Origin: Escherichia coli
Lineage (GTDB): Bacteria; Pseudomonadota; Gammaproteobacteria; Enterobacterales; Enterobacteriaceae
Length of the DNA stretch: 63,428 nt
Assembly: GCF_024223415.1 (NCBI RefSeq)
Contig: NZ_CP100504.1
Reading direction: 5' to 3' (one strand)
Under the pieces are notes generated by a model that did no database searches, was not told the DNA's origin, and saw only the letters and a list, made by a program, of their open reading frames with translations. Within the stretch, counting starts at the first letter, position 1, and the number at the start of each line of letters is the position of its first letter. This document shows, piece after piece, positions 1 to 63,428 of this stretch. The translations under genes were made by a program, and so were the position numbers.

Positions 1-858
1 GTGACTGATCTTCAACAAACGTATTACCGCCAGGTAAAGAACCCGAATCCGGTGTTCACACCCCGTGAAGGTGCCGGAACGCTGAAGTTTTGCGAAAAAC
101 TGATGGAAAAGGCGGTGGGCTTCACCTCCCGTTTTGATTTCGCCATTCATGTGGCACACGCCCGTTCGCGTGGTCTGCGCCGGCGCATGCCGCCGGTACT
201 GCGTCGACGGGCCATTGATGCGCTGCTGCAGGGGCTGTGTTTCCACTATGACCCGCTGGCCAACCGCGTCCAGTGCTCCATCACCACACTGGCCATTGAG
301 TGCGGACTGGCGACGGAGTCTGCTGCCGGAAAACTCTCTATCACCCGTGCCACCCGCGCCCTGACGTTCCTCGCAGAGCTGGGCCTGATTACCTACCAGA
401 CGGAATATGACCCGCTTATCGGGTGCTACATTCCGACCGACATCACGTTCACACCGGCACTGTTTGCCGCTCTCGATGTGTCTGAGGTGGCGGTGGCAGC
501 TGCGCGCCGCAGTCGTGTGGAATGGGAAAACAGACAGCGCAAGAAGCAGGGACTGGATGCACTGGGTATGGATGAACTGATAGCGAAAGCCTGGCGTTTT
601 GTGCGTGAGCGTTTCCGCAGTTACCAGACAGAGCTTAAGTCCCGGGGAATAAAGCGTGCCCGTGCGCGTCGTGATGCGGACAGGGAACGTCAGGATATTG
701 TCACCCTGGTGAAACGGCAGCTGACGCGCGAAATCGCGGAAGGGCGCTTCACTGCTAATCGTGAGGCAGTAAAACGCGAAGTGGAGCGTCGTGTGAAGGA
801 GCGCATGATTCTGTCACGTAACCGTAATTACAGCCGGCTGGCCACAGCTTCCCCCTGA
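1..858 (+). CDS. repA1: IncFII replication initiator RepA1
   Basis: 285-aa ORF with GTG start at base 1; translation matches the RepA1 initiator of R100/R1-type plasmids; start overlaps the end of the tap leader peptide that begins at 63362. Confidence 0.9.
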
Positions 859-879
859 AAGTGACCTCCTCAGAATAAT

Positions 880-1300
880 CCGGCCCGCGCCGGAGGCATT
901 CGCACGCCTGAAGCCCGTCAGTGCACAAAAAATCAGCACCACATACAAAAAACAACCTCACCATCCACCTTCTGGAGCATCCGCTTCCCCCTGTTTTTGA
1001 TGCAAAACACCTCTCACAGACGGGGAATTTTGCTTGTCCACATTTAACTGCAAGGGACTTCCCCATAAGGTTACAACCGTTCATTCCATAAAGCGCCAGC
1101 CGACAGCCTTACAGGGTGCAATGTATCTTTTAAACACCAGTTTATATCTCCTTTAAACTACCTAATTACATTCATTTAAAAAGAAAACCTGTTCACTGCC
1201 TGTCCTGTGGACAGACAGATAGCACCTCCCACCGCAAGCGGCGGGCCCCGACCGGAGCCATTTTAGTTACAACACTCAAATACAACCACCAGGAAAACCC
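880..1300. other. oriR region (vegetative origin, approximate)
   Basis: Non-coding stretch just downstream of repA1 with a DnaA-box-like ttgtccaca (~1035) and an AT-rich tract (~1128-1190); position as in R1/R100. Boundaries are approximate. Confidence 0.35.
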
Positions 1301-1457
1301 CGGTCCAGCGCAGAACCGAAACCACAAAGCCCCTCCCTCATAACTGAAAAGCGGCCCCGCTCCGGCCCAAAGGGCCGGAACAGAGTCGCTTTTAATTATG
1401 AATGTTGTAACTAAACATCATCATCGCTGTCAGTCTTCTCGCTGGAAGTATTAAGTA

Positions 1458-1495
1458 CACGCTCGTAAGCGGCCCTGACGGCCCGCTAACGCGGA
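1458..1495. repeat. ~32-bp direct repeat, left copy, flanking the TA module
   Basis: cacgctcgtaagcggccctgacggcccgcta recurs at 2627-2670 as ctcgctcgtaagcggccctgaaggctcgctta. Confidence 0.7.
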
Positions 1496-1926
1496 GATAC
1501 GCCCCGACTTCGGGTAAACCCTCGTCGGGACCACTCCGACCGCGCACAGAAGCTCTCTCATGGCTGAAAACGGGTATGGTCTGGCAGGGCAAGGGATGGG
1601 TAAGGTGAAATCTATCAATCAGTACCGGCTTACGCCGGGCTTCGGCGGTTTTACTCCGGTATCACATGTAACCACAGCGTGCCGCCTTACATGCCGCTGG
1701 CGCGGCATAAGCATATGTTGGTGGCTGTGTCTGAAAGGTTATATACTCTGCATAAAACCTGACAACACGCAGATTGCCAGGCAAATGAGCATTATGCATC
1801 CGGTTATCGCCTGCCTGTGAAACAATATCACCGGGGCGAATATCGATACTCTGACTCGTTATACCCATGCGTGCGGCATCAAAAAACCTGCAATTGCCCT
1901 TTATTGAATGAAAGGGGGAGTCAATT

Positions 1927-2190
1927 ATGAATAGCACCACACATTACGAAAACGCCAATTTCCTGCGCGAGCTGGCCGAAAGCCTGCCTCGTATTTTTCC
2001 AGAAGGCAGTACAGACAAGTCTGCACTATTGCAACGCCTCGCTAATGAAGAACTGGCACGGGCGGAATACGACGAACAGATCCGAGCGAAAGTTGCCGCT
2101 GCTCGCGCCGATAAGCGGCCGGGAATGAGTTCCGTGCAACTGCGCCAGCAACTACAGGGACGTTATCAGGAACTGCGCAATGAGTTATGA
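1927..2190 (+). CDS. putative antitoxin partnered with ParE/RelE-family toxin
   Basis: 87-aa ORF overlapping the downstream toxin ORF by 11 nt; small, helical-looking protein; classic type II TA arrangement. Confidence 0.55.
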   Translation: MNSTTHYENANFLRELAESLPRIFPEGSTDKSALLQRLANEELARAEYDEQIRAKVAAARADKRPGMSSVQLRQQLQGRYQELRNEL

Positions 2191-2479
2191 AATAGAATGG
2201 CGACCAGGTGCGATTGAGGATATAACGGCGTTGTTTGAATATCTGGCCGAGAATGCATCTCTTTGGGATGCAAGGAACGTGACAGAGCGTCTGATCACTG
2301 CAACCGATCGTCTGGCAGATTACCCCAGGCTGTATGAAACAGATGAACGCTATGGCGAAGGGGTTCGCCGTATTAGCTTACTTGGGCAGCATGTACTTTA
2401 TGAAGTGAATGATAAGGCCCGTCGTGTCAATATCCTGGCGGTTGTAGGCCAGCGTCAGAATCCCCGATTCATTCTTTGA
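2180..2479 (+). CDS. ParE/RelE-family toxin (plasmid stabilisation)
   Basis: 99-aa ORF with a ParE/RelE-like sequence pattern, translationally coupled to the upstream small ORF. Confidence 0.7.
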   Translation: MSYEIEWRPGAIEDITALFEYLAENASLWDARNVTERLITATDRLADYPRLYETDERYGEGVRRISLLGQHVLYEVNDKARRVNILAVVGQRQNPRFIL

Positions 2480-2626
2480 GTGCCCGGCTTGATGCGGGCT
2501 TACCAGGAATCACGGTTTGGGAGCCGCCTGGAGAAATGAAATTTTCCCATGCTAAGAGTATTGAGTTGAACTAGTAGAATTGACAATTCAAAAACTGAGA
2601 ACATGAAGAAACCCTATACGTCTGTC

Positions 2627-2670
2627 ATACTCGCTCGTAAGCGGCCCTGAAGGCTCGCTTACTCGACATC
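2627..2670. repeat. ~32-bp direct repeat, right copy, flanking the TA module
   Basis: Partner of the 1458-1495 repeat; lies just downstream of the ParE/RelE toxin gene. Confidence 0.7.
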
Positions 2671-2836
2671 CGTTAGTTATAACGTCAGAAGAATTATCGA
2701 GCTTTACTCAAGATCTTCTTCGTCAATCTCCAGCCATCCACGATAAGCTGACTCTGTATCTTTCACATCGTTTTGAGTCATATCAGCATTGCGTAGAAAA
2801 TTAAAAGCTGCCGCACAAAATTGATCTTCCAGGTAT

Positions 2837-3112
2837 TTGAAATACTCCAAACCTATATCCAGCCCCAGCTGCTTTGGCGAGAGAATATCAACTGAACTGG
2901 AGTTCGTCAGAAAAATCTGCCGGGCTGAAGGTGAAACTGAGGCTGATGACGATAAATTAGTGGATGAATTTCGTCGATTAGCTGAACACCCTGATGGTTC
3001 TGATCTTATTTATTATCCAAGGGATGACCGTGAGGACAGTCATGAAGGTATCGTAAAAGAAGTGAAGGAATGGCGAGCCAAAAACGGCAAGCCGGGGTTT
3101 AAACAGGGCTGA
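2837..3112 (+). CDS. colicin/pyocin DNase-type immunity protein (Im family), orphan
   Basis: C-terminal two thirds resemble Im2/Im7/Im9 immunity proteins (HPDGSDLIYYP ... EWRAKNGKPGFKQG); N-terminus atypical; no nuclease colicin gene in the window. Confidence 0.6.
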   Translation: MKYSKPISSPSCFGERISTELEFVRKICRAEGETEADDDKLVDEFRRLAEHPDGSDLIYYPRDDREDSHEGIVKEVKEWRAKNGKPGFKQG

Positions 3113-3164
3113 GGATCTTTGCTAAAGGATTAGCTGAAAATATGGATACCAGCTGTTCACTTCC

Positions 3165-3186
3165 AGAGCGGGCTGTTGCCCGCTCT
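3165..3186. terminator. stem-loop between convergent imm and MFS genes
   Basis: Perfect inverted repeat agagcgggc-tgtt-gcccgctct lying between the imm stop (3112) and the MFS stop (3190). Confidence 0.5.
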
Positions 3187-3189
3187 GCG

Positions 3190-4422
3190 TCATGTTGCCG
3201 CCAGCGGGCGACAGATCGCCCGCAGGGCGACGGCGCTGCACAGCGGAAACAGCGCCAGCAGAAGCCAGGGATAAACCGCCTGCGGCGACGGAATGAGCGC
3301 CTGGTCAAGTAAATGACCGAGCAGTAAATTCCCGGCTAACACCGCGCACCCTCCTGCGGTGGCGAGCGCTCCGTAGTGGGCGCCCAGCGTCGACTCCTCG
3401 GCGAACAGCGGGATCAGATCCTTGGCTGCGGGCACTAACAGCATCTGGCCGAGGGTGAGCAGCGTGACAAAACCAGCCGCCGGCATTAACCGCAGCCAAC
3501 TTTCGGCGGGTGGGGCGGCGGCGAATAACGCCACGCTGGCAAAGGAAGCCGACAGCAGCAGAAAGCCCACCGGCAGGATGCGCACGGCGCCCATTCGCCG
3601 GGCGAAGCGGGCGAGAGGGAGCTGGAGGGTGATAATCAACAGCGAGGCCAGCATAAAGAGCGGCGCCAGATCCTGCTCGCGGCCGCCGGAACGTTGGATC
3701 TCCACCGGCAGAGCGAGGTAGAGTTGGTTGTAGCTCAACAGCCATGAGCTGTAGGCGAGAATAAACGCGACAAAGCGCGGCTGGCGCAAAGGCGTCCACC
3801 ATGGGACTCGTCTGCGCGTTGTTGTCGTGTGCCCGTCGGCGGGCAGACCGAAAAAGAGCACCGCCAGCGCCAGAAGAAATATTCCCGCGCCGGCGAGGGC
3901 GATATGTCGAAAGCCGATCCCGCTCAGCACGCCTCCGGCCACCGGGCCGATCACCGCTCCCAGTTCACCGCATACCGCAAACAGCGCAAACCACTCGGCG
4001 CGGCTGCGTTTCCCGTTGGCCTGGCTGTGGGTACCGGCCCGCGCCAGCAGGGCCTCTATCGACGGGGAGAACAGGGCGCCGCCGACGCCGGTCAGGCAGG
4101 CGCCAAGGATAATGGCCCACAGCGACGCCCCGCACGCCAGCAGGAGAAAACCGGCGACGCGAACGACGCAGCCGGCGAGAATGATCGCCTTAGCGCCATA
4201 GCGGTCGGCCAGCGTCCCGCCGAGGATAAACATCCCCTGTTGGGAGAAGGTACGCAGCCCGAGGATCAGGCCGATAAGTCCGCCTGAGAGCAGCATGTCG
4301 TCGCGCAGGAAGAGGGCGAGGAAAGGTACGACCGCGTAAAAGCCAATATTAAAAACGAACTGGCTTCCCAGTAACACCGGAGGCCAGAGGGTTGCCGCAG
4401 GGCGCAGGGAGAAAAGAGGCAT
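3190..4422 (-). CDS. eitD: MFS transporter, EitD-like
   Basis: Multi-pass membrane protein; likely start is the internal Met (MPLFSL) 12 nt after the upstream ATPase stop; last gene of a four-gene operon in eitABCD order. Confidence 0.55.
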   Translation of the reverse strand: MPLFSLRPAATLWPPVLLGSQFVFNIGFYAVVPFLALFLRDDMLLSGGLIGLILGLRTFSQQGMFILGGTLADRYGAKAIILAGCVVRVAGFLLLACGASLWAIILGACLTGVGGALFSPSIEALLARAGTHSQANGKRSRAEWFALFAVCGELGAVIGPVAGGVLSGIGFRHIALAGAGIFLLALAVLFFGLPADGHTTTTRRRVPWWTPLRQPRFVAFILAYSSWLLSYNQLYLALPVEIQRSGGREQDLAPLFMLASLLIITLQLPLARFARRMGAVRILPVGFLLLSASFASVALFAAAPPAESWLRLMPAAGFVTLLTLGQMLLVPAAKDLIPLFAEESTLGAHYGALATAGGCAVLAGNLLLGHLLDQALIPSPQAVYPWLLLALFPLCSAVALRAICRPLAAT

Positions 4423-4433
4423 ATCCGCCCAAC

Positions 4434-5198
4434 CTAAACGATGAAATGAATGTGCTTTTTGCCGTGGTAAGGGGAGATCTCGATTTTGGTTTTCACCCGG
4501 AAAACGTCCCACAGCAGCGCTTCGGACAAAATCTCCTCCGGCGTCCCGCTGGCGAGGATCTGCCCCTGCTGCATCACGATCAGCGAATCGCAGAACATCG
4601 CGGCATGGTTAAGATCGTGAATGGCCACAATGCTGGTTACCGGCAGCTCGCTGATCAACTGCATTAACTGCATCTGATGGTGTATATCCAGATGGTTGGT
4701 CGGCTCATCCAGCAGGATTTCGCTCGGGCTCTGCGCCAGCGCGCGGGCGATATGCACCCGCTGCCGCTCGCCGCCGGAGAGGCTTAACCATCCCTGTTCG
4801 CTTTTCTCCAGCATAGCTACCCGCTGCAGCGCGGCGGCAATCGCTTCGTCATCCTGAGCGCTCCAGTTTGAGAACGGAGAGTGGTGGGGAATGCGTCCCA
4901 GGCGCACGACGTCGCGCACCCGCATATTGGCCTCGGTCATGCCGTGTTGCTCGACGCAAGCCACGCGGCGGGCGAGCTGCTTTTTCGCCATCCGGGCGAT
5001 ATCCTGGCCGTCGAGGGTGACGCGACCTGCATCCGGGCGGCGCAGGCCCGCCAGAACGCGCAGCAGCGAGGATTTGCCGCAGCCGTTGGGCCCCAGCAGT
5101 CCGACCGTTTCGCCGCGCGGCACCCGCAGCGAGACATTATTGACGATGACCTTTTTGCCTGCCTTCCAGGTGATATTTTCAGCGCAAATACTCATCAC
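4434..5198 (-). CDS. eitC: ABC transporter ATP-binding protein (iron-siderophore type), EitC-like
   Basis: 254 aa with Walker A GPNGCGKSS, ABC signature LSGGERQR and Walker B LLDEP. Confidence 0.6.
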   Translation of the reverse strand: MMSICAENITWKAGKKVIVNNVSLRVPRGETVGLLGPNGCGKSSLLRVLAGLRRPDAGRVTLDGQDIARMAKKQLARRVACVEQHGMTEANMRVRDVVRLGRIPHHSPFSNWSAQDDEAIAAALQRVAMLEKSEQGWLSLSGGERQRVHIARALAQSPSEILLDEPTNHLDIHHQMQLMQLISELPVTSIVAIHDLNHAAMFCDSLIVMQQGQILASGTPEEILSEALLWDVFRVKTKIEISPYHGKKHIHFIV

Positions 5199-6232
5199 TT
5201 ATTCCTTGAGCGGTAGATAATCACGGCAAAGAAAGGCACCCCAACCAGGGCGGTTACTACCCCAACGGGCAGACTTTGCGGGGCAATCAGCAGGCGCGAC
5301 GCAATGTCCGCCAGTACCATCAATATCGCCCCTGCCAGCGCGCTGGCGATCAGCAACGTTCGGTGCAGCGGGCCAAAGAAGAAACGCATCACGTGCGGCA
5401 CCACCAGGCCAACAAAGCCGATTGAGCCGGCCATGCTGACGATGGTGGCGGTGATCAGCGCCGCAGTGGTGAAGAGGATCAGGCGCACGCGCGGCACAGC
5501 AATCCCCAGCGAGGCGGCGGCATCGTCGCCGAAGGTGAACGCGTCCAGCGCCCGGGCATACCACAGGCAGACCGCCAGACCCGCGAGCACCACCACGATG
5601 ACCAACTGGAATTCGGGCCAGCGGACGCCGCTGAAGCTGCCCAGCAGCCAGAACATCACATCGCGCGCCTGCTGCGCGCTGGCGGTGGTGCTGATGGTAT
5701 AGGCCGTGATGGCGTTAAATAACTGCGAGGCGGCGACGCCCGCAAGAATCGTACGCTCATTGCCGCCGCGCGCGCCGTTAGTCAGCAAGGCGACAAAGGC
5801 GAAGGCGGCGAAGGCCCCGGCAAAGGCGCCTGCCGAGAGGGAAATTGCGCCAGAGCCAAGGCCCAGCACCACGATCGACACCGCGCCGGTGGAGGCCCCG
5901 GCGGAGACGCCGAGGACGTAGGGTTCGGCGAGGGCATTCTTCAGCAAGCTTTGCAGCACGACACCGCAGATAGCGAGGCCGGCGCCGCAGCAGGCGGCGA
6001 CCAGCGCGCGGCTGAGGCGGAAATCCCAGATAACGCTCTCATAGATATGGTTGAGCGGCTCAGCGGTTAAGCCGGTTCTGTTGCTGATAGCATAAAAGAC
6101 ATTCTGCAGCGGGATGGCCAGCTCGCCAACGCTGACGCCCACAGCGATCACCAGCGCCAGCACGATCGCTGCCAGTATACACCAGCCGGTGAGCAGTATG
6201 CTGCGGCACGTCTCAATCGCGCCGACGCTCAT
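5195..6232 (-). CDS. eitB: ABC transporter permease (FecCD family), EitB-like
   Basis: 345-aa polytopic membrane protein; stop and start overlap the flanking operon genes. Confidence 0.6.
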   Translation of the reverse strand: MSVGAIETCRSILLTGWCILAAIVLALVIAVGVSVGELAIPLQNVFYAISNRTGLTAEPLNHIYESVIWDFRLSRALVAACCGAGLAICGVVLQSLLKNALAEPYVLGVSAGASTGAVSIVVLGLGSGAISLSAGAFAGAFAAFAFVALLTNGARGGNERTILAGVAASQLFNAITAYTISTTASAQQARDVMFWLLGSFSGVRWPEFQLVIVVVLAGLAVCLWYARALDAFTFGDDAAASLGIAVPRVRLILFTTAALITATIVSMAGSIGFVGLVVPHVMRFFFGPLHRTLLIASALAGAILMVLADIASRLLIAPQSLPVGVVTALVGVPFFAVIIYRSRNK

Positions 6233-7230
6233 CAGTTCAGCCCCATTTTTCTCAGCTGCTCGCCCACCTGCTCCGCGCCGTAAAGCGTGCGAATGGTCGG
6301 ATTCATCGCCTGACCGTCCATGACCACGATATGGCCTTTTTTCACCGCCTCCAGCTGGCTGACGGCGGGATCGCTTTTGAGGAATTTGATCTTCTCCTCG
6401 GCTTTATCCAGCGCCCAGCGGTTACGATCCAGGCTGGCGACCACGATCACATCCGGGTTGGCGGCAATAATGCTCTCCCAGCTCACCGTGGGCCACTCGG
6501 TTTCGGAGGTAATCGCATTATGTCCGCCCAGCACGCTGGCGATAAATCCGGAGGCGCTGTTTTTGCCGCCGACATAGGCATCGGCCGAAGGTGAGGCGCT
6601 GGAGAACCAGAAGACGAAGGAGAGATCCTTTTTGCTTTTACCAAACTCCTGGCGCAGGTCGGCTTCACGTTTTTTGAAATCGGCAATCAGCGCCTGACCA
6701 CGATCTTCGACGTTGAAAATGCGGGAAAAATCGCTAATTTCCTGATACAGCCAGGTCATATCCCACAGCTTTTGCCGGCTGCCGTACATATCGCCGGTGG
6801 CCTTTTTGGTGGCGCATACCCCCGGTGAGAGGTAGCTGTTCACGCCGACGGTGGCGAGATCTTCACGCCTGGCGACTTTGCTTTCCGGCCCCAGCAGCAG
6901 CGGCAACTGGGCGGGAACGAAATCAGGATTTTGCGCCAGCACCGATTCCAGGCTCGGAATTTCCACCGTCAAGGTTTTAATCTTCGCGTTTTGCTCAGCC
7001 AGCTGCGGTAAAACGCTGTTCGGCCAGAAGGCGCTGGCGACCACCTGCTTTTGCAGCCCGAGCAGCAGCAGAATTTCGACCGTATTTTGCCCCAGCGCGA
7101 CCACGCGCTCCGGCGGCCGGGTGAAGGTCTCCTGATAGCCGCAGTTTTCAATCGTCAGGGGGTAGGTTGTTGCCAGCGCGGAACTGACGGCGGTGAACAT
7201 CAAGCCTAACGCGCAAAGGATCTTCTTCAT
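6232..7230 (-). CDS. eitA: periplasmic substrate-binding protein, EitA-like
   Basis: 332 aa with an N-terminal signal peptide (MKKILCALGLMFTAVSSALA); first gene of the operon. Confidence 0.6.
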   Translation of the reverse strand: MKKILCALGLMFTAVSSALATTYPLTIENCGYQETFTRPPERVVALGQNTVEILLLLGLQKQVVASAFWPNSVLPQLAEQNAKIKTLTVEIPSLESVLAQNPDFVPAQLPLLLGPESKVARREDLATVGVNSYLSPGVCATKKATGDMYGSRQKLWDMTWLYQEISDFSRIFNVEDRGQALIADFKKREADLRQEFGKSKKDLSFVFWFSSASPSADAYVGGKNSASGFIASVLGGHNAITSETEWPTVSWESIIAANPDVIVVASLDRNRWALDKAEEKIKFLKSDPAVSQLEAVKKGHIVVMDGQAMNPTIRTLYGAEQVGEQLRKMGLN

Positions 7231-7283
7231 TAAACGCTATCCTTGTAAACAGGCGAGTGGATGACCAGCAAATGGGAGTAATG

Positions 7284-7304
7284 CAAATGAAACTCATTAT
7301 TATC
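7284..7304 (-). promoter_or_regulatory. Fur-box-like sequence upstream of the eit-like operon
   Basis: Minus strand reads gataataatgagtttcatt about 55 bp upstream of the binding-protein start; partial match to the Fur consensus GATAATGATAATCATTATC. Confidence 0.3.
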
Positions 7305-7382
7305 GCGGGGTTTTATACAATGCCATATTTACAGTGTCAATGTGTTCTTGCCCCCTTATTTCCAGACAGGGGTTGTATCTTA

Positions 7383-7535
7383 AGTTAATGTTACCCGCTG
7401 ACGTCGATATTCTCGCGGAGAGCGATAACCCAACGCACTGTGCGGATGGTTTTCATTGTAATGTTCGATCGCCACTGCAAGATTATGCAATGCCGTTCTT
7501 ACATTCGGTTTCGGCATGAACGCGATGTAGTCTTC
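7383..7535 (-). mobile_element. IS transposase C-terminal remnant (DDE integrase core end)
   Basis: Minus-strand frame reads ...[46 protein letters not shown], typical of the C-terminus of IS3-family-like transposases; no upstream part present. Confidence 0.45.
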
Positions 7536-7587
7536 CTTGGGGTCCGCTTGGAAAACGGAAAATATCCCACGCTAAGACTATTTTCTA

Positions 7588-7790
7588 TACAGTAACAGTT
7601 TGCTGTTTCGCTCTAACTCTCAGAATTGTTTGCCGTGTGGTTCGGAATTCCCTGGCAATAGCACTTATACTTGCCCCAGACTTAATGCGTTCGAGTACCT
7701 TCTGTTTTTGTTCTTCATTTAATACCGGTGGGCGACCAAAACGTTTTCCTGCATCCCGTGCTCTTGCTATCCCTGAATAAGTTCGTTCAA
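7588..7790 (-). pseudogene. serine recombinase (resolvase/invertase) C-terminal remnant
   Basis: Minus-strand frame reads [43 protein letters not shown]... (HTH tail of resolvase/Hin-like proteins); upstream part is in another frame and degenerate. Confidence 0.4.
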
Positions 7791-8031
7791 GTAAAAGATC
7801 TCGTTCAAATTCAGCGACCGCTGAAATCTGGTGTTCTCGGTGTTTCTGTGACTGGTGGCAATATCGCGCTCCGGGCTGGAAAACAACCCATCAAAAACGT
7901 TATTGCCAGACATTGCGAACTCACCAGGTTTGATTATTGGTACTGTTTTTTTATAAGTGCCGTGAAATAATTTCATAATAACGACACTGTATTTATTTTA
8001 TGTAATCATTGCTAATGAAATAACTTGATTA

Positions 8032-8070
8032 AGTTCCCTTTATCCAGCCTGATAGTGGATAAAGGGAACT
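8032..8070. terminator. 14-bp perfect inverted repeat downstream of parR
   Basis: agttccctttatcc-(11 nt)-ggataaagggaact just 3' of the parR stop on the minus strand; terminator or recombination-site remnant. Confidence 0.45.
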
Positions 8071-8084
8071 CAATAATAATTGAA

Positions 8085-8438
8085 TTAATTTATTAGCTTC
8101 ATCGCATTTTTTTTGGTCTCTTCATCACTTTTTTGCTCTTGTTGTGAAGAGGATTGAGTGACTATTGAAGAATTAAAATCGGCCATCTCTTTTGGAAATA
8201 GCGATCTCAATATATTCACGATATCTGAAAATGTGGTTTCTTTCGTCAGCAATTCACATAAAAGGAAAGGGGCCCTGGGATCTTGTCTGTATAAGGCCAG
8301 ACCTGCCGTCAGTGCAGCCCGGTTAAGGCGGCTGCGTTCCCCTTGCGGGATACTGTCCAGTGTATCACAAACAATTTTATCTGTTTGATTTACATCTGGA
8401 TTTAGCTTAAAGGCAATGGTTCTGCGCTTGTCCATCAT
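8085..8438 (-). CDS. parR: partition protein ParR (StbB), centromere-binding adaptor
   Basis: 117-aa product matching R1 ParR ([43 protein letters not shown]...). Confidence 0.9.
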   Translation of the reverse strand: MMDKRRTIAFKLNPDVNQTDKIVCDTLDSIPQGERSRLNRAALTAGLALYRQDPRAPFLLCELLTKETTFSDIVNILRSLFPKEMADFNSSIVTQSSSQQEQKSDEETKKNAMKLIN

Positions 8439-9400
8439 TAATTACCTATGAGATACATACCGTTAACTAAATCATATTGAGAGTTATTGGTTTTAAAAAA
8501 ACGTTCATCACGAATCTGTGTGTGTTTTTTTACTGCATCGCATATTAATTCTGCGCCACCACCTATAACCATAACATGAGTATAACCAGAAAATTCATTG
8601 AGTGTATTTAATACACGTTGCTCAAGTTTACGAAGTGCTTCATTCATTGCTTCGGTGACTATTGATATTTTGTTCTCATCATTAATTCGTTGCTTCAGAT
8701 AGTTATTATCTTTTCTGTGAATAATTATATCGTCAGCAAGATAGCTACTTCCTTTTGTTCTCGCAAGAGAAAGGGCATCTTTTACTGCAGATGTGACCAG
8801 AGATACACCAAGAGATGAGTCTCCGTATATTTTACTGATCCCCGATAATTTCCCCATTACCTGAGAAATATCTAATGTGGTGCCCCCGAGATCTATAATT
8901 AATAAAGAATCTAACTCATCCAGTTCTTGTAGAACTTCATAACCTGCCGGTATAGATTCAGGCATGACTTTTACATCTTTTATTGTGAATGTATCCCCAC
9001 CATTTAATGTAATTTTTTTCCGGAAGTTTGCTTTCTTACGCTCAATATTTTCCGTATTGGGTTGGTTATTCCTGTCGTAATACTCTGTCAGAGGAAGTGT
9101 GCAAACAATATCCACTTCGCTTACCGGCAGACCACTGGTCAGTAAGGCGTGGTGCACCGCAACGACATTAACGTCGCTGTATTGCCATGCGATATTGGTT
9201 GTGACTACAGCATCCGGGCTGATTGGATCAAATGAATACTGTTCGCTGTTCAGTGTGTAGTTAAAGACCTTTTTATCACCAAAAGAAACTGCCCACTCGC
9301 GTTTGAAGCTGTTCGGGCTAATGTGCTGTTTAATTGTTCCGTCGCTTTCCTGCCACTGTAGTTTGATGTTTGTTGAACCGTCATCAATGAATACCAACAT
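8438..9400 (-). CDS. parM: actin-like partition ATPase ParM (StbA)
   Basis: 320-aa product matching R1 ParM ([21 protein letters not shown]...). Confidence 0.9.
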
Positions 9401-9565
9401 TTATAAAACTCCTTATGGTGTTTTTTTGGTGTTTGTTTGGGTGTTTTTTGGATTTTAAGTGGGTTTATTTGTCAAGTTTACCCCATTTTAACTATCAATC
9501 AATGATTATTTGTCTTGTTTTGGTGTTTTATTGGGTTTAGTGTGGGTTGTTTTTGGGTTTTGTTT
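9401..9565. other. parC centromere and promoter region
   Basis: G/T-rich iterated short repeats (ttttggtgttt, gtttgggtgtt and similar) on both sides of a promoter-like core directly upstream of parM. Confidence 0.6.
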
Positions 9566-9910
9566 GGCGGATAACAAAAGATGTCGCCGGGCTCCTCTTT
9601 TTACTGCGCCGGCTGACGCGGCGCGGCAGGAACGCTGCCTGTGGTCAGTGTCCCGCGTCCGGCCGGGCACGGGACGGGCGCTTTTACCGCTCCCGGCTGG
9701 CGTCGGTGACAGTGTACGCCAGCCCGTCGCCCTTTTCTGATGAGCGCCCTTCAAGCCGCTTTCGCGGCATAACCTTGCCGTCAGAAAGACGACGGCTGCG
9801 GTATTCCACGGTCGGCCTGACCCGTTACCGGGCGCGGTGAACAGCCCACAGGCAGCGGGGAACGGGCGCCACAGGGGCGCCCTCCCGATGCTCCTGTGAG
9901 GATAATTCCC

Positions 9911-10837
9911 ATGCCAAACTGGTGCTCGAATCGTATGTATTTTTCTGGTGAACCGGCACAGATCGCTGAGATTAAACGACTGGCCAACGGTGCAGTCACA
10001 CCGCTTTATCGCCGCGCCACAAATGAAGGTATTCAGCTGTTTCTGGCCGGAAGTGCCGGACTTCTGCAGACCACTGAAGATGTGCGGTTTGAACCATGCC
10101 CCGGACTGACGGCTGCCGGACGTGGTGTTGTATCTCCGGAGAATATAGCGTTCACCCGCTGGCTGACACACCTGCAGAACGGTGTACTGCTGGATGAGCA
10201 AAACTGCCTGATGCTGCATGAAATCTGGCTGCAGAGCGGTACTGGACAGCGTCGCTGGGAAGGATTACCGGACGATGTCAGGGATACCATCACCGCACTT
10301 TTCACCGCAAAAAGAGGTGACTGGTGTGGCTTCTGGAGTAACGAGGATGTATCGGTGTGGTGGAACCGTCTGTGTGACAATGTACTGCCGGAAAAAAACA
10401 TGCCGTTTGACCTGCTGACGGTTCTGCCGACCCGCCTTGATGTTGAAGTGAATGGCTTCAACGGTGGTGTTCTGAACGGTGTTCCTTCTGCATATCACTG
10501 GTATACAGAACGGTATGGTGTCAAGTGGCCTTGTGGTTATGACCTGAATATCAGCAGTCAGGGGGAAAACTTCATTCAGGTGGATTTCGACACGCCGTGG
10601 TGTCAGCCGGAAAGCGACGTTATTGCAGCATTAAGCCGCCGTTTCAGCTGCACGCTGGAGCACTGGTATGCCGAACAGGGCTGTGATTTCTGTGGCTGGC
10701 AGTTGTATGAGCGCGGAGAGCTCGTTGATGTGCTGTGGGGGGAGCTGGAATGGTCTTCCCCGACAGATGACGATGAGCTGCCGGAAGTCACCGGACCTGC
10801 GTGGATAGTCGACAATGTGGCGCATTATGGCGGATGA
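9911..10837 (+). CDS. conserved leading-region protein of unknown function (DUF1281-like by recollection)
   Basis: ATG at 9911 preceded by gagga; ~308-aa Cys/Trp-rich protein; identity is from memory of IncF leading-region ORFs only. Confidence 0.55.
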
Positions 10838-11241
10838 AGTATGACGGAGACGGGCGGGCAACCGCCCGTTTCTTTTCCGGTAAAGGATGTCGCCGCAGGC
10901 TCCGCTTTACCCGGCCATGCGGGGCATGGCCTTGTGGATTTTCAGTTATGTGGCCTCAGCGTCGTGTGCGGGCTGTGCCGTGCCTCCATCGTAGCCGGGC
11001 TTCTGCGGGCGGGTTGCAAGGTAAGGTGAACCGCTGCGGTCACCCGGTCCCTCCTTCCCGTCTGCCGTGATTTTCCGGTCGTTCACCCGCTCAGATTTCG
11101 CGGTCTCACCCTCCAACTCCCGCCAGCCGTGTGCGTCAGGCTGCGGCTTCCCTTGCGCCCTTGCAACCCTGCAGGCCCGGCAAAGATGGAGGCACGGCAC
11201 CGCCCGGTGTCGCGGAATATGTGAACAACGGAGGAAATCCC

Positions 11242-11667
11242 ATGCAGTATGCGAAACCTGTCACTCTGAATGTTGAAGAGTGCGACCGTCTCTCCTTTCT
11301 GCCTTACCTGTTTGGCCAGGATTTTCTGTATGCCGAGGCATCTGTGTACGCGCTGGCGAAAAAAATGATGCCGGAATATGACGGCGGATTCTGGCACTTC
11401 ATCCGCCTGCCGGACGGTGGCGGTTACATGATGCCGGATGGCGACCGTTTCCACATGGTGAACGGTGCAAACTGGTTTGACCGTACCGTGAGTGCTGATG
11501 CCGCAGGCATCATTGTGACTTCCCTTGTGATTAACCGTCAGTTGTGGCTGTACCACGACAGCGGTGATGCAGGACTGACTCACCTGTACAGGATGCGCGA
11601 TGCGCAGTTGTGGAGCCACATCGAATTTCACCCCGAATGCAATGCGATTTACGCGGCACTGGACTGA
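11242..11667 (+). CDS. klcA: antirestriction protein KlcA/ArdB family
   Basis: 141 aa from an internal ATG with RBS ggagga; KlcA-like motifs (FLPYLFG, PDGGGYMMPD, SADAAGIIVT, AIYAALD). Confidence 0.8.
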   Translation: MQYAKPVTLNVEECDRLSFLPYLFGQDFLYAEASVYALAKKMMPEYDGGFWHFIRLPDGGGYMMPDGDRFHMVNGANWFDRTVSADAAGIIVTSLVINRQLWLYHDSGDAGLTHLYRMRDAQLWSHIEFHPECNAIYAALD

Positions 11668-11713
11668 TTAACGGACGGGGCGGCAATGCCGCCCCTGTAA
11701 AGGAGACGAGAAC

Positions 11714-12136
11714 ATGTACTGTACTGTTAAAGAAATTATCCGCGAAGTGCTGGATACAGACGTGCCGGACAGTGAATGCGTTTTTGCCGTGGTGCTGACC
11801 CGTGGGGATGTGCGCCACATAGCTCAGGACTGGAGTCTGGCAGACGATGAGCTGGAAACCGTCATGCAGCGGCTGGACGATGCCTTTGAGCATGGTGCGG
11901 ATGTCAGCGTTGTTCACGACGTTGTTCGTGAACTGATGGAAGAAAAGCGCGCCAGCCGTCATGTGACAGTCCCGGCGATGATGCTGGAAAAAGTGATGGC
12001 GCTGGCAGGCAGTGAAATGAAGCGCCTGTATGCCGTCGGAAGTGAGAACGGGGGCGACGGTGACGCATTCGTCAGGGAGGAACGCGAAGCAATGGACGTT
12101 GTGTTACAGGCGCTGGACGGGGAGACGATGTCATGA
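11714..12136 (+). CDS. hypothetical acidic leading-region protein (DUF1380-like by recollection)
   Basis: 140-aa ORF with RBS aggagacg, directly after klcA. Confidence 0.55.
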   Translation: MYCTVKEIIREVLDTDVPDSECVFAVVLTRGDVRHIAQDWSLADDELETVMQRLDDAFEHGADVSVVHDVVRELMEEKRASRHVTVPAMMLEKVMALAGSEMKRLYAVGSENGGDGDAFVREEREAMDVVLQALDGETMS

Positions 12137-12324
12137 ATATCAGCACAGAAACCCGCGAAATTCTGCGTAATTACAGGGCCGTGATTAATGCGCGGCGTCG
12201 TGAAATGGGGCAGAAACCGCTCACCACCGCGCAGATTGTTGATGAAATCTGCGATTTTGTGGCGAATCAGCAGGCGGTTTTCCTGGGCGGTCACTACATC
12301 TTACAGGGCAGCAGAAACAGGTGA
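12133..12324 (+). CDS. small hypothetical protein
   Basis: 63-aa ORF whose ATG overlaps the upstream stop (atgtcATGa), suggesting translational coupling. Confidence 0.45.
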   Translation: MNISTETREILRNYRAVINARRREMGQKPLTTAQIVDEICDFVANQQAVFLGGHYILQGSRNR

Positions 12325-12514
12325 TACAGGGGCAGGCGGTGGAGGCCGCCTGTCAGCCCGCGCGAAAACCCCTGGCAGGCTGACGCCTGCCGGAAGGGAA
12401 GCGGGCCACGCTGGCGCGTCGCCCGTTACCCTTCCCGTCTGTGATGTGTCTGACTCAGGAGTGTTTCTTTCTTATGTTATGGAACTGTTCCTGATGTTGT
12501 TGTTCCTTTATCTG

Positions 12515-13125
12515 CTGCTCTGATTCTGACTACTGCAGTGTTGTTCTGTCTGCCGGGCGCACCTTCGGCTCCCGGCTGCCTGGCGGCATCCGGTCGTCAG
12601 GCCCGACTCCGACAGGCAGCTGCTGGCGCACCCGCCAGTCTCCGCCGAACCCGCTGGCGCGGTTTCGGGCTGTCGCTACGGTCCGATGCGTGAAAACCCC
12701 GGGCTTGCAGCGACCGTTCCGGTCGCGCCGCCTCTGTCGCGCCGTGGCCTGCGCTCCAGGCATCCCGGCAAAAAGACGCCGGGATGTAAGGCGCAACGCC
12801 GTTTCGCAAACCGCGCTTCACGTCGTTGCTGCGGGTCCCTGCTCATTGCCTGCCGGGTGCCACACACCCGTATGAGTCCCTGTCGCCGGGGGCATAGACA
12901 GCCACAACCTGCCGCACTGACTGTCCAGGGTAAATGAACAGCCCACAAAATTTTTTACCCAAAACCCGGTAAAAAATTTTGCGTTCTGCCCAGGACAGGT
13001 GCGTCAGGCCGTGGCAGTGATGCCCCTTGCGGCGAAGGTTCTCAAACGGGTGAAGTTCATACCACAGGGAATACAGCAGCAGGTTCCCGCGAAACGTCAA
13101 AACTGCGGCTCCCGAAACTCAACGG
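12515..13125. repeat. leading-region ~620-bp direct repeat, copy 1 (Frpo/ssi-like)
   Basis: Near-identical by eye to 15867-16496 and 21269-21897; GC-rich with internal hairpins such as aaaattttttacc-(9 nt)-ggtaaaaaatttt. Confidence 0.85.
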
Positions 13126-13363
13126 GTGATGTTCTTTAAAAATCAGGATTTATTTCAGGCTCCGGCAATACGCATTTATGTGTTCTGTCAGTCATCCGGC
13201 TGGCAGGTAATGAGAACGCAGGAACAGAAGGAGGAAAACACCGGAGAACGTCAGACGCAGATATGAAAAAAGCAGGTCAGGGACCTGCTTAATCCACGCC
13301 GTAAGAATTGCGCAACCAATTTTGACGGCATTGTTAACCAATTTGTCATAAGGAGTTTCATTT

Positions 13364-13594
13364 ATGACGGTAAGTATTGTTTCACCTTCCGCAGCGGCTG
13401 TAAAGCCCCGCCGTCATCCCCGTTTCAGACGCGAAGACATCCCCGCGCCGGAAATTGACCCCGTGCTGAAAGCCTTCGGGCGACACATAGCCCGGAGTTT
13501 TCACCGGGGGCGTGGTGTACACATCCCCGCCATGAAAAACACGGCCTTCGGGCAGGTGCTCCGCACACTCGAACTGAAACGCGCTTTTAACTGA
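13364..13594 (+). CDS. small basic hypothetical protein
   Basis: 76-aa ORF with RBS aggag 8 nt upstream; first ORF downstream of repeat copy 1. Confidence 0.4.
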   Translation: MTVSIVSPSAAAVKPRRHPRFRREDIPAPEIDPVLKAFGRHIARSFHRGRGVHIPAMKNTAFGQVLRTLELKRAFN

Positions 13595-13645
13595 TGAGGT
13601 GAGCCGCCCCGCGAGGGGCGGCAACAGATGGAAGGAGAACATTTT

Positions 13646-15007
13646 ATGACATTAGCAGCAATCACCATGACCGCCTCGGAAGCCGCCAACCCTGTGCAGA
13701 TGTACCGCGCGACCTACTCACCGGATGACAACAAACTGCGCCTGTATGCCGCGTCACGTCTTGACCCGGAGACGTATAAAAAAGTGCATGATGCCGGTTT
13801 TCGCTGGGCACCCAAACAGGCGCTGTTTGTCGCGCCAGCCTGGACACCGGGCCGGGAAGACGTGCTCCTCTCACTTGCCGGAGAGATTGAGGATGAAGAC
13901 AGCACGCTCGCTGAACGTCAGGAAGCACGGGCGGAGCGGTTTACCGGATACAGCGGAAAGCGGGCCAGTGAATCCGCACAGGCACTTGATGAAGTGGAAA
14001 GACTGGCCGCGATGATCCCGCCCGGTCAGCCCATTCTTGTGGGGCATCACAGCGAACGCCGCGCCCGTCGTGATGCGCAGCGTATTGAAAACGGCATGAA
14101 ACGTGCCGTGATGCTCTTTGAACGTGCGGAATACTGGGAGGAGCGGGCGCGGTCGGCACTGCTTCACGCGAAGTATAAAGAACGCCCGGACGTTCGCTGG
14201 CGTCGTATCAAAAAAATCGAAGCGGATTTGCGCAAGGCTGAAAAGACCATCGCGCAGTCGCAGAAATATCTGACGATGTGGCGGGCTGAATCGCTGGATC
14301 TGAATATGGCAAAACTCATCAGCAGTCATGACCATATCAGCGCCTGTTTCCCGCTGGACAGGTATCCGCGCCCGGCAGAAAAAAGCCAGTATGAAGGAAG
14401 TCGATCGTTATGGTCGGCCCTGGATGATGACATCATCACCACGGAGCAGGCCCGCGAAATTGCGATCCGCTGTCATGAACGGCAGATTCAGCATCAACAA
14501 CGCTGGGTTAACCACTATCAGAACCGCCTGATCTATGAGCGTGCCATGCTGGACGAAAGCGGCGGCGTGGTTACCCGGACACAGGATTTTGAGCCGGGCG
14601 GACAGGTTTTCAGCCGGGGCGAGTGGCTGACCATCATCCGCGTGAACAAAAGCAACGGGGCGGTGAGTTCAGTCACAACGCCGAATTACAGTTTTCTCGG
14701 GTACAGCGGCACGATGAAAGTGACACCCGATCGCATCACGGACTACAAAGCACCATCGGCAGAAGAGGCTGCCGTCGCCAGTCAGGCCGCGAAGCGTCCG
14801 CCGGTAGTCAACTATCCGGGGGAAGGTTTCCGGGAAATGACAAAGGCGCAGTGGGCCGCCCTGCCCCGGGACTGTAAGGCCGTGCGCAGTGTGGCAGAGA
14901 CAGAAGACCACGGGGCATACCGCTACCGCCGCACAATGGACAATAATTTCCGCCTGGTGAATGTGTATATCACCGACATGAAAATCACGGAAATCCCACA
15001 GAAATAA
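13646..15007 (+). CDS. large conserved leading-region protein of unknown function (DUF3560-like by recollection)
   Basis: ~453 aa from the ATG at 13646 (RBS aggaga); immediately followed by an orphan DNA methyltransferase. Confidence 0.6.
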   Translation: MTLAAITMTASEAANPVQMYRATYSPDDNKLRLYAASRLDPETYKKVHDAGFRWAPKQALFVAPAWTPGREDVLLSLAGEIEDEDSTLAERQEARAERFTGYSGKRASESAQALDEVERLAAMIPPGQPILVGHHSERRARRDAQRIENGMKRAVMLFERAEYWEERARSALLHAKYKERPDVRWRRIKKIEADLRKAEKTIAQSQKYLTMWRAESLDLNMAKLISSHDHISACFPLDRYPRPAEKSQYEGSRSLWSALDDDIITTEQAREIAIRCHERQIQHQQRWVNHYQNRLIYERAMLDESGGVVTRTQDFEPGGQVFSRGEWLTIIRVNKSNGAVSSVTTPNYSFLGYSGTMKVTPDRITDYKAPSAEEAAVASQAAKRPPVVNYPGEGFREMTKAQWAALPRDCKAVRSVAETEDHGAYRYRRTMDNNFRLVNVYITDMKITEIPQK

Positions 15008-15053
15008 GGTATATCCCCCCGGGAAATCCCCGGGGGATGACGGAGATAATGAC

Positions 15054-15617
15054 ATGCACAGTCAGTTAAGAGAACGTATCCGGCTGATGCGCGCAAGGCT
15101 GGATAACGCCGCGCCGGTTGCTGAAATCCGGGCTGAATCTCAGCTTTTTGTGACTCCTGCCCCGGTCTGTGATCGCCTGGTGACGCTGGCGGAAATCAGC
15201 AACCGTGATCACATTCTGGAACCCTCTGCCGGCACCGGGGCCATACTGCTGGCGATTCGGGATACCGCGCCGGAGGCCATGTGTGATGCGGTGGAGATTA
15301 ACAGCGGGCTGGTCCGGTATCTGCGGGAAAATTTTAACGGTGTCAGGGTACAGTGTGGCGACTTCATGGAATGGCAGCCGGTGCAGTATTACAGCCGGAT
15401 CATTATGAATCCGCCGTTCAGTCACGGGCAGGATATCCGGCATATCCTGCGGGCTTTTTCCCTGTTGCGTCCGGGGGGCGTTCTGGTTGCCGTCTGTCTC
15501 AACGGGCCGCGCCAGCAGGAGAAGCTGTTACCGTTTTCTGACGTCCGCGAGGAGCTGCCGCGCGGCACGTTTGCTTATACCGATGTCCCGACGATGATTA
15601 TTCGTTTGCGTGCCTGA
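15054..15617 (+). CDS. orphan SAM-dependent DNA methyltransferase (amino-MTase, NPPF motif)
   Basis: 187 aa with a SAM-binding-like segment (ILEPSAGTGAILLAI) and catalytic motif IIMNPPF; no adjacent restriction endonuclease. Confidence 0.75.
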   Translation: MHSQLRERIRLMRARLDNAAPVAEIRAESQLFVTPAPVCDRLVTLAEISNRDHILEPSAGTGAILLAIRDTAPEAMCDAVEINSGLVRYLRENFNGVRVQCGDFMEWQPVQYYSRIIMNPPFSHGQDIRHILRAFSLLRPGGVLVAVCLNGPRQQEKLLPFSDVREELPRGTFAYTDVPTMIIRLRA

Positions 15618-15796
15618 TGACACAGGGCTGGCGGGAGGATAAATGCCCGTCTGTCCGCGCCGGGAAAAGACCGCGCGCCGGTGGCGCTGAAAGGGGCCGC
15701 GCTCACGCGCCGCCCCTTTCATTACGCGGACGTTCTGATGGGGGCTTCTGTCTTTTCAGACCTGTCATTTGTCTGTTACTGATGATGTTGTTGTTC

Positions 15797-15855
15797 CTGC
15801 TACTGCTACTGCTACTGCTACTGCTACTGCTACTGCTACTGCTACTGCTACTGCT
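15797..15855. repeat. hexanucleotide tandem repeat (CTGCTA)n, about 10 units
   Basis: ctgcta repeated in tandem immediately 5' of repeat copy 2; copies 1 and 3 have only a short unrepeated ctgct(g)ctc stretch at the equivalent position. Confidence 0.9.
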
Positions 15856-15866
15856 CTTCTTTTTCC

Positions 15867-16496
15867 TGCTGCTCTGATTCTGACTACTGCAGTGTTGTTC
15901 TGTCTGCCGGGCGCACCTTCGGCTCCCGGCTGCCTGGCGGCATCCGGTCGTCAGGCCCGACTCCGACAGGCAGCTGCTGGCGCACCTGCCAGTCTCCGCC
16001 GAACCCGCTGGCGCGGTTTCGGGCTGCCGCTACGGTCCGATGCGTGAAAACCCGGCTTGCAGCGACCGTTCCGGTCGCGCCGCCCCTGTCGCGCCGTGAC
16101 CTGCGCTCCAGGCATCCCGGCAAAAAGACGCCGGGATGTAAGGCGCAACGCCGTTTCGCAAACCGCGCTTCACGTCGTTGCGGCGGGTCCCTGCCCGTTG
16201 TTGTGTCCGGTGCCATTCACCTGTTTAAGCCCCTGTCGCCGGGGGCTGATACAGCCACAACCTGCCGCACTGACTGTCCAGGGTAAATGAACAGCCCACA
16301 AAATTTTTTACCCAAAACCCGGTAAAAAATTTTGCGTTCTGCCCAGGACAGGTGCGTCAGGCCGTGGCAGTGATGCCCCATGCGGCGAAGGTTCTCAAAC
16401 AGGTGATGGTGAATACCGGAGGGAACAAAGAGCAGGTCCCCGCAAAACGTCAAAACCGCGGCTCCCGAAACTCAACAGATGATGGGGGCTGAAAAC
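15867..16496. repeat. leading-region ~620-bp direct repeat, copy 2 (Frpo/ssi-like)
   Basis: Near-identical to copies 1 and 3; ends about 20 bp upstream of ssb. Confidence 0.85.
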
Positions 16497-16517
16497 ATCA
16501 ACAGAAGGAGACACATC

Positions 16518-17045
16518 ATGGCAGTTCGTGGCATTAACAAGGTCATTCTTGTCGGTCGTCTGGGAAAAGATCCGGAAGTCCGTTACATCCCAAACGGGGG
16601 CGCAGTGGCAAACCTGCAGGTGGCCACGTCAGAAAGCTGGCGCGACAAACAGACGGGGGAGATACGGGAGCAGACAGAATGGCATCGCGTGGTGCTGTTC
16701 GGCAAGCTCGCGGAAGTGGCTGGTGAGTATCTGCGCAAGGGCGCGCAGGTCTACATCGAAGGTCAGCTTCGCACCCGTAGCTGGGAGGATAACGGTATCA
16801 CCCGTTACGTCACCGAAATTCTTGTTAAGACCACGGGCACCATGCAGATGCTGGGACGTGCCGCAGGTACTCAGACTCAGCCGGAAGAGGCGCAACAGTT
16901 CAGCGGTCAGCCTCAGCCGGAATCACAGCCGGAACCGAAAAAAGGAGGCGCGAAAACGAAAGGCCGTGGACGTAAGGCCGCGCAGCCGGAGCCTCAGCAG
17001 CCGTCTGAACCCGCGTATGACTTCGATGACGACATTCCGTTCTAA
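16518..17045 (+). CDS. ssb: plasmid single-stranded DNA-binding protein
   Basis: Starts [23 protein letters not shown] (OB-fold SSB); Gln/Pro-rich tail ending DFDDDIPF; RBS aggaga. Confidence 0.9.
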
Positions 17046-17058
17046 CGAAAGACAGTGA

Positions 17059-17334
<276 letters not shown>

Positions 17335-17397
17335 GAGAGGTGCCGGACGGGAACGCGTCCGGCAGACATACAACCATCCCGGTCAAAGGAGAAATAT

Positions 17398-19354
17398 ATG
17401 TCAGTTACAGAGTCTAAGACAAAAACGGAGCGTAAATCCAGCCGTAAACCTGCAAAAACGCAGGAAACTGCACTGTCTGCCCTGCTGGCGCAGACGGAGG
17501 AAGTGAGCGTGCCGCTGGATTCACTGATTAAATCACCGCTGAATGTGCGCACGGTGCCGTATTCTGCGGAGTCCGTCAGTGAACTGGCTGATTCCATTAA
17601 GGGAGTCGGCCTGCTGCAGAATCTGGTTGTTCATGCCCTGCCAGGTGACCGTTACGGTGTCGCCGCAGGTGGTCGCCGACTGGCAGCACTCAACATGCTG
17701 GCAGAGCGTGACATCATTCAGGCTGACTGGCCTGTCCGCGTGAAAATTATTCCGCAGGAGCTGGCGACGGCTGCATCGATGACCGAGAACGGTCATCGTC
17801 GGGATATGCACCCTGCCGAACAGATTGCCGGATTCCGTGCAATGGCGCAGGAAGGCAAAACGCCTGCACAAATCGGTGATTTGCTGGGCTATTCACCCCG
17901 CCACGTTCAGCGAATGCTGAAACTGGCAGACCTTGCGCCTGTCATCCTCGATGCGCTGGCAGAAGACCGCATCACCACAGAACACTGTCAGGCGCTGGCG
18001 CTGGAGAACGACACCGCGCGTCAGGTGCAGGTGTTTGACGCTGCCTGTCAGTCGGGATGGGGCGGTAAACCGGATGTGCGGGTTATCCGCAATCTGATTA
18101 CGGAAAGTGAAGTGGCGGTGGCGGGGAACAGTAAATTCCGCTTCGTGGGGGCTGATGCTTTCTCGCCAGACGAACTGCGCACCGATTTGTTCAGCGACGA
18201 CGAGGGTGGCTATGTCGACCGCGTGGCGCTCGATGCTGCCCTGCTGGAAAAACTCCAGGCTGTCGCTGAACACCTTCGGGAAGCCGAAGGCTGGGAATGG
18301 TGCGCCGGACGCATGGAGCCTGTCGGTGAGTGTCGTGAGGATGCCGGAACCTACTGCTGTCTGCCGGAGCCGGAAGCGGTGCTGACGGAGGCGGAAGAAG
18401 AACGCCTGAACGAACTGATGACGCGTTACGACGCGCTGGAAAACCAGTGTGAGGAATCCGACCTGCTGGAAGCAGAAATGAAGCTGATGCGCTGCATGGC
18501 GAAGGTCAGGGCGTGGACGCCGGAGATGCGTGCCGGAAGCGGTGTCGTGGTGTCCTGGCGTTACGGTAATGTGTGTCCAGCGTGGTGTGCAGTTGCGCAG
18601 TGAAGATGACGCGGCTGACGACGCTGACCGCACGGAACAGGTGCAGGAGAAAGCATCAGTGGAGGAAATCAGTCTGCCGTTGCTGACGAAAATGTCCTCA
18701 GAGCGCACGCTGGCAGTCCAGGCGGCACTCATGCAGCAGCCGGACAAATCTCTGGCACTGGTGGCATGGACGCTCTGCCTGAATGTGTTTGGCAGCGGGG
18801 CGTACAGTAAACCAGCACAAATCAGCCTGGAATGTGAACATTATTCGCTGACCAGCGATGCGCCATCGGGGAAGGAAGGTGCCGCATTCATGGCGCTGAT
18901 TGCAGAAAAAGCCCGTCTTGCTGCCCTGTTACCGGAGGGATGGTCACGGGACATGACGACATTCCTTTCACTCAGTCAGGAGGTGCTGTTATCCCTGCTC
19001 AGTTTCTGCACCGCATGCAGCCTTAACGGTGTCCAGACCCGTGAGTGTGGTCACACGTCACGCAGTCCGCTTGACTCGCTGGAAACCGCTATCGGATTCC
19101 ACATGCGCGACTGGTGGCAGCCGACAAAAGCAAACTTCTTCGGACACCTGAAAAAGCCGCAGATTATCGCAGCCCTGAATGAGGCAGGACTGTCCGGTGC
19201 CGCACGGGACGCGGAGAAGATGAAGAAAGGTGATGCGGCTGAACATGCAGAGCACCATATGAAAGACAACCGCTGGGTTCCAGGCTGGATGTGTGCACCA
19301 CATCCACAGACAGATGCCACTGAACGCACCGATAACCTGGCTGATGCCGCCTGA
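17398..19354 (+). pseudogene. ParB-like nuclease domain protein, reading frame interrupted
   Basis: Two overlapping ORFs (17398-18603 and 18530-19354) in different frames; the frame switch maps to a gtgtgt dinucleotide run near 18575; joined length ~650 aa. Confidence 0.6.
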
Positions 19355-19408
19355 TGAACAACCACACCGCCCCGCCGGAGACGGGGCGGCAGCAAGGGAG
19401 ATACCGTG

Positions 19409-19843
19409 ATGAAAACTGAACTGACCCTGAATGCCCTGCAGTCCATGAACGCACAGGAATATGAAGATATCCGGGCTGCCGGAAGTGATGAACGCCGTGA
19501 GCTGACACACGCCGTGATGCGGGAACTGGATGCGCCGGACAACTGGACGATGAATGGCGAGTACGGCAGCGAGTTCGGCGGCTTTTTCCCCGTCCAGGTC
19601 CGTTTCACGCCTGCCCACGAACGTTTTCACCTGGCGTTATGTTCACCGGGCGATGTCTCTCAGGTCTGGGTGCTGGTTCTGGTGAATGCCGGTGGTGAGC
19701 CGTTTGCGGTGGTTCAGGTGCAGCGGCGGTTTGCACCGGAAGCTGTCAGCCATTCACTGGCACTGGCGGCGTCACTGGATGCGCAGGGGTACAGCGTTAA
19801 CGACATCATTCATATCCTGATGGCGGAAGGAGGTCAGGCATGA
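19409..19843 (+). CDS. psiB: plasmid SOS inhibition protein PsiB
   Basis: [40 protein letters not shown]... matches PsiB; RBS agggag. Confidence 0.9.
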
Positions 19844-20559
19844 GCGCACGTTCACAGGCACTGGTTCCTCTCAGCACAGAGCAACAGGCCGCATGGCGGG
19901 CGGTGGCGGAGACCGAAAAACGCCGCCATCAGGGTAACACGCTGGCTGAATATCCGTATGCGGGTGCGTTTTTCCGCTGTCTGAACGGAAGCCGGAGGAT
20001 ATCGCTGTCTGACCTGCGATTTTTCATGCCGTCCCTGACCGCAGAAGAACTGCACGGCAACCGTCTTCAGTGGCTGTATGCCATCGATGTGCTGATTGAA
20101 ACACAGGGCGAGGTCTGCCTCCTTCCCCTTCCCGGTGATGCAGCAGAGCGCTTGTTCCCGTCGGTGCGGTTTCGTGTCAGGGAACGCAGTCGCCATAAAT
20201 CCGCGCTGGTCATGCAGAAGTACAGCCGCCAGCAGGCGAGGGAGGCAGAGCAGAAAGCCCGTGCGTACCAGGCGCTGGTCGCTCAGGCTGAAATCGAACT
20301 GGCATTCCATTCGCCGGAAACAGTCGGAAGCTGGCATGCACGCTGGAGTGACCGGGTGGCAGAGCATGACCTGGAAACCCTGTTCTGGCAGTGGGGCGAG
20401 CGTTTTCCGTCACTGGCCGGAATGGAACGCTGGCAGTGGCAGGATATGCCGTTCTGGCAGGTTATTGCGGAAGCCAGTCTTGCAGCAAGAGAGGCCGGTC
20501 ACGCTGTCCGTGAGATGGAGCGGTGGATGGTGCCGAACAAACTCCGGGAGGCAGCGTGA
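19840..20559 (+). CDS. psiA: plasmid SOS inhibition protein PsiA
   Basis: 239-aa ORF overlapping the psiB stop; matches PsiA of F-like plasmids. Confidence 0.85.
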
Positions 20560-20739
20560 TGCGGCAACAATCACACGGATTTCCCGTGAACGGTCTGAAT
20601 GAGCGGATTATTTTCAGGGAAAGTGAGTGTGGTCAGCGTGCAGGTATATGGGCTATGATGTGCCCGGCGCTTGAGGCTTTCTGCCTCATGACGTGAAGGT
20701 GGTTTGTTGCCGTGTTGTGTGGCAGAAAGAAGATAGCCC

Positions 20740-20810
20740 CGTAGTAAGTTAATTTTCATTAACCACCACGAGGCATCCCTATGTCTAGTCCACATCAGGA
20801 TAGCCTCTTA
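20740..20810 (-). ncRNA. sok: Sok antisense RNA (approximate)
   Basis: Placed by position antisense to the mok/hok leader, from the known organisation of hok/sok loci; exact ends not determinable by eye. Confidence 0.35.
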
Positions 20811-20993
20811 CCGCGCTTTGCGCAAGGAGAAGAAGGCCATGAAACTACCACGAAGTTCCCTTGTCTGGTGTGTGTTGATCGTGTGTCTCACACTGTTGAT
20901 ATTCACTTATCTGACACGAAAATCGCTGTGCGAGATTCGTTACAGAGACGGACACAGGGAGGTGGCGGCTTTCATGGCTTACGAATCCGGTAA
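20781..20993 (+). CDS. mok: Mok (modulation of killing) overlapping reading frame
   Basis: 70-aa ORF overlapping hok in another frame, as in R1 hok/sok. Confidence 0.55.
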
Positions 20994-20997
20994 GTAG
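20839..20997 (+). CDS. hok: Hok family membrane toxin
   Basis: 52-aa product [52 protein letters not shown]. Confidence 0.85.
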
Positions 20998-21268
20998 CAA
21001 CCTGGAGGCGGGCGCAGGCCCGCCTTTTCAGGACTGATGCTGGTCTGACTACTGAAGCGCCTTTATAAAGGGGCTGCTGGTTCGCCGGTAGCCCCTTTCT
21101 CCTTGCTGATGTTGTACGGGCATGAACAACCTGACTTCAGGAAGGTCGTTTCCCTTCAGGAACGGGGATGAACGCGCGCCTGCGGCGCCCGTTCTTTTCC
21201 CCCGCCTTCTCTGGTTATGGCCTGTCAGAAATCACATCACCTTCCCTGTGATTATTCTCTTTTTCTTC

Positions 21269-21897
21269 CTGCTCTGATTCTGACTACTGCAGTGTTGTCC
21301 TGTCTGCCGGCGCACCTTCGGCTCCCGGCTGCCTGGCGGCATCCGGTCGTCAGGCCCGACTCCGACAGGCAGCTGCTGGCGCACCTGCCAGTCTCCGCCG
21401 AACCCGCTGGCGCGGTTTCGGGCTGTCGCTACGGTCCGATGCGTGAAAACCCCGGGCTTGCAGCGACCGTTCCGGTCGCGCCGCCTCTGTCGCGCCGTGG
21501 CCTGCGCTCCAGGCATCCCGGCAAAAAGACGCCGGGATGTAAGGCGCAACGCCGTTTCGCAAACCGCGCTTCACGTCGTTGCGGCGGGTCCCTGCCCGTT
21601 GTTGTGTCCGGTGCCATTCACCTGTTTAAGCCCCTGTCGCCGGGGGCTGATACAGCCACAACCTGCCGCACTGACTGTCCAGGGTAAATGAACAGCCCAC
21701 AAAATTTTTTACCCAAAACCCGGTAAAAAATTTTGCGTTCTGCCCAGGACAGGTGCGTCAGGCCGTGGCAGTGATGCCCCTTGCGGCGAAGGTTCTCAAA
21801 CAGGTGATGGTGAATACCGGAGGGAACAAAGAGCAGGTCCCCGCAAAACGTCAAAACCGCGGCTCCCGAAACTCAACAGATGATGGGGGCTGAAAAC
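21269..21897. repeat. leading-region ~620-bp direct repeat, copy 3 (Frpo/ssi-like)
   Basis: Near-identical to copies 1 and 2; ends about 20 bp upstream of the ORF at 21918. Confidence 0.85.
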
Positions 21898-21917
21898 CAG
21901 AGAGAGGAGAAAGCTGG

Positions 21918-22205
21918 ATGAGTACCCGAAATATCCACGTTAACACCGCGTCGTACACGATTCTTGTTGCCGGGAGGGAAAAAAACACCGGGGAAGAGTG
22001 GGACGTCCTGGAATTCAGCAGCCTGACTGAGCTGAAAAAATATCGCAAAAGCCACCCGGAAAAGATGGCCTTCAGCTATAGCTACGCGCTCAGCCGGGGT
22101 GTGGATACGCAGTTCCGCCATATCAACATTGCGGAAGCCGATCACTTCAAACAGTTCCTGCGTCAGATTAAGCGTGCCGGCCTCGATATCCGGGCGATCT
22201 GCTGA
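21918..22205 (+). CDS. hypothetical leading-region protein
   Basis: 95-aa ORF with RBS gaggaga; first gene downstream of repeat copy 3. Confidence 0.5.
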   Translation: MSTRNIHVNTASYTILVAGREKNTGEEWDVLEFSSLTELKKYRKSHPEKMAFSYSYALSRGVDTQFRHINIAEADHFKQFLRQIKRAGLDIRAIC

Positions 22206-22323
22206 CCGGATGTGATGAATATCCCTCCTGATTGTTGCAATCTTGTTAATGGAGATCGGGAGAGATGATATTAAGCGGAAAAATTTTTTATTAAATTTAT
22301 TCTTTCATAAAGGAGTAGCTGTT

Positions 22324-23145
22324 ATGCGATTAGCTTCCCGTTTTGGTCGGTATAATTCCATCCGTCGTGAACGTCCTTTAACGGATGATGAATTAATGCA
22401 GTTCGTGCCTTCGGTATTTTCCGGTGATAAACATGAGTCCCGGAGTGAACGTTATACGTATATTCCAACAATCAATATCATCAATAAGTTACGTGATGAA
22501 GGTTTCCAGCCATTCTTTGCCTGTCAGAGTCGGGTTCGTGATTTGGGACGCCGCGAATACAGTAAACATATGTTACGTCTTCGCAGGGAAGGGCATATTA
22601 ACGGGCAGGAAGTTCCTGAAATTATCCTGCTTAATTCACATGATGGTTCATCCAGTTATCAGATGATCCCCGGAATTTTTCGTTTTGTCTGCACAAATGG
22701 CCTGGTGTGCGGAAATAATTTTGGCGAAATCCGTGTTCCACATAAAGGTGATATTGTCGGGCAGGTTATCGAGGGAGCGTATGAAGTGCTCGGTGTCTTT
22801 GATAAGGTCACTGATAATATGGAGGCGATGAAAGAAATTCATCTTAACAGTGACGAGCAACATTTATTTGGCAGAGCTGCACTGATGGTCAGGTATGAAG
22901 ATGAAAATAAAACGCCAGTGACGCCTGAACAAATAATTACTCCCCGTCGTCGGGAAGATAAAAAGAACGATCTCTGGACAACCTGGCAGCGGGTTCAGGA
23001 GAATATGATAAAAGGTGGATTATCGGGGCGAAGTGCCTCCGGGAAAAATACCAGGACAAGAGCCATTACAGGTATTGATGGTGATATAAGAATCAACAAG
23101 GCGTTATGGGTGATTGCCGAACAGTTCAGAAAGTGGAAGTCATGA
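22324..23145 (+). CDS. DUF932-like leading-region protein
   Basis: 273 aa from the ATG at 22324 (RBS aggag); conserved partner of orf169 near oriT in F-like plasmids. Confidence 0.65.
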   Translation: MRLASRFGRYNSIRRERPLTDDELMQFVPSVFSGDKHESRSERYTYIPTINIINKLRDEGFQPFFACQSRVRDLGRREYSKHMLRLRREGHINGQEVPEIILLNSHDGSSSYQMIPGIFRFVCTNGLVCGNNFGEIRVPHKGDIVGQVIEGAYEVLGVFDKVTDNMEAMKEIHLNSDEQHLFGRAALMVRYEDENKTPVTPEQIITPRRREDKKNDLWTTWQRVQENMIKGGLSGRSASGKNTRTRAITGIDGDIRINKALWVIAEQFRKWKS

Positions 23146-23150
23146 TAATA

Positions 23151-23187
23151 TAAGTAAAGCCCCGAAAATTTTTCGGGGCTTTACTTA
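23151..23187. terminator. rho-independent-type terminator hairpin
   Basis: Perfect palindrome taagtaaagccccgaaaa-t-tttcggggctttactta starting 6 nt after the stop of the upstream gene. Confidence 0.55.
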
Positions 23188-23439
23188 TATTATCATTCTT
23201 CGGCATCGCTGTGTCGTCTGATATACCTCAATTCCATCAACCGGCTTTCCGGTTGTCTGTAAATATTGTGCCCGCGAAAAATGGTCTGGCAGGAGGCTGC
23301 GCAGTTACCGGGTATATATAAGATGGGTTCCCGCTTCGCGGGGCTTCGGCCAGTCAGCATTGTCACTCATATGATATTTTTGTGTGTGGCCTTCATGCCG
23401 CTTTTGCGGCATAACCGGTATCTGACAATGTCTGTAAGA

Positions 23440-23949
23440 TTAATTGTTCTGCACGCTGTTAATTTCCGGAAGTGATTTCTTCGTGACCGGAATCCGGATA
23501 CCTTTACTGATTTTTATCCCGGTATAAATCCGGTAAACCTCTGATGCGTAGGCAAGACGTCTCTGGTTCTGGCGTTCGGTCTTCCTGAATCCGGCATTGT
23601 ATGCACCAACGGCCTCCCAGGAGACGCCCCATTTTTTAAAGGCTATTGCCAGATAATAAGCACCGGTATAAATGTTCATGCAGGGATCTGTTGTCAGATG
23701 TTCCGGCTTAATTCCGTAGCGGGCCAGTTCGTTAAAATGCTGGGAATCTACCTGCATCAGTCCGCTGCCATATCCCGTTACCGGATTAATACCGATGGCA
23801 TTAACCCGGTAACGGGATTCTTTCCATGATATTGCTCTCAGTAAATCAGGATCTATTTTGTAATCCCGGCCTGCAAGATCAAAGCAATCAGTGGCATGGC
23901 AGATCTCATTTATAAACATCAGGCAGATGGCTAACATCCATTTTTTCAT
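23440..23949 (-). CDS. lytic transglycosylase-like protein (orf169 / gene X), SLT domain
   Basis: 169 aa from [12 protein letters not shown] with RBS gaggtgg; signal peptide; directly adjacent to oriT. Confidence 0.8.
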
Positions 23950-24364
23950 TTTTCCACCTCTGGTGACTTTATCCGTAAATAATTTAACCCACTCCACAAA
24001 AAGGCTCAACAGGTTGGTGGTTCTCACCACCAAAAGCACCACACCCCACGCAAAAACAAGTTTTTGCTGATTTACGTTTTAAATCATGTAATTAACAAAT
24101 GCTATTTATATTTAATTATTCTGAATTATTAAATAGAGAGTCGTTGGCGATCCTGTTACGACCCTATAGCGACCCTTATTAGGATCAGTACTGACAATTT
24201 TCATGAAAAACATTGATATATATTAGGGGCACCCCTAGCGCCGGATCGCATTTTTTTATAGGATAATCCTAGAGGCGCTACTAGGAGTGTCTTTCTTACT
24301 TGTAAACACTATATTCATATTTATACTGAAAAGTTCATTGCTTAATGATGAAAGGTTTTATTTT
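23950..24364. other. oriT (origin of transfer) with F-type nic site
   Basis: Minus strand reads gcaaaaacttgtttttgcgtggggtgt/ggtgcttttggtggtgagaaccacc, matching the F oriT nick region; nick falls between 24039 and 24040 on the minus strand; AT-rich region upstream of traM. Confidence 0.8.
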
Positions 24365-24748
24365 ATGGCCAGAGTAATTTTGTATATCAGTAATGATGTC
24401 TATGATAAAGTAAATGCGATAGTTGAACAGCGTCGTCAGGAGGGGGCAAGAGATAAAGATATAAGCCTTTCAGGAACTGCTTCAATGCTTCTTGAACTGG
24501 GGCTTCGCGTATATGAGGCTCAGATGGAGCGTAAAGAGTCTGCATTTAATCAGACTGAGTTTAATAAATTACTTCTTGAATGTGTTGTAAAAACACAGTC
24601 ATCAGTAGCGAAAATTTTGGGTATTGAGTCTCTAAGTCCCCATGTCTCCGGGAATCCAAAGTTTGAATATGCCAATATGGTTGAAGATATTCGTGAGAAG
24701 GTGTCATCTGAGATGGAACGATTTTTTCCAAAAAATGATGACGAATAA
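24365..24748 (+). CDS. traM: relaxosome protein TraM
   Basis: 127 aa from MARVILYISNDVYDKVNAIVEQRRQEGARDKD...; matches TraM. Confidence 0.9.
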   Translation: MARVILYISNDVYDKVNAIVEQRRQEGARDKDISLSGTASMLLELGLRVYEAQMERKESAFNQTEFNKLLLECVVKTQSSVAKILGIESLSPHVSGNPKFEYANMVEDIREKVSSEMERFFPKNDDE

Positions 24749-24809
24749 AAAAGAATTAAAAGTTGATTTACTTCAAATAACAGAGTTTTGATCTGGTTCA
24801 ATTTGATGA

Positions 24810-24910
24810 CAATTAACCACATAAAGGTTATATTAATTATGTGGTTAATGCCACGTTAAAAATTTAGTTTGAATCGCCAATGCAGGGAGTAGCACCTCCC
24901 TGCATTGACT
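24810..24910 (-). ncRNA. finP: FinP antisense RNA (approximate)
   Basis: Two inverted repeats in the traJ leader (ttaaccacat...atgtggttaa; tgcagggag-tagcac-ctccctgca) just upstream of the traJ RBS. Confidence 0.5.
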
Positions 24911-24938
24911 GTCCATAGAATCCTTTGAGGAGGTTCCT

Positions 24939-25590
24939 ATGTGTGCAATGGATCGTAGAGAAAGAGCACTCATTCGTCAATTACATTTCCCTAACGACTT
25001 AAGAGAGAACATTTCATTATTGAAATATCCCGTATGTATACGTTTTGAAGACGGTTCTTTTATAGGAACAAATCACAGCTTCGAGCGATTTATTAAATTA
25101 TCATATTGTTCATGTGATGAATGGTTTGAGCATTTGACTTTAGAATCCAAGTTACAACTATCAAGATCTGAGATGGATTCATATTTTTCAACTTATGGTG
25201 TAAGTTATATTAATAATGTTTCAATTAGTGCTATGTCATGGAGCATGGTTATCGAAACACTCAATACAAATGAAGGTTGTTTTTTCGTCTGGCGATTTAT
25301 TGAGTCAAATGACAAAAATATTTCAACATCTTTGATTTCTAAATCTAATGATGGGTTGATATTTTTTCTGGGGAATATATAGATATTGAACCCTATCTTG
25401 TAGGGTTTAGCCATTATTATTCTGCAGCAGTGACAAAAATTAGTATATCTAAATCCAAGAAGAAAACGATGAATTTTTTCAAAATGAATGGGTTTAGTTC
25501 CAGAGATCACTGGTTGGATGAAATGCTCAGGTCTGAAAAAATACTATTTCTATATGATAGAGTAAAAGGAATATTAAAAAACAAGTGTTA
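24939..25590 (+). pseudogene. traJ: transfer activator TraJ, apparent frameshift
   Basis: 147-aa ORF stops at 25382, but the +2 frame is open from 25350 to 25590; the frame change coincides with a T6 run (25363-25368); combined length ~215 aa. Confidence 0.55.
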
Positions 25591-25715
25591 ATTTATTGTG
25601 AACTTAAGGGAACCATCGGTTCCCTTTTTTGTTAATATAATTTACGTTATTTTTGTTTCTATTTTTATGGATTCGTATAATTATATTTAATTATCTAAGT
25701 GGCTGAGGAGGAGAC

Positions 25716-25943
25716 TTGAGCAGAAATATAATAAGGCCTGCTCCGGGCAATAAAGTTTTACTGGTATTGGACGATGCTACTAATCACAAGCTCTTAGGTG
25801 CCCGGGAGCGTAGCGGGAGAACAAAAACTAATGAGGTGCTAGTCAGATTACGTGATCATCTGAGCCGTTTTCCTGACTTTTATAATCCGGATGCAATAAA
25901 GGAGGGAACAGGGGAAACTGATTCGATAATTAAAGATCTTTAA
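25716..25943 (+). CDS. traY: relaxosome accessory protein TraY (short R100-type)
   Basis: 75-aa ORF with TTG start after ggaggaga; position between traJ and traA. Confidence 0.8.
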   Translation: MSRNIIRPAPGNKVLLVLDDATNHKLLGARERSGRTKTNEVLVRLRDHLSRFPDFYNPDAIKEGTGETDSIIKDL

Positions 25944-25975
25944 GTTTATTAATCTATCCACAATAGAGGTAACTT

Positions 25976-26335
25976 ATGAATGCTGTTTTAAGTGTTCAGG
26001 GTGCTTCTGCGCCCGTCAAAAAGAAGTCGTTTTTTTCTAAATTCACTCGTCTGAATATGCTTCGCCTGGCTCGCGCTGTGATCCCGGCTGCTGTTCTGAT
26101 GATGTTCTTCCCGCAACTGGCAATGGCAGCACAGGGCCAGGACCTGATGGCAAGCGGTAACACCACGGTTAAGGCGACCTTCGGTAAGGACTCCAGTGTT
26201 GTTAAATGGGTCGTTCTGGCTGAAGTTCTGGTCGGTGCTGTCATGTACATGATGACCAAAAACGTCAAGTTCCTGGCCGGTTTTGCCATCATCTCTGTAT
26301 TTATTGCTGTGGGTATGGCCGTCGTTGGCCTCTGA
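25976..26335 (+). CDS. traA: propilin TraA
   Basis: 119 aa with a long leader and hydrophobic mature pilin segment; matches F-type pilin. Confidence 0.95.
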
Positions 26336-26349
26336 CAGGAAATAAAACG

Positions 26350-26661
26350 ATGTCGGGAGACGAGAATAAACTTAAGAAATATCGTTTCCCGGAAACACTG
26401 ACCAACCAGAGCCGCTGGTTTGGCCTGCCACTGGATGAACTGATCCCCGCAGCAATCTGTGTTGGCTGGGGTATCACAACATCGAAATATCTGTTCGGTA
26501 TTGGTGCAGCTGTTCTGGTTTATTTCGGGATTAAAAAACTGAAAAAAGGGCGGGGCAGTTCCTGGTTACGTGACCTGATTTACTGGTATATGCCAACAGC
26601 CCTGCTGCGCGGTATTTTTCATAATGTTCCCGATTCGTGTTTCCGGCAGTGGATTAAATAG
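26350..26661 (+). CDS. traL: pilus assembly protein TraL
   Basis: 103-aa membrane protein in the expected position; matches TraL. Confidence 0.9.
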
Positions 26662-26682
26662 AACTGATATCAGGATTGTTAT

Positions 26683-27249
26683 ATGGAACACGGTGCCCGT
26701 TTAAGTACCAGTCGTGTAATGGCCATCGCCTTTATATTTATGTCAGTGCTTATTGTTCTCAGCCTCTCTGTTAACGTCATTCAGGGGGTGAATAACTACC
26801 GTCTTCAGAATGAGCAACGCACTGCCGTGACGCCAATGGCATTTAATGCCCCCTTTGCCGTGTCACAGAACAGTGCCGACGCCTCTTATTTACAGCAGAT
26901 GGCGCTGTCATTTATTGCCCTCCGTCTGAATGTTTCATCAGAAACCGTCGATGCCTCACATCAGGCGCTTCTGCAATATATCCGCCCGGGCGCACAGAAC
27001 CAGATGAAAGTTATTCTGGCTGAAGAAGCGAAGCGTATTAAAAACGATAACGTGAACTCAGCCTTTTTCCAGACCAGTGTTCGTGTCTGGCCTCAGTATG
27101 GCCGTGTGGAAATTCGTGGTGTGCTTAAAACCTGGATTGGTGATTCAAAACCTTTCACTGATATCAAACATTACATCCTTATTCTGAAGCGGGAAAACGG
27201 GGTGACCTGGCTGGATAATTTCGGGGAAACAGACGATGAGAAAAAATAA
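26683..27249 (+). CDS. traE: pilus assembly protein TraE
   Basis: 188 aa; position and sequence match TraE. Confidence 0.9.
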
Positions 27250-27964
27250 TACGGCAATAATATTCGGCGGCCTGTTTTTTTCCTGCAGCGTGATGGCCGC
27301 AAACGGTACGCTGGCCCCCACTGTGGTGCCAATGGTGAACGGTGGTCAGGCCAGTATTGCCATCAGCAATACCAGCCCGAATCTGTTTACCGTTCCCGGT
27401 GACCGGATTATCGCCGTGAACAGTCTGGATGGTGCCCTGACCAATAATGAGCAGACCTCCTCCGGCGGTGTGGTGGTGGCCACCGTCAACAAAAAGCCCT
27501 TTACGTTCATTCTGGAAACAGAACGTGGTCTGAATCTTTCCATTCAGGCCGTTCCCCGTGAAGGCGCGGGGCGTACCATTCAGCTGGTCAGTGACCTGCG
27601 CGGAACCGGAGAAGAAGCCGGTGCGTGGGAAACGTCCACGCCTTACGAATCCCTGCTTGTGACCATCAGCCAGGCTGTCCGTGGCGGAAAATTACCTGCA
27701 GGCTGGTATCAGGTTCCTGTGACAAAGGAAACCCTGCAGGCCCCGGCGGGGCTGTCTTCAGTGGCAGATGCCGTATGGACGGGGAATCACCTGAAGATGG
27801 TCCGCTTTGTCGTGGAAAATAAAACGCTGTCTGCCCTGAATATCCGGGAAAGTGATTTCTGGCAGCCGGGAACCCGTGCCGTGATGTTCAGCCAGCCTGC
27901 CAGCCAGTTACTGGCAGGTGCGCGCATGGATGTGTATGTCATCCGTGACGGGGAGGGCAACTGA
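27236..27964 (+). CDS. traK: T4SS secretin-like protein TraK
   Basis: 242 aa with signal peptide; matches TraK. Confidence 0.9.
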
Positions 27965-29391
27965 TGGCCAGTATCAACACCATTGTGAAACGCAAGCAGT
28001 ACTTGTGGCTGGGGATTGTGGTTGTCGGTGCAGCCTCCGCGATTGGTGGGGCACTGTATCTGTCTGATGTGGACATGTCCGGTAACGGTGAGGCGGTGGC
28101 TGAACAGGAGCCTGTACCGGATATGACCGGTGTGGTGGATACGACCTTTGATGACAAGGTGCGTCAGCATGCCACCACAGAGATGCAGGTGACGGCAGCG
28201 CAGATGCAGAAGCAGTATGAGGAAATCCGTCGTGAGCTGGATGTCCTGAACAAACAGCGCGGTGATGACCAGCGTCGTATTGAAAAGCTGGGACAGGATA
28301 ATGCTGCCCTGGCAGAGCAGGTAAAAGCCCTGGGTGCAAATCCCGTCACCGCGACCGGTGAGCCAGTACCGCAGACGCCAGCCTCACCGCCCGGCCCGGA
28401 AGGCGAACCACAGCCAGGAAACACACCCGTATCTTTCCCGCCGCAGGGCAGCGTTGCTGTTCCACCGCCGACGGCGTTTTATCCCGGGAATGGTGTCACG
28501 CCACCACCACAGGTGACGTACCAGTCTGTGCCGGTGCCTAACCGGATACAGCGTAAGGTGTTTACCCGTAATGAGGGAAAACAGGGACCATCACTGCCGT
28601 ACATTCCGTCAGGAAGTTTTGCGAAAGCCATGCTGATTGAAGGGGCGGATGCCAATGCCTCTGTCACCGGTAATGAATCCACGGTGCCGATGCAGCTGCG
28701 TATCACCGGCCTGGTGGAAATGCCGAACAGCAAGACGTATGACGCAACGGGATGTTTTGTGGGTCTGGAAGCCTGGGGGGATGTGTCCAGTGAGCGTGCC
28801 ATTGTACGCACCCGCAATATCAGCTGCCTGAAGGACGGCAAAACTATTGATATGCCGATTAAGGGGCATGTCAGCTTCCGGGGTAAAAACGGTATCAAGG
28901 GCGAAGTGGTGATGCGTAACGGCAAAATCCTCGGCTGGGCATGGGGCGCGGGATTTGTTGACGGTATCGGTCAGGGAATGGAGCGTGCCTCCCAGCCGGC
29001 TGTCGGGCTGGGTGCCACCGCTGCTTACGGGGCCGGCGATGTCCTTAAAATGGGTATCGGTGGCGGCGCATCGAAAGCCGCACAGACGCTCAGTGACTAC
29101 TACATCAAACGTGCCGAACAGTATCACCCGGTGATACCGATTGGTGCGGGCAACGAAGTGACCGTGGTGTTCCAGGACGGCTTCCAGCTGAAAACCGTGG
29201 AAGAGATGGCGCTGGAACGCACGCAGAGCAGAGCTGAAGAAGACAATCCGGAAAGTCCGGTTCCTGTTCCGCCATCGGCTGAAAGTCATCTTAACGGCTT
29301 TAATACTGACCAGATGCTGAAGCAGCTGGGCAACCTGAATCCGCAGCAGTTTATGTCCGGCAGCCAGGGAGGGGGCAACGATGGCAAATAA
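27964..29391 (+). CDS. traB: T4SS core protein TraB
   Basis: 475 aa with an N-terminal TM segment and a Pro-rich linker; matches TraB. Confidence 0.9.
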   Translation: MASINTIVKRKQYLWLGIVVVGAASAIGGALYLSDVDMSGNGEAVAEQEPVPDMTGVVDTTFDDKVRQHATTEMQVTAAQMQKQYEEIRRELDVLNKQRGDDQRRIEKLGQDNAALAEQVKALGANPVTATGEPVPQTPASPPGPEGEPQPGNTPVSFPPQGSVAVPPPTAFYPGNGVTPPPQVTYQSVPVPNRIQRKVFTRNEGKQGPSLPYIPSGSFAKAMLIEGADANASVTGNESTVPMQLRITGLVEMPNSKTYDATGCFVGLEAWGDVSSERAIVRTRNISCLKDGKTIDMPIKGHVSFRGKNGIKGEVVMRNGKILGWAWGAGFVDGIGQGMERASQPAVGLGATAAYGAGDVLKMGIGGGASKAAQTLSDYYIKRAEQYHPVIPIGAGNEVTVVFQDGFQLKTVEEMALERTQSRAEEDNPESPVPVPPSAESHLNGFNTDQMLKQLGNLNPQQFMSGSQGGGNDGK

Positions 29392-29965
29392 TATGTCACT
29401 CCGTCAGATATGCCATGCCACCCGGTATGTTGTTGTCCGGGGCCTGTGTTGGTTGTTCTGGTGTCTGAAATACGCCGTCATTCTGCCACTGGCCACAATG
29501 GCCCTGATGGCTCTGTTTGTTTTATGGAAGGACAACACCACACCGGGAAAATTACTGGTTCAGGAAATTGACTTCGTAAGACAAACAGCCCCTGCCGGGC
29601 AGTTTCCTGTAAGAGAATGTTTGCCTTCTCTGCATGATCTTCCAGGAGCAGAAGAGAAAATCTGCCGTTACCGTGCTGCTGATGCTGCAGATTATGTCAG
29701 GGAGACTGACCGGTCACTGATGCAACTGGTCACCGCATTCTGGGCAACGCTGGCACTTATGTATATGTCGTTTGCGGCAGGCACCGGGAAATATCCGGTG
29801 CGACCCGGAAAAATGAAATGTGTCCGTGTGGCAACAGCAGATGAGCGTCTGAAGGAAGTTCTTGCAGAAGACACTTCCCTGCCGGGAAAAATCAGGGAAT
29901 GCCATGTTTATTTCCCTGATGACCGAACAAACAGAAGCAACGGAGATAAAAATGAACATGCGTAA
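29381..29965 (+). CDS. traP: conjugal transfer protein TraP
   Basis: 194-aa membrane protein in the expected position. Confidence 0.85.
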   Translation: MANNMSLRQICHATRYVVVRGLCWLFWCLKYAVILPLATMALMALFVLWKDNTTPGKLLVQEIDFVRQTAPAGQFPVRECLPSLHDLPGAEEKICRYRAADAADYVRETDRSLMQLVTAFWATLALMYMSFAAGTGKYPVRPGKMKCVRVATADERLKEVLAEDTSLPGKIRECHVYFPDDRTNRSNGDKNEHA

Positions 29966-30272
29966 TATTAATGTTATTACAGCCCGCGTTGTGCCGGATA
30001 AAAACGTATCAGATGATTTTATGCATGCTGTTCTCAGTAACTGCACCACAAAAATAGTTCTTCCTGCTCCGAAGGTGTTCAGTTCTGAATCATTGCCGCA
30101 CAAATTTAATATGGCTGCTGTCGGTGTGATGAAGAAGGGAATGTCGATGAGCTTATTTTCTTCTCCGGGAAATACAGTGGTCTCCGGACATCCCTGTGCA
30201 GGGAAAACAAATCTGACAGCAGAGTTAATTTCTGCTGTTGTGGGGAGTAATAAAAAAGGAGAAGGGCAATGA
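29952..30272 (+). CDS. TrbD/TrbG-like small transfer protein
   Basis: 106-aa ORF from MNMRNINVITARVV (RBS ggag) filling the traP-traV gap; cannot tell whether it corresponds to trbD, trbG or a fusion. Confidence 0.5.
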   Translation: MNMRNINVITARVVPDKNVSDDFMHAVLSNCTTKIVLPAPKVFSSESLPHKFNMAAVGVMKKGMSMSLFSSPGNTVVSGHPCAGKTNLTAELISAVVGSNKKGEGQ

Positions 30273-30784
30273 AACAGATTTCTTTATTTATTCCTCTGCT
30301 GGGAACCTTATTACTTTCCGGCTGCGCAGGAACAAATACGGAATTTGAGTGTAACGCCACCACATCCGATACCTGTATGACGATGGAGCAGGCCAATGAG
30401 AAGGCCAAAAAACTGGAGCAGTCCTCAGAAGCAAAGCCGGTTGCGGCATCACTGCCGCGCCTGGCTGAAGGGAACTTCCGGACAATGCCGGTGCAGACCA
30501 TCACCGCGACCACTCCGTCCGGCAGCAGACCTGCGGTGACGACACTTCCGGAGCAGAAACTGCTGACACCTCGCCCGCTGTTTACTGCAGCCCGGGAAGT
30601 GAAAACGGTTGTCCCGGTCAGTTCAGTTGCGCCGGTAACGCCTCCCCGTCCGTTAAGAACGGGTGAGCAGACGGCAGCATTATGGATAGCACCATATATT
30701 GATAATCAGGATGTTTATCATCAGCCATCCAGTGTGTTTTTTGTTATTAAACCGTCTGCGTGGGGAAAACCACGTATTAATTAA
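30269..30784 (+). CDS. traV: outer-membrane lipoprotein TraV
   Basis: 171 aa with lipobox LLLSGCAG; matches TraV. Confidence 0.9.
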   Translation: MKQISLFIPLLGTLLLSGCAGTNTEFECNATTSDTCMTMEQANEKAKKLEQSSEAKPVAASLPRLAEGNFRTMPVQTITATTPSGSRPAVTTLPEQKLLTPRPLFTAAREVKTVVPVSSVAPVTPPRPLRTGEQTAALWIAPYIDNQDVYHQPSSVFFVIKPSAWGKPRIN

Positions 30785-30918
30785 CTGGCCCTGAAGTTGT
30801 ATATCAGCCGGCAATGTCGGCGGGCTTTCTGTATTCAAAATCTGCCTGTAAAACGAGTGCCCTGTGCGTGAAAAGGGATGGGCGGTAGCGTGTCAGAACA
30901 TGTCGGGAGGAATATTCC

Positions 30919-31140
30919 GTGAGTGATGAAGCCGATGAAGCATATTCAGTGACAGAACAACTGACCATGACAGGAATAAACCGGATACGCCAGAAAATAA
31001 ATGCTCATGGTATTCCTGTTTATCTCTGTGAAGCATGCGGAAATCCTATTCCGGAAGCCCGGCGGAAAATATTTCCCGGTGTGACGTTGTGCGTTGAATG
31101 TCAGGCGTATCAGGAAAGGCAGAGGAAACACTATGCATAA
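30919..31140 (+). CDS. traR: TraR (DksA/TraR C4 zinc-finger family)
   Basis: 73 aa with CEACGNPIPEARRKIFPGVTLCVECQ zinc-finger motif. Confidence 0.9.
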   Translation: MSDEADEAYSVTEQLTMTGINRIRQKINAHGIPVYLCEACGNPIPEARRKIFPGVTLCVECQAYQERQRKHYA

Positions 31141-31609
31141 ATCAGAAAATGAAAAAATAGATTTTATTATGGATGAGCATGAGCGGATATTCAGAAAACA
31201 GGGTTCTTTGTGTATGGCACTGGGTAAGGGCTTTTTAGTTATAGCTATTCTTTGTGGTGTTGCCACATTCTGTGTTTCTGGCCTGTATCTGAAATCCCTG
31301 TGCCTGTCTGTTGCCTGCTGTTGTGGGGTATTCAGTCGTATTTTTAATTATTACAGCGTACCGGAGGAATCACGCATGGTACTCAGTCGTCAGGAATTAC
31401 TCCGGCTTATGCTTCTGACTGAAGACGTACCGGATGTGAGACAGGAACTGCTTAACCGTTTGTTGTCCGGTAAAAAACTGACTGGTCGGGATGAACAGGA
31501 TATCCGGCGTCTCTGGCAGGAGAAAGTGGATGCAATGCAGGAGTCTGCCACCCGTCAGCGTGAACAGGATACTATTCGGAAGTTTACTGAAGGGATATTC
31601 AGTGATTAA
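31133..31609 (+). CDS. hypothetical membrane protein (cargo between traR and traC)
   Basis: ~158 aa from MHKSENEK (RBS gaggaaa), overlapping the traR stop; one hydrophobic segment; visibly AT-rich. Confidence 0.5.
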   Translation: MHKSENEKIDFIMDEHERIFRKQGSLCMALGKGFLVIAILCGVATFCVSGLYLKSLCLSVACCCGVFSRIFNYYSVPEESRMVLSRQELLRLMLLTEDVPDVRQELLNRLLSGKKLTGRDEQDIRRLWQEKVDAMQESATRQREQDTIRKFTEGIFSD

Positions 31610-31632
31610 TATACAAGCGGAGATAATAAAGA

Positions 31633-31848
31633 ATGCATACCTTTATTTTTCTTGTGCTGATAAAAAATATTAACGGTGGCGGAAGCTGGAATATTACACC
31701 CATGCCAAATACGGACGTATGCGTGCAGGTTCTTCGGACAATCGAGTCACACGGAGGCAGGGGATTTGGAAATACAGGGGAATGTATTGAAGTTAAAACA
31801 AATAAACCTTTGAACAACGTGATGGATACACTGAATGGGGGGCAATGA
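31633..31848 (+). CDS. small hypothetical protein
   Basis: 71-aa ORF with RBS ggag; hydrophobic N-terminus; AT-rich. Confidence 0.4.
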   Translation: MHTFIFLVLIKNINGGGSWNITPMPNTDVCVQVLRTIESHGGRGFGNTGECIEVKTNKPLNNVMDTLNGGQ

Positions 31849-31875
31849 GTGCTTACTGCTTCAAAGGAAAATGAA

Positions 31876-32238
31876 ATGAAGTCGATATATTTAGAATCTG
31901 TTCTGGCTTTTATATTTGTTGGCGTTATGGCTATGTTGATATGTGGTCTTTTTTACAATGACTACCTTGAGCAACAACCTGCAACACCAGAACAACTGAG
32001 AGAGATTACACAGGATATCCCCTGTGCAGCAGAAGCATTTAAGGAAGCTATTAAGTCTGACACATCTGATTATCAGCCTGAACCTTTAAGTCTTGGTAAG
32101 GCAAAAAAGCTTGCATCAGCGTGTAGAGAAAGAAACGAAATGGCAGAGGTGAAACGGGTAAGAGAAAATGAGCGCAATAAGATTCGCGAAAAACAAATTC
32201 AGGCATTAAATGATGCTCATTCAGTAAAGGAACGTTAA
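31876..32238 (+). CDS. hypothetical membrane-anchored protein
   Basis: ~120 aa from MKSIYLESVLAFIFVGVMAMLICG (RBS aaagga); charged C-terminal region; AT-rich. Confidence 0.45.
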   Translation: MKSIYLESVLAFIFVGVMAMLICGLFYNDYLEQQPATPEQLREITQDIPCAAEAFKEAIKSDTSDYQPEPLSLGKAKKLASACRERNEMAEVKRVRENERNKIREKQIQALNDAHSVKER

Positions 32239-32363
32239 TCCTGGTTTCCTGTTAAAAGCCTCCATCTCTTATTTGTGCTGTGGTTTCAGGAATGGCACTG
32301 CGTGATATATCCACGGCCACAGACTGATATTTTCCTTTTTTAAACGCACTAAGGAATACGCAT

Positions 32364-34994
32364 ATGAGTAATAACCCACTTGAGGCCGTCACTCAGGCGG
32401 TTAACTCCCTCGTCACAGCACTGAAACTGCCTGACGAATCAGCAAAGGCCAATGAAGTGCTGGGCGAAATGAGCTTCCCGCAGTTCAGCCGTCTGCTGCC
32501 GTACCGTGATTACAACCAGGAATCCGGTCTGTTCATGAATGACACCACGATGGGCTTTATGCTGGAAGCCATTCCCATCAATGGGGCGAATAAGTCCATT
32601 GTGGAGGCACTCGATCACATGCTGCGCACCAAACTGCCGCGCGATATTCCGTTGTGTATCAATCTGATGTCCAGTCAGCTGGTTGGTGACAGGATTGAAT
32701 ACGGGCTGCGTGAGTTCTCCTGGTCAGGTGAACAGGCTGAACGGTTTAACGCCATTACCCGGGCCTATTATATGAAAGCGGCAGCGACACAGTTTCCGCT
32801 GCCGGAGGGGATGAATCTGGCCCTGACCCTGCGCCATTACCGGGTGTTTATCTCGTACTGTTCTCCTTCGAAGAAAAAAAGCCGGGCCGACATTCTGGAA
32901 ATGGAAAACCTGGTGAAAATCATCCGGGCGTCGTTACAGGGGGCCAGTATCACCACACAGACGGTGGATGCACAGGCCTTTATCGATATTGTCGGGGAGA
33001 TGATTAACCATAACCCGGACTCCCTGTACCCGAAAAAACGTCAGCTGGACCCGTATTCTGATCTGAATTATCAGTGTGTGGAGGACAGTTTTGATCTGAA
33101 AGTCCGGGCTGATTACCTGACGCTGGGCCTGCGTGAGAACGGCAGGAACAGCACGGCCCGCATCCTGAATTTCCATCTGGCCCGTAACCCGGAAATCGCC
33201 TTCCTGTGGAACATGGCCGACAACTACAGCAACCTGCTGAACCCGGAACTGTCCATCTCCTGTCCGTTCATCCTGACGCTGACTCTGGTGGTGGAAGACC
33301 AGGTGAAAACCCACAGCGAAGCCAACCTGAAGTACATGGACCTGGAGAAAAAGTCGAAGACCTCCTATGCCAAATGGTTTCCGTCCGTGGAGAAAGAGGC
33401 GAAGGAGTGGGGGGAACTGCGTCAGCGGCTGGGCTCCGGTCAGTCCTCCGTGGTGTCCTACTTCCTCAACATCACAGCATTCTGCAAGGACAATAATGAA
33501 ACGGCGCTGAAAGTGGAGCAGGACATCCTGAACAGCTTTCGTAAAAACGGTTTTGAGCTGATTTCACCGCGCTTTAACCACATGCGCAATTTCCTGACCT
33601 GCCTGCCCTTTATGGCCGGGAAAGGGCTGTTTAAACAGCTGAAAGAGGCCGGAGTGGTTCAGCGCGCAGAGAGCTTTAATGTGGCCAACCTGATGCCGTT
33701 AGTGGCGGATAACCCCCTGACACCGGCAGGTCTGCTGGCACCCACCTACCGTAACCAGCTGGCGTTTATCGATATTTTCTTCCGGGGGATGAATAACACC
33801 AATTACAACATGGCGGTCTGTGGCACCTCCGGGGCCGGTAAAACCGGGCTGATACAGCCACTTATCCGCAGCGTGCTGGACTCCGGGGGCTTTGCCGTGG
33901 TGTTCGACATGGGGGATGGCTACAAGTCCCTGTGTGAGAACATGGGGGGCGTATATCTGGACGGTGAAACCCTGCGCTTTAACCCGTTTGCGAACATCAC
34001 CGATATTGACCAGTCAGCGGAGCGTGTCCGCGACCAGCTGTCGGTGATGGCCAGCCCCAACGGTAACCTGGATGAAGTGCATGAAGGTCTGCTGCTGCAG
34101 GCGGTCAGGGCATCATGGCTGGCCAAAGAGAACAGGGCTCGTATTGATGACGTGGTGGATTTCCTGAAAAACGCCAGTGACAGCGAGCAGTATGCCGGGT
34201 CACCGACTATCCGCAGCCGTCTGGACGAAATGATTGTGCTGCTTGACCAGTACACTGCCAACGGCACTTACGGCCAGTATTTTAACTCTGATGAGCCGTC
34301 CCTGCGGGATGATGCAAAAATGGTGGTGCTGGAGCTGGGCGGACTGGAAGACCGTCCGTCACTGCTGGTTGCGGTGATGTTCTCCCTGATTATCTACATC
34401 GAGAACAGGATGTACCGCACGCCGCGTAACCTCAAGAAACTGAACGTTATTGATGAAGGCTGGCGTCTGCTGGACTTCAAAAATCACAAGGTCGGTGAAT
34501 TTATTGAGAAAGGCTACCGTACGGCCCGCCGTCATACCGGTGCCTATATCACCATCACACAGAACATCGTCGACTTTGACTCTGACAAGGCCTCCAGTGC
34601 TGCCCGCGCGGCATGGGGTAACTCCTCCTACAAAATTATCCTCAGACAGAGTGCGAAGGAGTTCGCGAAATACAACCAGCTGTATCCGGACCAGTTCCAG
34701 CCACTGCAGCGCGACATGATTGGTAAGTTTGGTGCGGCCAAAGACCAGTGGTTCAGTTCCTTCCTGCTGCAGGTGGAAAACCATTCCTCCTGGCACCGCC
34801 TGTTTGTGGACCCGTTAAGCCGCGCCATGTACAGCTCTGACGGCCCGGATTTTGAGTTTGTGCAGCAGAAACGTAAAGAGGGGCTGAGTATTCATGAGGC
34901 GGTGTGGCAGCTGGCGTGGAAGAAGTCAGGGCCGGAGATGGCTTCGCTGGAAGCCTGGCTGGAAGAACATGAGAAATACAGGAGTGTTGCATGA
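32364..34994 (+). CDS. traC: T4SS ATPase TraC (VirB4-like)
   Basis: 876 aa with Walker A GTSGAGKT; matches TraC. Confidence 0.95.
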   Translation: MSNNPLEAVTQAVNSLVTALKLPDESAKANEVLGEMSFPQFSRLLPYRDYNQESGLFMNDTTMGFMLEAIPINGANKSIVEALDHMLRTKLPRDIPLCINLMSSQLVGDRIEYGLREFSWSGEQAERFNAITRAYYMKAAATQFPLPEGMNLALTLRHYRVFISYCSPSKKKSRADILEMENLVKIIRASLQGASITTQTVDAQAFIDIVGEMINHNPDSLYPKKRQLDPYSDLNYQCVEDSFDLKVRADYLTLGLRENGRNSTARILNFHLARNPEIAFLWNMADNYSNLLNPELSISCPFILTLTLVVEDQVKTHSEANLKYMDLEKKSKTSYAKWFPSVEKEAKEWGELRQRLGSGQSSVVSYFLNITAFCKDNNETALKVEQDILNSFRKNGFELISPRFNHMRNFLTCLPFMAGKGLFKQLKEAGVVQRAESFNVANLMPLVADNPLTPAGLLAPTYRNQLAFIDIFFRGMNNTNYNMAVCGTSGAGKTGLIQPLIRSVLDSGGFAVVFDMGDGYKSLCENMGGVYLDGETLRFNPFANITDIDQSAERVRDQLSVMASPNGNLDEVHEGLLLQAVRASWLAKENRARIDDVVDFLKNASDSEQYAGSPTIRSRLDEMIVLLDQYTANGTYGQYFNSDEPSLRDDAKMVVLELGGLEDRPSLLVAVMFSLIIYIENRMYRTPRNLKKLNVIDEGWRLLDFKNHKVGEFIEKGYRTARRHTGAYITITQNIVDFDSDKASSAARAAWGNSSYKIILRQSAKEFAKYNQLYPDQFQPLQRDMIGKFGAAKDQWFSSFLLQVENHSSWHRLFVDPLSRAMYSSDGPDFEFVQQKRKEGLSIHEAVWQLAWKKSGPEMASLEAWLEEHEKYRSVA

Positions 34995-35377
34995 CCATAA
35001 CGCAAAAAACGACTGACGTTACAGCCCCCCGACGCAGCCACTGGTGGTGGACGGTGCCGGGATACCTGGCAATGGTGTTACTGAACGCAGCCATCAGTTA
35101 CGGCATTGTCAGACTGAACGCACCGGTGACTGCCGCCTTCAACATGAAACAGACCGTGGATGCGTTTTTTGACAGCGCCAGTCAGAAACAACTGTCAGAA
35201 GCACAGTCAAAAGCCCTTTCAGCGCGTTTTAACACGGCACTGGAAGCCAGCCTGCAGGCGTGGCAGCAGAAACACCACGCGGTCATTCTGGTGTCGCCTG
35301 CTGTGGTACAGGGGGCACCGGATATCACCCGGGAAATCCAGCAGGATATTGCCCGGCGAATGAGGGCGGAGCCATGA
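34991..35377 (+). CDS. trbI: TrbI
   Basis: 128-aa membrane protein coupled to traC and traW by overlapping stop and start codons. Confidence 0.85.
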   Translation: MTITQKTTDVTAPRRSHWWWTVPGYLAMVLLNAAISYGIVRLNAPVTAAFNMKQTVDAFFDSASQKQLSEAQSKALSARFNTALEASLQAWQQKHHAVILVSPAVVQGAPDITREIQQDIARRMRAEP

Positions 35378-36006
35378 GATGCCGGGGGCTGATTGCCCTG
35401 CTTATATGGGGGCAGAGTGTGGCCGCCGCCGATCTTGGTACCTGGGGCGATCTGTGGCCGGTAAAGGAGCCGGACATGCTGACGGTGATCATGCAGCGCC
35501 TGACGGCACTGGAGCAGTCCGGTGAGATGGGCCGGAAAATGGATGCCTTTAAGGAGCGGGTGATCCGTAACAGCCTGCGGCCCCCTGCCGTGCCCGGTAT
35601 CGGACGCACAGAGAAATACGGCAGCCGGTTGTTTGACCCGTCCGTCAGACTGGCTGCGGATATCCGGGATAACGAAGGGCGGGTGTTTGCCCGTCAGGGT
35701 GAAGTGATGAATCCGCTGCAGTATGTTCCTTTTAACCAGACGCTGTATTTCATCAATGGCGATGATCCGGCGCAGGTGGCCTGGATGAAACGCCAGACGC
35801 CGCCCACACTGGAGAGCAAAATTATCCTCGTGCAGGGCAGTATCCCGGAGACGCAGAAGTCTCTGGACAGCCGTGTTTACTTTGACCAGAACGGTGTGCT
35901 CTGCCAGCGCCTCGGCATTGATCAGGTCCCGGCACGGGTGAGCGCCGTTCCCGGCGATCGCTTCCTGAAGGTGGAATTTATTCCGGCAGAGGAGGGCAGA
36001 AAATGA
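35374..36006 (+). CDS. traW: pilus assembly protein TraW
   Basis: 210 aa from MRCRGLIALLIWGQSVAAA (signal peptide); ATG overlaps the trbI stop. Confidence 0.9.
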   Translation: MRCRGLIALLIWGQSVAAADLGTWGDLWPVKEPDMLTVIMQRLTALEQSGEMGRKMDAFKERVIRNSLRPPAVPGIGRTEKYGSRLFDPSVRLAADIRDNEGRVFARQGEVMNPLQYVPFNQTLYFINGDDPAQVAWMKRQTPPTLESKIILVQGSIPETQKSLDSRVYFDQNGVLCQRLGIDQVPARVSAVPGDRFLKVEFIPAEEGRK

Positions 36007-36995
36007 AGCGAAGCCTGTGGCTGCTGATGTTATTCCTTCTCGCCGGTCATGTCCCTGCAGCGTCTGCGGATTCTGCCTGTGAGGGGCGTTTTGTAAACCC
36101 GATCACGGATATCTGCTGGAGCTGTATTTTCCCGCTCTCGCTGGGCAGTATCAAAGTCAGTCAGGGTAAGGTCCCCGACACGGCGAACCCGTCGATGCCC
36201 ATTCAGATTTGTCCGGCACCGCCGCCGCTGTTCAGGCGTATCGGGCTGGCCATTGGTTACTGGGAGCCGATGGCGCTGACGGACGTCACCCGGTCACCGG
36301 GATGCATGGTTAACCTGGGCTTCAGCCTGCCGGCTTTTGGTAAAACGGCACAGGGAACGGCGAAAAAGGATGAGAAGCAGGTGAACGGGGCGTTCTATCA
36401 CGTTCACTGGTACAAATACCCGCTGACGTACTGGCTGAACATCATCACATCGCTGGGCTGTCTGGAAGGTGGTGACCTGGATATCGCTTATCTTTCTGAA
36501 ATAGACCCCACCTGGACGGACAGCAGCCTGACCACCATTCTCAATCCGGAAGCTGTCATCTTTGCCAATCCGATAGCACAGGGGGCCTGTGCAGCAGATG
36601 CCATTGCCAGCGCCTTTAATATGCCTCTCGATGTTCTGTTCTGGTGTGCCGGTTCGCAGGGCAGTATGTACCCGTTCAATGGCTGGGTGAGTAATGAGTC
36701 CAGTCCGTTGCAGTCCTCCCTGCTGGTCAGTGAACGCATGGCGTTCAAGCTGCACCGTCAGGGCATGATTATGGAAACCATCGGGAAAAATAACGCCGTC
36801 TGTAATGAATATCCGTCCCCAATCCTGCCCAAAGAACGCTGGCGTTACCAGATGGTGAATATGTACCCGGACAGCGGACAGTGCCACCCGTTCGGGCGCA
36901 GTGTGATGCGCTGGGAGACGGGAAAAAATCCGCCCAACACAAAGAAAAACTTTGGCTACCTGATGTGGCGTAAACGTAACTGTGTATTTCTGTAA
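36003..36995 (+). CDS. traU: TraU
   Basis: 330 aa with signal peptide; Cys-rich; matches TraU. Confidence 0.9.
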   Translation: MKRSLWLLMLFLLAGHVPAASADSACEGRFVNPITDICWSCIFPLSLGSIKVSQGKVPDTANPSMPIQICPAPPPLFRRIGLAIGYWEPMALTDVTRSPGCMVNLGFSLPAFGKTAQGTAKKDEKQVNGAFYHVHWYKYPLTYWLNIITSLGCLEGGDLDIAYLSEIDPTWTDSSLTTILNPEAVIFANPIAQGACAADAIASAFNMPLDVLFWCAGSQGSMYPFNGWVSNESSPLQSSLLVSERMAFKLHRQGMIMETIGKNNAVCNEYPSPILPKERWRYQMVNMYPDSGQCHPFGRSVMRWETGKNPPNTKKNFGYLMWRKRNCVFL

Positions 36996-37021
36996 CTTAA
37001 ACAAAAAGAGGAATATTTTAA

Positions 37022-37330
37022 ATGGAAAAGAAATTAAGCAGTAAATACATTCATATGTATATGAGTATATCCCGAGTGTTCATTCGTTTGACAGGCAATG
37101 TATTAAAACTGTTTCCTTTTGCTATGGTGATATTCCCTGTGGTGTGGTTTTATCTTTGCCCTGAACATATTATCTCAGACATTGTTAACGACTGGCAGGA
37201 TGCAGATACACTGGAAAAAATACTGCTTGTCAAACTGTATCTGAAGACGGTTCTTATTCTGACAGTGGTAAGCGTTGTTGTCTTGTATCTTTCGTCAGAT
37301 AAGTTTATGCCTGTTAAACGCAGGAAATGA
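37022..37330 (+). CDS. small hypothetical membrane protein (cargo between traU and trbC)
   Basis: 102 aa with two hydrophobic segments; visibly AT-rich compared with flanking tra genes. Confidence 0.45.
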   Translation: MEKKLSSKYIHMYMSISRVFIRLTGNVLKLFPFAMVIFPVVWFYLCPEHIISDIVNDWQDADTLEKILLVKLYLKTVLILTVVSVVVLYLSSDKFMPVKRRK

Positions 37331-37392
37331 GTCTGGTGGTTCTCATAAATATAACTGTGTGTGCATGTGTACAATATAAGTAAAGGTGCGTT

Positions 37393-37914
37393 ATGGGATT
37401 TTTCTCGTTTTTACGAAAGATAAGTAATAAAGAAAAAGGGGTGGTTATCTATGAGAAGCAGTGGTTCTCACTGCTGGAAAAGGTGAGTGCTTTTGATGAG
37501 GTCAGACAATGGGCTGAAAGTAATGGCGGAGCATATTATCCTATGCTGGAGTGTCGTCGGCTTACAGACAGTGAAAATGTCAGGAAATCAGAGGATATAC
37601 TGAACCGACTGGAGTTTATTGACAGAAGATTTCGGGAATTCATCAGCATTATGTCTGAACATATTAATAATGATAAAACTAAATCCATGTGGGAGAGGGA
37701 ATTGTCTGAATATCCACCGGAAAAAATATACCAGGTCCAGAGAGAGGGAGAACATCTGTCATTAAAAAATTATGGTGATGATATTACTCTGAACAGAGAT
37801 ACCGCCGTGGCTACGGTGCAGATTACTGTCAGCAGAAAATGCATTACTCAGGAAGAAATGGATGAATTATATGCATTGTCTGAGAGACTGAAAGAAAAGT
37901 GCGCCGGTAATTAA
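37393..37914 (+). CDS. hypothetical protein (cargo between traU and trbC)
   Basis: 173-aa soluble-looking ORF with RBS aaaggtg; no recognisable motif; AT-rich. Confidence 0.5.
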   Translation: MGFFSFLRKISNKEKGVVIYEKQWFSLLEKVSAFDEVRQWAESNGGAYYPMLECRRLTDSENVRKSEDILNRLEFIDRRFREFISIMSEHINNDKTKSMWERELSEYPPEKIYQVQREGEHLSLKNYGDDITLNRDTAVATVQITVSRKCITQEEMDELYALSERLKEKCAGN

Positions 37915-37940
37915 ATTATATCACTGTGCCGGGAGATGAT

Positions 37941-38579
37941 ATGAGCCGGAAAATATTTGAACTTTTTGCCCTGACAGCAGGACTGTTTATTTCTGCCCAC
38001 GCTTCGGAAAATGTGAATACACCCGAAAACCGCCAGTTCCTGAAGCAGCAGGAAACACTGAGTCAGCAGTTACGTGAAAAACCGGACACACAGCTGCAGG
38101 CATGGGCAGAACAGCAGGTCAGGGCGAATCCCCTTCAGCATTCCGATAACCAGTTTCTCGATGAACTGGTCCGTAAACAGCAGGCTGCTCAGAAGGATAA
38201 ACCACAGCAGGGTGCCCTGTATTTTGTGTCGTTTTCCATACCCGAAGAGGGGCTGAAACGGATGCTGGGCGAAACCCGGCACTACGGTATTCCGGCCACA
38301 CTGCGGGGCATGGTGAACAACGACCTGAAGGCTACGGCTGAAGCCGTGTTGTCCCTGGTGAAGAACGGGGCAACCGATGGTGTTCAGATTGACCCGACGC
38401 TGTTTTCACAGTACGGCATTCGCAGCGTTCCGGCCCTGGTGGTGTTCTGCAGACAGGGGCACGACATCATCCGGGGAAACCTGCGTGTCAGACAGGCACT
38501 GGAGAAAGTGGCCAGCGCGGGGGACTGCCGGCAGGTGGCTCAGGGACTGCTGGACGGCACCGGGGATAAATCGCAATAA
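37941..38579 (+). CDS. trbC: TrbC
   Basis: ~212 aa from MSRKIFELFALTAGLFISAHA (signal peptide; RBS gggaga); matches TrbC. Confidence 0.9.
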   Translation: MSRKIFELFALTAGLFISAHASENVNTPENRQFLKQQETLSQQLREKPDTQLQAWAEQQVRANPLQHSDNQFLDELVRKQQAAQKDKPQQGALYFVSFSIPEEGLKRMLGETRHYGIPATLRGMVNNDLKATAEAVLSLVKNGATDGVQIDPTLFSQYGIRSVPALVVFCRQGHDIIRGNLRVRQALEKVASAGDCRQVAQGLLDGTGDKSQ

Positions 38580-38626
38580 GTTTACCTGCAGGCTATTACC
38601 GGATTGACCCGGACATCCGTGCACTG

Positions 38627-38947
38627 GTGTCCGCGATGAACGTGCATGGATTTCGCACATATGCGTCCTGTCAGGGGCATGGCTTCCCTGTTACGAAACT
38701 GCCGCCTTATATCGCCTTTTCCTGTCCGGTAAAAATGGCTGCCCTTCTGGAGCAGCGACTGCGGCAGGATGCTGAATCAGCAATACCACGTCTGACATGG
38801 GGATGGTCGGTGAAGGGGACTTTTAACAGTGATTTTCAGCTTTGCTTCCGGCTTCAGCCTGAAAGCCCTCATCACTGGTATCACCGGTACTGTCGCCGCT
38901 CACTGCGTGCAGACTTCAGGACGCTGGTCCGCTTACTGAATCCGTAA
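38627..38947 (+). CDS. hypothetical Cys/His/Trp-rich protein
   Basis: 106-aa ORF (GTG at 38627 or ATG at 38636) between trbC and traN; function unknown. Confidence 0.4.
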   Translation: MSAMNVHGFRTYASCQGHGFPVTKLPPYIAFSCPVKMAALLEQRLRQDAESAIPRLTWGWSVKGTFNSDFQLCFRLQPESPHHWYHRYCRRSLRADFRTLVRLLNP

Positions 38948-38971
38948 ATCTGTTCCCGTAAGGAGGCATTG

Positions 38972-39394
38972 ATGGCGCTGACAAAGAAGCAGCGGGAAAA
39001 ACTGCGTATGAAATTCGGCGGTCGTTGTGCGTACTGCGGCTGTGAACTGCCGGAAAAAGGCTGGCATGCCGACCATGTTCAGGCGGTGCTCCGCAAGTCA
39101 GAGCAGTGCATGAAGGCTGCAGAAAAGCGCATTTTCAGGCTGAAATCCACCGGTGATGTTTTCAGACCGGAGGCCGACTGTCCGGAAAACCTCGTCCCGG
39201 CCTGTGCGCCGTGCAACCTGCTGAAAACAACATATTCGCTGGAGATGTTCAGAACGCAGGTGTCCCTGCAGGTTGAACGGGGGCGAAGAAGCAGCGTGAA
39301 TTTCAGGACCGCAGAACGGTTCGGGCTGATTCAGGTGGTGAACAAACCAGTCGTGTTCTGGTTTGAGCAATATCAGAGGGAGAGTGAGGTATGA
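38972..39394 (+). CDS. HNH endonuclease
   Basis: 140 aa with CAYCGC...WHADHV...PACAPCN (HNH fold with paired Cys motifs); RBS aggagg. Confidence 0.75.
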   Translation: MALTKKQREKLRMKFGGRCAYCGCELPEKGWHADHVQAVLRKSEQCMKAAEKRIFRLKSTGDVFRPEADCPENLVPACAPCNLLKTTYSLEMFRTQVSLQVERGRRSSVNFRTAERFGLIQVVNKPVVFWFEQYQRESEV

Positions 39395-41241
39395 AACGTC
39401 TTCTGCCATTGCTGCTGGGGCTGGCAGTCAGTGTGGCACAGGCTGACAGCAACAGTGATTACCGGGCGGGTTCTGATTTTGCCCGTCAGATTCAGGGGCA
39501 GGGTACAGGCAGTATTCAGAATTTTAATCCGCAGGAAAGCATTCCCGGCTATAACGCGAATACGGACGAGACAAAATATTACGGTGGAGTGACTGCCGGC
39601 GGGGATGGCGGCCTGAAAAATGACGGCACCACGGAATGGGCGACCGGTGAAACCGGAAAAACTATCACAGAGTCATTCATGAACAAGCCGAAAGACATTC
39701 TTTCACCGGATGCGCCGTTTATCCAGACCGGCAGGGATGTGGTGAACCGGGCTGACAGCATTGTGGGAAACACCGGGCAGCAGTGCAGTGCGCAGGAGAT
39801 AAACCGCAGTGAATTCACAAACTATACCTGTGAGCGGGACACGATGGTGGAGGAGTACTGCACACGGACTGCCAGTATCACCGGGGACTGGAAATACACG
39901 GATGAATATCGTGAGGTGACGATACCGCACTCACAGTTCCAGTTCAGTATGAACGGGCTGAAACTGGTGTTCAGTGTCACGGCTCCGGTAACCGGTACAG
40001 TGGAAAGTGCATCATTGTCTGTATACGCCGCTTTTTTCTTCCTGAATTCTCGTTATACCTTCATGAATTCGACGTTCAATGTTGGCCTGGTAAACGGGCA
40101 GTCGGGTACTTTCCCCTTGTCCGGGGCGACAGGTTTGCAGGTGACACAGGGGCAGGTTCTGACCGGTAGTGGCTGTACTGCAAACGGTAATTGCCTCCCG
40201 CACGGGAACGGTGACAGGAAAGTCTATGAATCGCTTGTCAGTGGTGCTTCCACCTTTACGCTGAAACTCAGGATGAAGGTCCGTGATAAAGAATGGGTTC
40301 CCCGGGGGGAGTGGGTGGAGAGTTGTCCGTTTAATAAAGCGGATGGCGTGCTGAAAGGCACTGAGTGTTCAGAGCCGGGGGGTACGAAAACGGGTGTGAT
40401 GGAAGGTAAACCCTGGAGCATCACACAGGCATGCTGGGCATACCGGGATAAATATGTCACACAGTCCGCAGATAACGGCACCTGTCAGAAATATGTCGAT
40501 AATCCGGCCTGTACGCTGGCCTCACGTCAGTGCGCGTTTTATTCCGATGAGGGAAGCTGTCTGCATGAGTATGCCACGTACTCCTGCGAGTCCAGAACAT
40601 CAGGAAAAGTGATGGTCTGTGGTGGTGATGTCTTCTGCCTTGACGGTGAATGCGATAAGGCACAGAGCGGAAAAAGCAGTGATTTTGGTGAGGCTGTATC
40701 ACAGCTGGCTGCGCTTGCCGCCGCAGGTAAGGATGTCGCCGCCCTGAATGGTGTGGATGTCAGGGCTTTCACGGGCGAGGCGAAATTCTGCCGTAAGGCC
40801 GCAGCCGGCTTCAGTAACTGCTGTAAGGATGGTGGCTGGGGTCAGGATGTGGGGCTGGCGAAGTGTAACAGTGAAGAAAAGGCGCTGGGAAAGGCAAAGG
40901 ACAACAAACTGACGGTGAGTGTTGGCGAGTTCTGTTCGAAAAAGGTACTCGGTGTCTGCCTGCAGAAAAAGCGCAGCTACTGCCAGTTTGATTCGAAACT
41001 GGCGCAGATAGTCCAGCAGCAGGGGCGTAACGGGCAGCTGCGTATCGGGTTTGGCAGCGCCAAAAGTCCTGACTGCCGTGGAATAACCGTGGATGAACTA
41101 CAGCGTATTAAGTTCGACCAGCTGGACTTCACTAACTTCTACGAAGACCTGATGAATAACCAGAAAATCCCGGACAGTGGCGTTCTGACGCAGAAAGTGA
41201 AAGAGCAGATTGCTGACCAGCTGAAGCAGGCAGGACAATAA
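39391..41241 (+). CDS. traN: mating-pair stabilisation protein TraN
   Basis: 616 aa, Cys-rich with signal peptide; matches TraN. Confidence 0.95.
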   Translation: MKRLLPLLLGLAVSVAQADSNSDYRAGSDFARQIQGQGTGSIQNFNPQESIPGYNANTDETKYYGGVTAGGDGGLKNDGTTEWATGETGKTITESFMNKPKDILSPDAPFIQTGRDVVNRADSIVGNTGQQCSAQEINRSEFTNYTCERDTMVEEYCTRTASITGDWKYTDEYREVTIPHSQFQFSMNGLKLVFSVTAPVTGTVESASLSVYAAFFFLNSRYTFMNSTFNVGLVNGQSGTFPLSGATGLQVTQGQVLTGSGCTANGNCLPHGNGDRKVYESLVSGASTFTLKLRMKVRDKEWVPRGEWVESCPFNKADGVLKGTECSEPGGTKTGVMEGKPWSITQACWAYRDKYVTQSADNGTCQKYVDNPACTLASRQCAFYSDEGSCLHEYATYSCESRTSGKVMVCGGDVFCLDGECDKAQSGKSSDFGEAVSQLAALAAAGKDVAALNGVDVRAFTGEAKFCRKAAAGFSNCCKDGGWGQDVGLAKCNSEEKALGKAKDNKLTVSVGEFCSKKVLGVCLQKKRSYCQFDSKLAQIVQQQGRNGQLRIGFGSAKSPDCRGITVDELQRIKFDQLDFTNFYEDLMNNQKIPDSGVLTQKVKEQIADQLKQAGQ

Positions 41242-41264
41242 GGTATGGAAAATAACCGGGGGAA

Positions 41265-41513
41265 ATGATGAAGGTCATATTCACGTCGAACCGTTTTATT
41301 GATTTTCTTATCCGGCTTTTGATTACAGCGATTGTCATTTCCCCGGTAATTATCTGGTCGTGGGATACGGTAAAAGAAACCACGGCAGACGGGATGCCTG
41401 CCGCTGCTTTCGTTATCCTTTACTCCGGTGTGCTCCTGTTTATTCTGTATTTTTGTTTTTCTGCCCTGACCTGCAGAAAACCGATGAAAGAAAAAATGAT
41501 GAAAGGAATGAAG
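41265..41513 (+). CDS. trbE: TrbE (small membrane protein), frame runs into traF without a stop
   Basis: MMKVIFTSNRFIDFLIRLLITAIVISPVIIW... two TM segments; RBS ggggga; no stop codon before the TraF start in the same frame. Confidence 0.6.
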
Positions 41514-42257
41514 ATGAATAAAGCATTACTGCCACTGTTACTCTGCTGCTTTATTTTTCCGGCGTCAGGGAAAGATGCAGGCTGGCAGTGGTATAACGAG
41601 AAAATAAATCCGAAGGAAAAAGAAAATAAACCTGTACCTGCAGCCCCCCGTCAGGAGCCGGATATTATGCAGAAACTGGCCGCGCTGCAGACGGCAACAA
41701 AGCGGGCGCTGTACGAAGCCATTCTGTATCCCGGCGTGGATAATTTTGTGAAATATTTCCGGCTGCAGAATTACTGGACTCAGCAGGCCGGGCTTTTCAC
41801 CATGAGTGCTAAAAAAGCTATGCTGGCACATCCCGAACTGGACTATAACCTGCAGTACAGCCATTACAACGGCACGGTCCGGAACCAGCTGGCGGCAGAC
41901 CAGGCGCAGCAGCGACAGGCCATTGCGAAACTGGCTGAACACTACGGCATCATGTTTTTTTACCGGGGGCAGGACCCCATCGACGGGCAACTGGCGCAGG
42001 TCATTAATGGCTTCCGGGATACCTATGGTCTGAGTGTTATTCCCGTTTCCGTGGATGGCGTGATTAATCCGCTGTTGCCGGATTCCCGGACTGACCAGGG
42101 GCAGGCGCAGCGCCTCGGCGTGAAATATTTCCCGGCCATGATGCTGGTAGACCCGAAACAGGGCAGTGTTCGCCCGTTATCATACGGCTTTATTTCGCAG
42201 GATGACCTGGCAAAACAATTCCTGAACGTTTCTGAAGACTTTAAACCGAATTTTTAA
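41514..42257 (+). CDS. traF: pilus assembly protein TraF (thioredoxin-like fold)
   Basis: 247 aa from MNKALLPLLLCCFIFPASG (signal peptide) with RBS aaagga upstream; matches TraF. Confidence 0.85.
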   Translation: MNKALLPLLLCCFIFPASGKDAGWQWYNEKINPKEKENKPVPAAPRQEPDIMQKLAALQTATKRALYEAILYPGVDNFVKYFRLQNYWTQQAGLFTMSAKKAMLAHPELDYNLQYSHYNGTVRNQLAADQAQQRQAIAKLAEHYGIMFFYRGQDPIDGQLAQVINGFRDTYGLSVIPVSVDGVINPLLPDSRTDQGQAQRLGVKYFPAMMLVDPKQGSVRPLSYGFISQDDLAKQFLNVSEDFKPNF

Positions 42258-42377
42258 AGAGGTCATTTAAATGAATTTTATTTCTTTATGGCCTTTATTG
42301 CTGGCCCAGGTGACAGTCATGTCACTGACAGTGATTTTCCTTGCTGCTGACAGGCGTTTTTTTCATGGGACTGTTTT

Positions 42378-42632
42378 GTGGTTTGTACCCTGTCCATGAT
42401 GATGGCGGAAGGTATTGTTATTATGAAATATGAATTGTGGCATATCCCTCCTGCCCTGCTGGGTCTGGCAGGAGTGTTGTCATGGTTGCTGCTGCTACTC
42501 CATACAGGATATTTTTCAGGCATATCAGAAGGAGTGCATAAGCGTTTGTGGCTCGCTGTTGCCGCAGTGTTTTCTGGTGCGGGAATGATTATATTCTACT
42601 GGTTGCTCCATGCATTGCATCAGAAAACATAA
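42378..42632 (+). CDS. TrbA-like membrane protein (tentative)
   Basis: 84-aa hydrophobic ORF in the traF-traQ interval where F carries trbA and antisense artA; a minus-strand ORF (42589-42807) may correspond to artA. Confidence 0.35.
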   Translation: MVCTLSMMMAEGIVIMKYELWHIPPALLGLAGVLSWLLLLLHTGYFSGISEGVHKRLWLAVAAVFSGAGMIIFYWLLHALHQKT

Positions 42633-42863
42633 TAAAATAACGAATAGTTAATGCGAGAATAAGACACATCCAGAGAATAAATATTATAAGTGCGAGTTTT
42701 GCTCTTCTTATTCGTAACGCGGACAAGTAATTTATTACAGAGAGGAGCATCCAGAGTTCAATGCATATTATTATTAATATAAAAACAGAGAGCGTGATAA
42801 TTAACATAACTGTGTCTGATTGATGAAATCAGCAATATACTGAATAATAATGGTGTTTTAAAT

Positions 42864-43145
42864 ATGAGAAAATATAAATTCTCTTTACCCCGGCTTGATA
42901 TTACGGGTATGTGGGTATTTTCCCTGGGTGTCTGGTTTCATATCGTCGCCCGTCTTGTTCACAGCAAACCCGGGATGGCTTTTTTTCTGGCGGAGCTTAT
43001 TGCGGCTATTCTCGTGCTGTTCGGTGCATACCAGGTGCTGGATGCATGGATTGCCCGGGTCAGCCGGGAAGAGCGTGAGGCGCTGGAAGCCAGGCAACAG
43101 GCCATGATGGAAGAGCAGCTGGAGGGCGGACATGTCTCTCACTAA
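42864..43145 (+). CDS. traQ: pilin chaperone TraQ
   Basis: 93-aa membrane protein; matches TraQ. Confidence 0.85.
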   Translation: MRKYKFSLPRLDITGMWVFSLGVWFHIVARLVHSKPGMAFFLAELIAAILVLFGAYQVLDAWIARVSREEREALEARQQAMMEEQLEGGHVSH

Positions 43146-43686
43146 ATTACTGCCGGTTATTCTGTTGATGATGGCCACCGGGGTGCAGGCCTCCACCCGG
43201 GATGAAATTGAACGACTCTGGAATCCGCAGGGTATGGCTGCGCAGCCTGCACAACCGGCAGCAGACACGCCAGCCAGGACAGACAAGACAGAAAAGCCGG
43301 CTCCCCGCTGGTTCCGCCTCAGCAACGGCAGGCAGGTTAACCTGGCCGACTGGAAGGTGGTGCTGTTTATGCAGGGGCATTGCCCTTACTGTCACCAGTT
43401 TGACCCGGTACTGAAGCAGCTGGCACAGCAGTACGGCTTTTCCGTTTTTCCCTACACCCTGGATGGTCAGGGGGATACCGCCTTTCCGGAAGCATTACCG
43501 GTGCCACCGGACGTGATGCAGACCTTCTTCCCGAATATTCCGGTGGCCACACCGACCACCTTCCTGGTCAACGTCAACACACTTGAGGCATTACCGCTTT
43601 TACAGGGGGCAACGGATGCCGCCGGTTTTATGGCGCGGATGGATACCGTTCTGCAGATGTACGGAGGGAAAAAAGGTGCGAAATAA
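43132..43686 (+). CDS. trbB: TrbB (periplasmic thioredoxin-like disulfide isomerase)
   Basis: 184 aa with signal peptide and CPYC active-site motif. Confidence 0.9.
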   Translation: MSLTKLLPVILLMMATGVQASTRDEIERLWNPQGMAAQPAQPAADTPARTDKTEKPAPRWFRLSNGRQVNLADWKVVLFMQGHCPYCHQFDPVLKQLAQQYGFSVFPYTLDGQGDTAFPEALPVPPDVMQTFFPNIPVATPTTFLVNVNTLEALPLLQGATDAAGFMARMDTVLQMYGGKKGAK

Positions 43687-43990
43687 GCAGGTGGTGTTAC
43701 TCATTGCCGGAATATCCGGCATCGCGACGGGAATAATCGTCAGCCTGAATATCCCCTTTATCCGTCAGGGACTTTTTTATCCCGCCAGCCCTGTAGAAAT
43801 TGTCGTTTCGCTGTGTCTTACCTTTTCTGTTTCTGTTGTGTTTTTTGTGGGGGCAATTGTGGGATGGATTTTGGTGTCTGAAATATATTACAGCCGCATG
43901 ACCGGTCTGAATGAATCATCAGTAATATCAGAGGAAACTTATAATGACAGAAAACAAAAAGAATCAGGAATTCAAAATAAGAAAAATTAG
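43679..43990 (+). CDS. trbJ: TrbJ-like membrane protein
   Basis: ~103 aa from a GTG overlapping the trbB stop; two TM segments; position matches trbJ. Confidence 0.5.
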   Translation, partial: RNKQVVLLIAGISGIATGIIVSLNIPFIRQGLFYPASPVEIVVSLCLTFSVSVVFFVGAIVGWILVSEIYYSRMTGLNESSVISEETYNDRKQKESGIQNKKN

Positions 43991-44336
43991 ACGGAATATT
44001 GAGTATAGTTTCAGAGGTTCTGACAGATATTTTGATTTGTTTTTTGTTTTCCTTGTTGCCGGAATTGTTTTATGGGCAGTTATGCACGTTATTTTCGATG
44101 TCTGTATTGATTCGTGGATGGCCGACCCGAAATTACTTAATTTCCAGTATATGTGGAATGTTCTGATGAAAGTCATTCCGTTTACGTTATGGGCGCTGGC
44201 AGCAGGGTTTCTTGTTACATTTTTTCTGTCCCCAATGTGCGAATTAATATTAGGAAATATCGGGATATTCCTGCTGAAATGTCGTATGCGCCGGGAGAAC
44301 AAATTAAGGGAGGTCAAGAATGATGCCACGCATTAA
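43944..44336 (+). CDS. trbF: TrbF
   Basis: 130-aa membrane protein in the expected position. Confidence 0.75.
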   Translation: MTENKKNQEFKIRKIRRNIEYSFRGSDRYFDLFFVFLVAGIVLWAVMHVIFDVCIDSWMADPKLLNFQYMWNVLMKVIPFTLWALAAGFLVTFFLSPMCELILGNIGIFLLKCRMRRENKLREVKNDATH

Positions 44337-45696
44337 ACCTCTTCTGGTTCTTTGTGCCGCTTTACTGACGGTCACACCCGCAGCGTCAGCGGATGTGAAC
44401 AGCGACATGAATCAGTTCTTTAACAAGCTGGGCTTCGCCTCCAATACCACACAGCCGGGCGTCTGGCAGGGGCAGGCCGCCGGGTATGCCTATGGTGGCT
44501 CCCTGTATGCCCGCACCCAGGTCAAAAATATCCAGCTGATTTCCATGACGCTGCCGGATATCAATGCCGGATGTGGCGGCATCGACGCCTATCTCGGCTC
44601 GTTCAGTTTTATTAATGGCGAGCAGTTGCAGCGTTTTGTTAAGCAGATTATGAGCAATGCTGCCGGTTACTTTTTTGACCTTGCCCTGCAGACAACGGTG
44701 CCGGAAATAAAAACCGCAAAAGACTTCGTACAGAAAATGGCAAGCGACATTAACAGTATGAACCTCAGTTCCTGCCAGGCTGCACAGGGGATTATCGGCG
44801 GGCTTTTCCCCCGGACGCAGGTGTCCCAGCAGAAAGTCTGTCAGGACATTGCCGGTGAGAGCAATATTTTTGCTGACTGGGCGGCTTCCCGGCAGGGATG
44901 TACCGTTGGCGGGAAATCTGACAGCGTCAGGGATAAAGCCAGCGACAAGGATAAGGAGCGGGTGACCAAAAACATCAACATCATGTGGAATGCTCTTTCC
45001 AAAAACAGAATGTTTGACGGCAACAAAGAGCTGAAAGAGTTTGTGATGACGCTGACCGGCTCACTGGTGTTTGGTCCCAACGGCGAAATCACACCGCTGT
45101 CGGCCAGAACCACTGACCGCTCAATTATCCGGGCCATGATGGAAGGCGGCACAGCAAAAATTTATCACTGCAACGATTCTGATAAATGCCTGAAAGTAGT
45201 GGCAGACACACCGGTGACCATCAGCCGGGATAATGCACTGAAGTCTCAGATTACTAAACTTCTGGCCAGCATTCAGAATAAGGCGGTCAGTGACACATCT
45301 CTGGATGACAAGGAAAAAGGCTTTATTTCCAGTACCACTATCCCCGTCTTCAAATACCTGGTTGACCCGCAGATGCTCGGTGTTTCCAACAGTATGATTT
45401 ACCAGCTGACGGACTATATCGGTTACGACATCCTGCTGCAGTACATTCAGGAGCTGATACAGCAGGCCCGGGCGATGGTGGCCACAGGAAATTATGACGA
45501 AGCAGTTATCGAACATATTAACGACAACATGAATGATGCCACCCGGCAGATTGCGGCGTTTCAGTCACAGGTGCAGGTACAGCAGGATGCGCTGCTGGTT
45601 GTCGATCGTCAGATGAGCTACATGCGTCAGCAGCTTTCCGCCCGCATGCTCAGTCGTTACCAGAACAACTATCACTTCGGAGGGAGCACGCTGTGA
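44320..45696 (+). CDS. traH: pilus assembly protein TraH
   Basis: 458 aa with signal peptide; matches TraH. Confidence 0.95.
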   Translation: MMPRIKPLLVLCAALLTVTPAASADVNSDMNQFFNKLGFASNTTQPGVWQGQAAGYAYGGSLYARTQVKNIQLISMTLPDINAGCGGIDAYLGSFSFINGEQLQRFVKQIMSNAAGYFFDLALQTTVPEIKTAKDFVQKMASDINSMNLSSCQAAQGIIGGLFPRTQVSQQKVCQDIAGESNIFADWAASRQGCTVGGKSDSVRDKASDKDKERVTKNINIMWNALSKNRMFDGNKELKEFVMTLTGSLVFGPNGEITPLSARTTDRSIIRAMMEGGTAKIYHCNDSDKCLKVVADTPVTISRDNALKSQITKLLASIQNKAVSDTSLDDKEKGFISSTTIPVFKYLVDPQMLGVSNSMIYQLTDYIGYDILLQYIQELIQQARAMVATGNYDEAVIEHINDNMNDATRQIAAFQSQVQVQQDALLVVDRQMSYMRQQLSARMLSRYQNNYHFGGSTL

Positions 45697-48515
45697 ATGA
45701 AGTTTATGTGATTGCCGGTGGTGAGTGGTTGCGGAATAACCTGAATGCCATTGCCGCCTTTATGGGAACCAGAACGTGGGATTCCATTGAAAAAATTGCG
45801 CTCACATTGTCTGTTCTCGCGGTGGCCGTAATGTGGGTACAGCGGCACAACGTGATGGATTTGCTGGGCTGGGTGGCCGTGTTTGTGCTTATCAGCCTGC
45901 TGGTTAATGTCCGTACATCGGTGCAGATTATTGATAACAGTGACCTGGTCAAAGTTCACCGGGTGGATAATGTGCCGGTCGGACTGGCGATGCCACTTTC
46001 ACTGACGACCCGTATCGGGCATGCAATGGTGGCCAGTTACGAGATGATCTTCACGCAACCGGACAGTGTCACCTACAGCAAAACGGGGATGCTGTTTGGC
46101 GCAGAACTGGTATCAAAAAGCACCGACTTTTTGTCCCGTAATCCGGAAATCGCCAATCTTTTCCAGGATTATGTGCAGAACTGCGTGATGGGGGATATTT
46201 ACCTGAACCACAAATATACGCTGGAGGAGCTGATGGCCTCCGCTGATCCCTACACGCTGATTTTTTCCCGCCCCAGCCCGCTGCGGGGCGTTTATGACAG
46301 CAATAATAATTTCGTAACCTGTAAGGACGCTTCGGTTTCGCTGAAAGACAAGCTGAATCTGGACACACAGAGTGGCGGAAAAACCTGGCATTATTATGCC
46401 CAGCAGCTATTTGGCGGACGCCCTGATCCTAACCTGCTGTTCAGTACGCTGATTGGCGACAGTTACAGTTACTTCTATGGCTCAAGTAAATCAGCCAGCC
46501 AGATCATCCGCCAGAATGTCACCATCAATGCGCTGAAGGAGGGGATCACCAGTTATGCCGCACGTAATGGTGATTCGGCCAGCCTGGTGAATCTGGCCAC
46601 CACGTCATCGATGGAGAAACAACGTCTGGCACATGTATCAATCGGTCATGTGGCGATGCGGACACTGCCCATGACGCAGACCATCCTGACGGGGATCGCC
46701 ATCGGTATTTTCCCGCTCCTGGTACTGGCGGCTGTATTCAACAAACTGACGCTGTCCGTCCTGAAAGGCTATGTGTTTGCCCTGATGTGGTTGCAGTCAT
46801 GGCCAATGTTGTACGCCATTCTGAACAGCGCCATGACATTTTATGCAAAGCAGAATGGTGCACCGGTGGTGCTCTCGGAAATTTCACAGATACAGCTGAA
46901 ATACTCCGATCTGGCTTCCACTGCCGGGTATCTTTCCATGATGATCCCGCCATTATCCTGGATGATGGTCAGGGGGCTCGGGGCAGGATTTTCCAGTGTG
47001 TACAGCCATTTCGCTTCCTCTGCTATCAGCCCGACCGCCAGTGCAGCAGGCAGTGTGGTTGACGGTAATTACTCCTACGGCAACATGCAGACGGAGAACG
47101 TGAACGGCTTCAGCTGGAGCACCAACAGCACCACGTCGTTTGGTCAGATGATGTACCAGACCGGCAGTGGCGCAACTGCCACACAGACCCGTGACGGTAA
47201 TATGGTGATGGATGCAAGCGGAGCGATGTCCCGGTTACCGGTCGGCATCAATGCAACGCGTCAGATTGCGGCGGCACAACAGGAAATGGCCCGGGAAGCA
47301 TCGAACAGAGCAGAAAGTGCCCTGCATGGGTTCAGCAGCAGTATTGCCAGTGCCTGGAACACGCTCAGTCAGTTTGGTTCTAACCGGGGGAGCAGTGATT
47401 CTGTCACCGGTGGTGCTGACAGTACGATGAGTGCACAGGACTCCATGATGGCCAGCCGTATGCGCAGTGCAGTGGAAAGCTATGCGAAGGCGCATAATAT
47501 CAGTAATGAGCAGGCGACTCAGGAACTGGCATCCAGAAGTACGAGAGCTTCTGCCGGGATGTATGGAGATGCTCATGCTGAATGGGGGGTTAAACCTGGA
47601 ATTCTTGGTGTTGGTGGCGGCTTAGGTGTTAAAGGTGGTGGTCGCGCTGGTATTGATTGGGAAGATAATGATGCGCATACGGCAAGTAGTAATACTCAGT
47701 CGAGCCATAATGCTCGTCATGATATCGATGCCAGAGCTACACAAGACTTTAAAGAGGCCAGCGATTACTTTACCAGTCGCAAGGTCAGTGAGTCCGGCAG
47801 CCATACTGACAATAATGCTGATTCCCGTGTGGATCAGTTGTCTGCAGCCCTGAATTCAGCGAAGCAGAGTTACGACCAGTTCACGACGAATATGACCCGC
47901 AGCCATGAATATGCTGAAATGGCATCCCGTACTGAAAGCATGAGTGGGCAGATGAGTGAAGACCTGTCGCAACAGTTTGCACAGTATGTGATGAAACACG
48001 CGCCGCAGGATGCCGAAGCTATTCTGACAAACACCAGTTCACCGGAGATTGCAGAACGCCGTCGGGCTATGGCGTGGTCTTTTGTTCAGGAACAGGTGCA
48101 GCCTGGTGTTGATAATGCCTGGCGTGAATCCCGTGGGGACATCGGTAAAGGAATGGAGAGCGTACCTTCGGGTGGTGGCAGCCAGGATATTATTGCTGAT
48201 CATCAGGGGCATCAGGCCATTATTGAGCAAAGAACGCAGGACAGTAATATCCGTAATGATGTAAAACATCAGGTTGATAATATGGTCACAGAATACCGAG
48301 GCAATATCGGAGATACTCAGAGCAGCATACGTGGCGAAGAAAATATTGTAGGAAGACAGTATTCTGAACTACAAAATCACCATAAAACAGAGGCATTATC
48401 TCAGAATAATAAATATAATGAAGAAAAATCGGGTCAGGAAAGAATGCCCGGGGCTGACAGTCCACAGGAACTGATGAAAAGAGCAAAGGAGTATCAGGAT
48501 AAGCACAAGCAATAA
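45693..48515 (+). CDS. traG: TraG (pilus assembly, mating-pair stabilisation, entry-exclusion target)
   Basis: 940 aa with N-terminal polytopic domain and large periplasmic C-terminal domain. Confidence 0.95.
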   Translation: MNEVYVIAGGEWLRNNLNAIAAFMGTRTWDSIEKIALTLSVLAVAVMWVQRHNVMDLLGWVAVFVLISLLVNVRTSVQIIDNSDLVKVHRVDNVPVGLAMPLSLTTRIGHAMVASYEMIFTQPDSVTYSKTGMLFGAELVSKSTDFLSRNPEIANLFQDYVQNCVMGDIYLNHKYTLEELMASADPYTLIFSRPSPLRGVYDSNNNFVTCKDASVSLKDKLNLDTQSGGKTWHYYAQQLFGGRPDPNLLFSTLIGDSYSYFYGSSKSASQIIRQNVTINALKEGITSYAARNGDSASLVNLATTSSMEKQRLAHVSIGHVAMRTLPMTQTILTGIAIGIFPLLVLAAVFNKLTLSVLKGYVFALMWLQSWPMLYAILNSAMTFYAKQNGAPVVLSEISQIQLKYSDLASTAGYLSMMIPPLSWMMVRGLGAGFSSVYSHFASSAISPTASAAGSVVDGNYSYGNMQTENVNGFSWSTNSTTSFGQMMYQTGSGATATQTRDGNMVMDASGAMSRLPVGINATRQIAAAQQEMAREASNRAESALHGFSSSIASAWNTLSQFGSNRGSSDSVTGGADSTMSAQDSMMASRMRSAVESYAKAHNISNEQATQELASRSTRASAGMYGDAHAEWGVKPGILGVGGGLGVKGGGRAGIDWEDNDAHTASSNTQSSHNARHDIDARATQDFKEASDYFTSRKVSESGSHTDNNADSRVDQLSAALNSAKQSYDQFTTNMTRSHEYAEMASRTESMSGQMSEDLSQQFAQYVMKHAPQDAEAILTNTSSPEIAERRRAMAWSFVQEQVQPGVDNAWRESRGDIGKGMESVPSGGGSQDIIADHQGHQAIIEQRTQDSNIRNDVKHQVDNMVTEYRGNIGDTQSSIRGEENIVGRQYSELQNHHKTEALSQNNKYNEEKSGQERMPGADSPQELMKRAKEYQDKHKQ

Positions 48516-48535
48516 TATTGTATGGGGAGATGATA

Positions 48536-49015
48536 ATGAGATGTTTAACCCATATTGCTCTGGTAACGGTGATACAGTTTATCGCCTGTTATCTGGCTGG
48601 TTGGGGGAATGCCGAAACAATTTTTATGCTGTTCTTCATAGTACTATGGCAGGGACTGTTTATATGGTTGTTCTCTCAAATACGAAAAAAACGGAATGTG
48701 TCGGATGAGTTTAAGTTTAGTAAAGGCGTTTGGTATATAACGATGCCAGTATCTTCCTTACTCTCTCCATTATTAAGCCTGATGGTTTTTATCATTGGTA
48801 CACTATACGAATTAAGGCGAGTTAGTGGTTGTGTAAGTGTAAGAGAATGGATGCAATCTCAGGTAAATGAACAAACTAATGAAGATTTGCATCTGGATTT
48901 TGATAATATGGATTTTCATCGTACTAATCCTGCAACAGGGTTACCTATGTCAGGTATTGGTGTGGATATCGGTGGTAATTCATATGGTTATAGTTCAAAA
49001 CGATATGATGAGTGA
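48536..49015 (+). CDS. traS: entry exclusion protein TraS
   Basis: ~159-aa hydrophobic inner-membrane protein between traG and traT; AT-rich as is typical for traS. Confidence 0.75.
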   Translation: MRCLTHIALVTVIQFIACYLAGWGNAETIFMLFFIVLWQGLFIWLFSQIRKKRNVSDEFKFSKGVWYITMPVSSLLSPLLSLMVFIIGTLYELRRVSGCVSVREWMQSQVNEQTNEDLHLDFDNMDFHRTNPATGLPMSGIGVDIGGNSYGYSSKRYDE

Positions 49016-49063
49016 ATCTTAATTTGTATATTATGACGTTTTATTCAATATGAAGGAACATTG

Positions 49064-49795
49064 ATGAAAATGAAAAAATTGATGATGGTTGCACTGGTCA
49101 GTTCCACTCTGGCCCTTTCAGGGTGTGGTGCGATGAGCACAGCAATCAAGAAGCGTAACCTTGAGGTGAAGACTCAGATGAGTGAGACCATCTGGCTTGA
49201 ACCCGCCAGCGAACGCACGGTATTTCTGCAGATCAAAAACACGTCTGATAAAGACATGAGTGGGCTGCAGGGTAAAATTGCTGATGCTGTGAAAGCAAAA
49301 GGATATCAGGTGGTGACTTCTCCGGATAAAGCCTACTACTGGATTCAGGCGAATGTGCTGAAGGCCGATAAGATGGATCTGCGGGAGTCTCAGGGATGGC
49401 TGAACCGTGGTTATGAAGGCGCAGCTGTTGGTGCAGCGTTAGGTGCCGGTATTACCGGCTATAACTCAAATTCTGCCGGTGCCACACTCGGTGTAGGCCT
49501 TGCTGCTGGTCTGGTGGGTATGGCTGCAGATGCGATGGTGGAAGATGTGAACTATACCATGATCACGGATGTGCAGATTGCAGAGCGTACTAAGGCAACG
49601 GTGACAACGGATAATGTTGCCGCCCTGCGTCAGGGCACATCAGGTGCGAAAATTCAGACCAGTACTGAAACGGGTAACCAGCATAAATACCAGACCCGTG
49701 TGGTCTCAAATGCGAACAAGGTTAACCTGAAATTTGAAGAGGCGAAGCCTGTTCTCGAAGACCAGCTGGCCAAATCAATCGCAAATATTCTCTGA
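49064..49795 (+). CDS. traT: surface exclusion lipoprotein TraT
   Basis: 243 aa from [26 protein letters not shown] (lipobox); matches TraT. Confidence 0.95.
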
Positions 49796-49805
49796 ACCTC
49801 GTCAG

Positions 49806-49830
49806 GAGGCTGATCTGACCGGCCTCCTTG
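49806..49830. terminator. hairpin downstream of traT
   Basis: aggaggc-(loop)-gcctcct inverted repeat 10 nt after the traT stop. Confidence 0.4.
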
Positions 49831-49910
49831 CTGACGCCTCGCGTTGCTCGTTGTCCAACCCCGGGATGTAACAAAATAAATTTTGTCATCTCCCGGCGTT
49901 TCCGAAATAA
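49831..49910. repeat. ~80-bp conserved intergenic motif, copy A
   Basis: ctgacgcctcgcgttgctcgttgtccaaccccgg ... tcccggcgtttccgaaataaa; arms shared with 61554-61640 and partly with 62207-62250. Confidence 0.8.
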
Positions 49911-49997
49911 ATATGAAAACACTGAGCGGTTGTGCAAATTCTTTGTGCGACCGTGAAGTGTTGCCGGCGAAGCCGGGATCTTCCGGAGAAAGTCATT

Positions 49998-50735
49998 ATG
50001 ACATCAGACAATATCGCTGAATATGTTGGTGAGAATAATCAATTTACTGAGAAGCCTGTAACTGAATACCCCCCGGTGATACAGGATAATACAGTGACGA
50101 CTAAAGATTATCTGTACAGCAATAATATTGATACTGACCTTTTAGTGGTTATCGGAGGGCTTATTGTTATATTGTTTCTCATGATGCTTATCATGTACTT
50201 TATTAATTCTCTCAGGCATAAGGAATTAACTGAAATACTGACAAAAATATCTTTTCCTGAAAAATCCGGGAGCAATTCGCTTAAACCGGAAGCGGTCAGC
50301 TGTAATTTGTTGTCCCTGTGTGTGCTGGCACCGGTATTCTGTACACCCAGAAAGCTGGCAGAAGTCTCCAGGGAGATCATCGTGGCGAGTGCGCAGGAAA
50401 TTGCATGGACGCCGGGGAGCAGTCGTATTGATGGCCACCAGGCGGAGAATATCACCTGGGCGATTTCATCGCAGTCTCCTGCCGATAAGTATGATCTCAT
50501 CAATAAAACGTCCCGTGTTTCTCCTGACAGTGGCCGTTTTTATGAACCGGACACAGTTCTGGATCACCGTGAACGGGTACGCCTTTTTATTCAGATCCAG
50601 TTTCCGCATGGGAGTGACTGGTCTGAAGTATTGCGCCTGACTGACATTGTTACAGAGAAGGTCTCTTCCGGCAGGACTGCAGGCGGGTATCACCACCGGC
50701 ATACAGGGTACACCTGGTCTGTTTCTGTGAATTAA
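49998..50735 (+). CDS. hypothetical single-pass membrane protein (cargo between traT and traD)
   Basis: ~245 aa from MTSDNIAEY; one TM helix ([22 protein letters not shown]); AT-rich; preceded by motif copy A. Confidence 0.55.
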
Positions 50736-50785
50736 CCCCACATCATCCTTTTCTGCCCTGTTCCAGATTTTCCCGGAGTTTCATC

Positions 50786-52777
50786 ATGAGTTTTAACGCA
50801 AAGGATATGACCCAGGGCGGTCAGATTGCGTCCATGCGTATCCGCATGTTCAGCCAGATCGCCAATATCATGCTTTACTGCCTGTTTATTTTTTTCTGGA
50901 TACTCGTTGGTCTGATTTTATGGGTAAAAATAAGCTGGCAGACGTTTGTGAACGGCTGTATTTACTGGTGGTGTACCACGCTGGAAGGCATGCGGGATTT
51001 AATCAAGTCCCAGCCAGTATATGAGATTCAGTATTACGGCAAAACCTTCCGGATGAACTCTGCCCAGGTACTGCATGATAAATATATGATCTGGTGCGGT
51101 GAGCAGCTATGGTCCGCATTCGTTCTGGCGTCTGTCGTGGCCCTGGTTATTTGCCTGATCACCTTCTTTGTTGTCTCCTGGATTCTGGGGCGTCAGGGTA
51201 AACAACAGAGCGAAAATGAAGTCACAGGTGGTCGTCAGCTGACAGACAATCCGAAAGACGTTGCCCGGATGCTGAAAAAAGACGGCAAGGACTCCGATAT
51301 CCGGATTGGCGACCTGCCGATTATCCGGGATTCCGAAATCCAGAACTTCTGTCTGCACGGCACGGTCGGGGCCGGTAAGTCGGAGGTTATCCGTCGTCTG
51401 GCCAACTACGCCCGTCAGCGCGGTGATATGGTGGTGATTTATGACCGTTCAGGGGAATTTGTTAAAAGTTACTATGATCCCTCCATCGATAAAATCCTGA
51501 ATCCGCTGGATGCCCGCTGTGCCGCATGGGATTTGTGGAAGGAGTGTCTGACACAGCCGGATTTTGATAATACCGCAAATACTCTGATCCCTATGGGTAC
51601 AAAAGAGGACCCGTTCTGGCAGGGTTCAGGACGTACCATTTTTGCGGAAGCGGCGTACCTGATGCGTAATGACCCCAACCGCAGCTACAGCAAACTGGTG
51701 GACACACTGCTTTCCATCAAAATCGAAAAACTGCGTACCTTCCTGCGTAATTCTCCGGCGGCCAACCTGGTGGAAGAGAAAATTGAGAAAACGGCGATTT
51801 CCATCCGTGCTGTGCTGACCAACTACGTGAAAGCCATCCGTTACCTGCAGGGGATTGAGCATAACGGTGAGCCCTTCACCATACGTGACTGGATGCGTGG
51901 TGTCCGGGAAGATCAGAAAAACGGCTGGCTGTTTATTTCGTCGAACGCCGACACCCATGCCTCCCTGAAGCCGGTGATCTCCATGTGGCTGTCCATTGCC
52001 ATTCGTGGTCTGCTGGCAATGGGAGAAAACCGTAACCGTCGTGTGTGGTTTTTCTGTGATGAGTTACCCACGTTACACAAACTGCCGGACCTGGTGGAGA
52101 TCCTGCCGGAAGCCCGTAAGTTCGGTGGCTGTTATGTGTTTGGTATCCAGTCCTATGCCCAGCTGGAAGATATCTACGGTGAGAAAGCGGCGGCCACGCT
52201 GTTTGACGTCATGAACACCCGTGCTTTTTTCCGTTCCCCGAGCCATAAGATTGCAGAGTTCGCTGCCGGTGAGATTGGTGAGAAAGAGCACCTGAAAGCC
52301 AGCGAGCAGTATTCCTACGGTGCTGACCCGGTACGTGACGGGGTATCGACCGGTAAGGATATGGAGCGTCAGACGCTGGTCAGTTATTCCGACATTCAGT
52401 CTCTGCCGGATCTGACCTGCTATGTCACTCTGCCCGGACCGTATCCGGCAGTAAAACTCTCCCTGAAATATCAGGCACGACCGAAGGTCGCTCCGGAGTT
52501 TATTCCGCGTGACATCAACCCGGAAATGGAGAACCGTCTGAGTGCCGTACTTGCCGCAAGGGAAGCAGAAGGTCGTCAGATGGCCAGCCTCTTTGAACCG
52601 GAGGTTGCCTCCGGAGAAGATGTGACTCAGGCTGAACAGCCACAACAGCCACAACAGCCACAACAGCCACAACAGCCACAACAGCCACAACAGCCGGTGT
52701 CTCCTGCCATCAACGATAAGAAGTCAGATTCAGGTGTGAATGTTCCGGCAGGGGGATCGAGCAGGAGCTGGAAATGA
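50786..52777 (+). CDS. traD: type IV coupling protein TraD
   Basis: 663 aa with N-terminal TM segments, Walker A GTVGAGKS and a C-terminal QPQ repeat tail. Confidence 0.95.
52637..52690. repeat. 9-bp tandem repeat (cagccacaa)n inside traD
   Basis: About six tandem units encoding the (QPQ)n tract in the TraD C-terminal tail. Confidence 0.9.
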
Positions 52778-52974
52778 AACCGGAAGAAGAGATGGAACAG
52801 CAACTGCCACCCGGGATCAGTGAATCCGGTGAAGTGGTGGATATGGCCGCTTATGAGGCATGGCAACAGGAAAATCATCCGGACATCCAGCAGCAGATGC
52901 AGCGTCGTGAAGAGGTGAACATTAATGTGCACCGGGAGCGTGGGGAGGATGTTGAGCCGGGAGATGATTTCTGA
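52774..52974 (+). CDS. small acidic hypothetical protein between traD and traI
   Basis: 66-aa ORF overlapping the traD stop and ending exactly at the traI start. Confidence 0.45.
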
Positions 52975-55900
52975 TGATGAGTATCGCGCAGGTCAGATCG
53001 GCCGGAAGTGCCGGTAACTATTATACCGACAAGGATAATTACTATGTACTGGGCAGCATGGGAGAACGCTGGGCCGGCAGGGGGGCTGAACAGCTGGGAC
53101 TGCAGGGCAGTGTCGATAAGGATGTTTTTACCCGTCTTCTGGAGGGAAGGCTGCCGGACGGAGCGGATCTAAGCCGCATGCAGGATGGCAGTAATAAGCA
53201 TCGTCCCGGCTACGACCTGACCTTCTCCGCCCCCAAAAGTGTCTCCATGATGGCCATGCTCGGGGGGGACAAACGTCTTATTGAAGCACATAACCAGGCC
53301 GTGGACTTTGCTGTTCGTCAGGTGGAGGCGCTGGCCTCCACACGGGTGATGACGGACGGACAGTCAGAAACGGTACTGACCGGTAATCTGGTGATGGCAC
53401 TGTTTAACCACGACACCAGTCGCGATCAGGAACCACAGTTACATACGCATGCGGTGGTGGCTAATGTCACGCAGCATAACGGTGAGTGGAAGACACTGAG
53501 CAGTGACAAAGTGGGGAAAACGGGGTTCATTGAGAATGTGTACGCTAATCAGATTGCCTTTGGCAGGCTCTACCGGGAAAAACTGAAAGAGCAGGTTGAG
53601 GCGCTGGGCTATGAAACCGAAGTGGTGGGTAAGCACGGTATGTGGGAGATGCCGGGCGTACCGGTGGAGGCCTTTTCCGGACGCTCACAGACTATCCGGG
53701 AGGCCGTCGGGGAAGATGCCTCGCTGAAATCCCGGGATGTGGCGGCACTGGATACGCGAAAATCCAAACAGCACGTCGATCCTGAAGTCAGAATGGCTGA
53801 ATGGATGCAGACGCTGAAGGAAACCGGGTTCGACATCCGGGCATATCGTGACGCGGTGGATCAGCGTGCGGAGACCCGCACGCAGGCGCCCGGGGCTGTT
53901 TCACAGGAGGGGCCGGATGTGCAGCAGGCGGTGACACAGGCGATTGCCGGATTAAGTGAACGAAAAATGCAGTTTACGTACACGGACGTGCTGGCCAGAA
54001 CGGTCGGTATACTGCCGCCGGAAAATGGTGTGATTGAACGGGCACGCGCCGGTATCGATGAGGCCATCAGTCGTGAGCAGCTTATCCCCCTCGACCGTGA
54101 GAAGGGGCTGTTCACATCAGGAATTCATGTGCTCGATGAGCTGTCCGTCCGGGCACTCAGTCGTGACATCATGAAACAGAACCGGGTGACCGTACATCTG
54201 GAGAAAAGTGTCCCCCGGACGGCTGGTTACAGCGATGCGGTCAGTGTTCTGGCACAGGACCGTCCGTCGCTGGCCATTGTGTCCGGGCAGGGCGGTGCAG
54301 CCGGGCAGCGTGAGCGGGTGGCTGAACTGGTCATGATGGCCCGGGAGCAGGGGCGGGAGGTGCAGATTATCGCCGCTGACCGTCGCTCGCAGATGAACCT
54401 GAAGCAGGATGAACGGCTGTCCGGTGAGCTGATAACCGGACGTCGTCAGCTGCAGGAGGGCATGGCCTTCACGCCGGGCAGTACTGTTATCGTCGACCAG
54501 GGCGAAAAACTCTCCCTGAAAGAGACGTTAACCCTGCTGGACGGTGCCGCACGTCATAACGTACAGGTCCTGATAACCGACAGCGGGCAGCGAACCGGTA
54601 CAGGCAGTGCACTGATGGCCATGAAGGATGCCGGGGTGAACACGTATCGCTGGCAGGGCGGAGAACAGCGACCGGCCACCATCATCAGTGAACCGGACCG
54701 GAATGTCCGCTATGACCGGCTGGCCGGAGATTTTGCGGCCAGCGTGAAAGCCGGAGAAGAGAGCGTGGCACAGGTCAGCGGGGTACGGGAACAGGCCATA
54801 CTGACACAGGCCATTCGCAGTGAGCTGAAAACACAGGGCGTGCTCGGACACCCGGAGGTGACCATGACGGCACTGTCACCGGTCTGGCTGGACAGCCGGA
54901 GCCGTTATCTGCGGGATATGTACCGACCGGGGATGGTGATGGAGCAGTGGAACCCGGAGACACGCAGTCATGACCGCTATGTTATCGACCGGGTGACGGC
55001 GCAGAGTCACAGCCTGACCCTGCGGGATGCGCAGGGCGAAACGCAGGTGGTGCGTATTTCCTCCCTGGACAGCAGCTGGTCGCTGTTCCGGCCGGAAAAA
55101 ATGCCGGTGGCAGACGGCGAGCGACTGAGGGTGACAGGGAAAATTCCCGGACTCCGCGTCTCCGGCGGTGACCGCCTGCAGGTGGCATCCGTCAGTGAAG
55201 ATGCGATGACGGTTGTTGTGCCGGGGCGGGCTGAACCGGCCACCCTGCCTGTGGCTGATTCACCGTTCACGGCACTGAAGCTGGAGAACGGCTGGGTGGA
55301 AACGCCCGGGCATTCCGTCAGCGACAGTGCGAAGGTTTTTGCCTCCGTCACACAGATGGCAATGGACAACGCCACCCTGAACGGTCTGGCCCGCAGTGGT
55401 CGTGATGTCCGGCTGTATTCTTCACTGGATGAAACCCGTACTGCGGAAAAACTTGCCCGCCATCCCTCCTTTACGGTGGTTTCTGAGCAGATAAAGGCGC
55501 GTGCCGGTGAGACATTGCTGGAAACCGCTATCAGTCTGCAGAAAGCCGGGCTTCACACGCCGGCACAGCAGGCTATTCATCTGGCCCTTCCTGTGCTGGA
55601 AAGTAAAAACCTGGCCTTCAGCATGGTGGACCTGCTGACAGAGGCGAAGTCGTTTGCTGCAGAAGGAACCAGTTTTACTGAACTGGGAGGGGAAATCAAT
55701 GCGCAGATAAAACGCGGTGATTTACTGTATGTGGATGTGGCAAAAGGCTATGGCACAGGCCTGCTGGTTTCCCGTGCGTCGTATGAGGCAGAAAAGAGCA
55801 TTCTTCGCCATATTCTCGAAGGTAAGGAGGCGGTCACGCCGCTGATGGAGAGAGTACCTGGCGAACTCATGGAGAAACTGACATCAGGACAGCGTGCCGC

Positions 55901-58244
55901 CACCCGCATGATACTGGAAACGTCCGACCGTTTCACGGTGGTGCAGGGCTATGCCGGTGTGGGTAAGACCACACAGTTCCGGGCGGTGATGTCAGCCGTG
56001 AACATGCTGCCGGAGAGTGAGCGTCCCCGTGTCGTTGGGCTGGGTCCCACGCACCGCGCGGTCGGGGAGATGCGCAGCGCCGGCGTGGATGCACAGACAC
56101 TGGCGTCCTTTCTGCATGACACGCAGCTGCAGCAGCGCAGCGGAGAAACGCCGGATTTCAGCAACACGCTGTTCCTGCTCGATGAGAGCTCAATGGTGGG
56201 CAATACCGACATGGCACGGGCATACGCCCTGATTGCGGCCGGTGGCGGTCGTGCTGTGGCCAGCGGTGACACGGACCAGCTGCAGGCCATCGCGCCCGGT
56301 CAGCCTTTCCGTCTCCAGCAGACGCGCAGTGCTGCCGATGTGGTCATCATGAAGGAGATTGTGCGTCAGACGCCGGAACTGCGGGAGGCGGTATACAGCC
56401 TGATTAACCGGGATGTGGAAAGGGCACTGTCCGGGCTTGAGAGTGTGAAACCGTCTCAGGTTCCCCGTCAGGAGGGCGCATGGGCACCGGAGCACTCCGT
56501 GACGGAGTTCAGTCACAGCCAGGAAGCGAAACTGGCAGAAGCGCAGCAGAAGGCGATGCTGAAAGGCGAGGCTTTCCCGGATATCCCCATGACACTGTAT
56601 GAAGCCATTGTCCGCGACTATACCGGCAGGACACCGGAAGCACGGGAGCAGACGCTGATTGTCACACACCTGAATGAGGACCGGCGCGTACTGAACAGCA
56701 TGATTCATGATGCACGGGAAAAGGCCGGTGAGCTGGGCAAAGAGCAGGTCATGGTGCCTGTCCTGAACACAGCGAATATACGTGACGGAGAACTGCGTCG
56801 TCTCTCCACCTGGGAGAATAACCCGGATGCCCTTGCCCTGGTGGATAGTGTGTATCACCGGATTGCCGGTATCAGCAAGGATGACGGGCTGATAACCCTG
56901 GAGGATGCGGAAGGTAACACGCGGCTGATTTCGCCCCGGGAGGCGGTGGCTGAAGGCGTCACACTGTACACCCCGGACACCATCCGGGTGGGAACCGGTG
57001 ACCGGATGCGCTTCACGAAGAGTGACCGGGAGCGCGGTTATGTGGCCAACAGCGTCTGGACGGTGACAGCGGTTTCCGGTGACAGTGTCACGCTGTCGGA
57101 CGGACAGCAGACCCGGGTGATTCGCCCCGGTCAGGAGCGGGCAGAGCAACATATTGACCTGGCTTATGCCATCACCGCCCACGGTGCGCAGGGGGCAAGT
57201 GAAACCTTTGCCATCGCGCTTGAAGGCACGGAAGGTAACCGGAAACTGATGGCAGGCTTTGAGTCAGCTTATGTAGCCCTGTCGCGTATGAAGCAGCATG
57301 TGCAGGTGTACACCGATAACCGTCAGGGCTGGACGGATGCCATCAACAATGCCGTACAGAAAGGAACTGCCCACGATGTGTTTGAACCGAAACCGGACCG
57401 GGAGGTCATGAATGCAGAGCGGCTGTTCAGTACGGCGCGGGAGCTGCGGGACGTGGCGGCAGGCCGTGCCGTTCTTCGTCAGGCGGGACTTGCCGGGGGA
57501 GACAGTCCTGCACGGTTTATTGCTCCGGGACGTAAATATCCGCAACCGTATGTGGCACTGCCGGCTTTTGACCGTAACGGCAGGTCCGCCGGTATCTGGC
57601 TGAACCCGCTGACCACGGATGACGGAAACGGGCTGCGGGGATTCAGCGGTGAAGGCCGGGTGAAAGGCAGCGGGGATGCACAGTTTGTGGCCCTGCAGGG
57701 CAGCCGTAACGGAGAGAGCCTGCTGGCTGATAATATGCAGGATGGTGTCCGGATTGCCCGTGATAATCCTGACAGCGGTGTGGTGGTGAGAATCGCCGGT
57801 GAAGGCCGTCCGTGGAATCCCGGTGCCATCACCGGTGGTCGCGTGTGGGGGGATATCCCGGACAACAGCGTCCAGCCGGGGGCCGGAAATGGTGAACCGG
57901 TTACAGCTGAAGTGCTGGCACAGCGGCAGGCTGAAGAGGCCATCCGCCGTGAAACGGAACGTCGCGCAGATGAAATTGTCCGTAAAATGGCAGAGAACAA
58001 ACCTGACCTGCCGGATGGCAGAACAGAGCAGGCTGTCAGGGAGATTGCCGGGCAGGAGCGTGACCGGGCTGCCATAACTGAACGGGAAGCCGCGCTGCCG
58101 GAGAGTGTGCTGCGTGAATCACAACGGGAGCGGGAAGCGGTCCGGGAGGTTGCCCGGGAAAATCTGCTGCAGGAGCGTCTGCAGCAGATGGAGCGGGATA
58201 TGGTCCGTGACCTGCAGAAAGAGAAAACCCTGGGCGGAGACTGA
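52974..58244 (+). CDS. traI: relaxase/helicase TraI
   Basis: 1756 aa starting [27 protein letters not shown] (relaxase domain) followed by helicase motifs. Confidence 0.95.
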   Translation: MMSIAQVRSAGSAGNYYTDKDNYYVLGSMGERWAGRGAEQLGLQGSVDKDVFTRLLEGRLPDGADLSRMQDGSNKHRPGYDLTFSAPKSVSMMAMLGGDKRLIEAHNQAVDFAVRQVEALASTRVMTDGQSETVLTGNLVMALFNHDTSRDQEPQLHTHAVVANVTQHNGEWKTLSSDKVGKTGFIENVYANQIAFGRLYREKLKEQVEALGYETEVVGKHGMWEMPGVPVEAFSGRSQTIREAVGEDASLKSRDVAALDTRKSKQHVDPEVRMAEWMQTLKETGFDIRAYRDAVDQRAETRTQAPGAVSQEGPDVQQAVTQAIAGLSERKMQFTYTDVLARTVGILPPENGVIERARAGIDEAISREQLIPLDREKGLFTSGIHVLDELSVRALSRDIMKQNRVTVHLEKSVPRTAGYSDAVSVLAQDRPSLAIVSGQGGAAGQRERVAELVMMAREQGREVQIIAADRRSQMNLKQDERLSGELITGRRQLQEGMAFTPGSTVIVDQGEKLSLKETLTLLDGAARHNVQVLITDSGQRTGTGSALMAMKDAGVNTYRWQGGEQRPATIISEPDRNVRYDRLAGDFAASVKAGEESVAQVSGVREQAILTQAIRSELKTQGVLGHPEVTMTALSPVWLDSRSRYLRDMYRPGMVMEQWNPETRSHDRYVIDRVTAQSHSLTLRDAQGETQVVRISSLDSSWSLFRPEKMPVADGERLRVTGKIPGLRVSGGDRLQVASVSEDAMTVVVPGRAEPATLPVADSPFTALKLENGWVETPGHSVSDSAKVFASVTQMAMDNATLNGLARSGRDVRLYSSLDETRTAEKLARHPSFTVVSEQIKARAGETLLETAISLQKAGLHTPAQQAIHLALPVLESKNLAFSMVDLLTEAKSFAAEGTSFTELGGEINAQIKRGDLLYVDVAKGYGTGLLVSRASYEAEKSILRHILEGKEAVTPLMERVPGELMEKLTSGQRAATRMILETSDRFTVVQGYAGVGKTTQFRAVMSAVNMLPESERPRVVGLGPTHRAVGEMRSAGVDAQTLASFLHDTQLQQRSGETPDFSNTLFLLDESSMVGNTDMARAYALIAAGGGRAVASGDTDQLQAIAPGQPFRLQQTRSAADVVIMKEIVRQTPELREAVYSLINRDVERALSGLESVKPSQVPRQEGAWAPEHSVTEFSHSQEAKLAEAQQKAMLKGEAFPDIPMTLYEAIVRDYTGRTPEAREQTLIVTHLNEDRRVLNSMIHDAREKAGELGKEQVMVPVLNTANIRDGELRRLSTWENNPDALALVDSVYHRIAGISKDDGLITLEDAEGNTRLISPREAVAEGVTLYTPDTIRVGTGDRMRFTKSDRERGYVANSVWTVTAVSGDSVTLSDGQQTRVIRPGQERAEQHIDLAYAITAHGAQGASETFAIALEGTEGNRKLMAGFESAYVALSRMKQHVQVYTDNRQGWTDAINNAVQKGTAHDVFEPKPDREVMNAERLFSTARELRDVAAGRAVLRQAGLAGGDSPARFIAPGRKYPQPYVALPAFDRNGRSAGIWLNPLTTDDGNGLRGFSGEGRVKGSGDAQFVALQGSRNGESLLADNMQDGVRIARDNPDSGVVVRIAGEGRPWNPGAITGGRVWGDIPDNSVQPGAGNGEPVTAEVLAQRQAEEAIRRETERRADEIVRKMAENKPDLPDGRTEQAVREIAGQERDRAAITEREAALPESVLRESQREREAVREVARENLLQERLQQMERDMVRDLQKEKTLGGD

Positions 58245-58263
58245 TACAGGAAGACAAACACTG

Positions 58264-59010
58264 ATGACAACGGATAACACGAATACGACACGTAACGATT
58301 CACTGGCTGCACGGACCGATACCTGGTTGCAGTCGTTTCTGGTCTGGTCACCCGGACAGCGGGATATCATCAAAACGGTGGCACTGGTGCTGATGGTACT
58401 GGACCACATCAATCTGATATTCCAGCTGAAGCAGGAATGGATGTTTCTGGCCGGGCGAGGAGCCTTTCCGCTGTTTGCCCTGGTGTGGGGGCTGAATCTG
58501 TCCCGTCATGCGCATATCCGGCAACCGGCCATTAACCGGCTGTGGGGATGGGGAATTATTGCCCAGTTCGCATATTATCTGGCCGGCTTTCCCTGGTATG
58601 AGGGGAATATCCTGTTTGCCTTTGCAGTGGCGGCACAGGTGCTGACGTGGTGTGAAACGCGCAGTGGGTGGCGTACGGCAGCGGCCATTCTTCTGATGGC
58701 CCTGTGGGGGCCCTTGTCCGGCACCAGTTACGGCATTGCCGGGCTGCTGATGCTGGCAGTCAGCCACCGGCTGTACCGGGCGGAAGACAGAGCGGAACGT
58801 CTGGCGCTGGTCGCCTGCCTGCTGGCTGTTATTCCGGCGCTTAACCTTGCCACCAGTGATGCAGCGGCGGTGGCCGGTCTTGTGATGACGGTGCTGACCG
58901 TTGGTCTGGTGTCGTGTGCAGGAAAATCATTACCCCGTTTCTGGCCCGGGGATTTTTTCCCGGTATTCTACGCCTGTCATCTGGCTGTGCTGGGCGTTCT
59001 GGCGCCGTGA
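58264..59010 (+). CDS. traX: pilin N-acetylase TraX
   Basis: 248-aa polytopic membrane protein from MTTDNTNTTRN; last tra gene before finO. Confidence 0.85.
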   Translation: MTTDNTNTTRNDSLAARTDTWLQSFLVWSPGQRDIIKTVALVLMVLDHINLIFQLKQEWMFLAGRGAFPLFALVWGLNLSRHAHIRQPAINRLWGWGIIAQFAYYLAGFPWYEGNILFAFAVAAQVLTWCETRSGWRTAAAILLMALWGPLSGTSYGIAGLLMLAVSHRLYRAEDRAERLALVACLLAVIPALNLATSDAAAVAGLVMTVLTVGLVSCAGKSLPRFWPGDFFPVFYACHLAVLGVLAP

Positions 59011-59064
59011 CGGGTGTGGTATCTTTGACCGTAACAGGATGATTCGTCAGAGGCAGAACACAGC

Positions 59065-59625
59065 ATGACAGAGCAGAAGCGACCGGTACTGACACTGAAG
59101 CGGAAAACGGAAGGGGAGACGCCTGTCCGCAGCCGGAAAACCATCATCAATGTCACCACGCCACCAAAGTGGAAGGTGAAAAAGCAGAAGCTGGCCGAGA
59201 AAGCAGCCCGGGAAGCAGAGCTGGCGGCAAAAAAAGCGCAGGCCAGACAGGCACTGTCCATTTATCTGAACCTGCCCACGCTGGATGAGGCCGTGAATAC
59301 CCTGAAACCCTGGTGGCCGGGATTGTTTGACGGTGACACGCCCCGGCTTCTGGCCTGCGGTATCCGGGACGTGTTACTGGAAGACGTGGCGCAGCGGAAT
59401 ATCCCGCTCTCGCATAAAAAACTGCGCAGGGCGCTGAAGGCCATCACCCGTTCAGAAAGCTATCTGTGTGCCATGAAAGCCGGTGCCTGCCGGTATGACA
59501 CGGAAGGGTATGTGACGGAGCATATTTCTCAGGAGGAGGAAGCGTATGCGGCAGCGCGTCTGGATAAAATCCGCCGCCAGAACCGGATAAAGGCAGAACT
59601 TCAGGCCGTGCTTGATGAGAAATAA
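59065..59625 (+). CDS. finO: fertility inhibition protein FinO (intact)
   Basis: 186 aa starting [14 protein letters not shown]...; matches FinO; uninterrupted. Confidence 0.9.
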
Positions 59626-59755
59626 AAAAGCCTCCGTCAGAGAGAGGAGGCAGGGAAATAAGGCTTAAAGGAAATAACTTCCGTACCCAAAAGGAAATCG
59701 GTCCACTGAATTATTTAACACCATAATGCTGACGGGTTAAAGAGGAGTGATAAAG

Positions 59756-59968
59756 ATGAATGGATTCAGAAACAGTTCACGGAACGGTCAGGTCTGGCGC
59801 TGGCAGCGTGCCGGAAGCCGGGCCGTTATTCTGGAGGTCAGTGGACGCTGGATGGAAGCGGCAGAAGCATGGCGACGGGCTGCCGGTGTTGCACCCCGGA
59901 CAGACTGGCAGCAGTTTGCCCGAAAAAGGGCTGAACAATGCCACCGACGCTGCCGGGGAAGGGTGTAA
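59756..59968 (+). CDS. small Arg/Trp-rich hypothetical protein
   Basis: 70-aa ORF with strong RBS agaggag 8 nt upstream. Confidence 0.45.
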   Translation: MNGFRNSSRNGQVWRWQRAGSRAVILEVSGRWMEAAEAWRRAAGVAPRTDWQQFARKRAEQCHRRCRGRV

Positions 59969-60212
59969 CGAAAAAGCAGCCTTCATTACTCCAGGGATTC
60001 AGAAGGCTGAATAATGCATGAGATTTGCTTTTTTTAATATCCGGTCGGGCAGTATGACCGGACAGTTCTGAGTAGCACAGAGTTTTTTCCGTATTAAGTC
60101 GTGATTTTATATTTTGTGATTAATTTCGCAAAATAAGGTGTTATTCAGTGTGTGCTGCGATATTCAGGATTACCTGAAATACAGGTGCCATTTATCTGAT
60201 ATGGAGAATAAT

Positions 60213-60674
60213 ATGAGGAAATATATTCCACTGGTATTATTTATCTTTTCATGGCCGGTATTGTGTGCAGATATTCATGGACGGGTTGTTCGTGTACTGG
60301 ACGGTGATACCATCGAGGTCATGGACTCACGGAAGGCAGTGCGGATCAGGCTGGTAAATATTGATGCACCGGAAAAGAAACAGGATTATGGCCGGTGGTC
60401 AACGGACATGATGAAATCACTGGTTGCAGGAAAAACGGTTACCGTCACATATTTTCAGCGAGATCGTTATGGTCGTATTCTCGGGCAGGTTTATGCACCA
60501 GACGGAATGAATGTTAATCAGTTTATGGTCCGGGCCGGGGCTGCCTGGGTATATGAGCAGTACAACACAGATCCCGTGCTGCCTGTCCTTCAGAACGAAG
60601 CCAGACAACAAAAACGTGGGCTCTGGTCAGATGCTGATCCGGTTCCCCCCTGGATATGGAGACACCGTAAATAA
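60213..60674 (+). CDS. nuc: secreted thermonuclease (staphylococcal nuclease homologue)
   Basis: 153 aa from MRKYIPLVLFIFSWPVLCA (signal peptide); SNase-like motifs (VLDGDTIEV, RLVNIDAPE); RBS ggaga. Confidence 0.75.
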   Translation: MRKYIPLVLFIFSWPVLCADIHGRVVRVLDGDTIEVMDSRKAVRIRLVNIDAPEKKQDYGRWSTDMMKSLVAGKTVTVTYFQRDRYGRILGQVYAPDGMNVNQFMVRAGAAWVYEQYNTDPVLPVLQNEARQQKRGLWSDADPVPPWIWRHRK

Positions 60675-60719
60675 AGCGATGGCAATCTTATCATTCATCT
60701 GTTCTCAGCGGGAATAAAA

Positions 60720-60929
60720 ATGGCGAAAACAAAACAGGAATGGCTGTATCAGTTACGGCGATGTTCATCAGTCAATACGCTGGAAAAAATTATTCATAAA
60801 AACAGAGACAGTTTATTAAACAGTGAACGTGAATCATTTAATTCAGCAGCAGACCACCGGTTAGCGGAATTAATCACCGGAAAGTTATATGACAGGATAC
60901 CAAAAGAGATATGGAAATATGTAAGGTAA
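60720..60929 (+). CDS. small hypothetical protein
   Basis: 69-aa ORF 37 bp upstream of the DUF2726-like gene. Confidence 0.4.
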   Translation: MAKTKQEWLYQLRRCSSVNTLEKIIHKNRDSLLNSERESFNSAADHRLAELITGKLYDRIPKEIWKYVR

Positions 60930-60966
60930 TAATTCAACATAATTAATTTCCAGGAACAGATAAATA

Positions 60967-61557
60967 ATGAAGTTGATTATTTTTATTCTCATTGTTCTGA
61001 TTATTGCAGCGTTACTTATCCGGATTATCCTCAGAAGTGTAAATCAGCATTCTCCTTTGCTGATGCAGTTACATGCGGCAGGTATACGGACCGGTGATGC
61101 AGAGCGAATACTGTCCGGCGGTGAATACTGGCAACGTCAGAAGACGCTGCTGACAGAAAGGGAAGTCAGTTTTATGAAAGGACTGTTCAGAATTGTGGAT
61201 ATGAAGCGGTGGTATCTGTGTCCGCAGGTACGGGTCGCGGATATCGTCCAGCTGAACGGGAATATCCGGCCACGATCACGCCAGTGGTGGCAGTTATTCA
61301 GGATGGTGTCTCAGTGGCATGTTGATGTGGTTATCGTTGAGCGGCGTTCGTTCAGTATTGTTGCAGCAGTAGAGCTGGATGATGCCAGCCATTTACGACC
61401 GGAACGCAGACGCCGGGATATTCTTCTGGAAGAGGTTCTGAGGCAGGCTGGTATTCCGTTGCTCAGAAGCCACGATGCCAGAAAACTGCTGCAGATGACC
61501 GGAGAATGGCTGAATACAACAGGGGCTGATCAGCAGTCCCCGGAACATCGTAGCTGA
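60967..61557 (+). CDS. membrane-anchored DUF2726-like protein (predicted nuclease-related fold)
   Basis: 196 aa with an N-terminal TM helix (MKLIIFILIVLIIAALLIRIIL) and acidic and basic residues spaced like a PD-(D/E)xK-type motif (HVDVVIVERR...VELDD); family call from memory. Confidence 0.55.
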   Translation: MKLIIFILIVLIIAALLIRIILRSVNQHSPLLMQLHAAGIRTGDAERILSGGEYWQRQKTLLTEREVSFMKGLFRIVDMKRWYLCPQVRVADIVQLNGNIRPRSRQWWQLFRMVSQWHVDVVIVERRSFSIVAAVELDDASHLRPERRRRDILLEEVLRQAGIPLLRSHDARKLLQMTGEWLNTTGADQQSPEHRS

Positions 61558-61640
61558 CGCCTTCGCGTTGCTCAGTTGTCCAACCCCGGAAACGGGAAAA
61601 AGCAAGTTTTCCCCGCTCCCGGCGTTTCCGTAATAAAAAA
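61554..61640. repeat. ~80-bp conserved intergenic motif, copy B
   Basis: ctgacgccttcgcgttgctcagttgtccaaccccgg ... ctcccggcgtttccgtaataaaaaacgggaaatgg; begins at the DUF2726-like stop codon. Confidence 0.8.
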
Positions 61641-61711
61641 CGGGAAATGGTGGTCACAGAATAAATTCCGGAACTACCTGTACCCAAACTTTATATAATA
61701 AAGGTGAATAT

Positions 61712-62161
61712 ATGGAATATGATGATGTATCAGAATTGATGATTAAGCGTGAACACAATATTCTTATTGTTGGGAATTCTGCCTCCCACATTGATAAGTT
61801 TTTTAAGGAGTATTCTATACCAAGTTCTAAATATTATGATTTCACTCAGATTAACAGTGATTCAGATGTAGAGAGAAATGAGAATGCTGTCTCTTTTATC
61901 AGGGATGCAATGAATAGTGAAGAGCTCACAATCATTTTTAATTGCGTTGGGTGGCCTGATTTAGGTGGTGGATCAGCAGTATCACTGTTTGCAATGATGG
62001 CCAGAAAATTTGGTAAACAACTTATTGTCGCTGTAAGTGAAAAGTATGCCATCAAATTAAAAGACAACTTTGATATTATTGGGATGTTGTCATATGGTAA
62101 AGAAAATTTTATTGCCATGAGTCATACGAAAAGCGAGTTAACTGGAGGGAAACGTCGGTAA
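61712..62161 (+). CDS. hypothetical protein with a Gly-rich (GGGS) loop
   Basis: 149-aa ORF with RBS aaaggtga; pattern of hydrophobic strands (ILIVGN, TIIFNCVGWPDLGGGSAVS, QLIVAV) suggests a Rossmann-like fold; AT-rich. Confidence 0.5.
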   Translation: MEYDDVSELMIKREHNILIVGNSASHIDKFFKEYSIPSSKYYDFTQINSDSDVERNENAVSFIRDAMNSEELTIIFNCVGWPDLGGGSAVSLFAMMARKFGKQLIVAVSEKYAIKLKDNFDIIGMLSYGKENFIAMSHTKSELTGGKRR

Positions 62162-62206
62162 CGGATTAAAAATAGATGTAAATAAAAAGCATACTTATTG
62201 GCTGGA

Positions 62207-62250
62207 GTGACGCCTTCGTGCTTCGGTAGTAAAAAACGGGAAATGAAGGT
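62207..62250. repeat. partial copy C of the conserved intergenic motif
   Basis: tgacgccttcgtgcttcggtagtaaaaaacgggaaatgaagg shares both ends with copy B but lacks the central part; lies upstream of srnB. Confidence 0.6.
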
Positions 62251-62375
62251 AATAGTCAGCAACAGGGAATGTGGTATTATCGCGGCGGGTGTCTGAGCCT
62301 TTCTGGTTCAGGCAAGACGCAGGTACCAGAAATGCGAAGACCCCACTTGTTAATCCATTAACTCGTGAGGTCTGC

Positions 62376-62582
62376 ATGAAGTACTTGAACACTACTGATT
62401 GTAGCCTCTTCCTTGCAGAGAGGTCAAAGTTTATGACGAAATATGCCCTTATCGGGTTGCTCGCCGTGTGCGCCACGGTGTTGTGTTTTTCACTGATATT
62501 CAGGGAACGGTTATGTGAACTGAATATTCACAGGGGAAATACAGTGGTGCAGGTAACTCTGGCCTACGAAGCACGGAAGTAA
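62376..62582 (+). CDS. srnB: SrnB (Hok/Gef-family membrane toxin locus)
   Basis: 68-aa ORF MKYLNTTDCSLFLAERSKFMTKYALIGLLAVCATVLCFSLIFRERLCELNIHRGNTVVQVTLAYEARK; Hok-like core starts at MTKYAL; a GC-rich fold-back region follows. Confidence 0.8.
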   Translation: MKYLNTTDCSLFLAERSKFMTKYALIGLLAVCATVLCFSLIFRERLCELNIHRGNTVVQVTLAYEARK

Positions 62583-62865
62583 GCTGCCGGGCGGGGACGG
62601 AAGTCCCCGCTTTCCGGGAGTGTGAGGTATTTCAGGGGCAGACACCCTACACGTCAGAAACCGCCGGTCCCGCCCGGGGCCGGCACACAGGTTAAGGCAT
62701 TTCCTGTTTTTCAGCCATTTCGCAACAAAATTCACACTAAACGACAGTAATCCCCGTTGATTTGTGCGCCAACACAGATCGTCGTCACAATTCTCAAGTC
62801 GCTGATTTCAAAAAACTGTAGTATCCTCTGCGAAACGATCCCTGTTTGAGTATTGAGGAGGCGGG

Positions 62866-63126
62866 ATGTCGCAGATCGAAAATGCAGTAACTTCCTCACC
62901 GAAACGCATTTACAGAAAAGGTAATCCGTTAACCGGAGCCGAGAAACAACGTATATCTGTTTCCCGGAAAAAGGGGACACATAAAGCGATTAATGTTTTC
63001 ATCCAGAGTGAACTCAAAGATGATTTGACACAGCTTTGTAAAGATTCGGGCTTAACTCAAAAAGAAATGATAGAGCACTGGATTTTGAAAGAAAAAGCTG
63101 CGATGGATAATGCGAATAGAAGGTAA
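62866..63126 (+). CDS. repA2: replication regulator RepA2 (CopB)
   Basis: 86 aa starting MSQIENAVTSS..., CopB-like; sits upstream of the copA/tap/repA1 control region. Confidence 0.8.
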   Translation: MSQIENAVTSSPKRIYRKGNPLTGAEKQRISVSRKKGTHKAINVFIQSELKDDLTQLCKDSGLTQKEMIEHWILKEKAAMDNANRR

Positions 63127-63169
63127 CTAAGTTACTTTCTTGAACATTTGAATTGCGGATGCTAGATTA

Positions 63170-63265
63170 CTGATCGTTTAAGGAATTTTGTGGCTGGCCA
63201 CGCCGTAAGGTGGCAGGGAACTGGTTCTGATGTGGATTTACAGGAGCCAGAAAAGTGAAAACCCC
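63170..63265 (-). ncRNA. copA: CopA antisense RNA (approximate)
   Basis: Stem-loop-rich region between repA2 and tap; placed by analogy with R1/R100 copy-number control; ends not determinable by eye. Confidence 0.4.
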
Positions 63266-63361
63266 GATAATCTTCAGCAAGTTTGGCGACTAAGAGAAGA
63301 TTAACGGGGCCATCTAAAAACCGTATAGCCAACAATTCAGCTATGCGGGGAGTATAGTTAT

Positions 63362-63428
63362 ATGCCCGGAAAAGTTCAAGACTTCTTTCTGTGCTCACTC
63401 CTTCTGCGCATTGTAAGTGCAGGATGGT
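63362..63428 (+). CDS. tap: RepA leader peptide Tap (RepA6), 5' part; continues on bases 1-6
   Basis: [22 protein letters not shown] encoded to the window end; joining to bases 1-6 gives ...WCD-stop, with the repA1 GTG overlapping (translational coupling). Confidence 0.8.

Follow-up and report, generated by a model that had tools for sequence, protein, structure and literature searches.

What the genes at positions 9911-15617 of a 63,428-nucleotide stretch of Escherichia coli DNA (contig NZ_CP100504.1; the window) do for the plasmid that carries them is the question raised by this locus. A preliminary description, made from the sequence, saw an island in which klcA and a methyltransferase are mixed with ORFs without assigned function. 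The mixture, and its placement in a leading region, are confirmed. "Island" is an overstatement, as the region is conserved IncF backbone, carried by more than 5000 sequenced plasmid records at 90-99% identity. An anti-defence role for the function-less ORFs, which had also been proposed, is plausible, and we treat these ORFs as candidates. The idea that the leading region holds uncharacterized families is already in print: DUF1380, DUF1281, and DUF3560 are large uncharacterized leading-region families in Samuel et al. 2024 (PMC11541004, supplementary file 3). The new point is that a protein made as one chain in most other mobile elements is here divided in two, the 453-aa YdbA and the adjoining small methylase.

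Gene units of the leading region

The region belongs to an R100/pMccB17-like IncFII conjugative plasmid, of whose leading region it forms the half farther from oriT. The F/R100 nic sequence, GTGGGGTGTGGTGCTTT, has an exact match on the minus strand at 24033-24049; thus the minus strand leads in transfer and serves as template for every gene of the region, which sits 8.4-14.1 kb away on the first-entering side. The traJ 5´ UTR and FinP were found at 24.8-24.9 kb, annotation is syntenic with F, pO86A1, and pMTY1886 (ssb, a ParB-like gene, a Hok-family toxin, and traM), and psiB is annotated in F. Three gene units, each with a long single-strand hairpin ahead of it, make up the region (Table 1). 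The ORFs, NPPF motif, and palindrome of the preliminary description are all present where it had placed them.

Table 1. Features of the region, with positions in the window
Unit	Feature	Position	Strand	Description
1	Hairpin	9576-9900	-	On the transferred strand, immediately 5´ of the DUF1281 gene
1	yfdA/yubB-type gene	9911-10837	+	308 aa; DUF1281 + DUF1281_C (ferredoxin-like, Api92-like)
2	Hairpin	10940-11240	-	On the transferred strand, 5´ of klcA; homologue of F element ssp2
2	klcA, ArdB-type anti-restriction	11242-11667	+	141 aa; Pfam Antirestrict PF03230 at 2e-25
2	DUF1380-family acidic protein	11714-12136	+	140 aa; pI 4.41
2	orf63	12133-12324	+	63 aa; basic
3	Frpo/ssi-type (class 1) single-strand promoter element	12484-13146	-	Core hairpin ~12800-13118
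	AS-pc01 antisense RNA	13267-13369	-	Rfam RF02875; complementary to ydaB ribosome-binding site and start codon
3	ydaB	13364-13594	+	76 aa; very basic, pI 11.9; heads the ydaB-ydbA-methylase unit
3	Intercistronic GC hairpin GCCGCCCC-GCGA-GGGGCGGC	13603-13622	+	Between ydaB and ydbA
3	ydbA	13646-15007	+	453 aa; DUF3560; corresponds to N-terminal two-thirds of fused relatives
3	Intercistronic hairpin (palindrome) ATCCCCCCGGGAAATCCCCGGGGGAT	15013-15038	+	At the split point of the putative ancestral single gene
3	Class I SAM-dependent methyltransferase	15054-15617	+	187 aa; corresponds to C-terminal third of fused relatives

The hairpin of the first unit is strongly folded on the minus strand (9600-9900, -97.7 kcal/mol, z -6.7), with none of 100 shuffles as stable. 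It is 95% identical to F (L003:4826-5151) and to pO86A1 (L002:3972-4296), where its counterparts sit between a DUF1281 gene and a 'DNA methylase' gene. By analogy with elements described in PMC12672017, from which its activity is inferred, it is a candidate for a single-strand promoter of the kind that Wen et al. 2025 place in class 3 and Fraikin et al. 2026 call 'ssp3'. The protein encoded downstream matches Pfam PF06924 (2e-48) and PF18406 (7e-15), and its solved homologue, Api92 (2IJR, 4e-50), is likewise 'hypothetical'. With 3.2% Cys, 5.2% Trp, and a pI of 4.46, it is as Cys/Trp-rich as first described. Its N-terminus, MPNWCSN, falls within a phrog_37043 match that spans all 308 residues, and the Api92 match runs from residue 3; the RefSeq start in a 99.2%-identical plasmid is at 9935, giving a shorter protein.

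In the second unit, the hairpin has two 32-nt arms (10969-11000 and 11175-11206) with 91% complementarity and folds at -78.4 kcal/mol (z -4.65). It is 89% identical to F L003:7452-7750, immediately 5´ of the F antirestriction gene. This F element 5´ of yfgB (klcA), ssp2, has been described as a single-strand promoter that also blocks complementary-strand synthesis (bioRxiv 10.64898/2026.01.09.698686). The early assignment of klcA is upheld by the Pfam match and by the structures of KlcA (2KMG, 6e-19) and an ArdB-like protein (2WJ9, 1e-8); the product is 93% identical to its F homologue, and dN/dS is 0.10-0.17. The next protein, rightly called acidic in the preliminary description, has a weak Pfam DUF1380 match (0.0047); a 99%-identical copy bears the RefSeq name 'DUF1380 family protein', and a solved-structure search found no homologue. 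DUF1380 is family 7, with 3957 members, in the supplementary table of Samuel et al. (PMC11541004). The start of orf63 and the DUF1380 stop overlap (ATGA), an arrangement suggestive of translational coupling. Searches of Pfam, NCBIfam, PHROGs, and PADLOC assigned orf63 to no family; it is kept in the F and pO86A1 annotation.

The element ahead of the third unit is one of three ~660-nt direct repeats (repeat families D1, D2, and D5); the other copies lie 5´ of ssb (15838-16499) and 5´ of psiB (21237-21900). Over 438 nt it shares 93% identity with the F element 5´ of ssb, and minus-strand DNA at 12760-13150 folds at -113 kcal/mol (z -13.1). An Frpo-type element is likewise placed 5´ of both ydaB and ssb in the Klebsiella and Edwardsiella plasmids. 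A promoter search found no convincing hexamers inside the long hairpins, and none on the relevant arms, a point against the expression model given below. For AS-pc01 (86.7 bits against a gathering score of 79; RNA fold z -5.3), the minus strand offers a promoter-like TTTACA-17-AACAAT, extended by TG, at 13404-13376, and at 13290-13270 a terminator hairpin with a T-run after it. Conservation of this region is 70-74%, and the terminator stem is retained in Klebsiella despite altered sequence. YdaB, for which Pfam, NCBIfam, PHROGs, and PADLOC likewise gave no family, is 75-82% identical in the Klebsiella and Edwardsiella plasmids (dN/dS 0.12-0.20). The GC hairpin that follows ydaB is kept across the three lineages with altered loop or stem (RNA fold of 13585-13655, z -5.0).

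YdbA and the methylase

The most specific suggestion of the preliminary description, a module made up of the 453-aa protein and the methylase, is supported by gene fusion in most distant relatives. Among 114 distant full-length representatives of the YdbA family, 86 have at their C-terminus a domain homologous to the neighboring methylase, and the whole methylase aligns with residues 484-662 of one fused protein (P0134; 39% identity, E 4e-37). On these alignments, YdbA and the methylase are the split form of a single protein of 640-700 aa. The two halves are adjacent and colinear in 4966 of the best 5000 plasmid records, and the split, with its ~46-nt spacer, is kept from E. coli to Edwardsiella. 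The fused form is found in a Pseudomonas plasmid, beside ssb, DUF932, kleA, and radC, and also in integrative elements with RadC and integrase. Values of dN/dS between the E. coli, Klebsiella, and Edwardsiella versions are 0.07-0.28 for ydaB, ydbA, and the methylase gene, which are therefore real genes under purifying selection.

YdbA is predicted to consist of a small alpha/beta domain (residues 20-83), arginine-rich long helical hairpins corresponding to the DUF3560 region (88-212), a helix (266-304), and a KOW/Tudor-like barrel with an alpha/beta subdomain (320-442). The methylase, which Prokka names 'rsmA' in pMccB17, carries motif I as EPSAGTG and, after it, motif IV as NPPF (residues 119-122, invariant across the family), and a target-recognition domain is absent from its 187 residues.

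The palindrome reported between the two genes does separate them, beginning 6 nt past the ydbA stop and ending 15 nt ahead of the methylase ATG, and is imperfect (7 bp, a C.C mismatch, and 3 bp). It was rejected as an intrinsic terminator because no T-run follows. Its folding energy in the window sequence alone is only mildly unusual (z -1.75; 8 of 200 shuffles), and the intercistronic hairpin folds at -21 to -23.7 kcal/mol. The Klebsiella and Edwardsiella plasmids have at the equal position a hairpin of different sequence, CTCCCCGGC-loop-GCCGGGGAG. Position and structure are conserved, with one stem sequence in the E. coli type and different ones in the Klebsiella/Edwardsiella types.

A proposed role and its alternatives

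As an overall explanation, we favor an early-expressed, two-subunit YdbA-methylase that protects incoming plasmid DNA, and give it a probability of roughly 0.55. The minus strand, nicked at nic, enters the recipient 5´ end first, and the region at 9.9-15.6 kb arrives early; a rate of ~770-790 nt/s has been reported for F, at which it would enter at about 11-18 s. Given homology to elements of F and pESBL, for which single-strand promoters and zygotic induction have been described (PMC12672017; bioRxiv 10.64898/2026.01.09.698686), the gene groups would be transcribed off the incoming strand. The long hairpins are homologues of elements reported to be promoters only while DNA is single-stranded, and so a short burst of expression upon entry would give way to silence after complementary-strand synthesis. 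KlcA would block restriction enzymes, as its family does, and DUF1281, DUF1380, and orf63 would be co-expressed early proteins. YdaB, YdbA, and the methylase would form one unit behind the Frpo-type element. As the fusion suggests, YdbA and the methylase may assemble into a two-subunit N6-adenine methyltransferase in which the helical hairpins and barrel of YdbA supply nucleic-acid binding or recruitment to a catalytic subunit without a target-recognition domain. Methylation of incoming plasmid DNA, blunting restriction, would be the most likely role. In established cells, AS-pc01, by covering the ydaB ribosome-binding site, probably holds the unit off; the intercistronic GC hairpins probably serve to stabilize the mRNA or tune relative expression.

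What the methylase modifies bears directly on this reading. The preliminary description had called it an orphan NPPF DNA methyltransferase; an NPPF methyltransferase it is, but homology does not single out DNA as its substrate, since its family profile matches M.TaqI (2.7e-9), rRNA adenine dimethylases (Dim1/KsgA, 6e-9), and HemK (2e-8) almost equally. The YdbA-methylase could instead modify host RNA or protein and so, as soon as the DNA has entered, disarm the recipient or reprogram it, which we think rather unlikely; examples of targets would be adenine in rRNA or tRNA and, on the model of HemK, glutamine. Such a substrate would fit the missing target-recognition domain, the resemblance of the YdbA barrel to KOW domains of NusG/Spt5 and to RNA-binding OapB, and the best NCBIfam (Erm, KsgA, and PrmC, all weak) and Pfam matches (MTS at 1e-7, a small-domain family that is not specific to DNA methyltransferases, then RrnaAD). 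The best solved match, however, is the M.TaqI catalytic domain, and at the family level the protein is matched most strongly by methylase modules within PHROG profiles 1259-3925 residues long, some of which carry a DNA methyltransferase annotation, and by PADLOC models (mad2 at 1e-20, type II, and orphan methylases). The genes that adjoin the fused relatives, ssb, radC, and kleA, are DNA-handling establishment genes as well. It is also possible, if less probable than the main reading, that DUF1281, DUF1380, orf63, ydaB, and perhaps ydbA-methylase serve plasmid establishment and not anti-defence; complementary-strand synthesis, control of SOS or fitness costs, and host reprogramming are roles that we considered. 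Acidity of the kind seen in DUF1281 and DUF1380 (pI about 4.4) is typical of DNA-mimic anti-restriction proteins (ArdA/Ocr) and speaks against this, as a lead only, as does the position of these ORFs, co-transcribed with klcA or in a zone enriched for anti-defence genes (Samuel et al. 2024). In favor, these ORFs match no PADLOC model or known anti-defence family (NCBIfam, PHROGs, PADLOC), and no PADLOC, NCBIfam, or solved-structure match supplies a function for them. On the side of the preliminary description, searches of Pfam, NCBIfam, PHROGs, PADLOC, and solved structures found no housekeeping homology. The region also has precedents for establishment in SSB, PsiB (SOS inhibition), and the ParB-like neighbor YfjB/HerB, recently reported to reprogram host transcription and metabolism and not to counter defence (PMC13370423). 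That report, which also favors a non-DNA substrate, means that defence-countering by every leading-region gene is not established. Furthermore, ssp2 acts on the timing of DNA conversion (bioRxiv 10.64898/2026.01.09.698686), and loss-of-function mutations in a leading-region operon of related IncI plasmids raised transfer in one host (PMC10104558), so leading-region genes can be costly rather than protective.

Two further readings concern the split itself. Decay, with one or both halves non-functional and the palindrome a scar or chance, would agree with the fused form being the majority state and with the only mildly unusual palindrome energy. It is already disfavored and very improbable: although synonymous divergence is saturated, the E. 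coli, Klebsiella, and Edwardsiella lineages all have both halves intact, dN/dS (0.07-0.10 for ydbA, 0.28 for the methylase) is similar to that of klcA and ssb, the catalytic motifs do not vary, a separate Shine-Dalgarno and ATG precede each half, and the intercistronic hairpin is retained as a structure with different sequence. Least probable is that IncF plasmids still produce a fused YdbA-methylase, with programmed read-through or frameshifting taking place at the hairpin. A stable hairpin does stand immediately past the ydbA stop, and the two Edwardsiella ORFs share a frame, but the methylase frame, counted from that of ydbA, is +1 in the window, +2 in Klebsiella, and 0 in Edwardsiella, so the lineages have no one recoding event in common, and every methylase ORF comes with a ribosome-binding site of its own.

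Comparison with F and M.EcoGIX

F itself is without ydaB-ydbA-methylase, and expression data from the F plasmid therefore do not cover this unit. The arrangement of the first unit differs as well: in F, pO86A1, and an Edwardsiella plasmid, the homologous hairpin lies immediately 5´ of an M.EcoGIX-type methylase gene, whereas here it lies 5´ of DUF1281, the M.EcoGIX gene having been deleted from this plasmid. M.EcoGIX, a single-strand methylase, protects DNA on entry (PMC7736820). As an early-expressed enzyme acting on incoming plasmid DNA, the YdbA-methylase would be analogous, and not homologous, to M.EcoGIX.

A DUF3560 protein and a methylase that are one protein elsewhere

The preliminary description took the 453-aa protein YdbA and the 187-aa methylase encoded just downstream to be a single candidate module, and in this it was right. 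Searched against 1.84 billion representative proteins, YdbA has 3893 relatives. In 86 of 114 representatives (50% identity clusters covering essentially the whole 453-aa protein), the C-terminal domain is homologous to the adjacent methylase, with E values of 1e-15 to 1e-40; one fused relative aligns across the entire 187-aa methylase (39% identity, E 4e-37). The fused proteins are 640-700 aa long, and a proline-rich linker joins their two parts where the IncF gene is split. The fused form is found on a Pseudomonas plasmid, beside ssb, DUF932, kleA and radC, and in integrative elements together with RadC and an integrase. Relatives in AFDB come from beta-, gamma- and delta-proteobacteria, planctomycetes and acidobacteria.

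In 4966 of the best 5000 plasmid records the two halves are adjacent and colinear. Plasmids of Klebsiella and Edwardsiella keep the split: ydaB again comes first, ~46 nt separate the two halves, and the unit is preceded by a Frpo-type element. Between the E. coli, Klebsiella and Edwardsiella versions, dN/dS is 0.12-0.20 (ydaB), 0.07-0.10 (ydbA) and 0.28 (methylase gene), compared with 0.15-0.24 for ssb. These ratios indicate purifying selection on each of the three genes, and on their strength we reject the reading that the split is a step in the decay of a pseudogene. Conservation across lineages, together with purifying selection, argues that the split is old and maintained. We also considered that the two halves might still be joined during translation, by programmed frameshifting or read-through at the palindrome between them. 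The frame relation of the ORFs is +1, +2 and 0 in the three lineages; this speaks against any recoding event shared by them, and we reject the idea on that ground. No similarity was found between ydaB and the small ORFs that precede the fused genes, and ydaB is thus an addition of the IncF lineage. Chromosomal CRISPR spacers of Klebsiella match both the DUF3560 and the methylase genes; these matches fit a conserved backbone target and are silent on function.

YdbA matches DUF3560 (PF12083) at residues 89-206 (1e-36). Structure prediction, proposed earlier as a check, gave a confident AlphaFold model for this protein (pLDDT 92.3, pTM 0.80). Foldseek against AFDB50 returned only family members, some misnamed "Hydrolase", and no characterized relative. 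In the model, a small alpha/beta domain (residues 20-83) would be followed by long helical hairpins (88-212, the DUF3560 region), a further long helix and a predicted beta-rich C-terminal region. Many of the invariant arginines of YdbA fall in the helical hairpins.

The NPPF motif noticed in the methylase lies at residues 119-122 and is preceded by motif I, EPSAGTG, at residues 56-62, both invariant in 25 sequences. This order, SAM-binding motif I and then motif IV (N/D)PP(Y/F), is that of the M.TaqI-like gamma class. No target-recognition domain was found in the methylase, all 187 aa of which are catalytic domain; the extra sequence in the fused relatives is the DUF3560 part, which holds no known recognition domain. 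Among solved structures the best match is the catalytic domain of M.TaqI, over ~90 residues and no better than to rRNA methylases. A family profile compared with the PDB scores DNA, rRNA and protein methylases alike (M.TaqI 2.7e-9, Dim1 6e-9, HemK 2e-8), with rRNA adenine dimethylases, HemK and type I HsdM nearly equal. The methylase and the fused C-terminal domain match methylase modules inside PHROG profiles of 1259-3925 residues (E 1e-14 to 1e-49), and in PADLOC the methylase matches mad2, type II and orphan methylase models. These matches favor DNA methylases, and DNA is the more likely substrate. The enzyme was rightly called an orphan: no restriction endonuclease adjoins its gene, which has ydbA upstream and a repeat region and then ssb downstream.

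Position and content of the leading region

The whole window is one IncFII replicon, and the region under discussion is the leading region of an IncF plasmid, the segment transferred first. At least 5000 plasmid records match the 5.7-kb stretch in a nucleotide search, with 90-99% identity, and the majority are conjugative IncF plasmids in Escherichia, Klebsiella, Salmonella and Shigella. The window has one exact copy of the F/R100 nic sequence, GTGGGGTGTGGTGCTTT; it is on the minus strand, which is therefore the transferred strand. Lower-coordinate DNA therefore enters the recipient first, and the minus strand is the template for all seven ORFs, which lie on the plus strand. The genes traM and traJ lie at coordinates above the nic site, placing 9911-15617 on the 5´-end side of the nicked strand, 8.4-14.1 kb from nic. 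At the transfer speed given for F (~770-790 nt/s), the region would enter the recipient within about 11-18 s. Synteny with F and with the annotation of the 99.2%-identical plasmid pMTY1886 extends to ssb, psiB, psiA, hok/sok and the ParB-like gene.

Coordinates of features in the window
Feature	Coordinates	Strand	Remarks
RepA	1-858		
eit siderophore transport operon and MFS transporter	3190-7230	minus	EitA, EitC matches above NCBIfam cut-offs
parM and partner gene	8085-9400		
11-bp iterons, two clusters, GGTGTTTTTTG-like	9407-9571		next to parM
Hairpin upstream of DUF1281 gene	9600-9900		fold -97.7 kcal/mol, z -6.7
DUF1281 gene	9911-10837	plus	308 aa
Hairpin upstream of klcA	10940-11240		fold -78.4 kcal/mol, z -4.65
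klcA	11242-11667	plus	
DUF1380 gene	11714-12136	plus	140 aa
orf63	12133-12324	plus	63 aa
Direct repeat, ~660 nt, upstream of ydaB	12484-13146		
AS-pc01 antisense RNA	13369-13267	minus	Rfam match
ydaB	13364-13594	plus	76 aa
GC hairpin	13603-13622		right after ydaB stop codon
ydbA	13646-15007	plus	453 aa, DUF3560
Palindrome	15013-15038		right after ydbA stop
Methylase gene	15054-15617	plus	187 aa
(CTGCTA) x 9.8 tandem repeat	15797-15855		
Direct repeat, ~660 nt	15838-16499		
yfjB/herB homologue, two ORFs	17398-18603, 18530-19354		
sok	20665-20841		Rfam match
Direct repeat, ~660 nt	21237-21900		
Short palindrome	23142-23196		27 nt, 100% complementary
Short palindrome	23772-23818		22 nt, 91% complementary
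F/R100 nic sequence	24033-24049	minus	
tra genes	start ~24.3 kb		
CopA	63253-63344		

The eit siderophore ABC operon is placed between the replicon and the partition genes. The iterons resemble the parC centromere of R1-type ParMRC and directly abut the first leading-region hairpin. Compared with pMTY1886 and F, the ParB-like yfjB/herB homologue lacks 2 nt near 18569 and is split as a result; the gene is either truly a pseudogene here or was misread in sequencing. The two short palindromes lie near the SLT-domain gene and oriT.

Every ORF listed in the preliminary description is present, and profile (HMM) searches of the kind it proposed recognized the families DUF1281, Antirestrict and DUF3560. 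The klcA assignment is supported by Pfam Antirestrict (PF03230, 2e-25) and by the solved structures of KlcA (2KMG, 6e-19) and 2WJ9 (1e-8). In vivo inhibition of type I restriction is reported for ArdB of R64, with which the F homologue shares 93% identity (bioRxiv 10.64898/2026.01.09.698686); KlcA of the window is in turn 93% identical to the F homologue, and dN/dS for klcA, as a comparison value, is 0.10-0.17. The 308-aa protein, which is Cys/Trp-rich as described (3.2% Cys, 5.2% Trp; pI 4.46), belongs to the DUF1281/Api92-like family by its matches to PF06924 and PF18406 and its similarity to the solved homologue Api92 (2IJR), itself without an assigned function. It begins MPNWCSN at 9911, a start backed by a match to phrog_37043 over residues 1-308 of 308, by the Api92 alignment from residue 3 and by the 927-nt "gene_3" of pMccB17; the RefSeq start in the 99.2%-identical plasmid is a later ATG, at 9935.

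Searches of NCBIfam and PADLOC gave no match for the DUF1281, DUF1380, orf63, ydaB or ydbA proteins. In PHROGs, orf63 and ydaB had no match, and the DUF1281, DUF1380 and ydbA proteins matched only families of unknown function; a sequence search of the PDB gave no match for the ydbA or DUF1380 proteins. No informative matches were obtained for DUF1380 (acidic, as noted, with a pI of 4.41), orf63 or ydaB, and a homologue search for DUF1380 returned close relatives only. In the Klebsiella IncF plasmid L008, a "DNA polymerase III subunit theta" homologue (3965-4219) after klcA replaces DUF1380, and ltrA, which encodes the reverse transcriptase of a group II intron, lies upstream.

The leading region has also been rearranged locally. 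In F, pO86A1 and pMccB17 the DUF1281 gene is separated from klcA by a 2.6-kb block, which is absent from the window and from pMTY1886. The block contains a hairpin, a small ORF, an M.EcoGIX-type methylase gene and further ORFs, without assigned function, that differ among the three plasmids. The flanks of the absent block overlap by 27 nt at the deletion junction (10882-10908), and the hairpin that normally precedes the M.EcoGIX-type methylase gene now lies upstream of the DUF1281 gene (9576-9900) in the window and in pMTY1886. No counterpart of the M.EcoGIX-type gene, which is present in F, pO86A1 and the Edwardsiella plasmid, was found anywhere in the window. In plasmids like this one, which have lost the block, the 187-aa enzyme of the ydbA-methylase pair is thus the only methylase of the leading region.

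Hairpins and an antisense RNA

The three ~660-nt direct repeats align with the F element 5´ of ssb (12695-13131 with 93% identity over 438 nt) and, by this alignment, are candidate single-strand promoters of the Frpo/ssi class 1 type. The copy preceding ydaB folds into a long imperfect hairpin on the transferred strand (-113 kcal/mol, z -13.1), with TTGACG on its gene-proximal arm. A search for -35/-10 hexamers in the hairpin stems allowed no convincing -10 to be assigned, and a consensus scan gave none. The hairpin upstream of klcA is homologous to the F element just 5´ of yfgB, the klcA homologue; this element, ssp2, is reported to be a single-strand promoter that also imposes a transient block on complementary-strand synthesis, resolved by UvrD (bioRxiv 10.64898/2026.01.09.698686). 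The hairpin upstream of the DUF1281 gene is homologous to one directly 5´ of the M.EcoGIX-type "DNA methylase" gene in F, pO86A1 and the Edwardsiella plasmid. Counterpart hairpins in pESBL, conserved in F, are promoters in transconjugants by 5´ RACE (Wen et al. 2025, PMC12672017), and the hairpins of the window would function like these F and pESBL elements. The perfect (CTGCTA) repeat follows the methylase gene, ahead of the Frpo-type element that precedes ssb, and the leucine-rich "hypothetical proteins" annotated across it by RefSeq are probably not genes; at the same place F has a pyrimidine-rich CTT/CCT repeat.

AS-pc01 is complementary to the Shine-Dalgarno sequence and start codon of ydaB, and its ends fit a promoter-like site with a TG extension (13404-13376) and a hairpin with a T-run (13290-13270). 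This overlap suggests that the ydaB-ydbA-methylase unit may be repressed in established cells. The palindrome reported between ydbA and the methylase gene exists and is imperfect (7 bp, a C.C mismatch and 3 bp). It might be taken for an intrinsic terminator, a reading ruled out by the GACGGAGATAATGAC that follows it, with no T-run; a terminator scan did not report it. The GC hairpin after ydaB likewise lacks a T-run, and in both hairpins structure is conserved while sequence changes among lineages. The most economical reading is that the two would stabilize the mRNA or set the ratio of the cistrons.

Possible function and relation to known systems

We tentatively suggest that YdbA and the 187-aa enzyme form a two-subunit adenine methyltransferase without a conventional recognition domain, which would provide broad, low-specificity protective methylation of entering DNA; we give this reading a probability of about 0.3. 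YdbA, by means of its arginine-rich helical scaffold and a KOW/Tudor-like barrel, would bring the catalytic subunit to the incoming single strand or to the nascent duplex; RNA polymerase or the replisome might mediate this loading. If so, the pair would be a second, non-homologous solution to the task of M.EcoGIX, found on IncF resistance and virulence plasmids in their thousands and, as a fusion, on conjugative elements from many phyla. In Enterobacterales, resistance and virulence genes are carried mainly by IncF plasmids, and the success of a transfer into a foreign host depends in part on the genes that are expressed within seconds of entry. DUF3560 is one of the largest uncharacterized leading-region families, and should be studied with the adjacent methylase as one enzyme.

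While the module call of the preliminary description stands on the fusion, an anti-defense role for DUF1281, DUF1380, orf63, ydaB and ydbA-methylase is left plausible and unproven. The ParB-like neighbor YfjB/HerB is reported to reprogram host transcription and metabolism (PMC13370423), and loss-of-function mutations in an IncI leading-region operon raised transfer in one host (PMC10104558); both advise caution in assuming that leading-region ORFs are anti-defense genes.

The IncF leading region is known from F, R100 and pMccB17 (Manwaring 1999, cited in PMC7736820; PMC10912980; Couturier 2023; Fraikin 2026 preprint), which share with the window the nic site, gene order and orientation, as well as the Frpo-type repeats, klcA, DUF1380, orf63, ssb, the ParB-like gene, psiB/psiA and hok/sok. 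The pMccB17 table lists klcA, gene_78, yffA, ydaB, ydbA and "rsmA", with gene spacing identical to that of the window. Nucleotide identity to F is 93-95% in every segment that F possesses, but F lacks the ydaB-ydbA-methylase unit and the third Frpo copy, both present here. Published F experiments therefore do not cover the unit, and F is the wrong model for DUF3560. Samuel et al. 2024 (PMC11541004) list DUF1380 (family 7), DUF1281 (family 27) and DUF3560 (family 28) as abundant, uncharacterized and enriched in leading regions, connect family 28 on structural grounds with the "Methyltransferase domain protein" A0A212J123, and suggest that many such families are anti-defense. Concept and families are the same as here, and with the locus and the anti-defense idea already in the literature, the finding itself adds little. 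As far as its text and tables were covered, that paper neither presents the IncF DUF3560 gene and the small methylase as one split gene nor mentions conserved intercistronic hairpins or an overlap with AS-pc01; these are modest additions that make DUF3560 experimentally approachable.

Two families to which the methylase might have belonged are ruled out. The PHROG families with profiles of 1259-3925 residues are presumably very large phage proteins, with DarB of P1 as the example, which share only the methylase module with the 187-aa enzyme and the fused C-terminal domain. Here no helicase or other module is attached, the DUF3560 part matches the separate phrog_6744, and most relatives, at 640-700 aa, hold DUF3560 and methylase only, excluding polyvalent or DarB-like membership. 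Membership in the M.EcoGIX family is excluded by the position of NPPF after motif I. M.EcoGIX is of the beta class, has a DPPY motif, is annotated as "DNA methylase" and is about 227 aa long in IncF and IncI plasmids (227 aa in F-like plasmids), whereas the 187-aa enzyme, a predicted methyltransferase, has the M.TaqI motif order, a 453-aa partner and no recognizable target-recognition domain. M.TaqI itself, a gamma-class N6-adenine DNA methyltransferase, shares with the 187-aa enzyme the order of the SAM-binding and NPPY/F motifs, but has a C-terminal DNA-recognition domain of ~180 aa that the plasmid enzyme lacks. The likeness to the plasmid methyltransferases M.EcoGIX/M.BceJIII, which are specific for single strands (PMC7736820), is one of setting: each is an orphan adenine methyltransferase gene in a leading region, placed so that the entering strand serves as its template and with a single-strand hairpin ahead, and for both a protective role on entry is presumed.

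Follow-up and report, generated by a model that had tools for sequence, protein, structure and literature searches.

The klcA/ardB-type anti-restriction gene of the plasmid analysed here is preceded by a gap of unusual composition. In the window (the whole stretch of DNA that was analysed, 63,428 nt of contig NZ_CP100504.1 in E. coli assembly GCF_024223415.1), G+C content reaches 63.9% in 10838-11241, as against 52.3% for the whole window and 54% for the flanking genes. This raises the question of what the gap contains, and whether klcA is expressed from it. An initial annotation of the bare sequence had proposed that the gap might be a second single-strand promoter or initiation element driving klcA, unrelated to three large repeats in the same region. 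The features needed for the answer are listed by window coordinates and strand.

10838-11241: stretch studied, the non-coding gap between the DUF1281 ORF (9896-10837) and klcA (11242-11667)
10847-10877, plus strand: intrinsic terminator of the upstream DUF1281 gene, an inverted repeat with the stem GAGACGGGCGG/CCGCCCGTTTC (10847-10872) and a T run
10880-10910, minus strand: small 5′ hairpin A (GTAAAG ... CTTTAC), beginning with a ~27-nt motif (AAAGGATGTCGCCG..GGCTCC.CTTT) that recurs at the start of the class 3 element at 9576
10882-11237, minus (transferred) strand: conserved 356-bp module, by homology a probable class 2 ssDNA promoter (ssp2 orthologue) with transcription toward klcA
10913-10931, minus strand: small hairpin B, the inverted repeat GGCCATGC-GGG-GCATGGCC
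10969-11025, minus strand: 3′ arm of the large hairpin, non-template, with the putative -10 TACGAT and the putative -35 TTGCAA
11026-11154, minus strand: apical domain, branched and G-rich on the transferred strand in predicted folds
11155-11206, minus strand: 5′ arm of the large hairpin, template, with the -35 partner at 11161-11166 and the -10 partner at 11182-11187
11207-11241, plus strand: short leader of klcA (ATG at 11242), containing the ribosome-binding site GGAGGA at 11230-11235
11242-11667, plus strand: klcA/ardB-type anti-restriction gene (yubI / yfgB in F), Pfam PF03230 Antirestrict, E = 1.1e-26
12484-13146, 15838-16499 and 21237-21900: three large repeats, copies of F Frpo2/Frpo1 (class 1)

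Place of the gap in the leading region

The window belongs to an F-like IncFII/FIA plasmid, and 10838-11241 showed 100% identity to E. coli plasmid pMTY1886_NA3 (AP026457.1), in which klcA is annotated as antirestriction protein YubI. An exact copy of GTGGGGTGTGGTGCTTT, which we take to be the nic sequence of the F plasmid, is located on the minus strand at 24033-24049, and an Rfam search placed the traJ 5′ UTR/FinP at 24.8 kb, with more tra-linked RNAs beyond it. As the nic sequence is on the minus strand and traJ/FinP lies next to it at 24.8 kb, the minus strand is, to judge from these landmarks, the transferred strand and the template for klcA. The transferred strand enters the recipient from about 24 kb toward lower coordinates, and the plus-strand genes of the leading region (about 9.5-24 kb), including klcA, use it as template.

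Rfam generated nine matches in the window, none of them within 10838-11241 at the gathering score. The matches in the window include AS-pc01 (antisense to pHK01_035; minus strand, 13267-13369), which directly follows the first Frpo copy, as well as two sok antitoxin RNAs on the plus strand at 20665-20841 and 62287-62443. The former sok falls within the leading region and is flanked by Frpo copies two and three; in F, flmAB is located between Frpo1 and Frpo2, matching this sok position (Couturier et al., PMC9849209).

The gap is not a single unit. Its first part, 10838-10895, is 100% identical to the sequence that follows the DUF1281 gene of pESBL-EA11 (L136:8399-8456), and homology to the class 2 elements of F and pESBL begins only at 10877-10882; the DUF1281 terminator is therefore not part of the element. 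The interval initially proposed was thus slightly too wide: 10882-11237 is the element, and the first 44 bases (10838-10881) lie outside it. At the other end, 5 nt separate the module from the klcA ATG, and the leader at 11207-11241 is kept in all klcA-linked copies.

The three large repeats showed 85-94% identity to F at L002:10175-10625 and L002:15563-16015, upstream of ssb and ygeA. The sources for Frpo and ssi1-3 are reportedly Masai & Arai 1997 and Bates et al. 1999. F has two Frpo regions, and the third copy in the window (12484-13146) is the most divergent and precedes a ydbA-methylase gene pair. Frpo2 and Frpo1 are the classic single-strand promoters (Couturier et al. 2023, PMC9849209). 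A relation of the klcA element to these repeats was rejected, in agreement with the initial annotation, which saw no resemblance: blastn with 7-nt words against the three window repeats gave no match to the klcA element, and the Smith-Waterman score was 13, as against 11.8 ± 1.6 for shuffled sequences. What the klcA element would share with the class 1 elements, of which the leading region of the window holds three copies, is the principle of a hairpin on the transferred strand that rebuilds a sigma-70 promoter and is active only before conversion to double-stranded DNA. The two classes differ in that a preprint assigns priming to ssp1/Frpo and a roadblock to ssp2 (bioRxiv 10.64898/2026.01.09.698686).

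Another element is located on the other side of the DUF1281 ORF. The segment 9576-9895 shows 95.6% identity to the sequence immediately preceding the M.EcoGIX-type methylase gene in pESBL-EA11 (L136:8443-8760) and in F (L002:5826-6148). The class 3 ssDNA promoter (ssp3) was placed by Wen et al. 5′ of the M.EcoGIX-type methylase (PMC12672017). In the window, this class 3-like segment adjoins the DUF1281 ORF (9896-10837) instead of a methylase gene, and its fold reached -101.5 kcal/mol on the transferred strand and -94.4 kcal/mol on the plus strand. The klcA element and the class 3 element have the overall layout and the first ~27 nt, at hairpin A, in common (local alignment score of the motif 17, as against 11.7 ± 1.5 for shuffles), but past this 5′ motif the alignment drops to shuffle level. 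They also differ in that the preprint finds no roadblock activity for ssp3 (bioRxiv 10.64898/2026.01.09.698686).

Homology to class 2 single-strand promoters

The module at 10882-11237 showed 89-90% identity to the yffB-yfgB intergenic region of F (L002:8395-8750), 89.5% to the sequence directly 5′ of klcA in pESBL-EA11 (NC_018659; L136:11012-11366) and 86.9% to that directly 5′ of ardA in the same plasmid (L136:17951-18310), so that identity to the known elements is 87-90% across 356 bp. An IncI-gamma/K1 plasmid carries the same pair of copies, 5′ of klcA and 5′ of ardA.

The pESBL hairpins 5′ of klcA and ardA were described as 'class 2' ssDNA promoters by Wen et al. (Nucleic Acids Res 2025, PMC12672017), who found the class to be unrelated in sequence to Frpo/ssi (class 1) and conserved in F, mapped its start sites by 5′ RACE in early transconjugants, and reported that the F and pESBL orthologues are induced early after transfer only. 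The F region yffB-yfgB was named ssp2 and controls yfgB, and its deletion reduces transfer into restriction-proficient hosts (bioRxiv 10.64898/2026.01.09.698686). The F region matched by the window was equated with ssp2 because the primers of that preprint, 'ssp2-specific' at L002:8175 and 'yffB up F' at L002:8084, map just upstream of it. In F, complementary-strand synthesis stalls at the stem end of ssp2, UvrD relieves the stall, and the stall prolongs expression of the downstream single-strand promoters (bioRxiv 10.64898/2026.01.09.698686).

The resemblance extends beyond the alignment. As with ssp2 of F and the pESBL elements, the window copy is located in the leading region, is oriented alike with respect to nic so that the transferred strand serves as template, and directly precedes a klcA/ardB family gene. 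Its transferred strand folds into a large stem-loop of about 240 nt that would rebuild -35 and -10 boxes, its non-template arm bearing hexamers that resemble both, again with mismatches at -10. The window copy differs from the known ones in its putative -35 (TTGCAA instead of TTGCAT) and putative -10 (TACGAT instead of TAAGAT), in a spacer bulge on the opposite strand, in one mismatch of the basal helix, and in its upstream neighbour, which is the DUF1281 gene in the window, yffB in F and the corresponding hypothetical gene in pESBL.

Taken together, the homology and its setting suggest that 10882-11237 is the class 2 promoter copy of this plasmid and that klcA is driven by it from the entering single strand; we put the probability of this reading at roughly 80%. 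A second function, as a barrier to complementary-strand synthesis, is most likely, by homology to F. The kind of element is already described, and the window copy is an allelic variant of it in an unusual upstream context. The guess of the initial annotation that a second single-strand promoter unrelated to the large repeats drives klcA thus finds support through homology to class 2/ssp2, and the comparison with ssi elements elsewhere that it had suggested relates the element to class 2, without similarity to class 1 Frpo/ssi. The initiation-element half of the guess fared less well, as the published second role of ssp2 is a block to the complementary strand and not a priming site.

It was not until late 2025 that class 2 elements were recognised. 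Single-strand promoters allow anti-restriction and SOS-inhibition genes to be expressed in the seconds before the plasmid becomes double-stranded and vulnerable, and the window, a common resistance-plasmid backbone (IncFII/FIA), holds class 1, 2 and 3 elements in one leading region.

The large hairpin, its putative promoter and competing readings

The module contains an imperfect inverted repeat with outer arms at 10969-11000/11175-11206 (32 nt, 91% complementary) and inner arms at 11011-11021/11159-11169 (11 nt, 100% complementary), and the whole, 10969-11206, folds to a hairpin of about 240 nt. Folding of the minus strand, as the initial annotation had suggested, gave -95.0 kcal/mol for 10878-11242; dinucleotide-shuffled sequences averaged -71.9 ± 4.3 (z -5.45), and none of 100 folded as well. 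For 10960-11215 the value was -77.3 kcal/mol (z -6.08), unmatched by any of 200 shuffles. The description of a GC-rich (64% G+C), structured and non-coding stretch before klcA was thus borne out, with fold z scores of -5.4 to -6.1. The small hairpin quoted there is also real, GGCCATGC at 10913-10920 pairing with GCATGGCC at 10924-10931 across a 3-nt loop. The dominant hairpin was missed, however, and it is this hairpin of 240 nt that, by homology, would carry the promoter, and not the small hairpins on which the guess had been based. Among four aligned F-type and IncI-type klcA/ardA copies, the stem of hairpin B is invariant and its loop variable. A differently paired stem near hairpin B, at 10918-10936, is terminator-like on the plus strand.

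For conservation of the fold, metagenomes were scanned with two 12-mers of the basal stem separated by a variable gap, which gave 120 loci and 86 distinct variants. A scan of a genome collection with a 22-mer of the apical loop added little diversity (only nine loci, nearly all on E. coli-type plasmid contigs). The 86 variants, from public genome and metagenome contigs, are mutually related, with a mean column identity of 93%, and most pairs never vary; the invariance of the basal arms is by construction, because the search pattern fixes 12 bp per arm and misses more distant relatives. All 86 fold to a hairpin spanning 233-242 nt with 76-84 pairs, and each folds more stably as the transferred strand than as the complement, with a margin of 8.3 ± 2.5 kcal/mol. 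This asymmetry is partly due to G-T wobbles on the transferred strand that become C-A mismatches on the other (pairs 60-188, 80-167 and 113-133). In the RNAalifold consensus, 99.8% of the cells are standard pairs, as against 29-41% with slid partners. Changes on both sides were found at three pairs, in 26 cells, a number that none of 500 shuffles attained (4.7 ± 1.8); the apical pairs 93-155 and 110-136 show such changes on both sides. As the MAFFT alignment is unreliable in the spacer because of indels, the arm types were tabulated and folded singly, which revealed compensatory differences in the promoter stem (GGGTTGCAAGG/CCTTGCAACCC versus GGGATGCAAGG/CCTTGCATCCC, and GGCGGGGATGCA/TGCATCCCCGCC versus GTCGGGAATGCA/TGCATTCGCGAC). 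Given the low diversity, the kinship of the variants and the fixed basal arms, the evidence from covariation is real but modest. The apical end is more plastic: in some relatives, the distal stem-loop is swapped for an unrelated perfect hairpin (CGCG-TTTT-CGCG).

The 3′ arm, read 5′ to 3′, is CCTTGCAACCCGCCCGCAGAAGCCCGGCTACGATGGAGGCACGG. All 86 variants have TTGCA(A/T) and TA(A/C)GAT on the non-template arm, with a variable spacer in between. The -35 would be TTGCAA (plus coordinates 11014-11019) and the -10 TACGAT (10988-10993), each hexamer of the window allele agreeing with the consensus at 4 of 6 positions. In the window allele, TACGAT has mismatches at its first and third positions and A(-11) is paired; in the F allele, TAAGAT lies inside a 3-nt bubble. 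The spacer of the window allele is 20 nt on the non-template arm and 15 nt on the template arm, that of the F allele 15 and 19 nt, respectively, so that the mean is about 17 in both alleles, with the bulged nucleotides on opposite strands. The basal helix of the window allele consists of 5 + 16 bp, is GC-rich and includes one G.A mismatch, which F is without. The window allele thus differs from the tested ones of F and pESBL exactly in the promoter stem, which, like the imperfect hexamers, counts against the promoter reading; it is also a natural variant in which to ask how spacer bulges and -10 mismatches set the strength of promoter and roadblock. Transcription would be predicted to start at about 11194, 7 nt past the -10, giving a leader of about 48 nt, and a stall of the complementary strand would be expected at the outer end of the 3′ arm, at about 10961-10969.

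These elements suggest the following course of events. In conjugation, the minus strand would enter the recipient 5′ first from nic at about 24.04 kb, and while it is single-stranded the inverted repeat at 10969-11206 would snap back into the hairpin. The stem would rebuild a duplex sigma-70 promoter with TTGCAA ... TACGAT on the non-template arm, partly pre-melted at the -10 owing to the mismatches there. Host RNA polymerase would start near 11194 and run outward along the transferred strand into klcA and later genes, so that the anti-restriction protein would be made before the plasmid is a double-stranded target. Synthesis of the complementary strand would then abolish the hairpin, and the duplex, as a poor promoter, would leave expression off. 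If the stem behaves like that of its F homologue ssp2, its GC-rich base may in addition hold up the complementary strand, as synthesis comes in from low coordinates, until UvrD opens the helix; the three Frpo promoters downstream would then remain longer in their active, single-stranded state. The sso of rolling-circle plasmids is alike in that folded ssDNA forms a promoter-like hairpin recognised by host RNA polymerase, but the sso product is a lagging-strand primer and not an mRNA, unlike that of class 2.

The window allele might instead be mainly or only a barrier, its promoter weak or lost, with klcA transcribed from another source, such as read-through out of the class 3-like segment at 9576-9895. 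The roadblock and promoter activities of F ssp2 are indeed separable (bioRxiv 10.64898/2026.01.09.698686), the window allele has the paired A(-11) and the long non-template spacer described above, and the class 3 homologue, which points the same way, is only 1.3 kb upstream. Read-through, however, would have to cross the terminator at 10847-10877, between the DUF1281 gene and the element, and both TTGCAA and TACGAT are retained; moreover, the allele is common (at least 691 plasmid records at ≥99% identity) and is found before both klcA and ardA, which argues for a working promoter. We regard this reading as unlikely, and marginally less likely still that the element is chiefly an ssi site, where hairpin RNA or a primosome primes complementary-strand synthesis and klcA expression is incidental. 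The latter was raised by the initial annotation and has a precedent in class 1, where Frpo transcripts can serve as primers for DNA synthesis in vitro and, according to the preprint, in vivo. In F, however, early transcription-dependent conversion was seen downstream of ssp1a/b while ssp2 acts as a block, and rifampicin does not relieve the delay at F ssp2 (bioRxiv 10.64898/2026.01.09.698686); in the sampled contigs, furthermore, the element is always directly before an anti-restriction gene with a ribosome-binding site.

The intergenic position directly upstream of a gene, and the fact that palindromes often bind regulators, would also fit an ordinary double-strand promoter with a klcA leader, the inverted repeat being an operator or a regulatory structure at the RNA level. 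A consensus scan of both strands of 10600-11500 found no sigma-70 promoter, and on the plus strand of the linear duplex the hexamers read TTGCAA-N15-AAAGAT, a poor promoter. Both results are in keeping with promoter activity that disappears once the DNA becomes double-stranded. The predicted start is downstream of the hairpin, so that the hairpin would be absent from the mRNA, and it is the minus strand, not the mRNA-sense strand, that is the more stable in 86 of 86 variants; together with the induction of the F and pESBL orthologues only early after transfer, this makes a double-strand promoter improbable. Least credible of all is a small protein encoded by the 84-aa minus-strand ORF at 10946-11200. 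The ORF is present, and part of it (10946-11116; record positions 22624-22794) is annotated as a hypothetical CDS in AP026457.1, but it generated no Pfam match, relatives carry 1-, 4- and 5-nt indels inside it that break the frame, and high G+C makes long spurious ORFs likely. For the lack of a Pfam match and the frame-breaking indels in relatives, the hypothetical CDS of AP026457.1 inside the hairpin was rejected as very probably spurious, and the stretch should be labelled a regulatory element, not a hypothetical CDS.

Alleles, probable exchange and remote relatives

Plasmid records with the class 2 element number at least 5000 and come from Escherichia, Klebsiella, Salmonella and Shigella, often with 2-5 matching places each. 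Among the 5000 records listed, 691 are of the window type (≥99% identity), and 3248 are in the 90-95% band that includes the F-type matches; the window allele is thus a distinct one carried by hundreds of sequenced plasmids. Every sampled copy with a readable downstream gene is located directly upstream of a klcA/ardB-type or an ardA gene. As both alleles are found before both klcA and ardA, and as arm-mosaic forms exist, the distribution points to exchange between class 2 copies.

The junction between the DUF1281 gene and the class 2 element was seen in one record among the matches listed (AP026457.1) and in 0 of 134 sampled copies. The class 2 element (10877-10895) and the class 3 element (9576-9602) open with the same ~27-nt motif, and 10838-10895 corresponds, at 100% identity, to the pESBL DUF1281 terminator plus the first 14 nt of the pESBL class 3 element, which places the junction inside the shared motif. 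This looks like the product of recombination between two ~27-nt motifs that removed the methylase operon.

Going further, and quite tentatively, since we consider it doubtful though less so than the competing readings of the element itself, the single-strand promoter modules may be exchangeable cassettes with a 5′ 'handle' of ~27 nt (AAAGGATGTCGCCG..CTTT). Recombination at the handle or between the arms would then reshuffle the pairing of promoters with anti-defence genes and make arm mosaics like that of the window, with the spacer bulge on the other strand and a different promoter or roadblock strength. If so, the conserved 85-nt 5′ part, which as we understand it is outside the published hairpin model, would serve some separate purpose, such as in stalling or UvrD entry.

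Near-identical copies (L004, L005, L007, L008 and L012) were also found on short contigs labelled Streptomyces morookaense, Oscillospiraceae/Collinsella MAGs and Acinetobacter idrijaensis; contamination or mis-binning is the most likely source of copies under such unrelated organism labels. A search for remote relatives with nhmmer revealed a hairpin related to class 2, but far more diverged, in Klebsiella pneumoniae ATCC 13883 (scaffold NZ_KN046819.1, L009:4745-4973), with the conserved blocks GCCGTGCC..GTAGCCGGGC and GCCCGGC..GGCACGGC. Its fold, too, is a long hairpin (dG -60.5, z -3.5), whose non-template arm carries TACAGT. It is located 2.4 kb upstream of the ordinary klcA copy on that plasmid, and a DNA methylase gene (5003-5692) follows it directly. 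The class 2 family may thus be broader than the copies linked to klcA and ardA.

Follow-up and report, generated by a model that had tools for sequence, protein, structure and literature searches.

[quoted passage not shown]

In the minus-strand origin of M13/f1 and the sso origins of rolling-circle plasmids, folded single-stranded DNA is read by host RNA polymerase as a promoter-like duplex, which yields a primer. The same analogy has been drawn for Frpo (PMC7690428). F transconjugants in which Frpo1 or Frpo2 has been deleted no longer express the downstream genes early (PMC9849209), and the start sites of the class-1 elements ssi1-3 in pESBL were confirmed by 5′ RACE (PMC12672017). Across 6,006 elements, a published survey counted 13,089 homologues of Frpo (PMC11541004). 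The idea examined here had already been published, which the original prediction did not note: for Frpo1/Frpo2 in F (PMC9849209), for ssi1-3 as class 1 (PMC12672017) and for a set of three Frpo repeats that undergo deletion by recombination (PMC3817090).

Three repeats ahead of leading-region gene blocks

We analysed a 63,428-nucleotide stretch of E. coli DNA (NZ_CP100504.1), referred to here as the window. It is an IncF leading region, with traM, traJ and FinP directly to the right of the nic motif. We take the nick to fall between 24041 and 24040, assuming the position within the motif that is familiar from the F oriT. The F-type nic motif occurs as an exact match on the minus strand. The minus strand is therefore the transferred strand, as originally predicted, and the leading region enters first.

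24036-24047, minus strand: oriT nic motif GGGGTGT/GGTGC, exact F-type match
12506-13131, minus strand: repeat copy 1 (BLAST and alignment A1), last of the three into the recipient, ~10.9-11.5 kb from nic
15858-16496, minus strand: repeat copy 2 (BLAST), same position as F Frpo2/ssp1b
21258-21897, minus strand: repeat copy 3 (BLAST), position of F Frpo1/ssiD/ssp1a, first in, ~2.1-2.8 kb from nic

Pairwise BLAST (E = 0 in each case) placed the three direct repeats within about 10 bp of where they had been proposed, and a word-7 self-search of the whole window returned exactly three copies and no fourth. Copy 1 (12506-13131) was 93.5% identical to copy 2 (15859-16484) over 629 columns and 93.7% identical to copy 3 (21252-21885) over 636 columns, whereas copies 2 (15858-16496) and 3 (21258-21897) were 98.4% identical over 641 columns (7 mismatches, 2 gaps). 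The description of the copies as almost identical is accurate for copies 2 and 3; copy 1 diverges by 6-7%, mostly in the basal part of the hairpin described below (alignment A1). The GC fraction of each repeat was 0.62-0.65 in the 5′ half versus ~0.54 in the 3′ half. Copy 2 was 100% identical to sequences in pTB-nb3 and five further plasmids, and at least 5000 plasmid records matched it.

The repeats are non-coding, as had been claimed, by three criteria: the indels separating the copies are 1 and 2 bp and hence frameshifting, the ORFs inside the repeats differ between copies and lie in different frames, and an NCBIfam search with six of these ORFs matched no family. The same observations make it highly improbable that the repeats are copies of a small MITE-like mobile element or remnants of a duplicated gene, with no function of their own. 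Such an origin would fit the presence of several copies per plasmid in variable number (1-8 places per record), the 'hypothetical proteins' that PGAP annotates inside the repeats and the shuffling of modules among plasmid groups. However, besides the frameshifting indels and the internal ORFs without a protein family match, orientation and position relative to the leading-region operons were constant in the copies compared, and substitutions tracked base pairing rather than codon positions.

13364-15617, plus strand: block after copy 1, with a small ORF (13364-13594), a DUF3560 gene (13628-15007) and a class I SAM methyltransferase gene (15054-15617)
16518-20559, plus strand: block after copy 2, with ssb (16518-17045), a DUF905 gene, a ParB-like gene (17398-19354), psiB (19406-19843) and psiA (19840-20559)
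21918-23145, plus strand: block after copy 3, with a 95-aa ORF (21918-22205) and a DUF932 gene (22243-23145), from ORFs and the PGAP annotation of pTB-nb3 and F

As anticipated, each copy precedes a same-strand block, and all downstream genes are on the plus strand. The names in the copy 1 block come from PGAP, by way of the ~98%-identical record pTB-nb3, and the methyltransferase-fold matches were weak. NCBIfam matches in the copy 2 block were SSB (2.6e-110), the ParB domain (4.8e-18), PsiB (1.4e-83) and PsiA (4.8e-127); the ParB-like gene is frameshifted in this plasmid. By position, the 95-aa ORF corresponds to F ygeA and the DUF932 gene to F ygeB. The distance from the end of the repeat to the next start is 22 nt for copy 2 (ssb ATG at 16518), 21 nt for copy 3 (ATG at 21918) and 233 nt for copy 1 (small ORF at 13364). 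An antisense RNA gene lies between copy 1 and its first ORF. Because of this intervening gene and a distance of about 245 nt, the output of copy 1 may be regulated differently.

A common hairpin on the transferred strand and its candidate promoters

Homology to Frpo was examined with the F ssiD sequence from supplement 4 of PMC11541004. The full 351 nt aligned with copy 3 (88.5% identity; 21540-21889) and copy 2 (88.2%), and nucleotides 17-351 aligned with copy 1 (81.2%), the three alignments spanning 340-357 columns. Frpo1 and Frpo2 of NC_002483 matched the hairpin (H) together with an adjoining module (B) at 89-94%. The Frpo hairpin accounts for only about half of each 630-bp repeat, a point that the original prediction had missed.

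12801-13118, minus strand: hairpin H of copy 1, apical loop 12960-12967 (DNA-parameter MFE fold)
16153-16471, minus strand: hairpin H of copy 2, the Frpo-homologous part, apical loop 16313-16320, outermost pair 16471-16153
21554-21872, minus strand: hairpin H of copy 3, apical loop 21714-21721, fold as in copy 2

All three minus strands adopted one common fold, an imperfect hairpin of ~318 nt. In the three copies the transferred strand folded more stably than its complement, by 10-17 kcal/mol (with DNA parameters, -179.9 versus -170.2 kcal/mol for the whole of copy 1; -185.9 versus -169.1 kcal/mol for the whole of copy 3), and the whole copy 2 repeat had an MFE of -189.5 kcal/mol and a z-score of -9.8. 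When the first 26 kb were scanned by sliding 300-nt folds, the three repeats were among the most structured transferred-strand sites.

The fold was also compared across a family of 23 distinct copies from 10 plasmids. Paired cells amounted to 81.9% versus 40-44% with slid partners, although this percentage favours the tested structure over the slid controls because that structure derives from the fold of copy 2 itself. Pairs changed on both sides numbered 62 versus 31-41 in the slid controls. The alignment contains only about five or six independent lineages, so cell counts overstate the number of independent compensatory events. The covariation score was 0.176 versus 0.054-0.068, and among 500 shuffles the observed value was never reached for four of five measures and was reached once for further pair types. 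The hairpin fold was more stable than its complement in all 23 relatives, by a mean of 16 kcal/mol. From the ssiD homology, the transferred-strand hairpin, the covariation and the uniform stability bias we conclude that each repeat very probably contains a class-1 ssDNA promoter of the Frpo/ssi family, as already described for Frpo1/Frpo2 and ssi1-3, folded on the transferred strand and driving the plus-strand genes. The Frpo/ssi-type layout of the original prediction is thereby supported.

16246-16280, minus strand: candidate promoter in the 3′ arm (arm B) of copy 2, with putative outward transcription from loop to base; equivalents at 12893-12927 (copy 1) and 21647-21681 (copy 3)
16370-16398, minus strand: alternative candidate promoter in the 5′ arm (arm A) of copy 2, with putative transcription toward the loop; equivalents at 13017-13045 (copy 1) and 21771-21799 (copy 3)

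A hairpin presenting -35 and -10 elements had been expected; the hairpin was found, but the hexamers resolved into two candidates. The arm B candidate has a -35-like TGGACA (16280-16275) and a -10-like TGTATC/TATCAG (16253-16246) in an internal loop, preceded upstream by an A/T tract (16299-16313) and the unpaired TTCATTTA. Its CCCTGGAC is nearly universal across the family alignment, the segment is similar to GTTCACCTTACCTTGCAA in arm B of class 2, and it falls within the minimal functional Frpo2 construct. In the arm A candidate, TTGAGA (16398-16393) is followed, after a 17-nt spacer, by CATCAC (16375-16370), with the bases ATC unpaired in the same internal loop as the -10 of the arm B candidate. 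The arm A pair is the sigma-70-like pair with the best positional conservation: 18 of the 23 sequences have it at one and the same alignment column. The two placements share one internal loop and are mutually exclusive, and we regard both as candidates. No hexamer pair in the three copies passed a sigma-70 consensus filter (9/12 matches, with A2 and T6), the best reaching 8/12. A plus-strand sigma-70 consensus promoter was found neither in any repeat nor between a repeat and its genes.

The mechanism that we propose builds on the Frpo homology, strand assignment, fold, covariation, strand bias and absent conventional plus-strand promoter obtained here, whereas ssDNA-dependent transcription, zygotic induction and priming would operate as in published F and pESBL work. 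The minus strand would enter the recipient 5′ end first from the nick at about 24040, delivering copy 3, then copy 2, then copy 1. While still single-stranded, the ~318-nt Frpo-homologous segment would fold on itself into the imperfect hairpin, a pseudo-duplex offering host sigma-70 RNA polymerase -35-like and -10-like hexamers, the -10 in the conserved internal loop. With the transferred strand as template, transcription would proceed into ORF/DUF932 (copy 3), ssb-psiB-psiA (copy 2) and ORF/DUF3560/methyltransferase (copy 1). Synthesis of the complementary strand would iron out the hairpin and turn the promoter off, and the transcripts might also prime that synthesis. That these particular copies are active is inferred, and either arm may carry the hexamers.

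Structured upstream modules and probable exchange between copies

The 5′ ~290 bp of each repeat is a separate covarying structured module outside the classical Frpo, absent from F and 98-99% conserved in an IncI-gamma plasmid. This separately conserved element, present in each copy, is the less familiar point and goes beyond the original account.

16048-16152, minus strand: module B of copy 2, with small hairpins h1 (16113-16138) and h3 (GCGACCG-GAA-CGGTCGC, 16062-16078); equivalents h1 12761-12786 and h3 12710-12726 (copy 1), h1 21514-21539 and h3 21463-21479 (copy 3)
15912-16045, minus strand: module A of copy 2, multi-helix structured element (profile hits); equivalents 12558-12691 (copy 1) and 21311-21444 (copy 3), also profile hits

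The module B hairpins are flanked by conserved GCGGCGC and GCTGCAAGC. In h3, 100% of cells were paired and 5 of 11 pairs had compensatory changes; in h1, 93.8% were paired. Module B adjoined the hairpin in all 10 plasmids compared. For module A (alignment A3), 98% of cells were paired versus 26-43% in slid controls, with 18 compensatory pairs versus 1-4, and the transferred strand was the more stable in 13 of 13 copies. F lacks this module; in IncI-gamma pO113 it is 98.5-99% identical.

These strand comparisons bear on the view, which we consider very unlikely, that the conserved structure acts in plus-sense RNA, as a terminator, a 3′-end stabiliser of the upstream operon or a riboswitch-like 5′ UTR, rather than as folded DNA. 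The repeats do sit between operons, 3′ of one and 5′ of the next, a DNA hairpin is a hairpin in its RNA copy too, and the small module B hairpins had no clear wobble-pair strand bias (20 G.T versus 36 A.C cells). However, the minus-strand folds were the stabler in every hairpin and module A copy compared, the hairpin contained 195 G.T versus 85 A.C cells, no hairpin-plus-T-run terminator with a strong stem was found at the repeat ends, and no Rfam family matched.

It is also possible, if rather doubtful, that the repeats are mainly ssi signals for complementary-strand synthesis and not gene promoters, supplying only an RNA polymerase primer or recruiting primase or a PriA primosome through the upstream module. 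As ssDNA, module A folds compactly into several hairpins, superficially similar to G4-type phage origins. Frpo was originally isolated under the name ssiD, its RNA serves as a primer for Pol III in vitro (reviewed in PMC7690428), and early rifampicin-sensitive conversion events occur in vivo downstream of ssp1a and ssp1b (bioRxiv 2026.01.09.698686). However, an ssi role is compatible with promoter function, and a purely ssi role is at odds with the loss of downstream gene expression on deletion of Frpo1 or Frpo2 (PMC9849209) and with the position of the hairpin, which ends 46-47 nt upstream of a gene that has a good ribosome-binding site (about 245 nt from the first ORF for copy 1). The module A alignment contained no conserved CTG start motif, and a primer from module A would at once turn the adjacent promoter into duplex.

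The class-1 promoter units also appear to exchange sequence. The copies in this plasmid resemble each other more than they resemble the F elements at the matching positions; over modules B and H, copies 2 and 3 are 99.3% identical, versus 85.8% for the two copies of F. At the diagnostic sites of F Frpo2, copy 1 matched at 15 of 16 on the 5′ side and copy 2 at 22 of 24 on the 3′ side, and F Frpo2 looks like a copy 1/copy 2 recombinant without the intervening cassette. Sequence comparison supports both concerted evolution and recombination, in line with the homogenisation and recombination hot spots originally suggested. Because the units are long and nearly identical, they would undergo gene conversion and also serve as substrates for homologous recombination, by which the cassettes between them are gained or lost.

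Comparison with known systems

The M13/f1 and sso origins show no sequence similarity, as 50,697 phage records searched with the upstream modules of copy 2 (15905-16160) gave no match; they prime DNA synthesis only and drive no operons. Class 2/3 ssDNA promoters (ssp2/'Frpo3' upstream of ardB/klcA; ssp3) are also long GC-rich transferred-strand hairpins before leading-region operons (PMC12672017; bioRxiv 2026.01.09.698686; bioRxiv 2025.04.03.647016), but they are single-copy and lack overall sequence homology to the three repeats. The demonstrated replication-roadblock role of ssp2 is a class-2 feature that we do not carry over to class 1. A class-2-like hairpin occurs in the window at about 10850-11260, and its 3′ arm is in part similar to that of class 1.

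F Frpo1/ssp1a (ssiD) and Frpo2/ssp1b (Masai & Arai 1997; Couturier et al. 2023, PMC9849209) share position, strand relative to nic and hairpin with the present repeats. However, F has two copies and this plasmid three, the F unit is about 455 bp (B+H) after a different upstream module whereas the unit here is about 630 bp including module A, and the F Frpo2 fold is less stable (-84.6 versus -102 kcal/mol). The ssi1-3 elements of ColIb-P9/pESBL (IncI1, class 1; Bates et al. 1999; Wen et al. 2025, PMC12672017) are likewise three dispersed leading-region direct repeats, each before an operon, with the same kind of hairpin, although it has strongly diverged (only about 82% identity over about 80 nt around the tip). 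In the IncI-gamma pO113 copies the hairpin has about 53% aligned identity, yet the upstream modules A and B are 95-99% identical. pO26-CRL125 likewise carries three imperfect Frpo-containing direct repeats, R1-R3 (Venturini et al. 2013, PMC3817090), and the related pO111-CRL115 has one hybrid repeat without the intervening 9.7 kb (PMC3817090), the same recombination logic as in the F Frpo2 chimera. In those IncI-type backbones the whole leading block was lost, whereas the comparison of IncF plasmids made here involves only the ORF/DUF3560/methyltransferase cassette.

Three direct repeats in the leading region

The window comes from an E. coli plasmid of IncF type (MOBF/MPF_F) whose leading region is about 98% identical overall to that of plasmid pTB-nb3. 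Three direct repeats had been predicted in this region, and BLAST placed them almost exactly as proposed. Copy 1 (12506-13131) was 93.5% identical to copy 2 (15859-16484) and 93.7% identical to copy 3, and copies 2 (15858-16496) and 3 (21258-21897) were 98.4% identical to each other. A sensitive self-search of the whole window revealed no fourth copy. Copy 2 was found at 100% identity in pTB-nb3 and five other plasmids, and the repeat was present in at least 5000 plasmid records, typically in three places per record.

The repeats were also predicted to be non-coding, and the sequence evidence agrees. The copies are separated by 1- and 2-bp indels, ORF content and frames differ from copy to copy, and none of the six ORFs inside the repeats had an NCBIfam match. 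Thus their interpretation as PGAP 'hypothetical protein' genes was rejected, as there was neither an in-frame conserved ORF nor a family. ORFs entering the first bases of each repeat encode Arg/Gly-rich translations with a poly-Leu end and share no similarity with one another; these Leu-rich ORFs were likewise rejected as coding. The GC content was 62-65% in the 5′ half of the repeat and about 54% in the 3′ half. Rfam 15 gave nothing at the gathering level for the repeats, and the sole match at E ≤ 1 was a chance miRNA (E = 0.74). Just upstream of copy 2 is a perfect hexamer array, (CTGCTA) x 9.8, at 15797-15855; the coordinate offset suggests that it is about four units longer than in pTB-nb3. 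Elsewhere, (CCTGTT)n precedes the repeats in Citrobacter and CTTCTT/CCTCTT runs precede them in F. These CT-rich or hexamer tracts are purine-rich and unstructured on the transferred strand.

Two features define the polarity and gene context of the repeats:

24036-24047, minus strand: nic motif GGGGTGT|GGTGC, exact F type, adjoining traM, traJ and FinP
16518-17045, plus strand: ssb, identified by direct search after copy 2

The exact F-type nic motif on the minus strand identifies that strand as the transferred strand, as predicted, and as the template for plus-strand genes. [quoted passage not shown] Direct searches identified a SAM-methyltransferase fold after copy 1; after copy 2 they confirmed not only ssb but also psiB, psiA and a ParB-like gene. 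The names DUF3560 and DUF932 were taken from the annotation of the near-identical pTB-nb3 record. A sok match was located between copies 2 and 3. Compared with pTB-nb3, a 2-bp deletion near 18570 splits the ParB-like gene (17398-19354) into two ORFs, 17398-18603 and 18530-19354; the gene is a pseudogene unless the deletion reflects a sequencing error. The copy-1 operon alone contains Rfam AS-pc01, an antisense RNA first seen in pHK01, at 13267-13369 on the minus strand between copy 1 and the first ORF. This RNA gene comes with a promoter-like site (13404 to 13376) and a terminator (13290 to 13270), and it extends across the beginning of the small ORF at 13364.

We compared the repeats with the F ssiD sequence, which Masai and Arai named Frpo, as given in the PMC11541004 supplement. 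Over the full 351 nt, ssiD was 88.5% identical to copy 3 and 88.2% identical to copy 2, and it was 81.2% identical to copy 1 over nt 17-351 only (E-values of 6e-120 to 1e-72 for the three alignments). The two copies in F (NC_002483) occupy the positions of copies 3 and 2. We assign the three repeats to the known class-1 ssDNA promoters. Frpo accounts for only about half of each repeat, and the unit is modular: modules A and B make up the 5′ ~290 bp and the Frpo-homologous hairpin, H, the 3′ part. A sequence scan of 12300-13700, 15700-16600 and 21000-22300 found no plus-strand sigma-70 consensus site, and a conventional duplex promoter for the downstream genes is predicted to be absent.

The transferred-strand hairpin and its candidate promoter hexamers

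Folding the minus strand of each copy, a check proposed in the original prediction, gave one shared structure, a long and imperfect hairpin that spans 318-319 nt depending on the copy.

12801-13118, minus strand: hairpin H of copy 1, predicted fold
16153-16471, minus strand: hairpin H of copy 2, predicted fold
21554-21872, minus strand: hairpin H of copy 3, predicted fold

The whole-repeat fold had a z of -9.8 relative to shuffles, and the minus strand was 10-17 kcal/mol more stable than the plus strand in the three copies. When the first 26 kb were folded in sliding segments of 300 nt, the repeats ranked among the most structured transferred-strand sites. Sequence diversity was gathered from PLSDB records as 23 distinct copies from 10 plasmids, sampling F, two Klebsiella IncF plasmids, the IncI-gamma plasmid pO113, Salmonella, K. 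oxytoca, Enterobacter and Citrobacter. RNAalifold only partly recovered the long hairpin from the raw MAFFT alignment; for the full covariation test the MFE structure of copy 2 was projected onto the 23-copy alignment. Paired cells amounted to 81.9% in the projected structure, compared with 40-44% when the partners were slid. Similarly, 62 pairs had changed on both sides versus 31-41 in the slid controls, and the covariation score was 0.176 versus 0.054-0.068. The observed value was reached by 0 of 500 shuffles for four of five measures and by 1 of 500 for further pair types. As an unbiased check, the transferred strand folded more stably than its complement in every one of the 23 copies, with a mean difference of 16 kcal/mol.

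Two additional structured sites were observed on the transferred strand:

10850-11260, minus strand: long hairpin, -107.8 kcal/mol, z -5.05, just upstream of an antirestriction (KlcA/ArdB-like) gene at 11242-11667
9560-9910, minus strand: structured segment, -103.3 kcal/mol, z -5.28, 69% GC, ending at the start of a DUF1281 gene (9896-10837; Pfam 2.2e-48)

The first resembles a published candidate from an insect metagenome, Frpo′ 4, and is therefore a predicted ssDNA promoter of class-2-like (ssp2-type) architecture; its 3′ arm contains TTGCAA-18-TACGAT. Allowing up to 3 mismatches, the published ssp2 primer did not match anywhere in the window. The second site is a possible ssDNA promoter belonging to yet another class.

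Within hairpin H there are two candidate hexamer pairs, and the -10-like hexamer of both lies in the same conserved internal loop. In copy 2 they are:

16398-16393 and 16375-16370, minus strand: 5′-arm candidate TTGAGA-17-CATCAC, which would fire toward the loop
16280-16275 (TGGACA) and 16253-16246 (TGTATC/TATCAG), minus strand: 3′-arm candidate TGGACA-21-TGTATC, which would fire outward

The 5′-arm candidate is the best positionally conserved sigma-70-like pair, occurring in the same alignment column in 18 of the 23 copies. Upstream of the 3′-arm candidate are an A/T tract and unpaired TTCATTTA. Neither pair reached 9 of 12 matches to the sigma-70 consensus with A2 and T6. We lean slightly toward the outward 3′-arm placement because CCCTGGAC is nearly universal in the family, because this segment resembles the 3′ arm of the class-2-like hairpin, in which the hexamers are unambiguous, because a UP element precedes the -35 in the published account (PMC11541004), and because the sequence with which TTGAGA pairs is missing from the minimal Frpo2 fragment that was active in vivo.

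Evidence for homogenization and recombination between copies

The original prediction that the copies had been homogenized was supported by comparison with F. Over modules B and H, copies 2 and 3 were 99.3% identical, whereas copy 2 was 93.9% identical to F Frpo2, copy 3 was 87.0% identical to F Frpo1, and the two copies of F were 85.8% identical to each other. One Klebsiella IncF plasmid contained two identical copies. As judged from sequence, this pattern is the one that gene conversion would be expected to produce.

Recombination between copies, also predicted, was apparent in F. Forty sites distinguish copy 1 from copy 2, 16 of them 5′ and 24 of them 3′. F Frpo2 (locus L002, 10182-10602) agrees with copy 1 at 15 of the former and with copy 2 at 22 of the latter, switching type near the internal loop. 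The ORF/DUF3560/methyltransferase cassette that lies between copies 1 and 2 here is missing from F. Thus F looks like a deletion derivative that arose by crossover within the hairpin. Being chimeric, F Frpo2 has a partly mismatched basal stem, and at -84.6 kcal/mol its hairpin is less stable than any other in the F-like set; this may bear on the weaker phenotype reported for Frpo2. Earlier authors had already pointed out both the risk of recombination between the F copies and the protection against deletion expected from the flm (hok/sok-like) locus that separates them (PMC9849209). The window is a clear example of repeat homogenization, recombination, and gain and loss of leading-region cassettes.

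Upstream modules and relation to known ssDNA promoters

Modules A and B precede the hairpin in plus-strand order; in copy 2 they are:

15912-16045, minus strand: module A, multi-helix fold
16048-16152, minus strand: module B, including hairpin h3

Among the sequences compared, module A was present at 14 of 24 B+H copies and was 9-30 nt from B+H in all 14 cases. Unlike the repeats described here, both F copies consist of B and H with a different upstream module in place of A, and in one Klebsiella plasmid module A is restricted to copy 1. In pO113, identity of 95-99% extends through module A and into B for its first 62 nt, whereas the adjacent hairpins are of the IncI type and match only ~82% over 80 nt. 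Module A is predicted to fold into multiple helices, some of them long-range. Across 13 aligned sequences, which represent only about four lineages, its paired cells amounted to 98% compared with 26-43% in slid controls, with 18 versus 1-4 compensatory pairs and a covariation score of 0.339 versus 0.02-0.07; the transferred strand was the stabler in 13 of 13. In module B, invariant GCGGCGC and GCWGCAAGC flank h3, and its stem covaries (GACCG/CGGTC, ATCCT/AGGAT, GGCCG/CGGCC). Rfam has no family for either module, a phage-collection search with both gave no match, and we found no description of the upstream module in the ssDNA-promoter literature on Frpo/ssi that we examined.

Several observations concern these modules in other assemblies. 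A group II intron (ltrA) in the transferred-strand orientation is inserted at the upstream edge of copy-1 module A, at about A position 44, in K. pneumoniae p420184-KPC (L003, 17616-20137) and in contig L082; this insertion probably accounts for the plasmid matches that start at query position 54. A second Klebsiella plasmid (L125) also has an ltrA intron in its leading region, and such introns may favour structured ssDNA as a target. In pO113 (L004, 18078-18277 and 20232-20374), a third Frpo-type copy is interrupted by IS100 (IS21 family). Two Streptomyces morookaense DSM 40503 contigs (L082 and L083) contain enterobacterial IncF leading-region sequence with 100% identical module A, almost certainly as assembly contamination. 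A contig scan with the 15-mer GACCGGAACGGTCGC returned 120 stretches, almost all of them chance matches in GC-rich genomes; the only relevant ones were three Citrobacter loci and these two contaminated contigs.

The 328-nt Frpo and the minimal Frpo2 construct that works in vivo include neither module, so A and B are probably dispensable for promoter activity itself. They are immediately 3′ of the hairpin on the template, the side at which read-through transcription and complementary-strand synthesis would arrive. This position suggests, speculatively, an insulator or roadblock, or else a priming signal. As a roadblock, the modules would halt upstream-operon read-through by RNA polymerase, or the replisome making the complementary strand, before the hairpin could be melted or converted, thereby prolonging the single-stranded life of the promoter; ssp2 offers a recently shown analogy (bioRxiv 2026.01.09.698686). 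Also speculative is a priming role for module A as a primosome/primase-type ssi (phiX174 n′-pas or G4-type), in which it would direct rifampicin-resistant priming dependent on PriA or DnaG. Such a role would fit its conserved multi-helix fold, but alignment A3 of module A contains no conserved CTG start motif. Our tentative proposal, which we consider possible rather than probable, is that the 5′ ~290 bp functions on the transferred strand as an element in its own right and accompanies class-1 promoters, plausibly as an insulator or roadblock. It covaries cleanly, invariably adjoins a promoter hairpin, and is 98-99% conserved between IncF and IncI-gamma plasmids despite the divergence of their hairpins. 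This covarying module is a modest lead and the only part that might repay experiments, as it could reveal how plasmids keep the promoter single-stranded or insulated long enough to act.

Frpo-type promoters act as timers for the opening seconds of plasmid establishment. While the plasmid is not yet double-stranded, they drive methylation, anti-restriction, ssDNA protection and SOS inhibition, and they thereby influence the spread of resistance plasmids. For annotation, the window contains three class-1 ssDNA promoters and at least one class-2-like hairpin rather than 'hypothetical proteins'. The three-repeat feature is real and was correctly located and interpreted: homology to ssiD, strand, leading-region layout and the transferred-strand hairpin all support the predicted Frpo/ssi-type reading. 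This reading is already published and hence not new. Three Frpo repeats were described in 2013, together with a related plasmid carrying one hybrid repeat (PMC3817090), and a large survey listed 13,089 Frpo homologues (PMC11541004). Transcription of the single strand by sigma-70 RNA polymerase with SSB, zygotic induction and RNA priming of DNA synthesis are established only for the F and pESBL homologues. Frpo1 and Frpo2 of F are needed for early expression of ygeA and ssb/yfjA in transconjugants (PMC9849209), and ssi1-3 of ColIb-P9/pESBL are three dispersed homologues whose transcription starts were mapped by 5′ RACE (PMC12672017).

Follow-up and report, generated by a model that had tools for sequence, protein, structure and literature searches.

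The MLVA locus VNTR-37 (O157-37) belongs to the typing scheme of Keys (2005) and Hyytia-Trees (2006) for Escherichia coli O157:H7. It is a 6-bp repeat on pO157, described as lying inside ORF L7083; its 11 alleles span 3 to 17 repeats (diversity index 0.82), and its primers, adapted from Hyytia-Trees 2006, are in print (PMC3321953). In serial passage, O157-37 changes by whole units at about 4.3e-5 per generation (PMC3777172). STTR10pl is a plasmid-borne MLVA locus of Salmonella Typhimurium, carried on pSLT. On the F plasmid, the regions upstream of ssb and ygeA are Frpo2 and Frpo1, respectively, ssDNA promoters that drive early expression of leading genes; Frpo2 has been found experimentally to drive, and to be required for, early ssb/psiB expression from ssDNA (PMC9849209). 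Both have been assigned to class 1 (PMC12672017), and for modules of this family it is the F members alone whose ssDNA-promoter activity is known (PMC9849209).

We present here the analysis of a tandem repeat in a 63,428-nt stretch of Escherichia coli plasmid DNA (contig NZ_CP100504.1), referred to below as the window. The array occupies positions 15797..15855 and is a perfect (CTGCTA)n repeat, with nine CTGCTA units followed by CTGCT (Tandem Repeats Finder: period 6, 9.8 copies, 100% matches, 0 indels, score 118). Fifty-three consecutive bases equal the base six positions upstream, an agreement expected by chance at about 1e-32 per position. The array is the orthologue of VNTR-37/O157-37, a long-established typing locus, and as such was already known. 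We consider it probably a functionally neutral VNTR that is driven by slippage and lies in an unconstrained spacer.

Directly 5′ of the array are the micro-repeats (ATG)2(TTG)2TTC (15779..15796), delimited by parsing 117 loci. On its 3′ side the rest of a pyrimidine-rich, A-poor tract follows, TTCTTTTTCCTGCTGCTCTGATTCTGACTACTGCAGTGTTGTTC (15856..15899), which alignments show to be common to copies 1 and 3 of a repeat module described below and to form the 5′ edge of that module. The base counts for 15773-15900 are T 53, C 35, G 24 and A 16. Within the 63-kb window, the CTGCTA array is among the two strongest tandem arrays found by Tandem Repeats Finder. A second perfect array, (AACAGCCAC)x6.8, lies at 52635-52695, in frame near the 3′ end of a 663-aa ORF (50786..52777); its Gln/Pro-rich reading is probably the QQP-type repeat of the TraD C terminus.

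The window contains the leading region of an IncF-type conjugative plasmid. Positions 15400-16600 match more than 5000 PLSDB records and are 100% identical to E. coli plasmid pGZM7d. The nic motif GTGGGGTGTGGTGCTTTTG, which we take to be the F oriT sequence, has an exact match on the − strand at 24031..24049, and an Rfam search places the traJ 5′UTR/FinP at 24839-24945, which fixes the orientation of the nic site. The − strand is thus the transferred strand; it reads the array as (TAGCAG)n and serves as the template of the leading genes. The array lies about 8.2 kb from nic, within the leading region.

Upstream of the array are a gene for a DUF3560 protein and then a class I SAM-dependent methyltransferase gene (15054..15617, + strand; Pfam MTS/Methyltransf_25 and the PGAP annotation of an identical record), whose 3′ flank holds the VNTR. 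Between this gene and the array's tract stands a GC-rich, terminator-like hairpin (15688..15721, + strand; RNA fold −40.1 kcal/mol, z −3.4), which is kept over 68 upstream haplotypes, even where the upstream gene differs. Downstream, annotation and Pfam give the order ssb, ParB-like gene, psiB and psiA. The plasmid single-stranded-DNA-binding protein gene ssb (16518..17045, + strand) is the first gene after repeat copy 2, according to the PGAP annotation of the 100% identical record NZ_CP129283. A 176-aa ORF with a GTG start that overlaps ssb in another frame (16528-17058) was rejected; it has no Pfam match, and the identical record's annotation gives the real ssb as 16518-17045. No Rfam family covers the array, and the search of 11-27 kb returned only traJ_5/FinP, sok and AS-pc01, all elsewhere. 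The AS-pc01 match (an antisense RNA to pHK01_035) is at 13267-13369 on the − strand, scoring 86.7 bits against a gathering score of 79; it lies just downstream of repeat copy 1 and is antisense to the start of a 76-aa ORF (13364..13594).

Several features link the array to VNTR-37. The two have the 6-nt unit and its phase in common, VNTR-37 likewise lies upstream of ssb and varies in length by whole units, and the gene order DUF3560-methyltransferase-array-ssb is found in both pO157 and the window. The left flank of VNTR-37 also consists of the methyltransferase 3′ end, the hairpin and CCTGTCATTTGTCTGTTACTGATGATGTTGTTGTTC, and aligns base for base with the window. The pO157 locus differs in its first unit, which is ATGCTA, and in its right flank, which represents another module variant (CTGATTACTGTCTGTTTTG...). 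In three pO157 records, exact matches to the published VNTR-37 primers stand on both sides of the array; these records have 8, 7 and 6 units and yield amplicons of 190, 184 and 178 bp, respectively. An Argentine pO157 record in our set carries 6 units, the commonest O157-37 allele of Argentine studies. When the primers were scanned against a PLSDB record that is 100% identical to the window here, the forward site had 2 mismatches and no reverse-primer site was present within 4 substitutions, since the right flank is a different module variant. Standard VNTR-37 PCR would therefore be expected to fail, or to give a null allele, on the window plasmid. A literature search on the repeat sequence itself returned only unrelated eukaryotic matches. 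The repeat is an ordinary feature, a VNTR that is already in the standard MLVA scheme for E. coli O157:H7. The marker reaches well beyond pO157, to thousands of IncF plasmids, whose flanks would often defeat the standard primers.

Unit number was compared across relatives of the locus, as the initial annotation of the window had proposed, and invariance clearly fails. Eight related PLSDB loci have 1, 2, 4, 4, 7, 8, 9 and 10 units, and span differences among full-length matches in two database searches are multiples of 3. Arrays could be pulled from PLSDB/RefSeq IncF records with the anchor sequence CCTGTCATTTGTCTGTTACTGATG, and when metagenome contigs were searched with a 24-nt anchor from the left flank, at least 120 loci were found. 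Among the matches listed, 117 complete metagenomic arrays have 1 to 12 units, with a roughly flat distribution from 1 to 7, on at least 8 right-flank haplotypes; the 9 units of the window fall in the upper 6% of this distribution. In the same 117 loci listed, most E. coli arrays end 3′ in the variant unit CTGTTC, and the micro-repeats 5′ of the array vary (ATG x1-2, TTG x0-4). Wherever relatives differ in length, they do so by whole units or by 3-nt steps in the micro-repeats. Seven groups of loci have identical flanks (300+300 nt), and in six of these the arrays differ in unit number (7/9, 8/12, 2/10, 7/8, 3/7 and 5/6); the seventh group consists of the window and its own identical database record. 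The array consequently changes, always by whole units, far faster than point substitutions accumulate.

Whole-unit changes in the array, together with the varying micro-repeats, are the signature of replication slippage. The array had been called a slippage-prone microsatellite, a description that agrees both with the metagenomic loci and with the published data on the orthologue, in which the range of unit numbers (PMC3321953) and the whole-unit changes per generation (PMC3777172) have been determined. Single-unit alleles occur in plasmids typed as conjugative (e.g., locus L004), so the expansion is dispensable. Length differences at the array are to be expected between otherwise identical plasmids or assemblies. 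At about 16066-16070, copy 2 is 2 nt shorter than copies 1 and 3 (CCCCGGGC versus CCC--GGC), an indel that also explains why some near-identical plasmids differ in length by +2.

On some contigs the left flank and array are found twice. In L080 the anchors of the two CTGCTA arrays are 3334 nt apart, in a tandem duplication of the DUF3560-methyltransferase block. In L024 and L077, a second left flank and array are present downstream of psiA, at the Frpo1 position, and in L077 a remnant of the methyltransferase 3′ end stands before this second copy. Array and methyltransferase 3′ flank thus travel together.

Two spurious ORFs are predicted across the array on the + strand. One, of 86 aa (15617..15877), ends in poly-Leu derived from the array; the other, of 92 aa with a TTG start (15769..16047), reads poly(Ala-Thr). 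The initial annotation had dismissed both as artefacts of the repeat, one poly-Leu and one poly-Ala; the dismissal is upheld by start loss, stops or frameshifts and the absence of Pfam matches, and only the composition of the second ORF has to be corrected. A coding repeat would make the array the Leu-rich core of a small hydrophobic peptide, MMLLF(LL)nLLFFFLLL-stop, or the C terminus of the 86-aa ORF, coupled to the methyltransferase stop. The CTG frame is indeed hydrophobic through the array, and the same TGA ends all three copies and the pO157-type flank. ORFs are also annotated over the array both by PGAP and in EDL933 (ORF L7083, PMC3321953), and among the matches listed nearly all indels in 117 loci are multiples of 3. 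Coding constraint would give this last pattern, and so would slippage of 3- and 6-nt units, which explains it fully. The annotated strand differs between records, the pO157 records placing a − strand ORF across the array instead, and a Pfam search of the two PGAP hypothetical proteins across the array gave no matches. No Shine-Dalgarno sequence precedes the internal ATG ATG, and the 86-aa ORF runs across the terminator-like hairpin. Over the 68 upstream haplotypes, its ATG is AAG in many, the frame is broken upstream by stops or shifts in others, and amino-acid replacements are common. Frameshifted alleles (L033, L064) and alleles that lack the TGA also occur, and neither stop nor frame is conserved in pSLT. 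The poly-Leu frame was therefore rejected as a gene after translation in 133 loci (68 upstream haplotypes), which showed lost starts, stops, frameshifts and replacements, with no Pfam match. We give a coding role almost no credence, and the hypothetical proteins annotated across the array, where every allele receives its own accession, are noise.

The array lies at one of three copies of a direct repeat of about 660 bp in the window. Copy 1 (12484..13146, + strand) is upstream of the DUF3560-methyltransferase operon, copy 2 (15838..16499, + strand) is recognized by repeat search and F homology, and copy 3 (21237..21900, + strand) is at the Frpo1-type position, upstream of a 95-aa ORF and a DUF932 gene. 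Repeat search and alignments place the array at the 5′ end of copy 2 and find it absent from copies 1 and 3, in accord with the copy-specific expansion proposed by the initial annotation. In copy 1 the alignment reveals an empty site, TGATGTTGTTGTTC joined to CTTTAT-CTGCTGCTC, and copy 3 becomes homologous only from TCTTTTTCTTCCTGCTC onward, on the right-hand side of the array. On the left, copies 1 and 2 remain homologous for about 14 nt beyond the array. The expansion said to precede copy 2 is real but thus lies just inside the edge of the repeat rather than outside it.

Copy 2 is the homologue of F Frpo2 and, as judged by its sequence, a putative class-1 ssDNA promoter upstream of ssb. By blastn, positions 16043-16520 are 93.9% identical to the F plasmid over the 478 nt upstream of ssb, and 88.9% identical upstream of ygeA. 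The claim that the array adjoins a regulatory element upstream of ssb-psiB is thereby substantiated. The − (transferred) strand is predicted to form a long imperfect Frpo-type hairpin at 16161..16471 (DNA fold, z −10.7), upstream of the + strand gene ssb, which uses the transferred strand as template. The module shares its homology, its transferred-strand hairpin and its place upstream of ssb with the class-1 promoters Frpo1 and Frpo2 of F and ssi1-3 of ColIb-P9. The array itself, in contrast, lies outside the promoter, with about 300 nt between it and the downstream hairpin; the centroid structure of the − strand DNA fold leaves it unpaired, and it is missing in two of the three copies. In simulations with n = 0 to 25 units, the predicted promoter hairpin was identical and the total energy shifted by less than 7 of about 229 kcal/mol. 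The array was therefore rejected as a structural part of the promoter hairpin. In another plasmid (L138; CP122888.1, 2452-4563), the 5′ part of a Frpo-type module is replaced by unrelated sequence, and a group II intron reverse transcriptase gene lies about 600 nt upstream; this module looks like one truncated by an insertion.

Given its place beside a Frpo2-type module, the array might act as a tunable regulatory spacer, with unit number modulating early (zygotic) ssb-psiB expression. It could do so through the distance or insulation between the terminator and the Frpo2-type promoter, or by giving the transferred strand an unstructured, purine-rich landing tract. The array belongs to a module with 94% identity to F Frpo2 in its 3′ half, and early ssb/psiB expression needs Frpo2 (PMC9849209); the tract is low in complexity and, in the predicted fold, unstructured on the transferred strand; and repeat expansions recur at it in pSLT and F. 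Yet deletion of the whole of Frpo2 did not lower conjugation efficiency in the laboratory (PMC9849209). The distance to the hairpin also places the array outside any transcript starting there, and the predicted hairpin does not respond to unit number. Among the loci listed, alleles of 1 to 12 units are evenly spread over haplotypes, and conjugative plasmids carry single-unit alleles. Furthermore, pO157 varies at this locus and is not known to be conjugative, so that there would be no zygotic induction there to tune. On this evidence we consider a tuning role unlikely.

Other regulatory readings were also rejected. No sigma-70-like promoter was found in 15400-16700, which removes a dsDNA promoter with repeat-tuned spacing. 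The array resembles the contingency loci of Haemophilus and Neisseria (phase-variable repeats) in being a perfect, hypermutable simple-sequence repeat, but it is neither in a conserved ORF nor between promoter hexamers, and no on/off switch can be inferred from it. A phase-variable contingency locus was discarded on these grounds, namely the absence of promoter-like sites in 15400-16700, the unconserved ORFs and a 6-nt unit that keeps the reading frame. The CTG triplets were considered as DnaG primase sites; they occur on the + (retained) strand only, the transferred strand (TAGCAG) has none, and no scenario needs priming there.

A neutral, slippage-driven VNTR accommodates these observations. 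The array would have originated from a short proto-repeat (TTC CTG CTA CTG TTC) in the pyrimidine-rich, low-complexity tract, and whole 6-nt units would then have been gained and lost by strand slippage in replication. The spacer in which this is proposed to occur would be non-coding, extending from the terminator-like hairpin of the methyltransferase operon to the Frpo2-type ssDNA promoter module upstream of ssb. Its length and sequence are apparently unconstrained, so that plasmids identical in other respects carry alleles ranging from 1 unit to at least 12 (17 in pO157).

Tandem repeats recur at the same tract in other plasmids. In Salmonella pSLT (NC_003277, record positions about 53705-53765; L134 4706-4766), a perfect (CCTGTT)x10.2 array is found at the homologous tract upstream of ssbB, and the published STTR10pl primers match its flanks exactly, giving a 371-bp amplicon. 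STTR10pl is, like the window array, a perfect hexamer array; it lies some 630 nt before ssbB, where a homologous Frpo-type module has its 5′ edge. When aligned, the two arrays stay in register and share CTG, and the STTR10pl unit, CTGTTC, is also the variant with which most E. coli arrays end on the 3′ side. The Salmonella locus differs in having the unit CCTGTT/CTGTTC rather than CTGCTA, in its upstream gene (PSLT064) and in its reported amplicons of 358-496 bp, which imply much longer alleles. E. coli O157 and S. Typhimurium therefore have their plasmid-borne MLVA loci at one and the same site. In the F plasmid (NC_002483, record positions about 58015-58061; L135 8016-8062), the same tract upstream of Frpo2/ssb contains an imperfect TTC/CTC array (period 9 x 5.2, 86% matches). 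Its left flank resembles that of copy 1 in the window, which indicates that recombination has shuffled the modules. Two metagenome contigs (L016 8901-8951 and L018 10058-10108) carry an 18-nt unit, CTGCTCTGACTCTGATTA, duplicated 2-3 times; it lies within the pyrimidine tract of a Frpo1-type (copy 3-type) module, at the module's 5′ edge.

The different arrays in pSLT, F and E. coli mean that the tract has given rise to tandem repeats more than once, though not universally. Modules of copy 1 type and copy 3 type were unexpanded, both in the window and in the four other IncF plasmids compared, and a hot spot at every Frpo-type copy was therefore rejected. The claim is accordingly limited to the ssb-proximal tract and one 18-mer duplication at a Frpo1-type site. 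Recurrence in the tract could reflect selection for a long unstructured spacer, beyond mutational bias alone.

A functionless array might also owe its origin and instability to structure, through replication stalling at the adjacent GC-rich ssDNA-promoter hairpins, either in complementary-strand synthesis in the recipient or in lagging-strand synthesis, with the nascent 3′ end realigning in the low-complexity tract. This would fit the finding that three lineages have different arrays in one tract upstream of ssb, and also the 18-mer duplication at the Frpo1-type site. The predicted fold and the orientation of nic are also consistent with it, as complementary-strand synthesis runs in the + direction, through the tract into the hairpins. 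A replication stall has been mapped exactly at the base of the stem of ssp2, a leading-region ssDNA promoter (preprint 10.64898/2026.01.09.698686), which suggests by analogy that adjacent hairpins could promote slippage at the array. The roadblock was reported at ssp2, however, and not at the Frpo-type ssp1 promoters (10.64898/2026.01.09.698686), and VNTR-37 mutates in serial passage without conjugation (PMC3777172). Modules of copy 1 and copy 3 type have the same hairpins and, as noted above, no arrays. The changes of VNTR-37 in serial passage, on a plasmid that is itself not known to be conjugative, weaken the case for conjugation-specific instability. We regard stalling as the cause as very unlikely, and prefer slippage in an unconstrained spacer.

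A broader proposal is that the tract is a conserved generator of tandem repeats, with VNTR-37, STTR10pl and the TTC/CTC array of F as one orthologous locus with turnover of units. Its instability would come from stalling at the transferred-strand hairpins, including during complementary-strand synthesis in the recipient, or else the unstructured tract would have been selected as an insulator of the promoter fold. We offer this as a speculative and rather unlikely proposal. The mildly new point of the present comparison is that VNTR-37 and STTR10pl hold equivalent positions, each bordering the ssb-proximal, Frpo2-type ssDNA promoter; our search found no literature linking these MLVA loci to Frpo. 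If the adjacent hairpins do cause the instability, the clocks of these typing markers would be linked to plasmid biology. Were the broader proposal true, allele changes at both plasmid MLVA markers would in part count transfer or stalling events and not cell generations.
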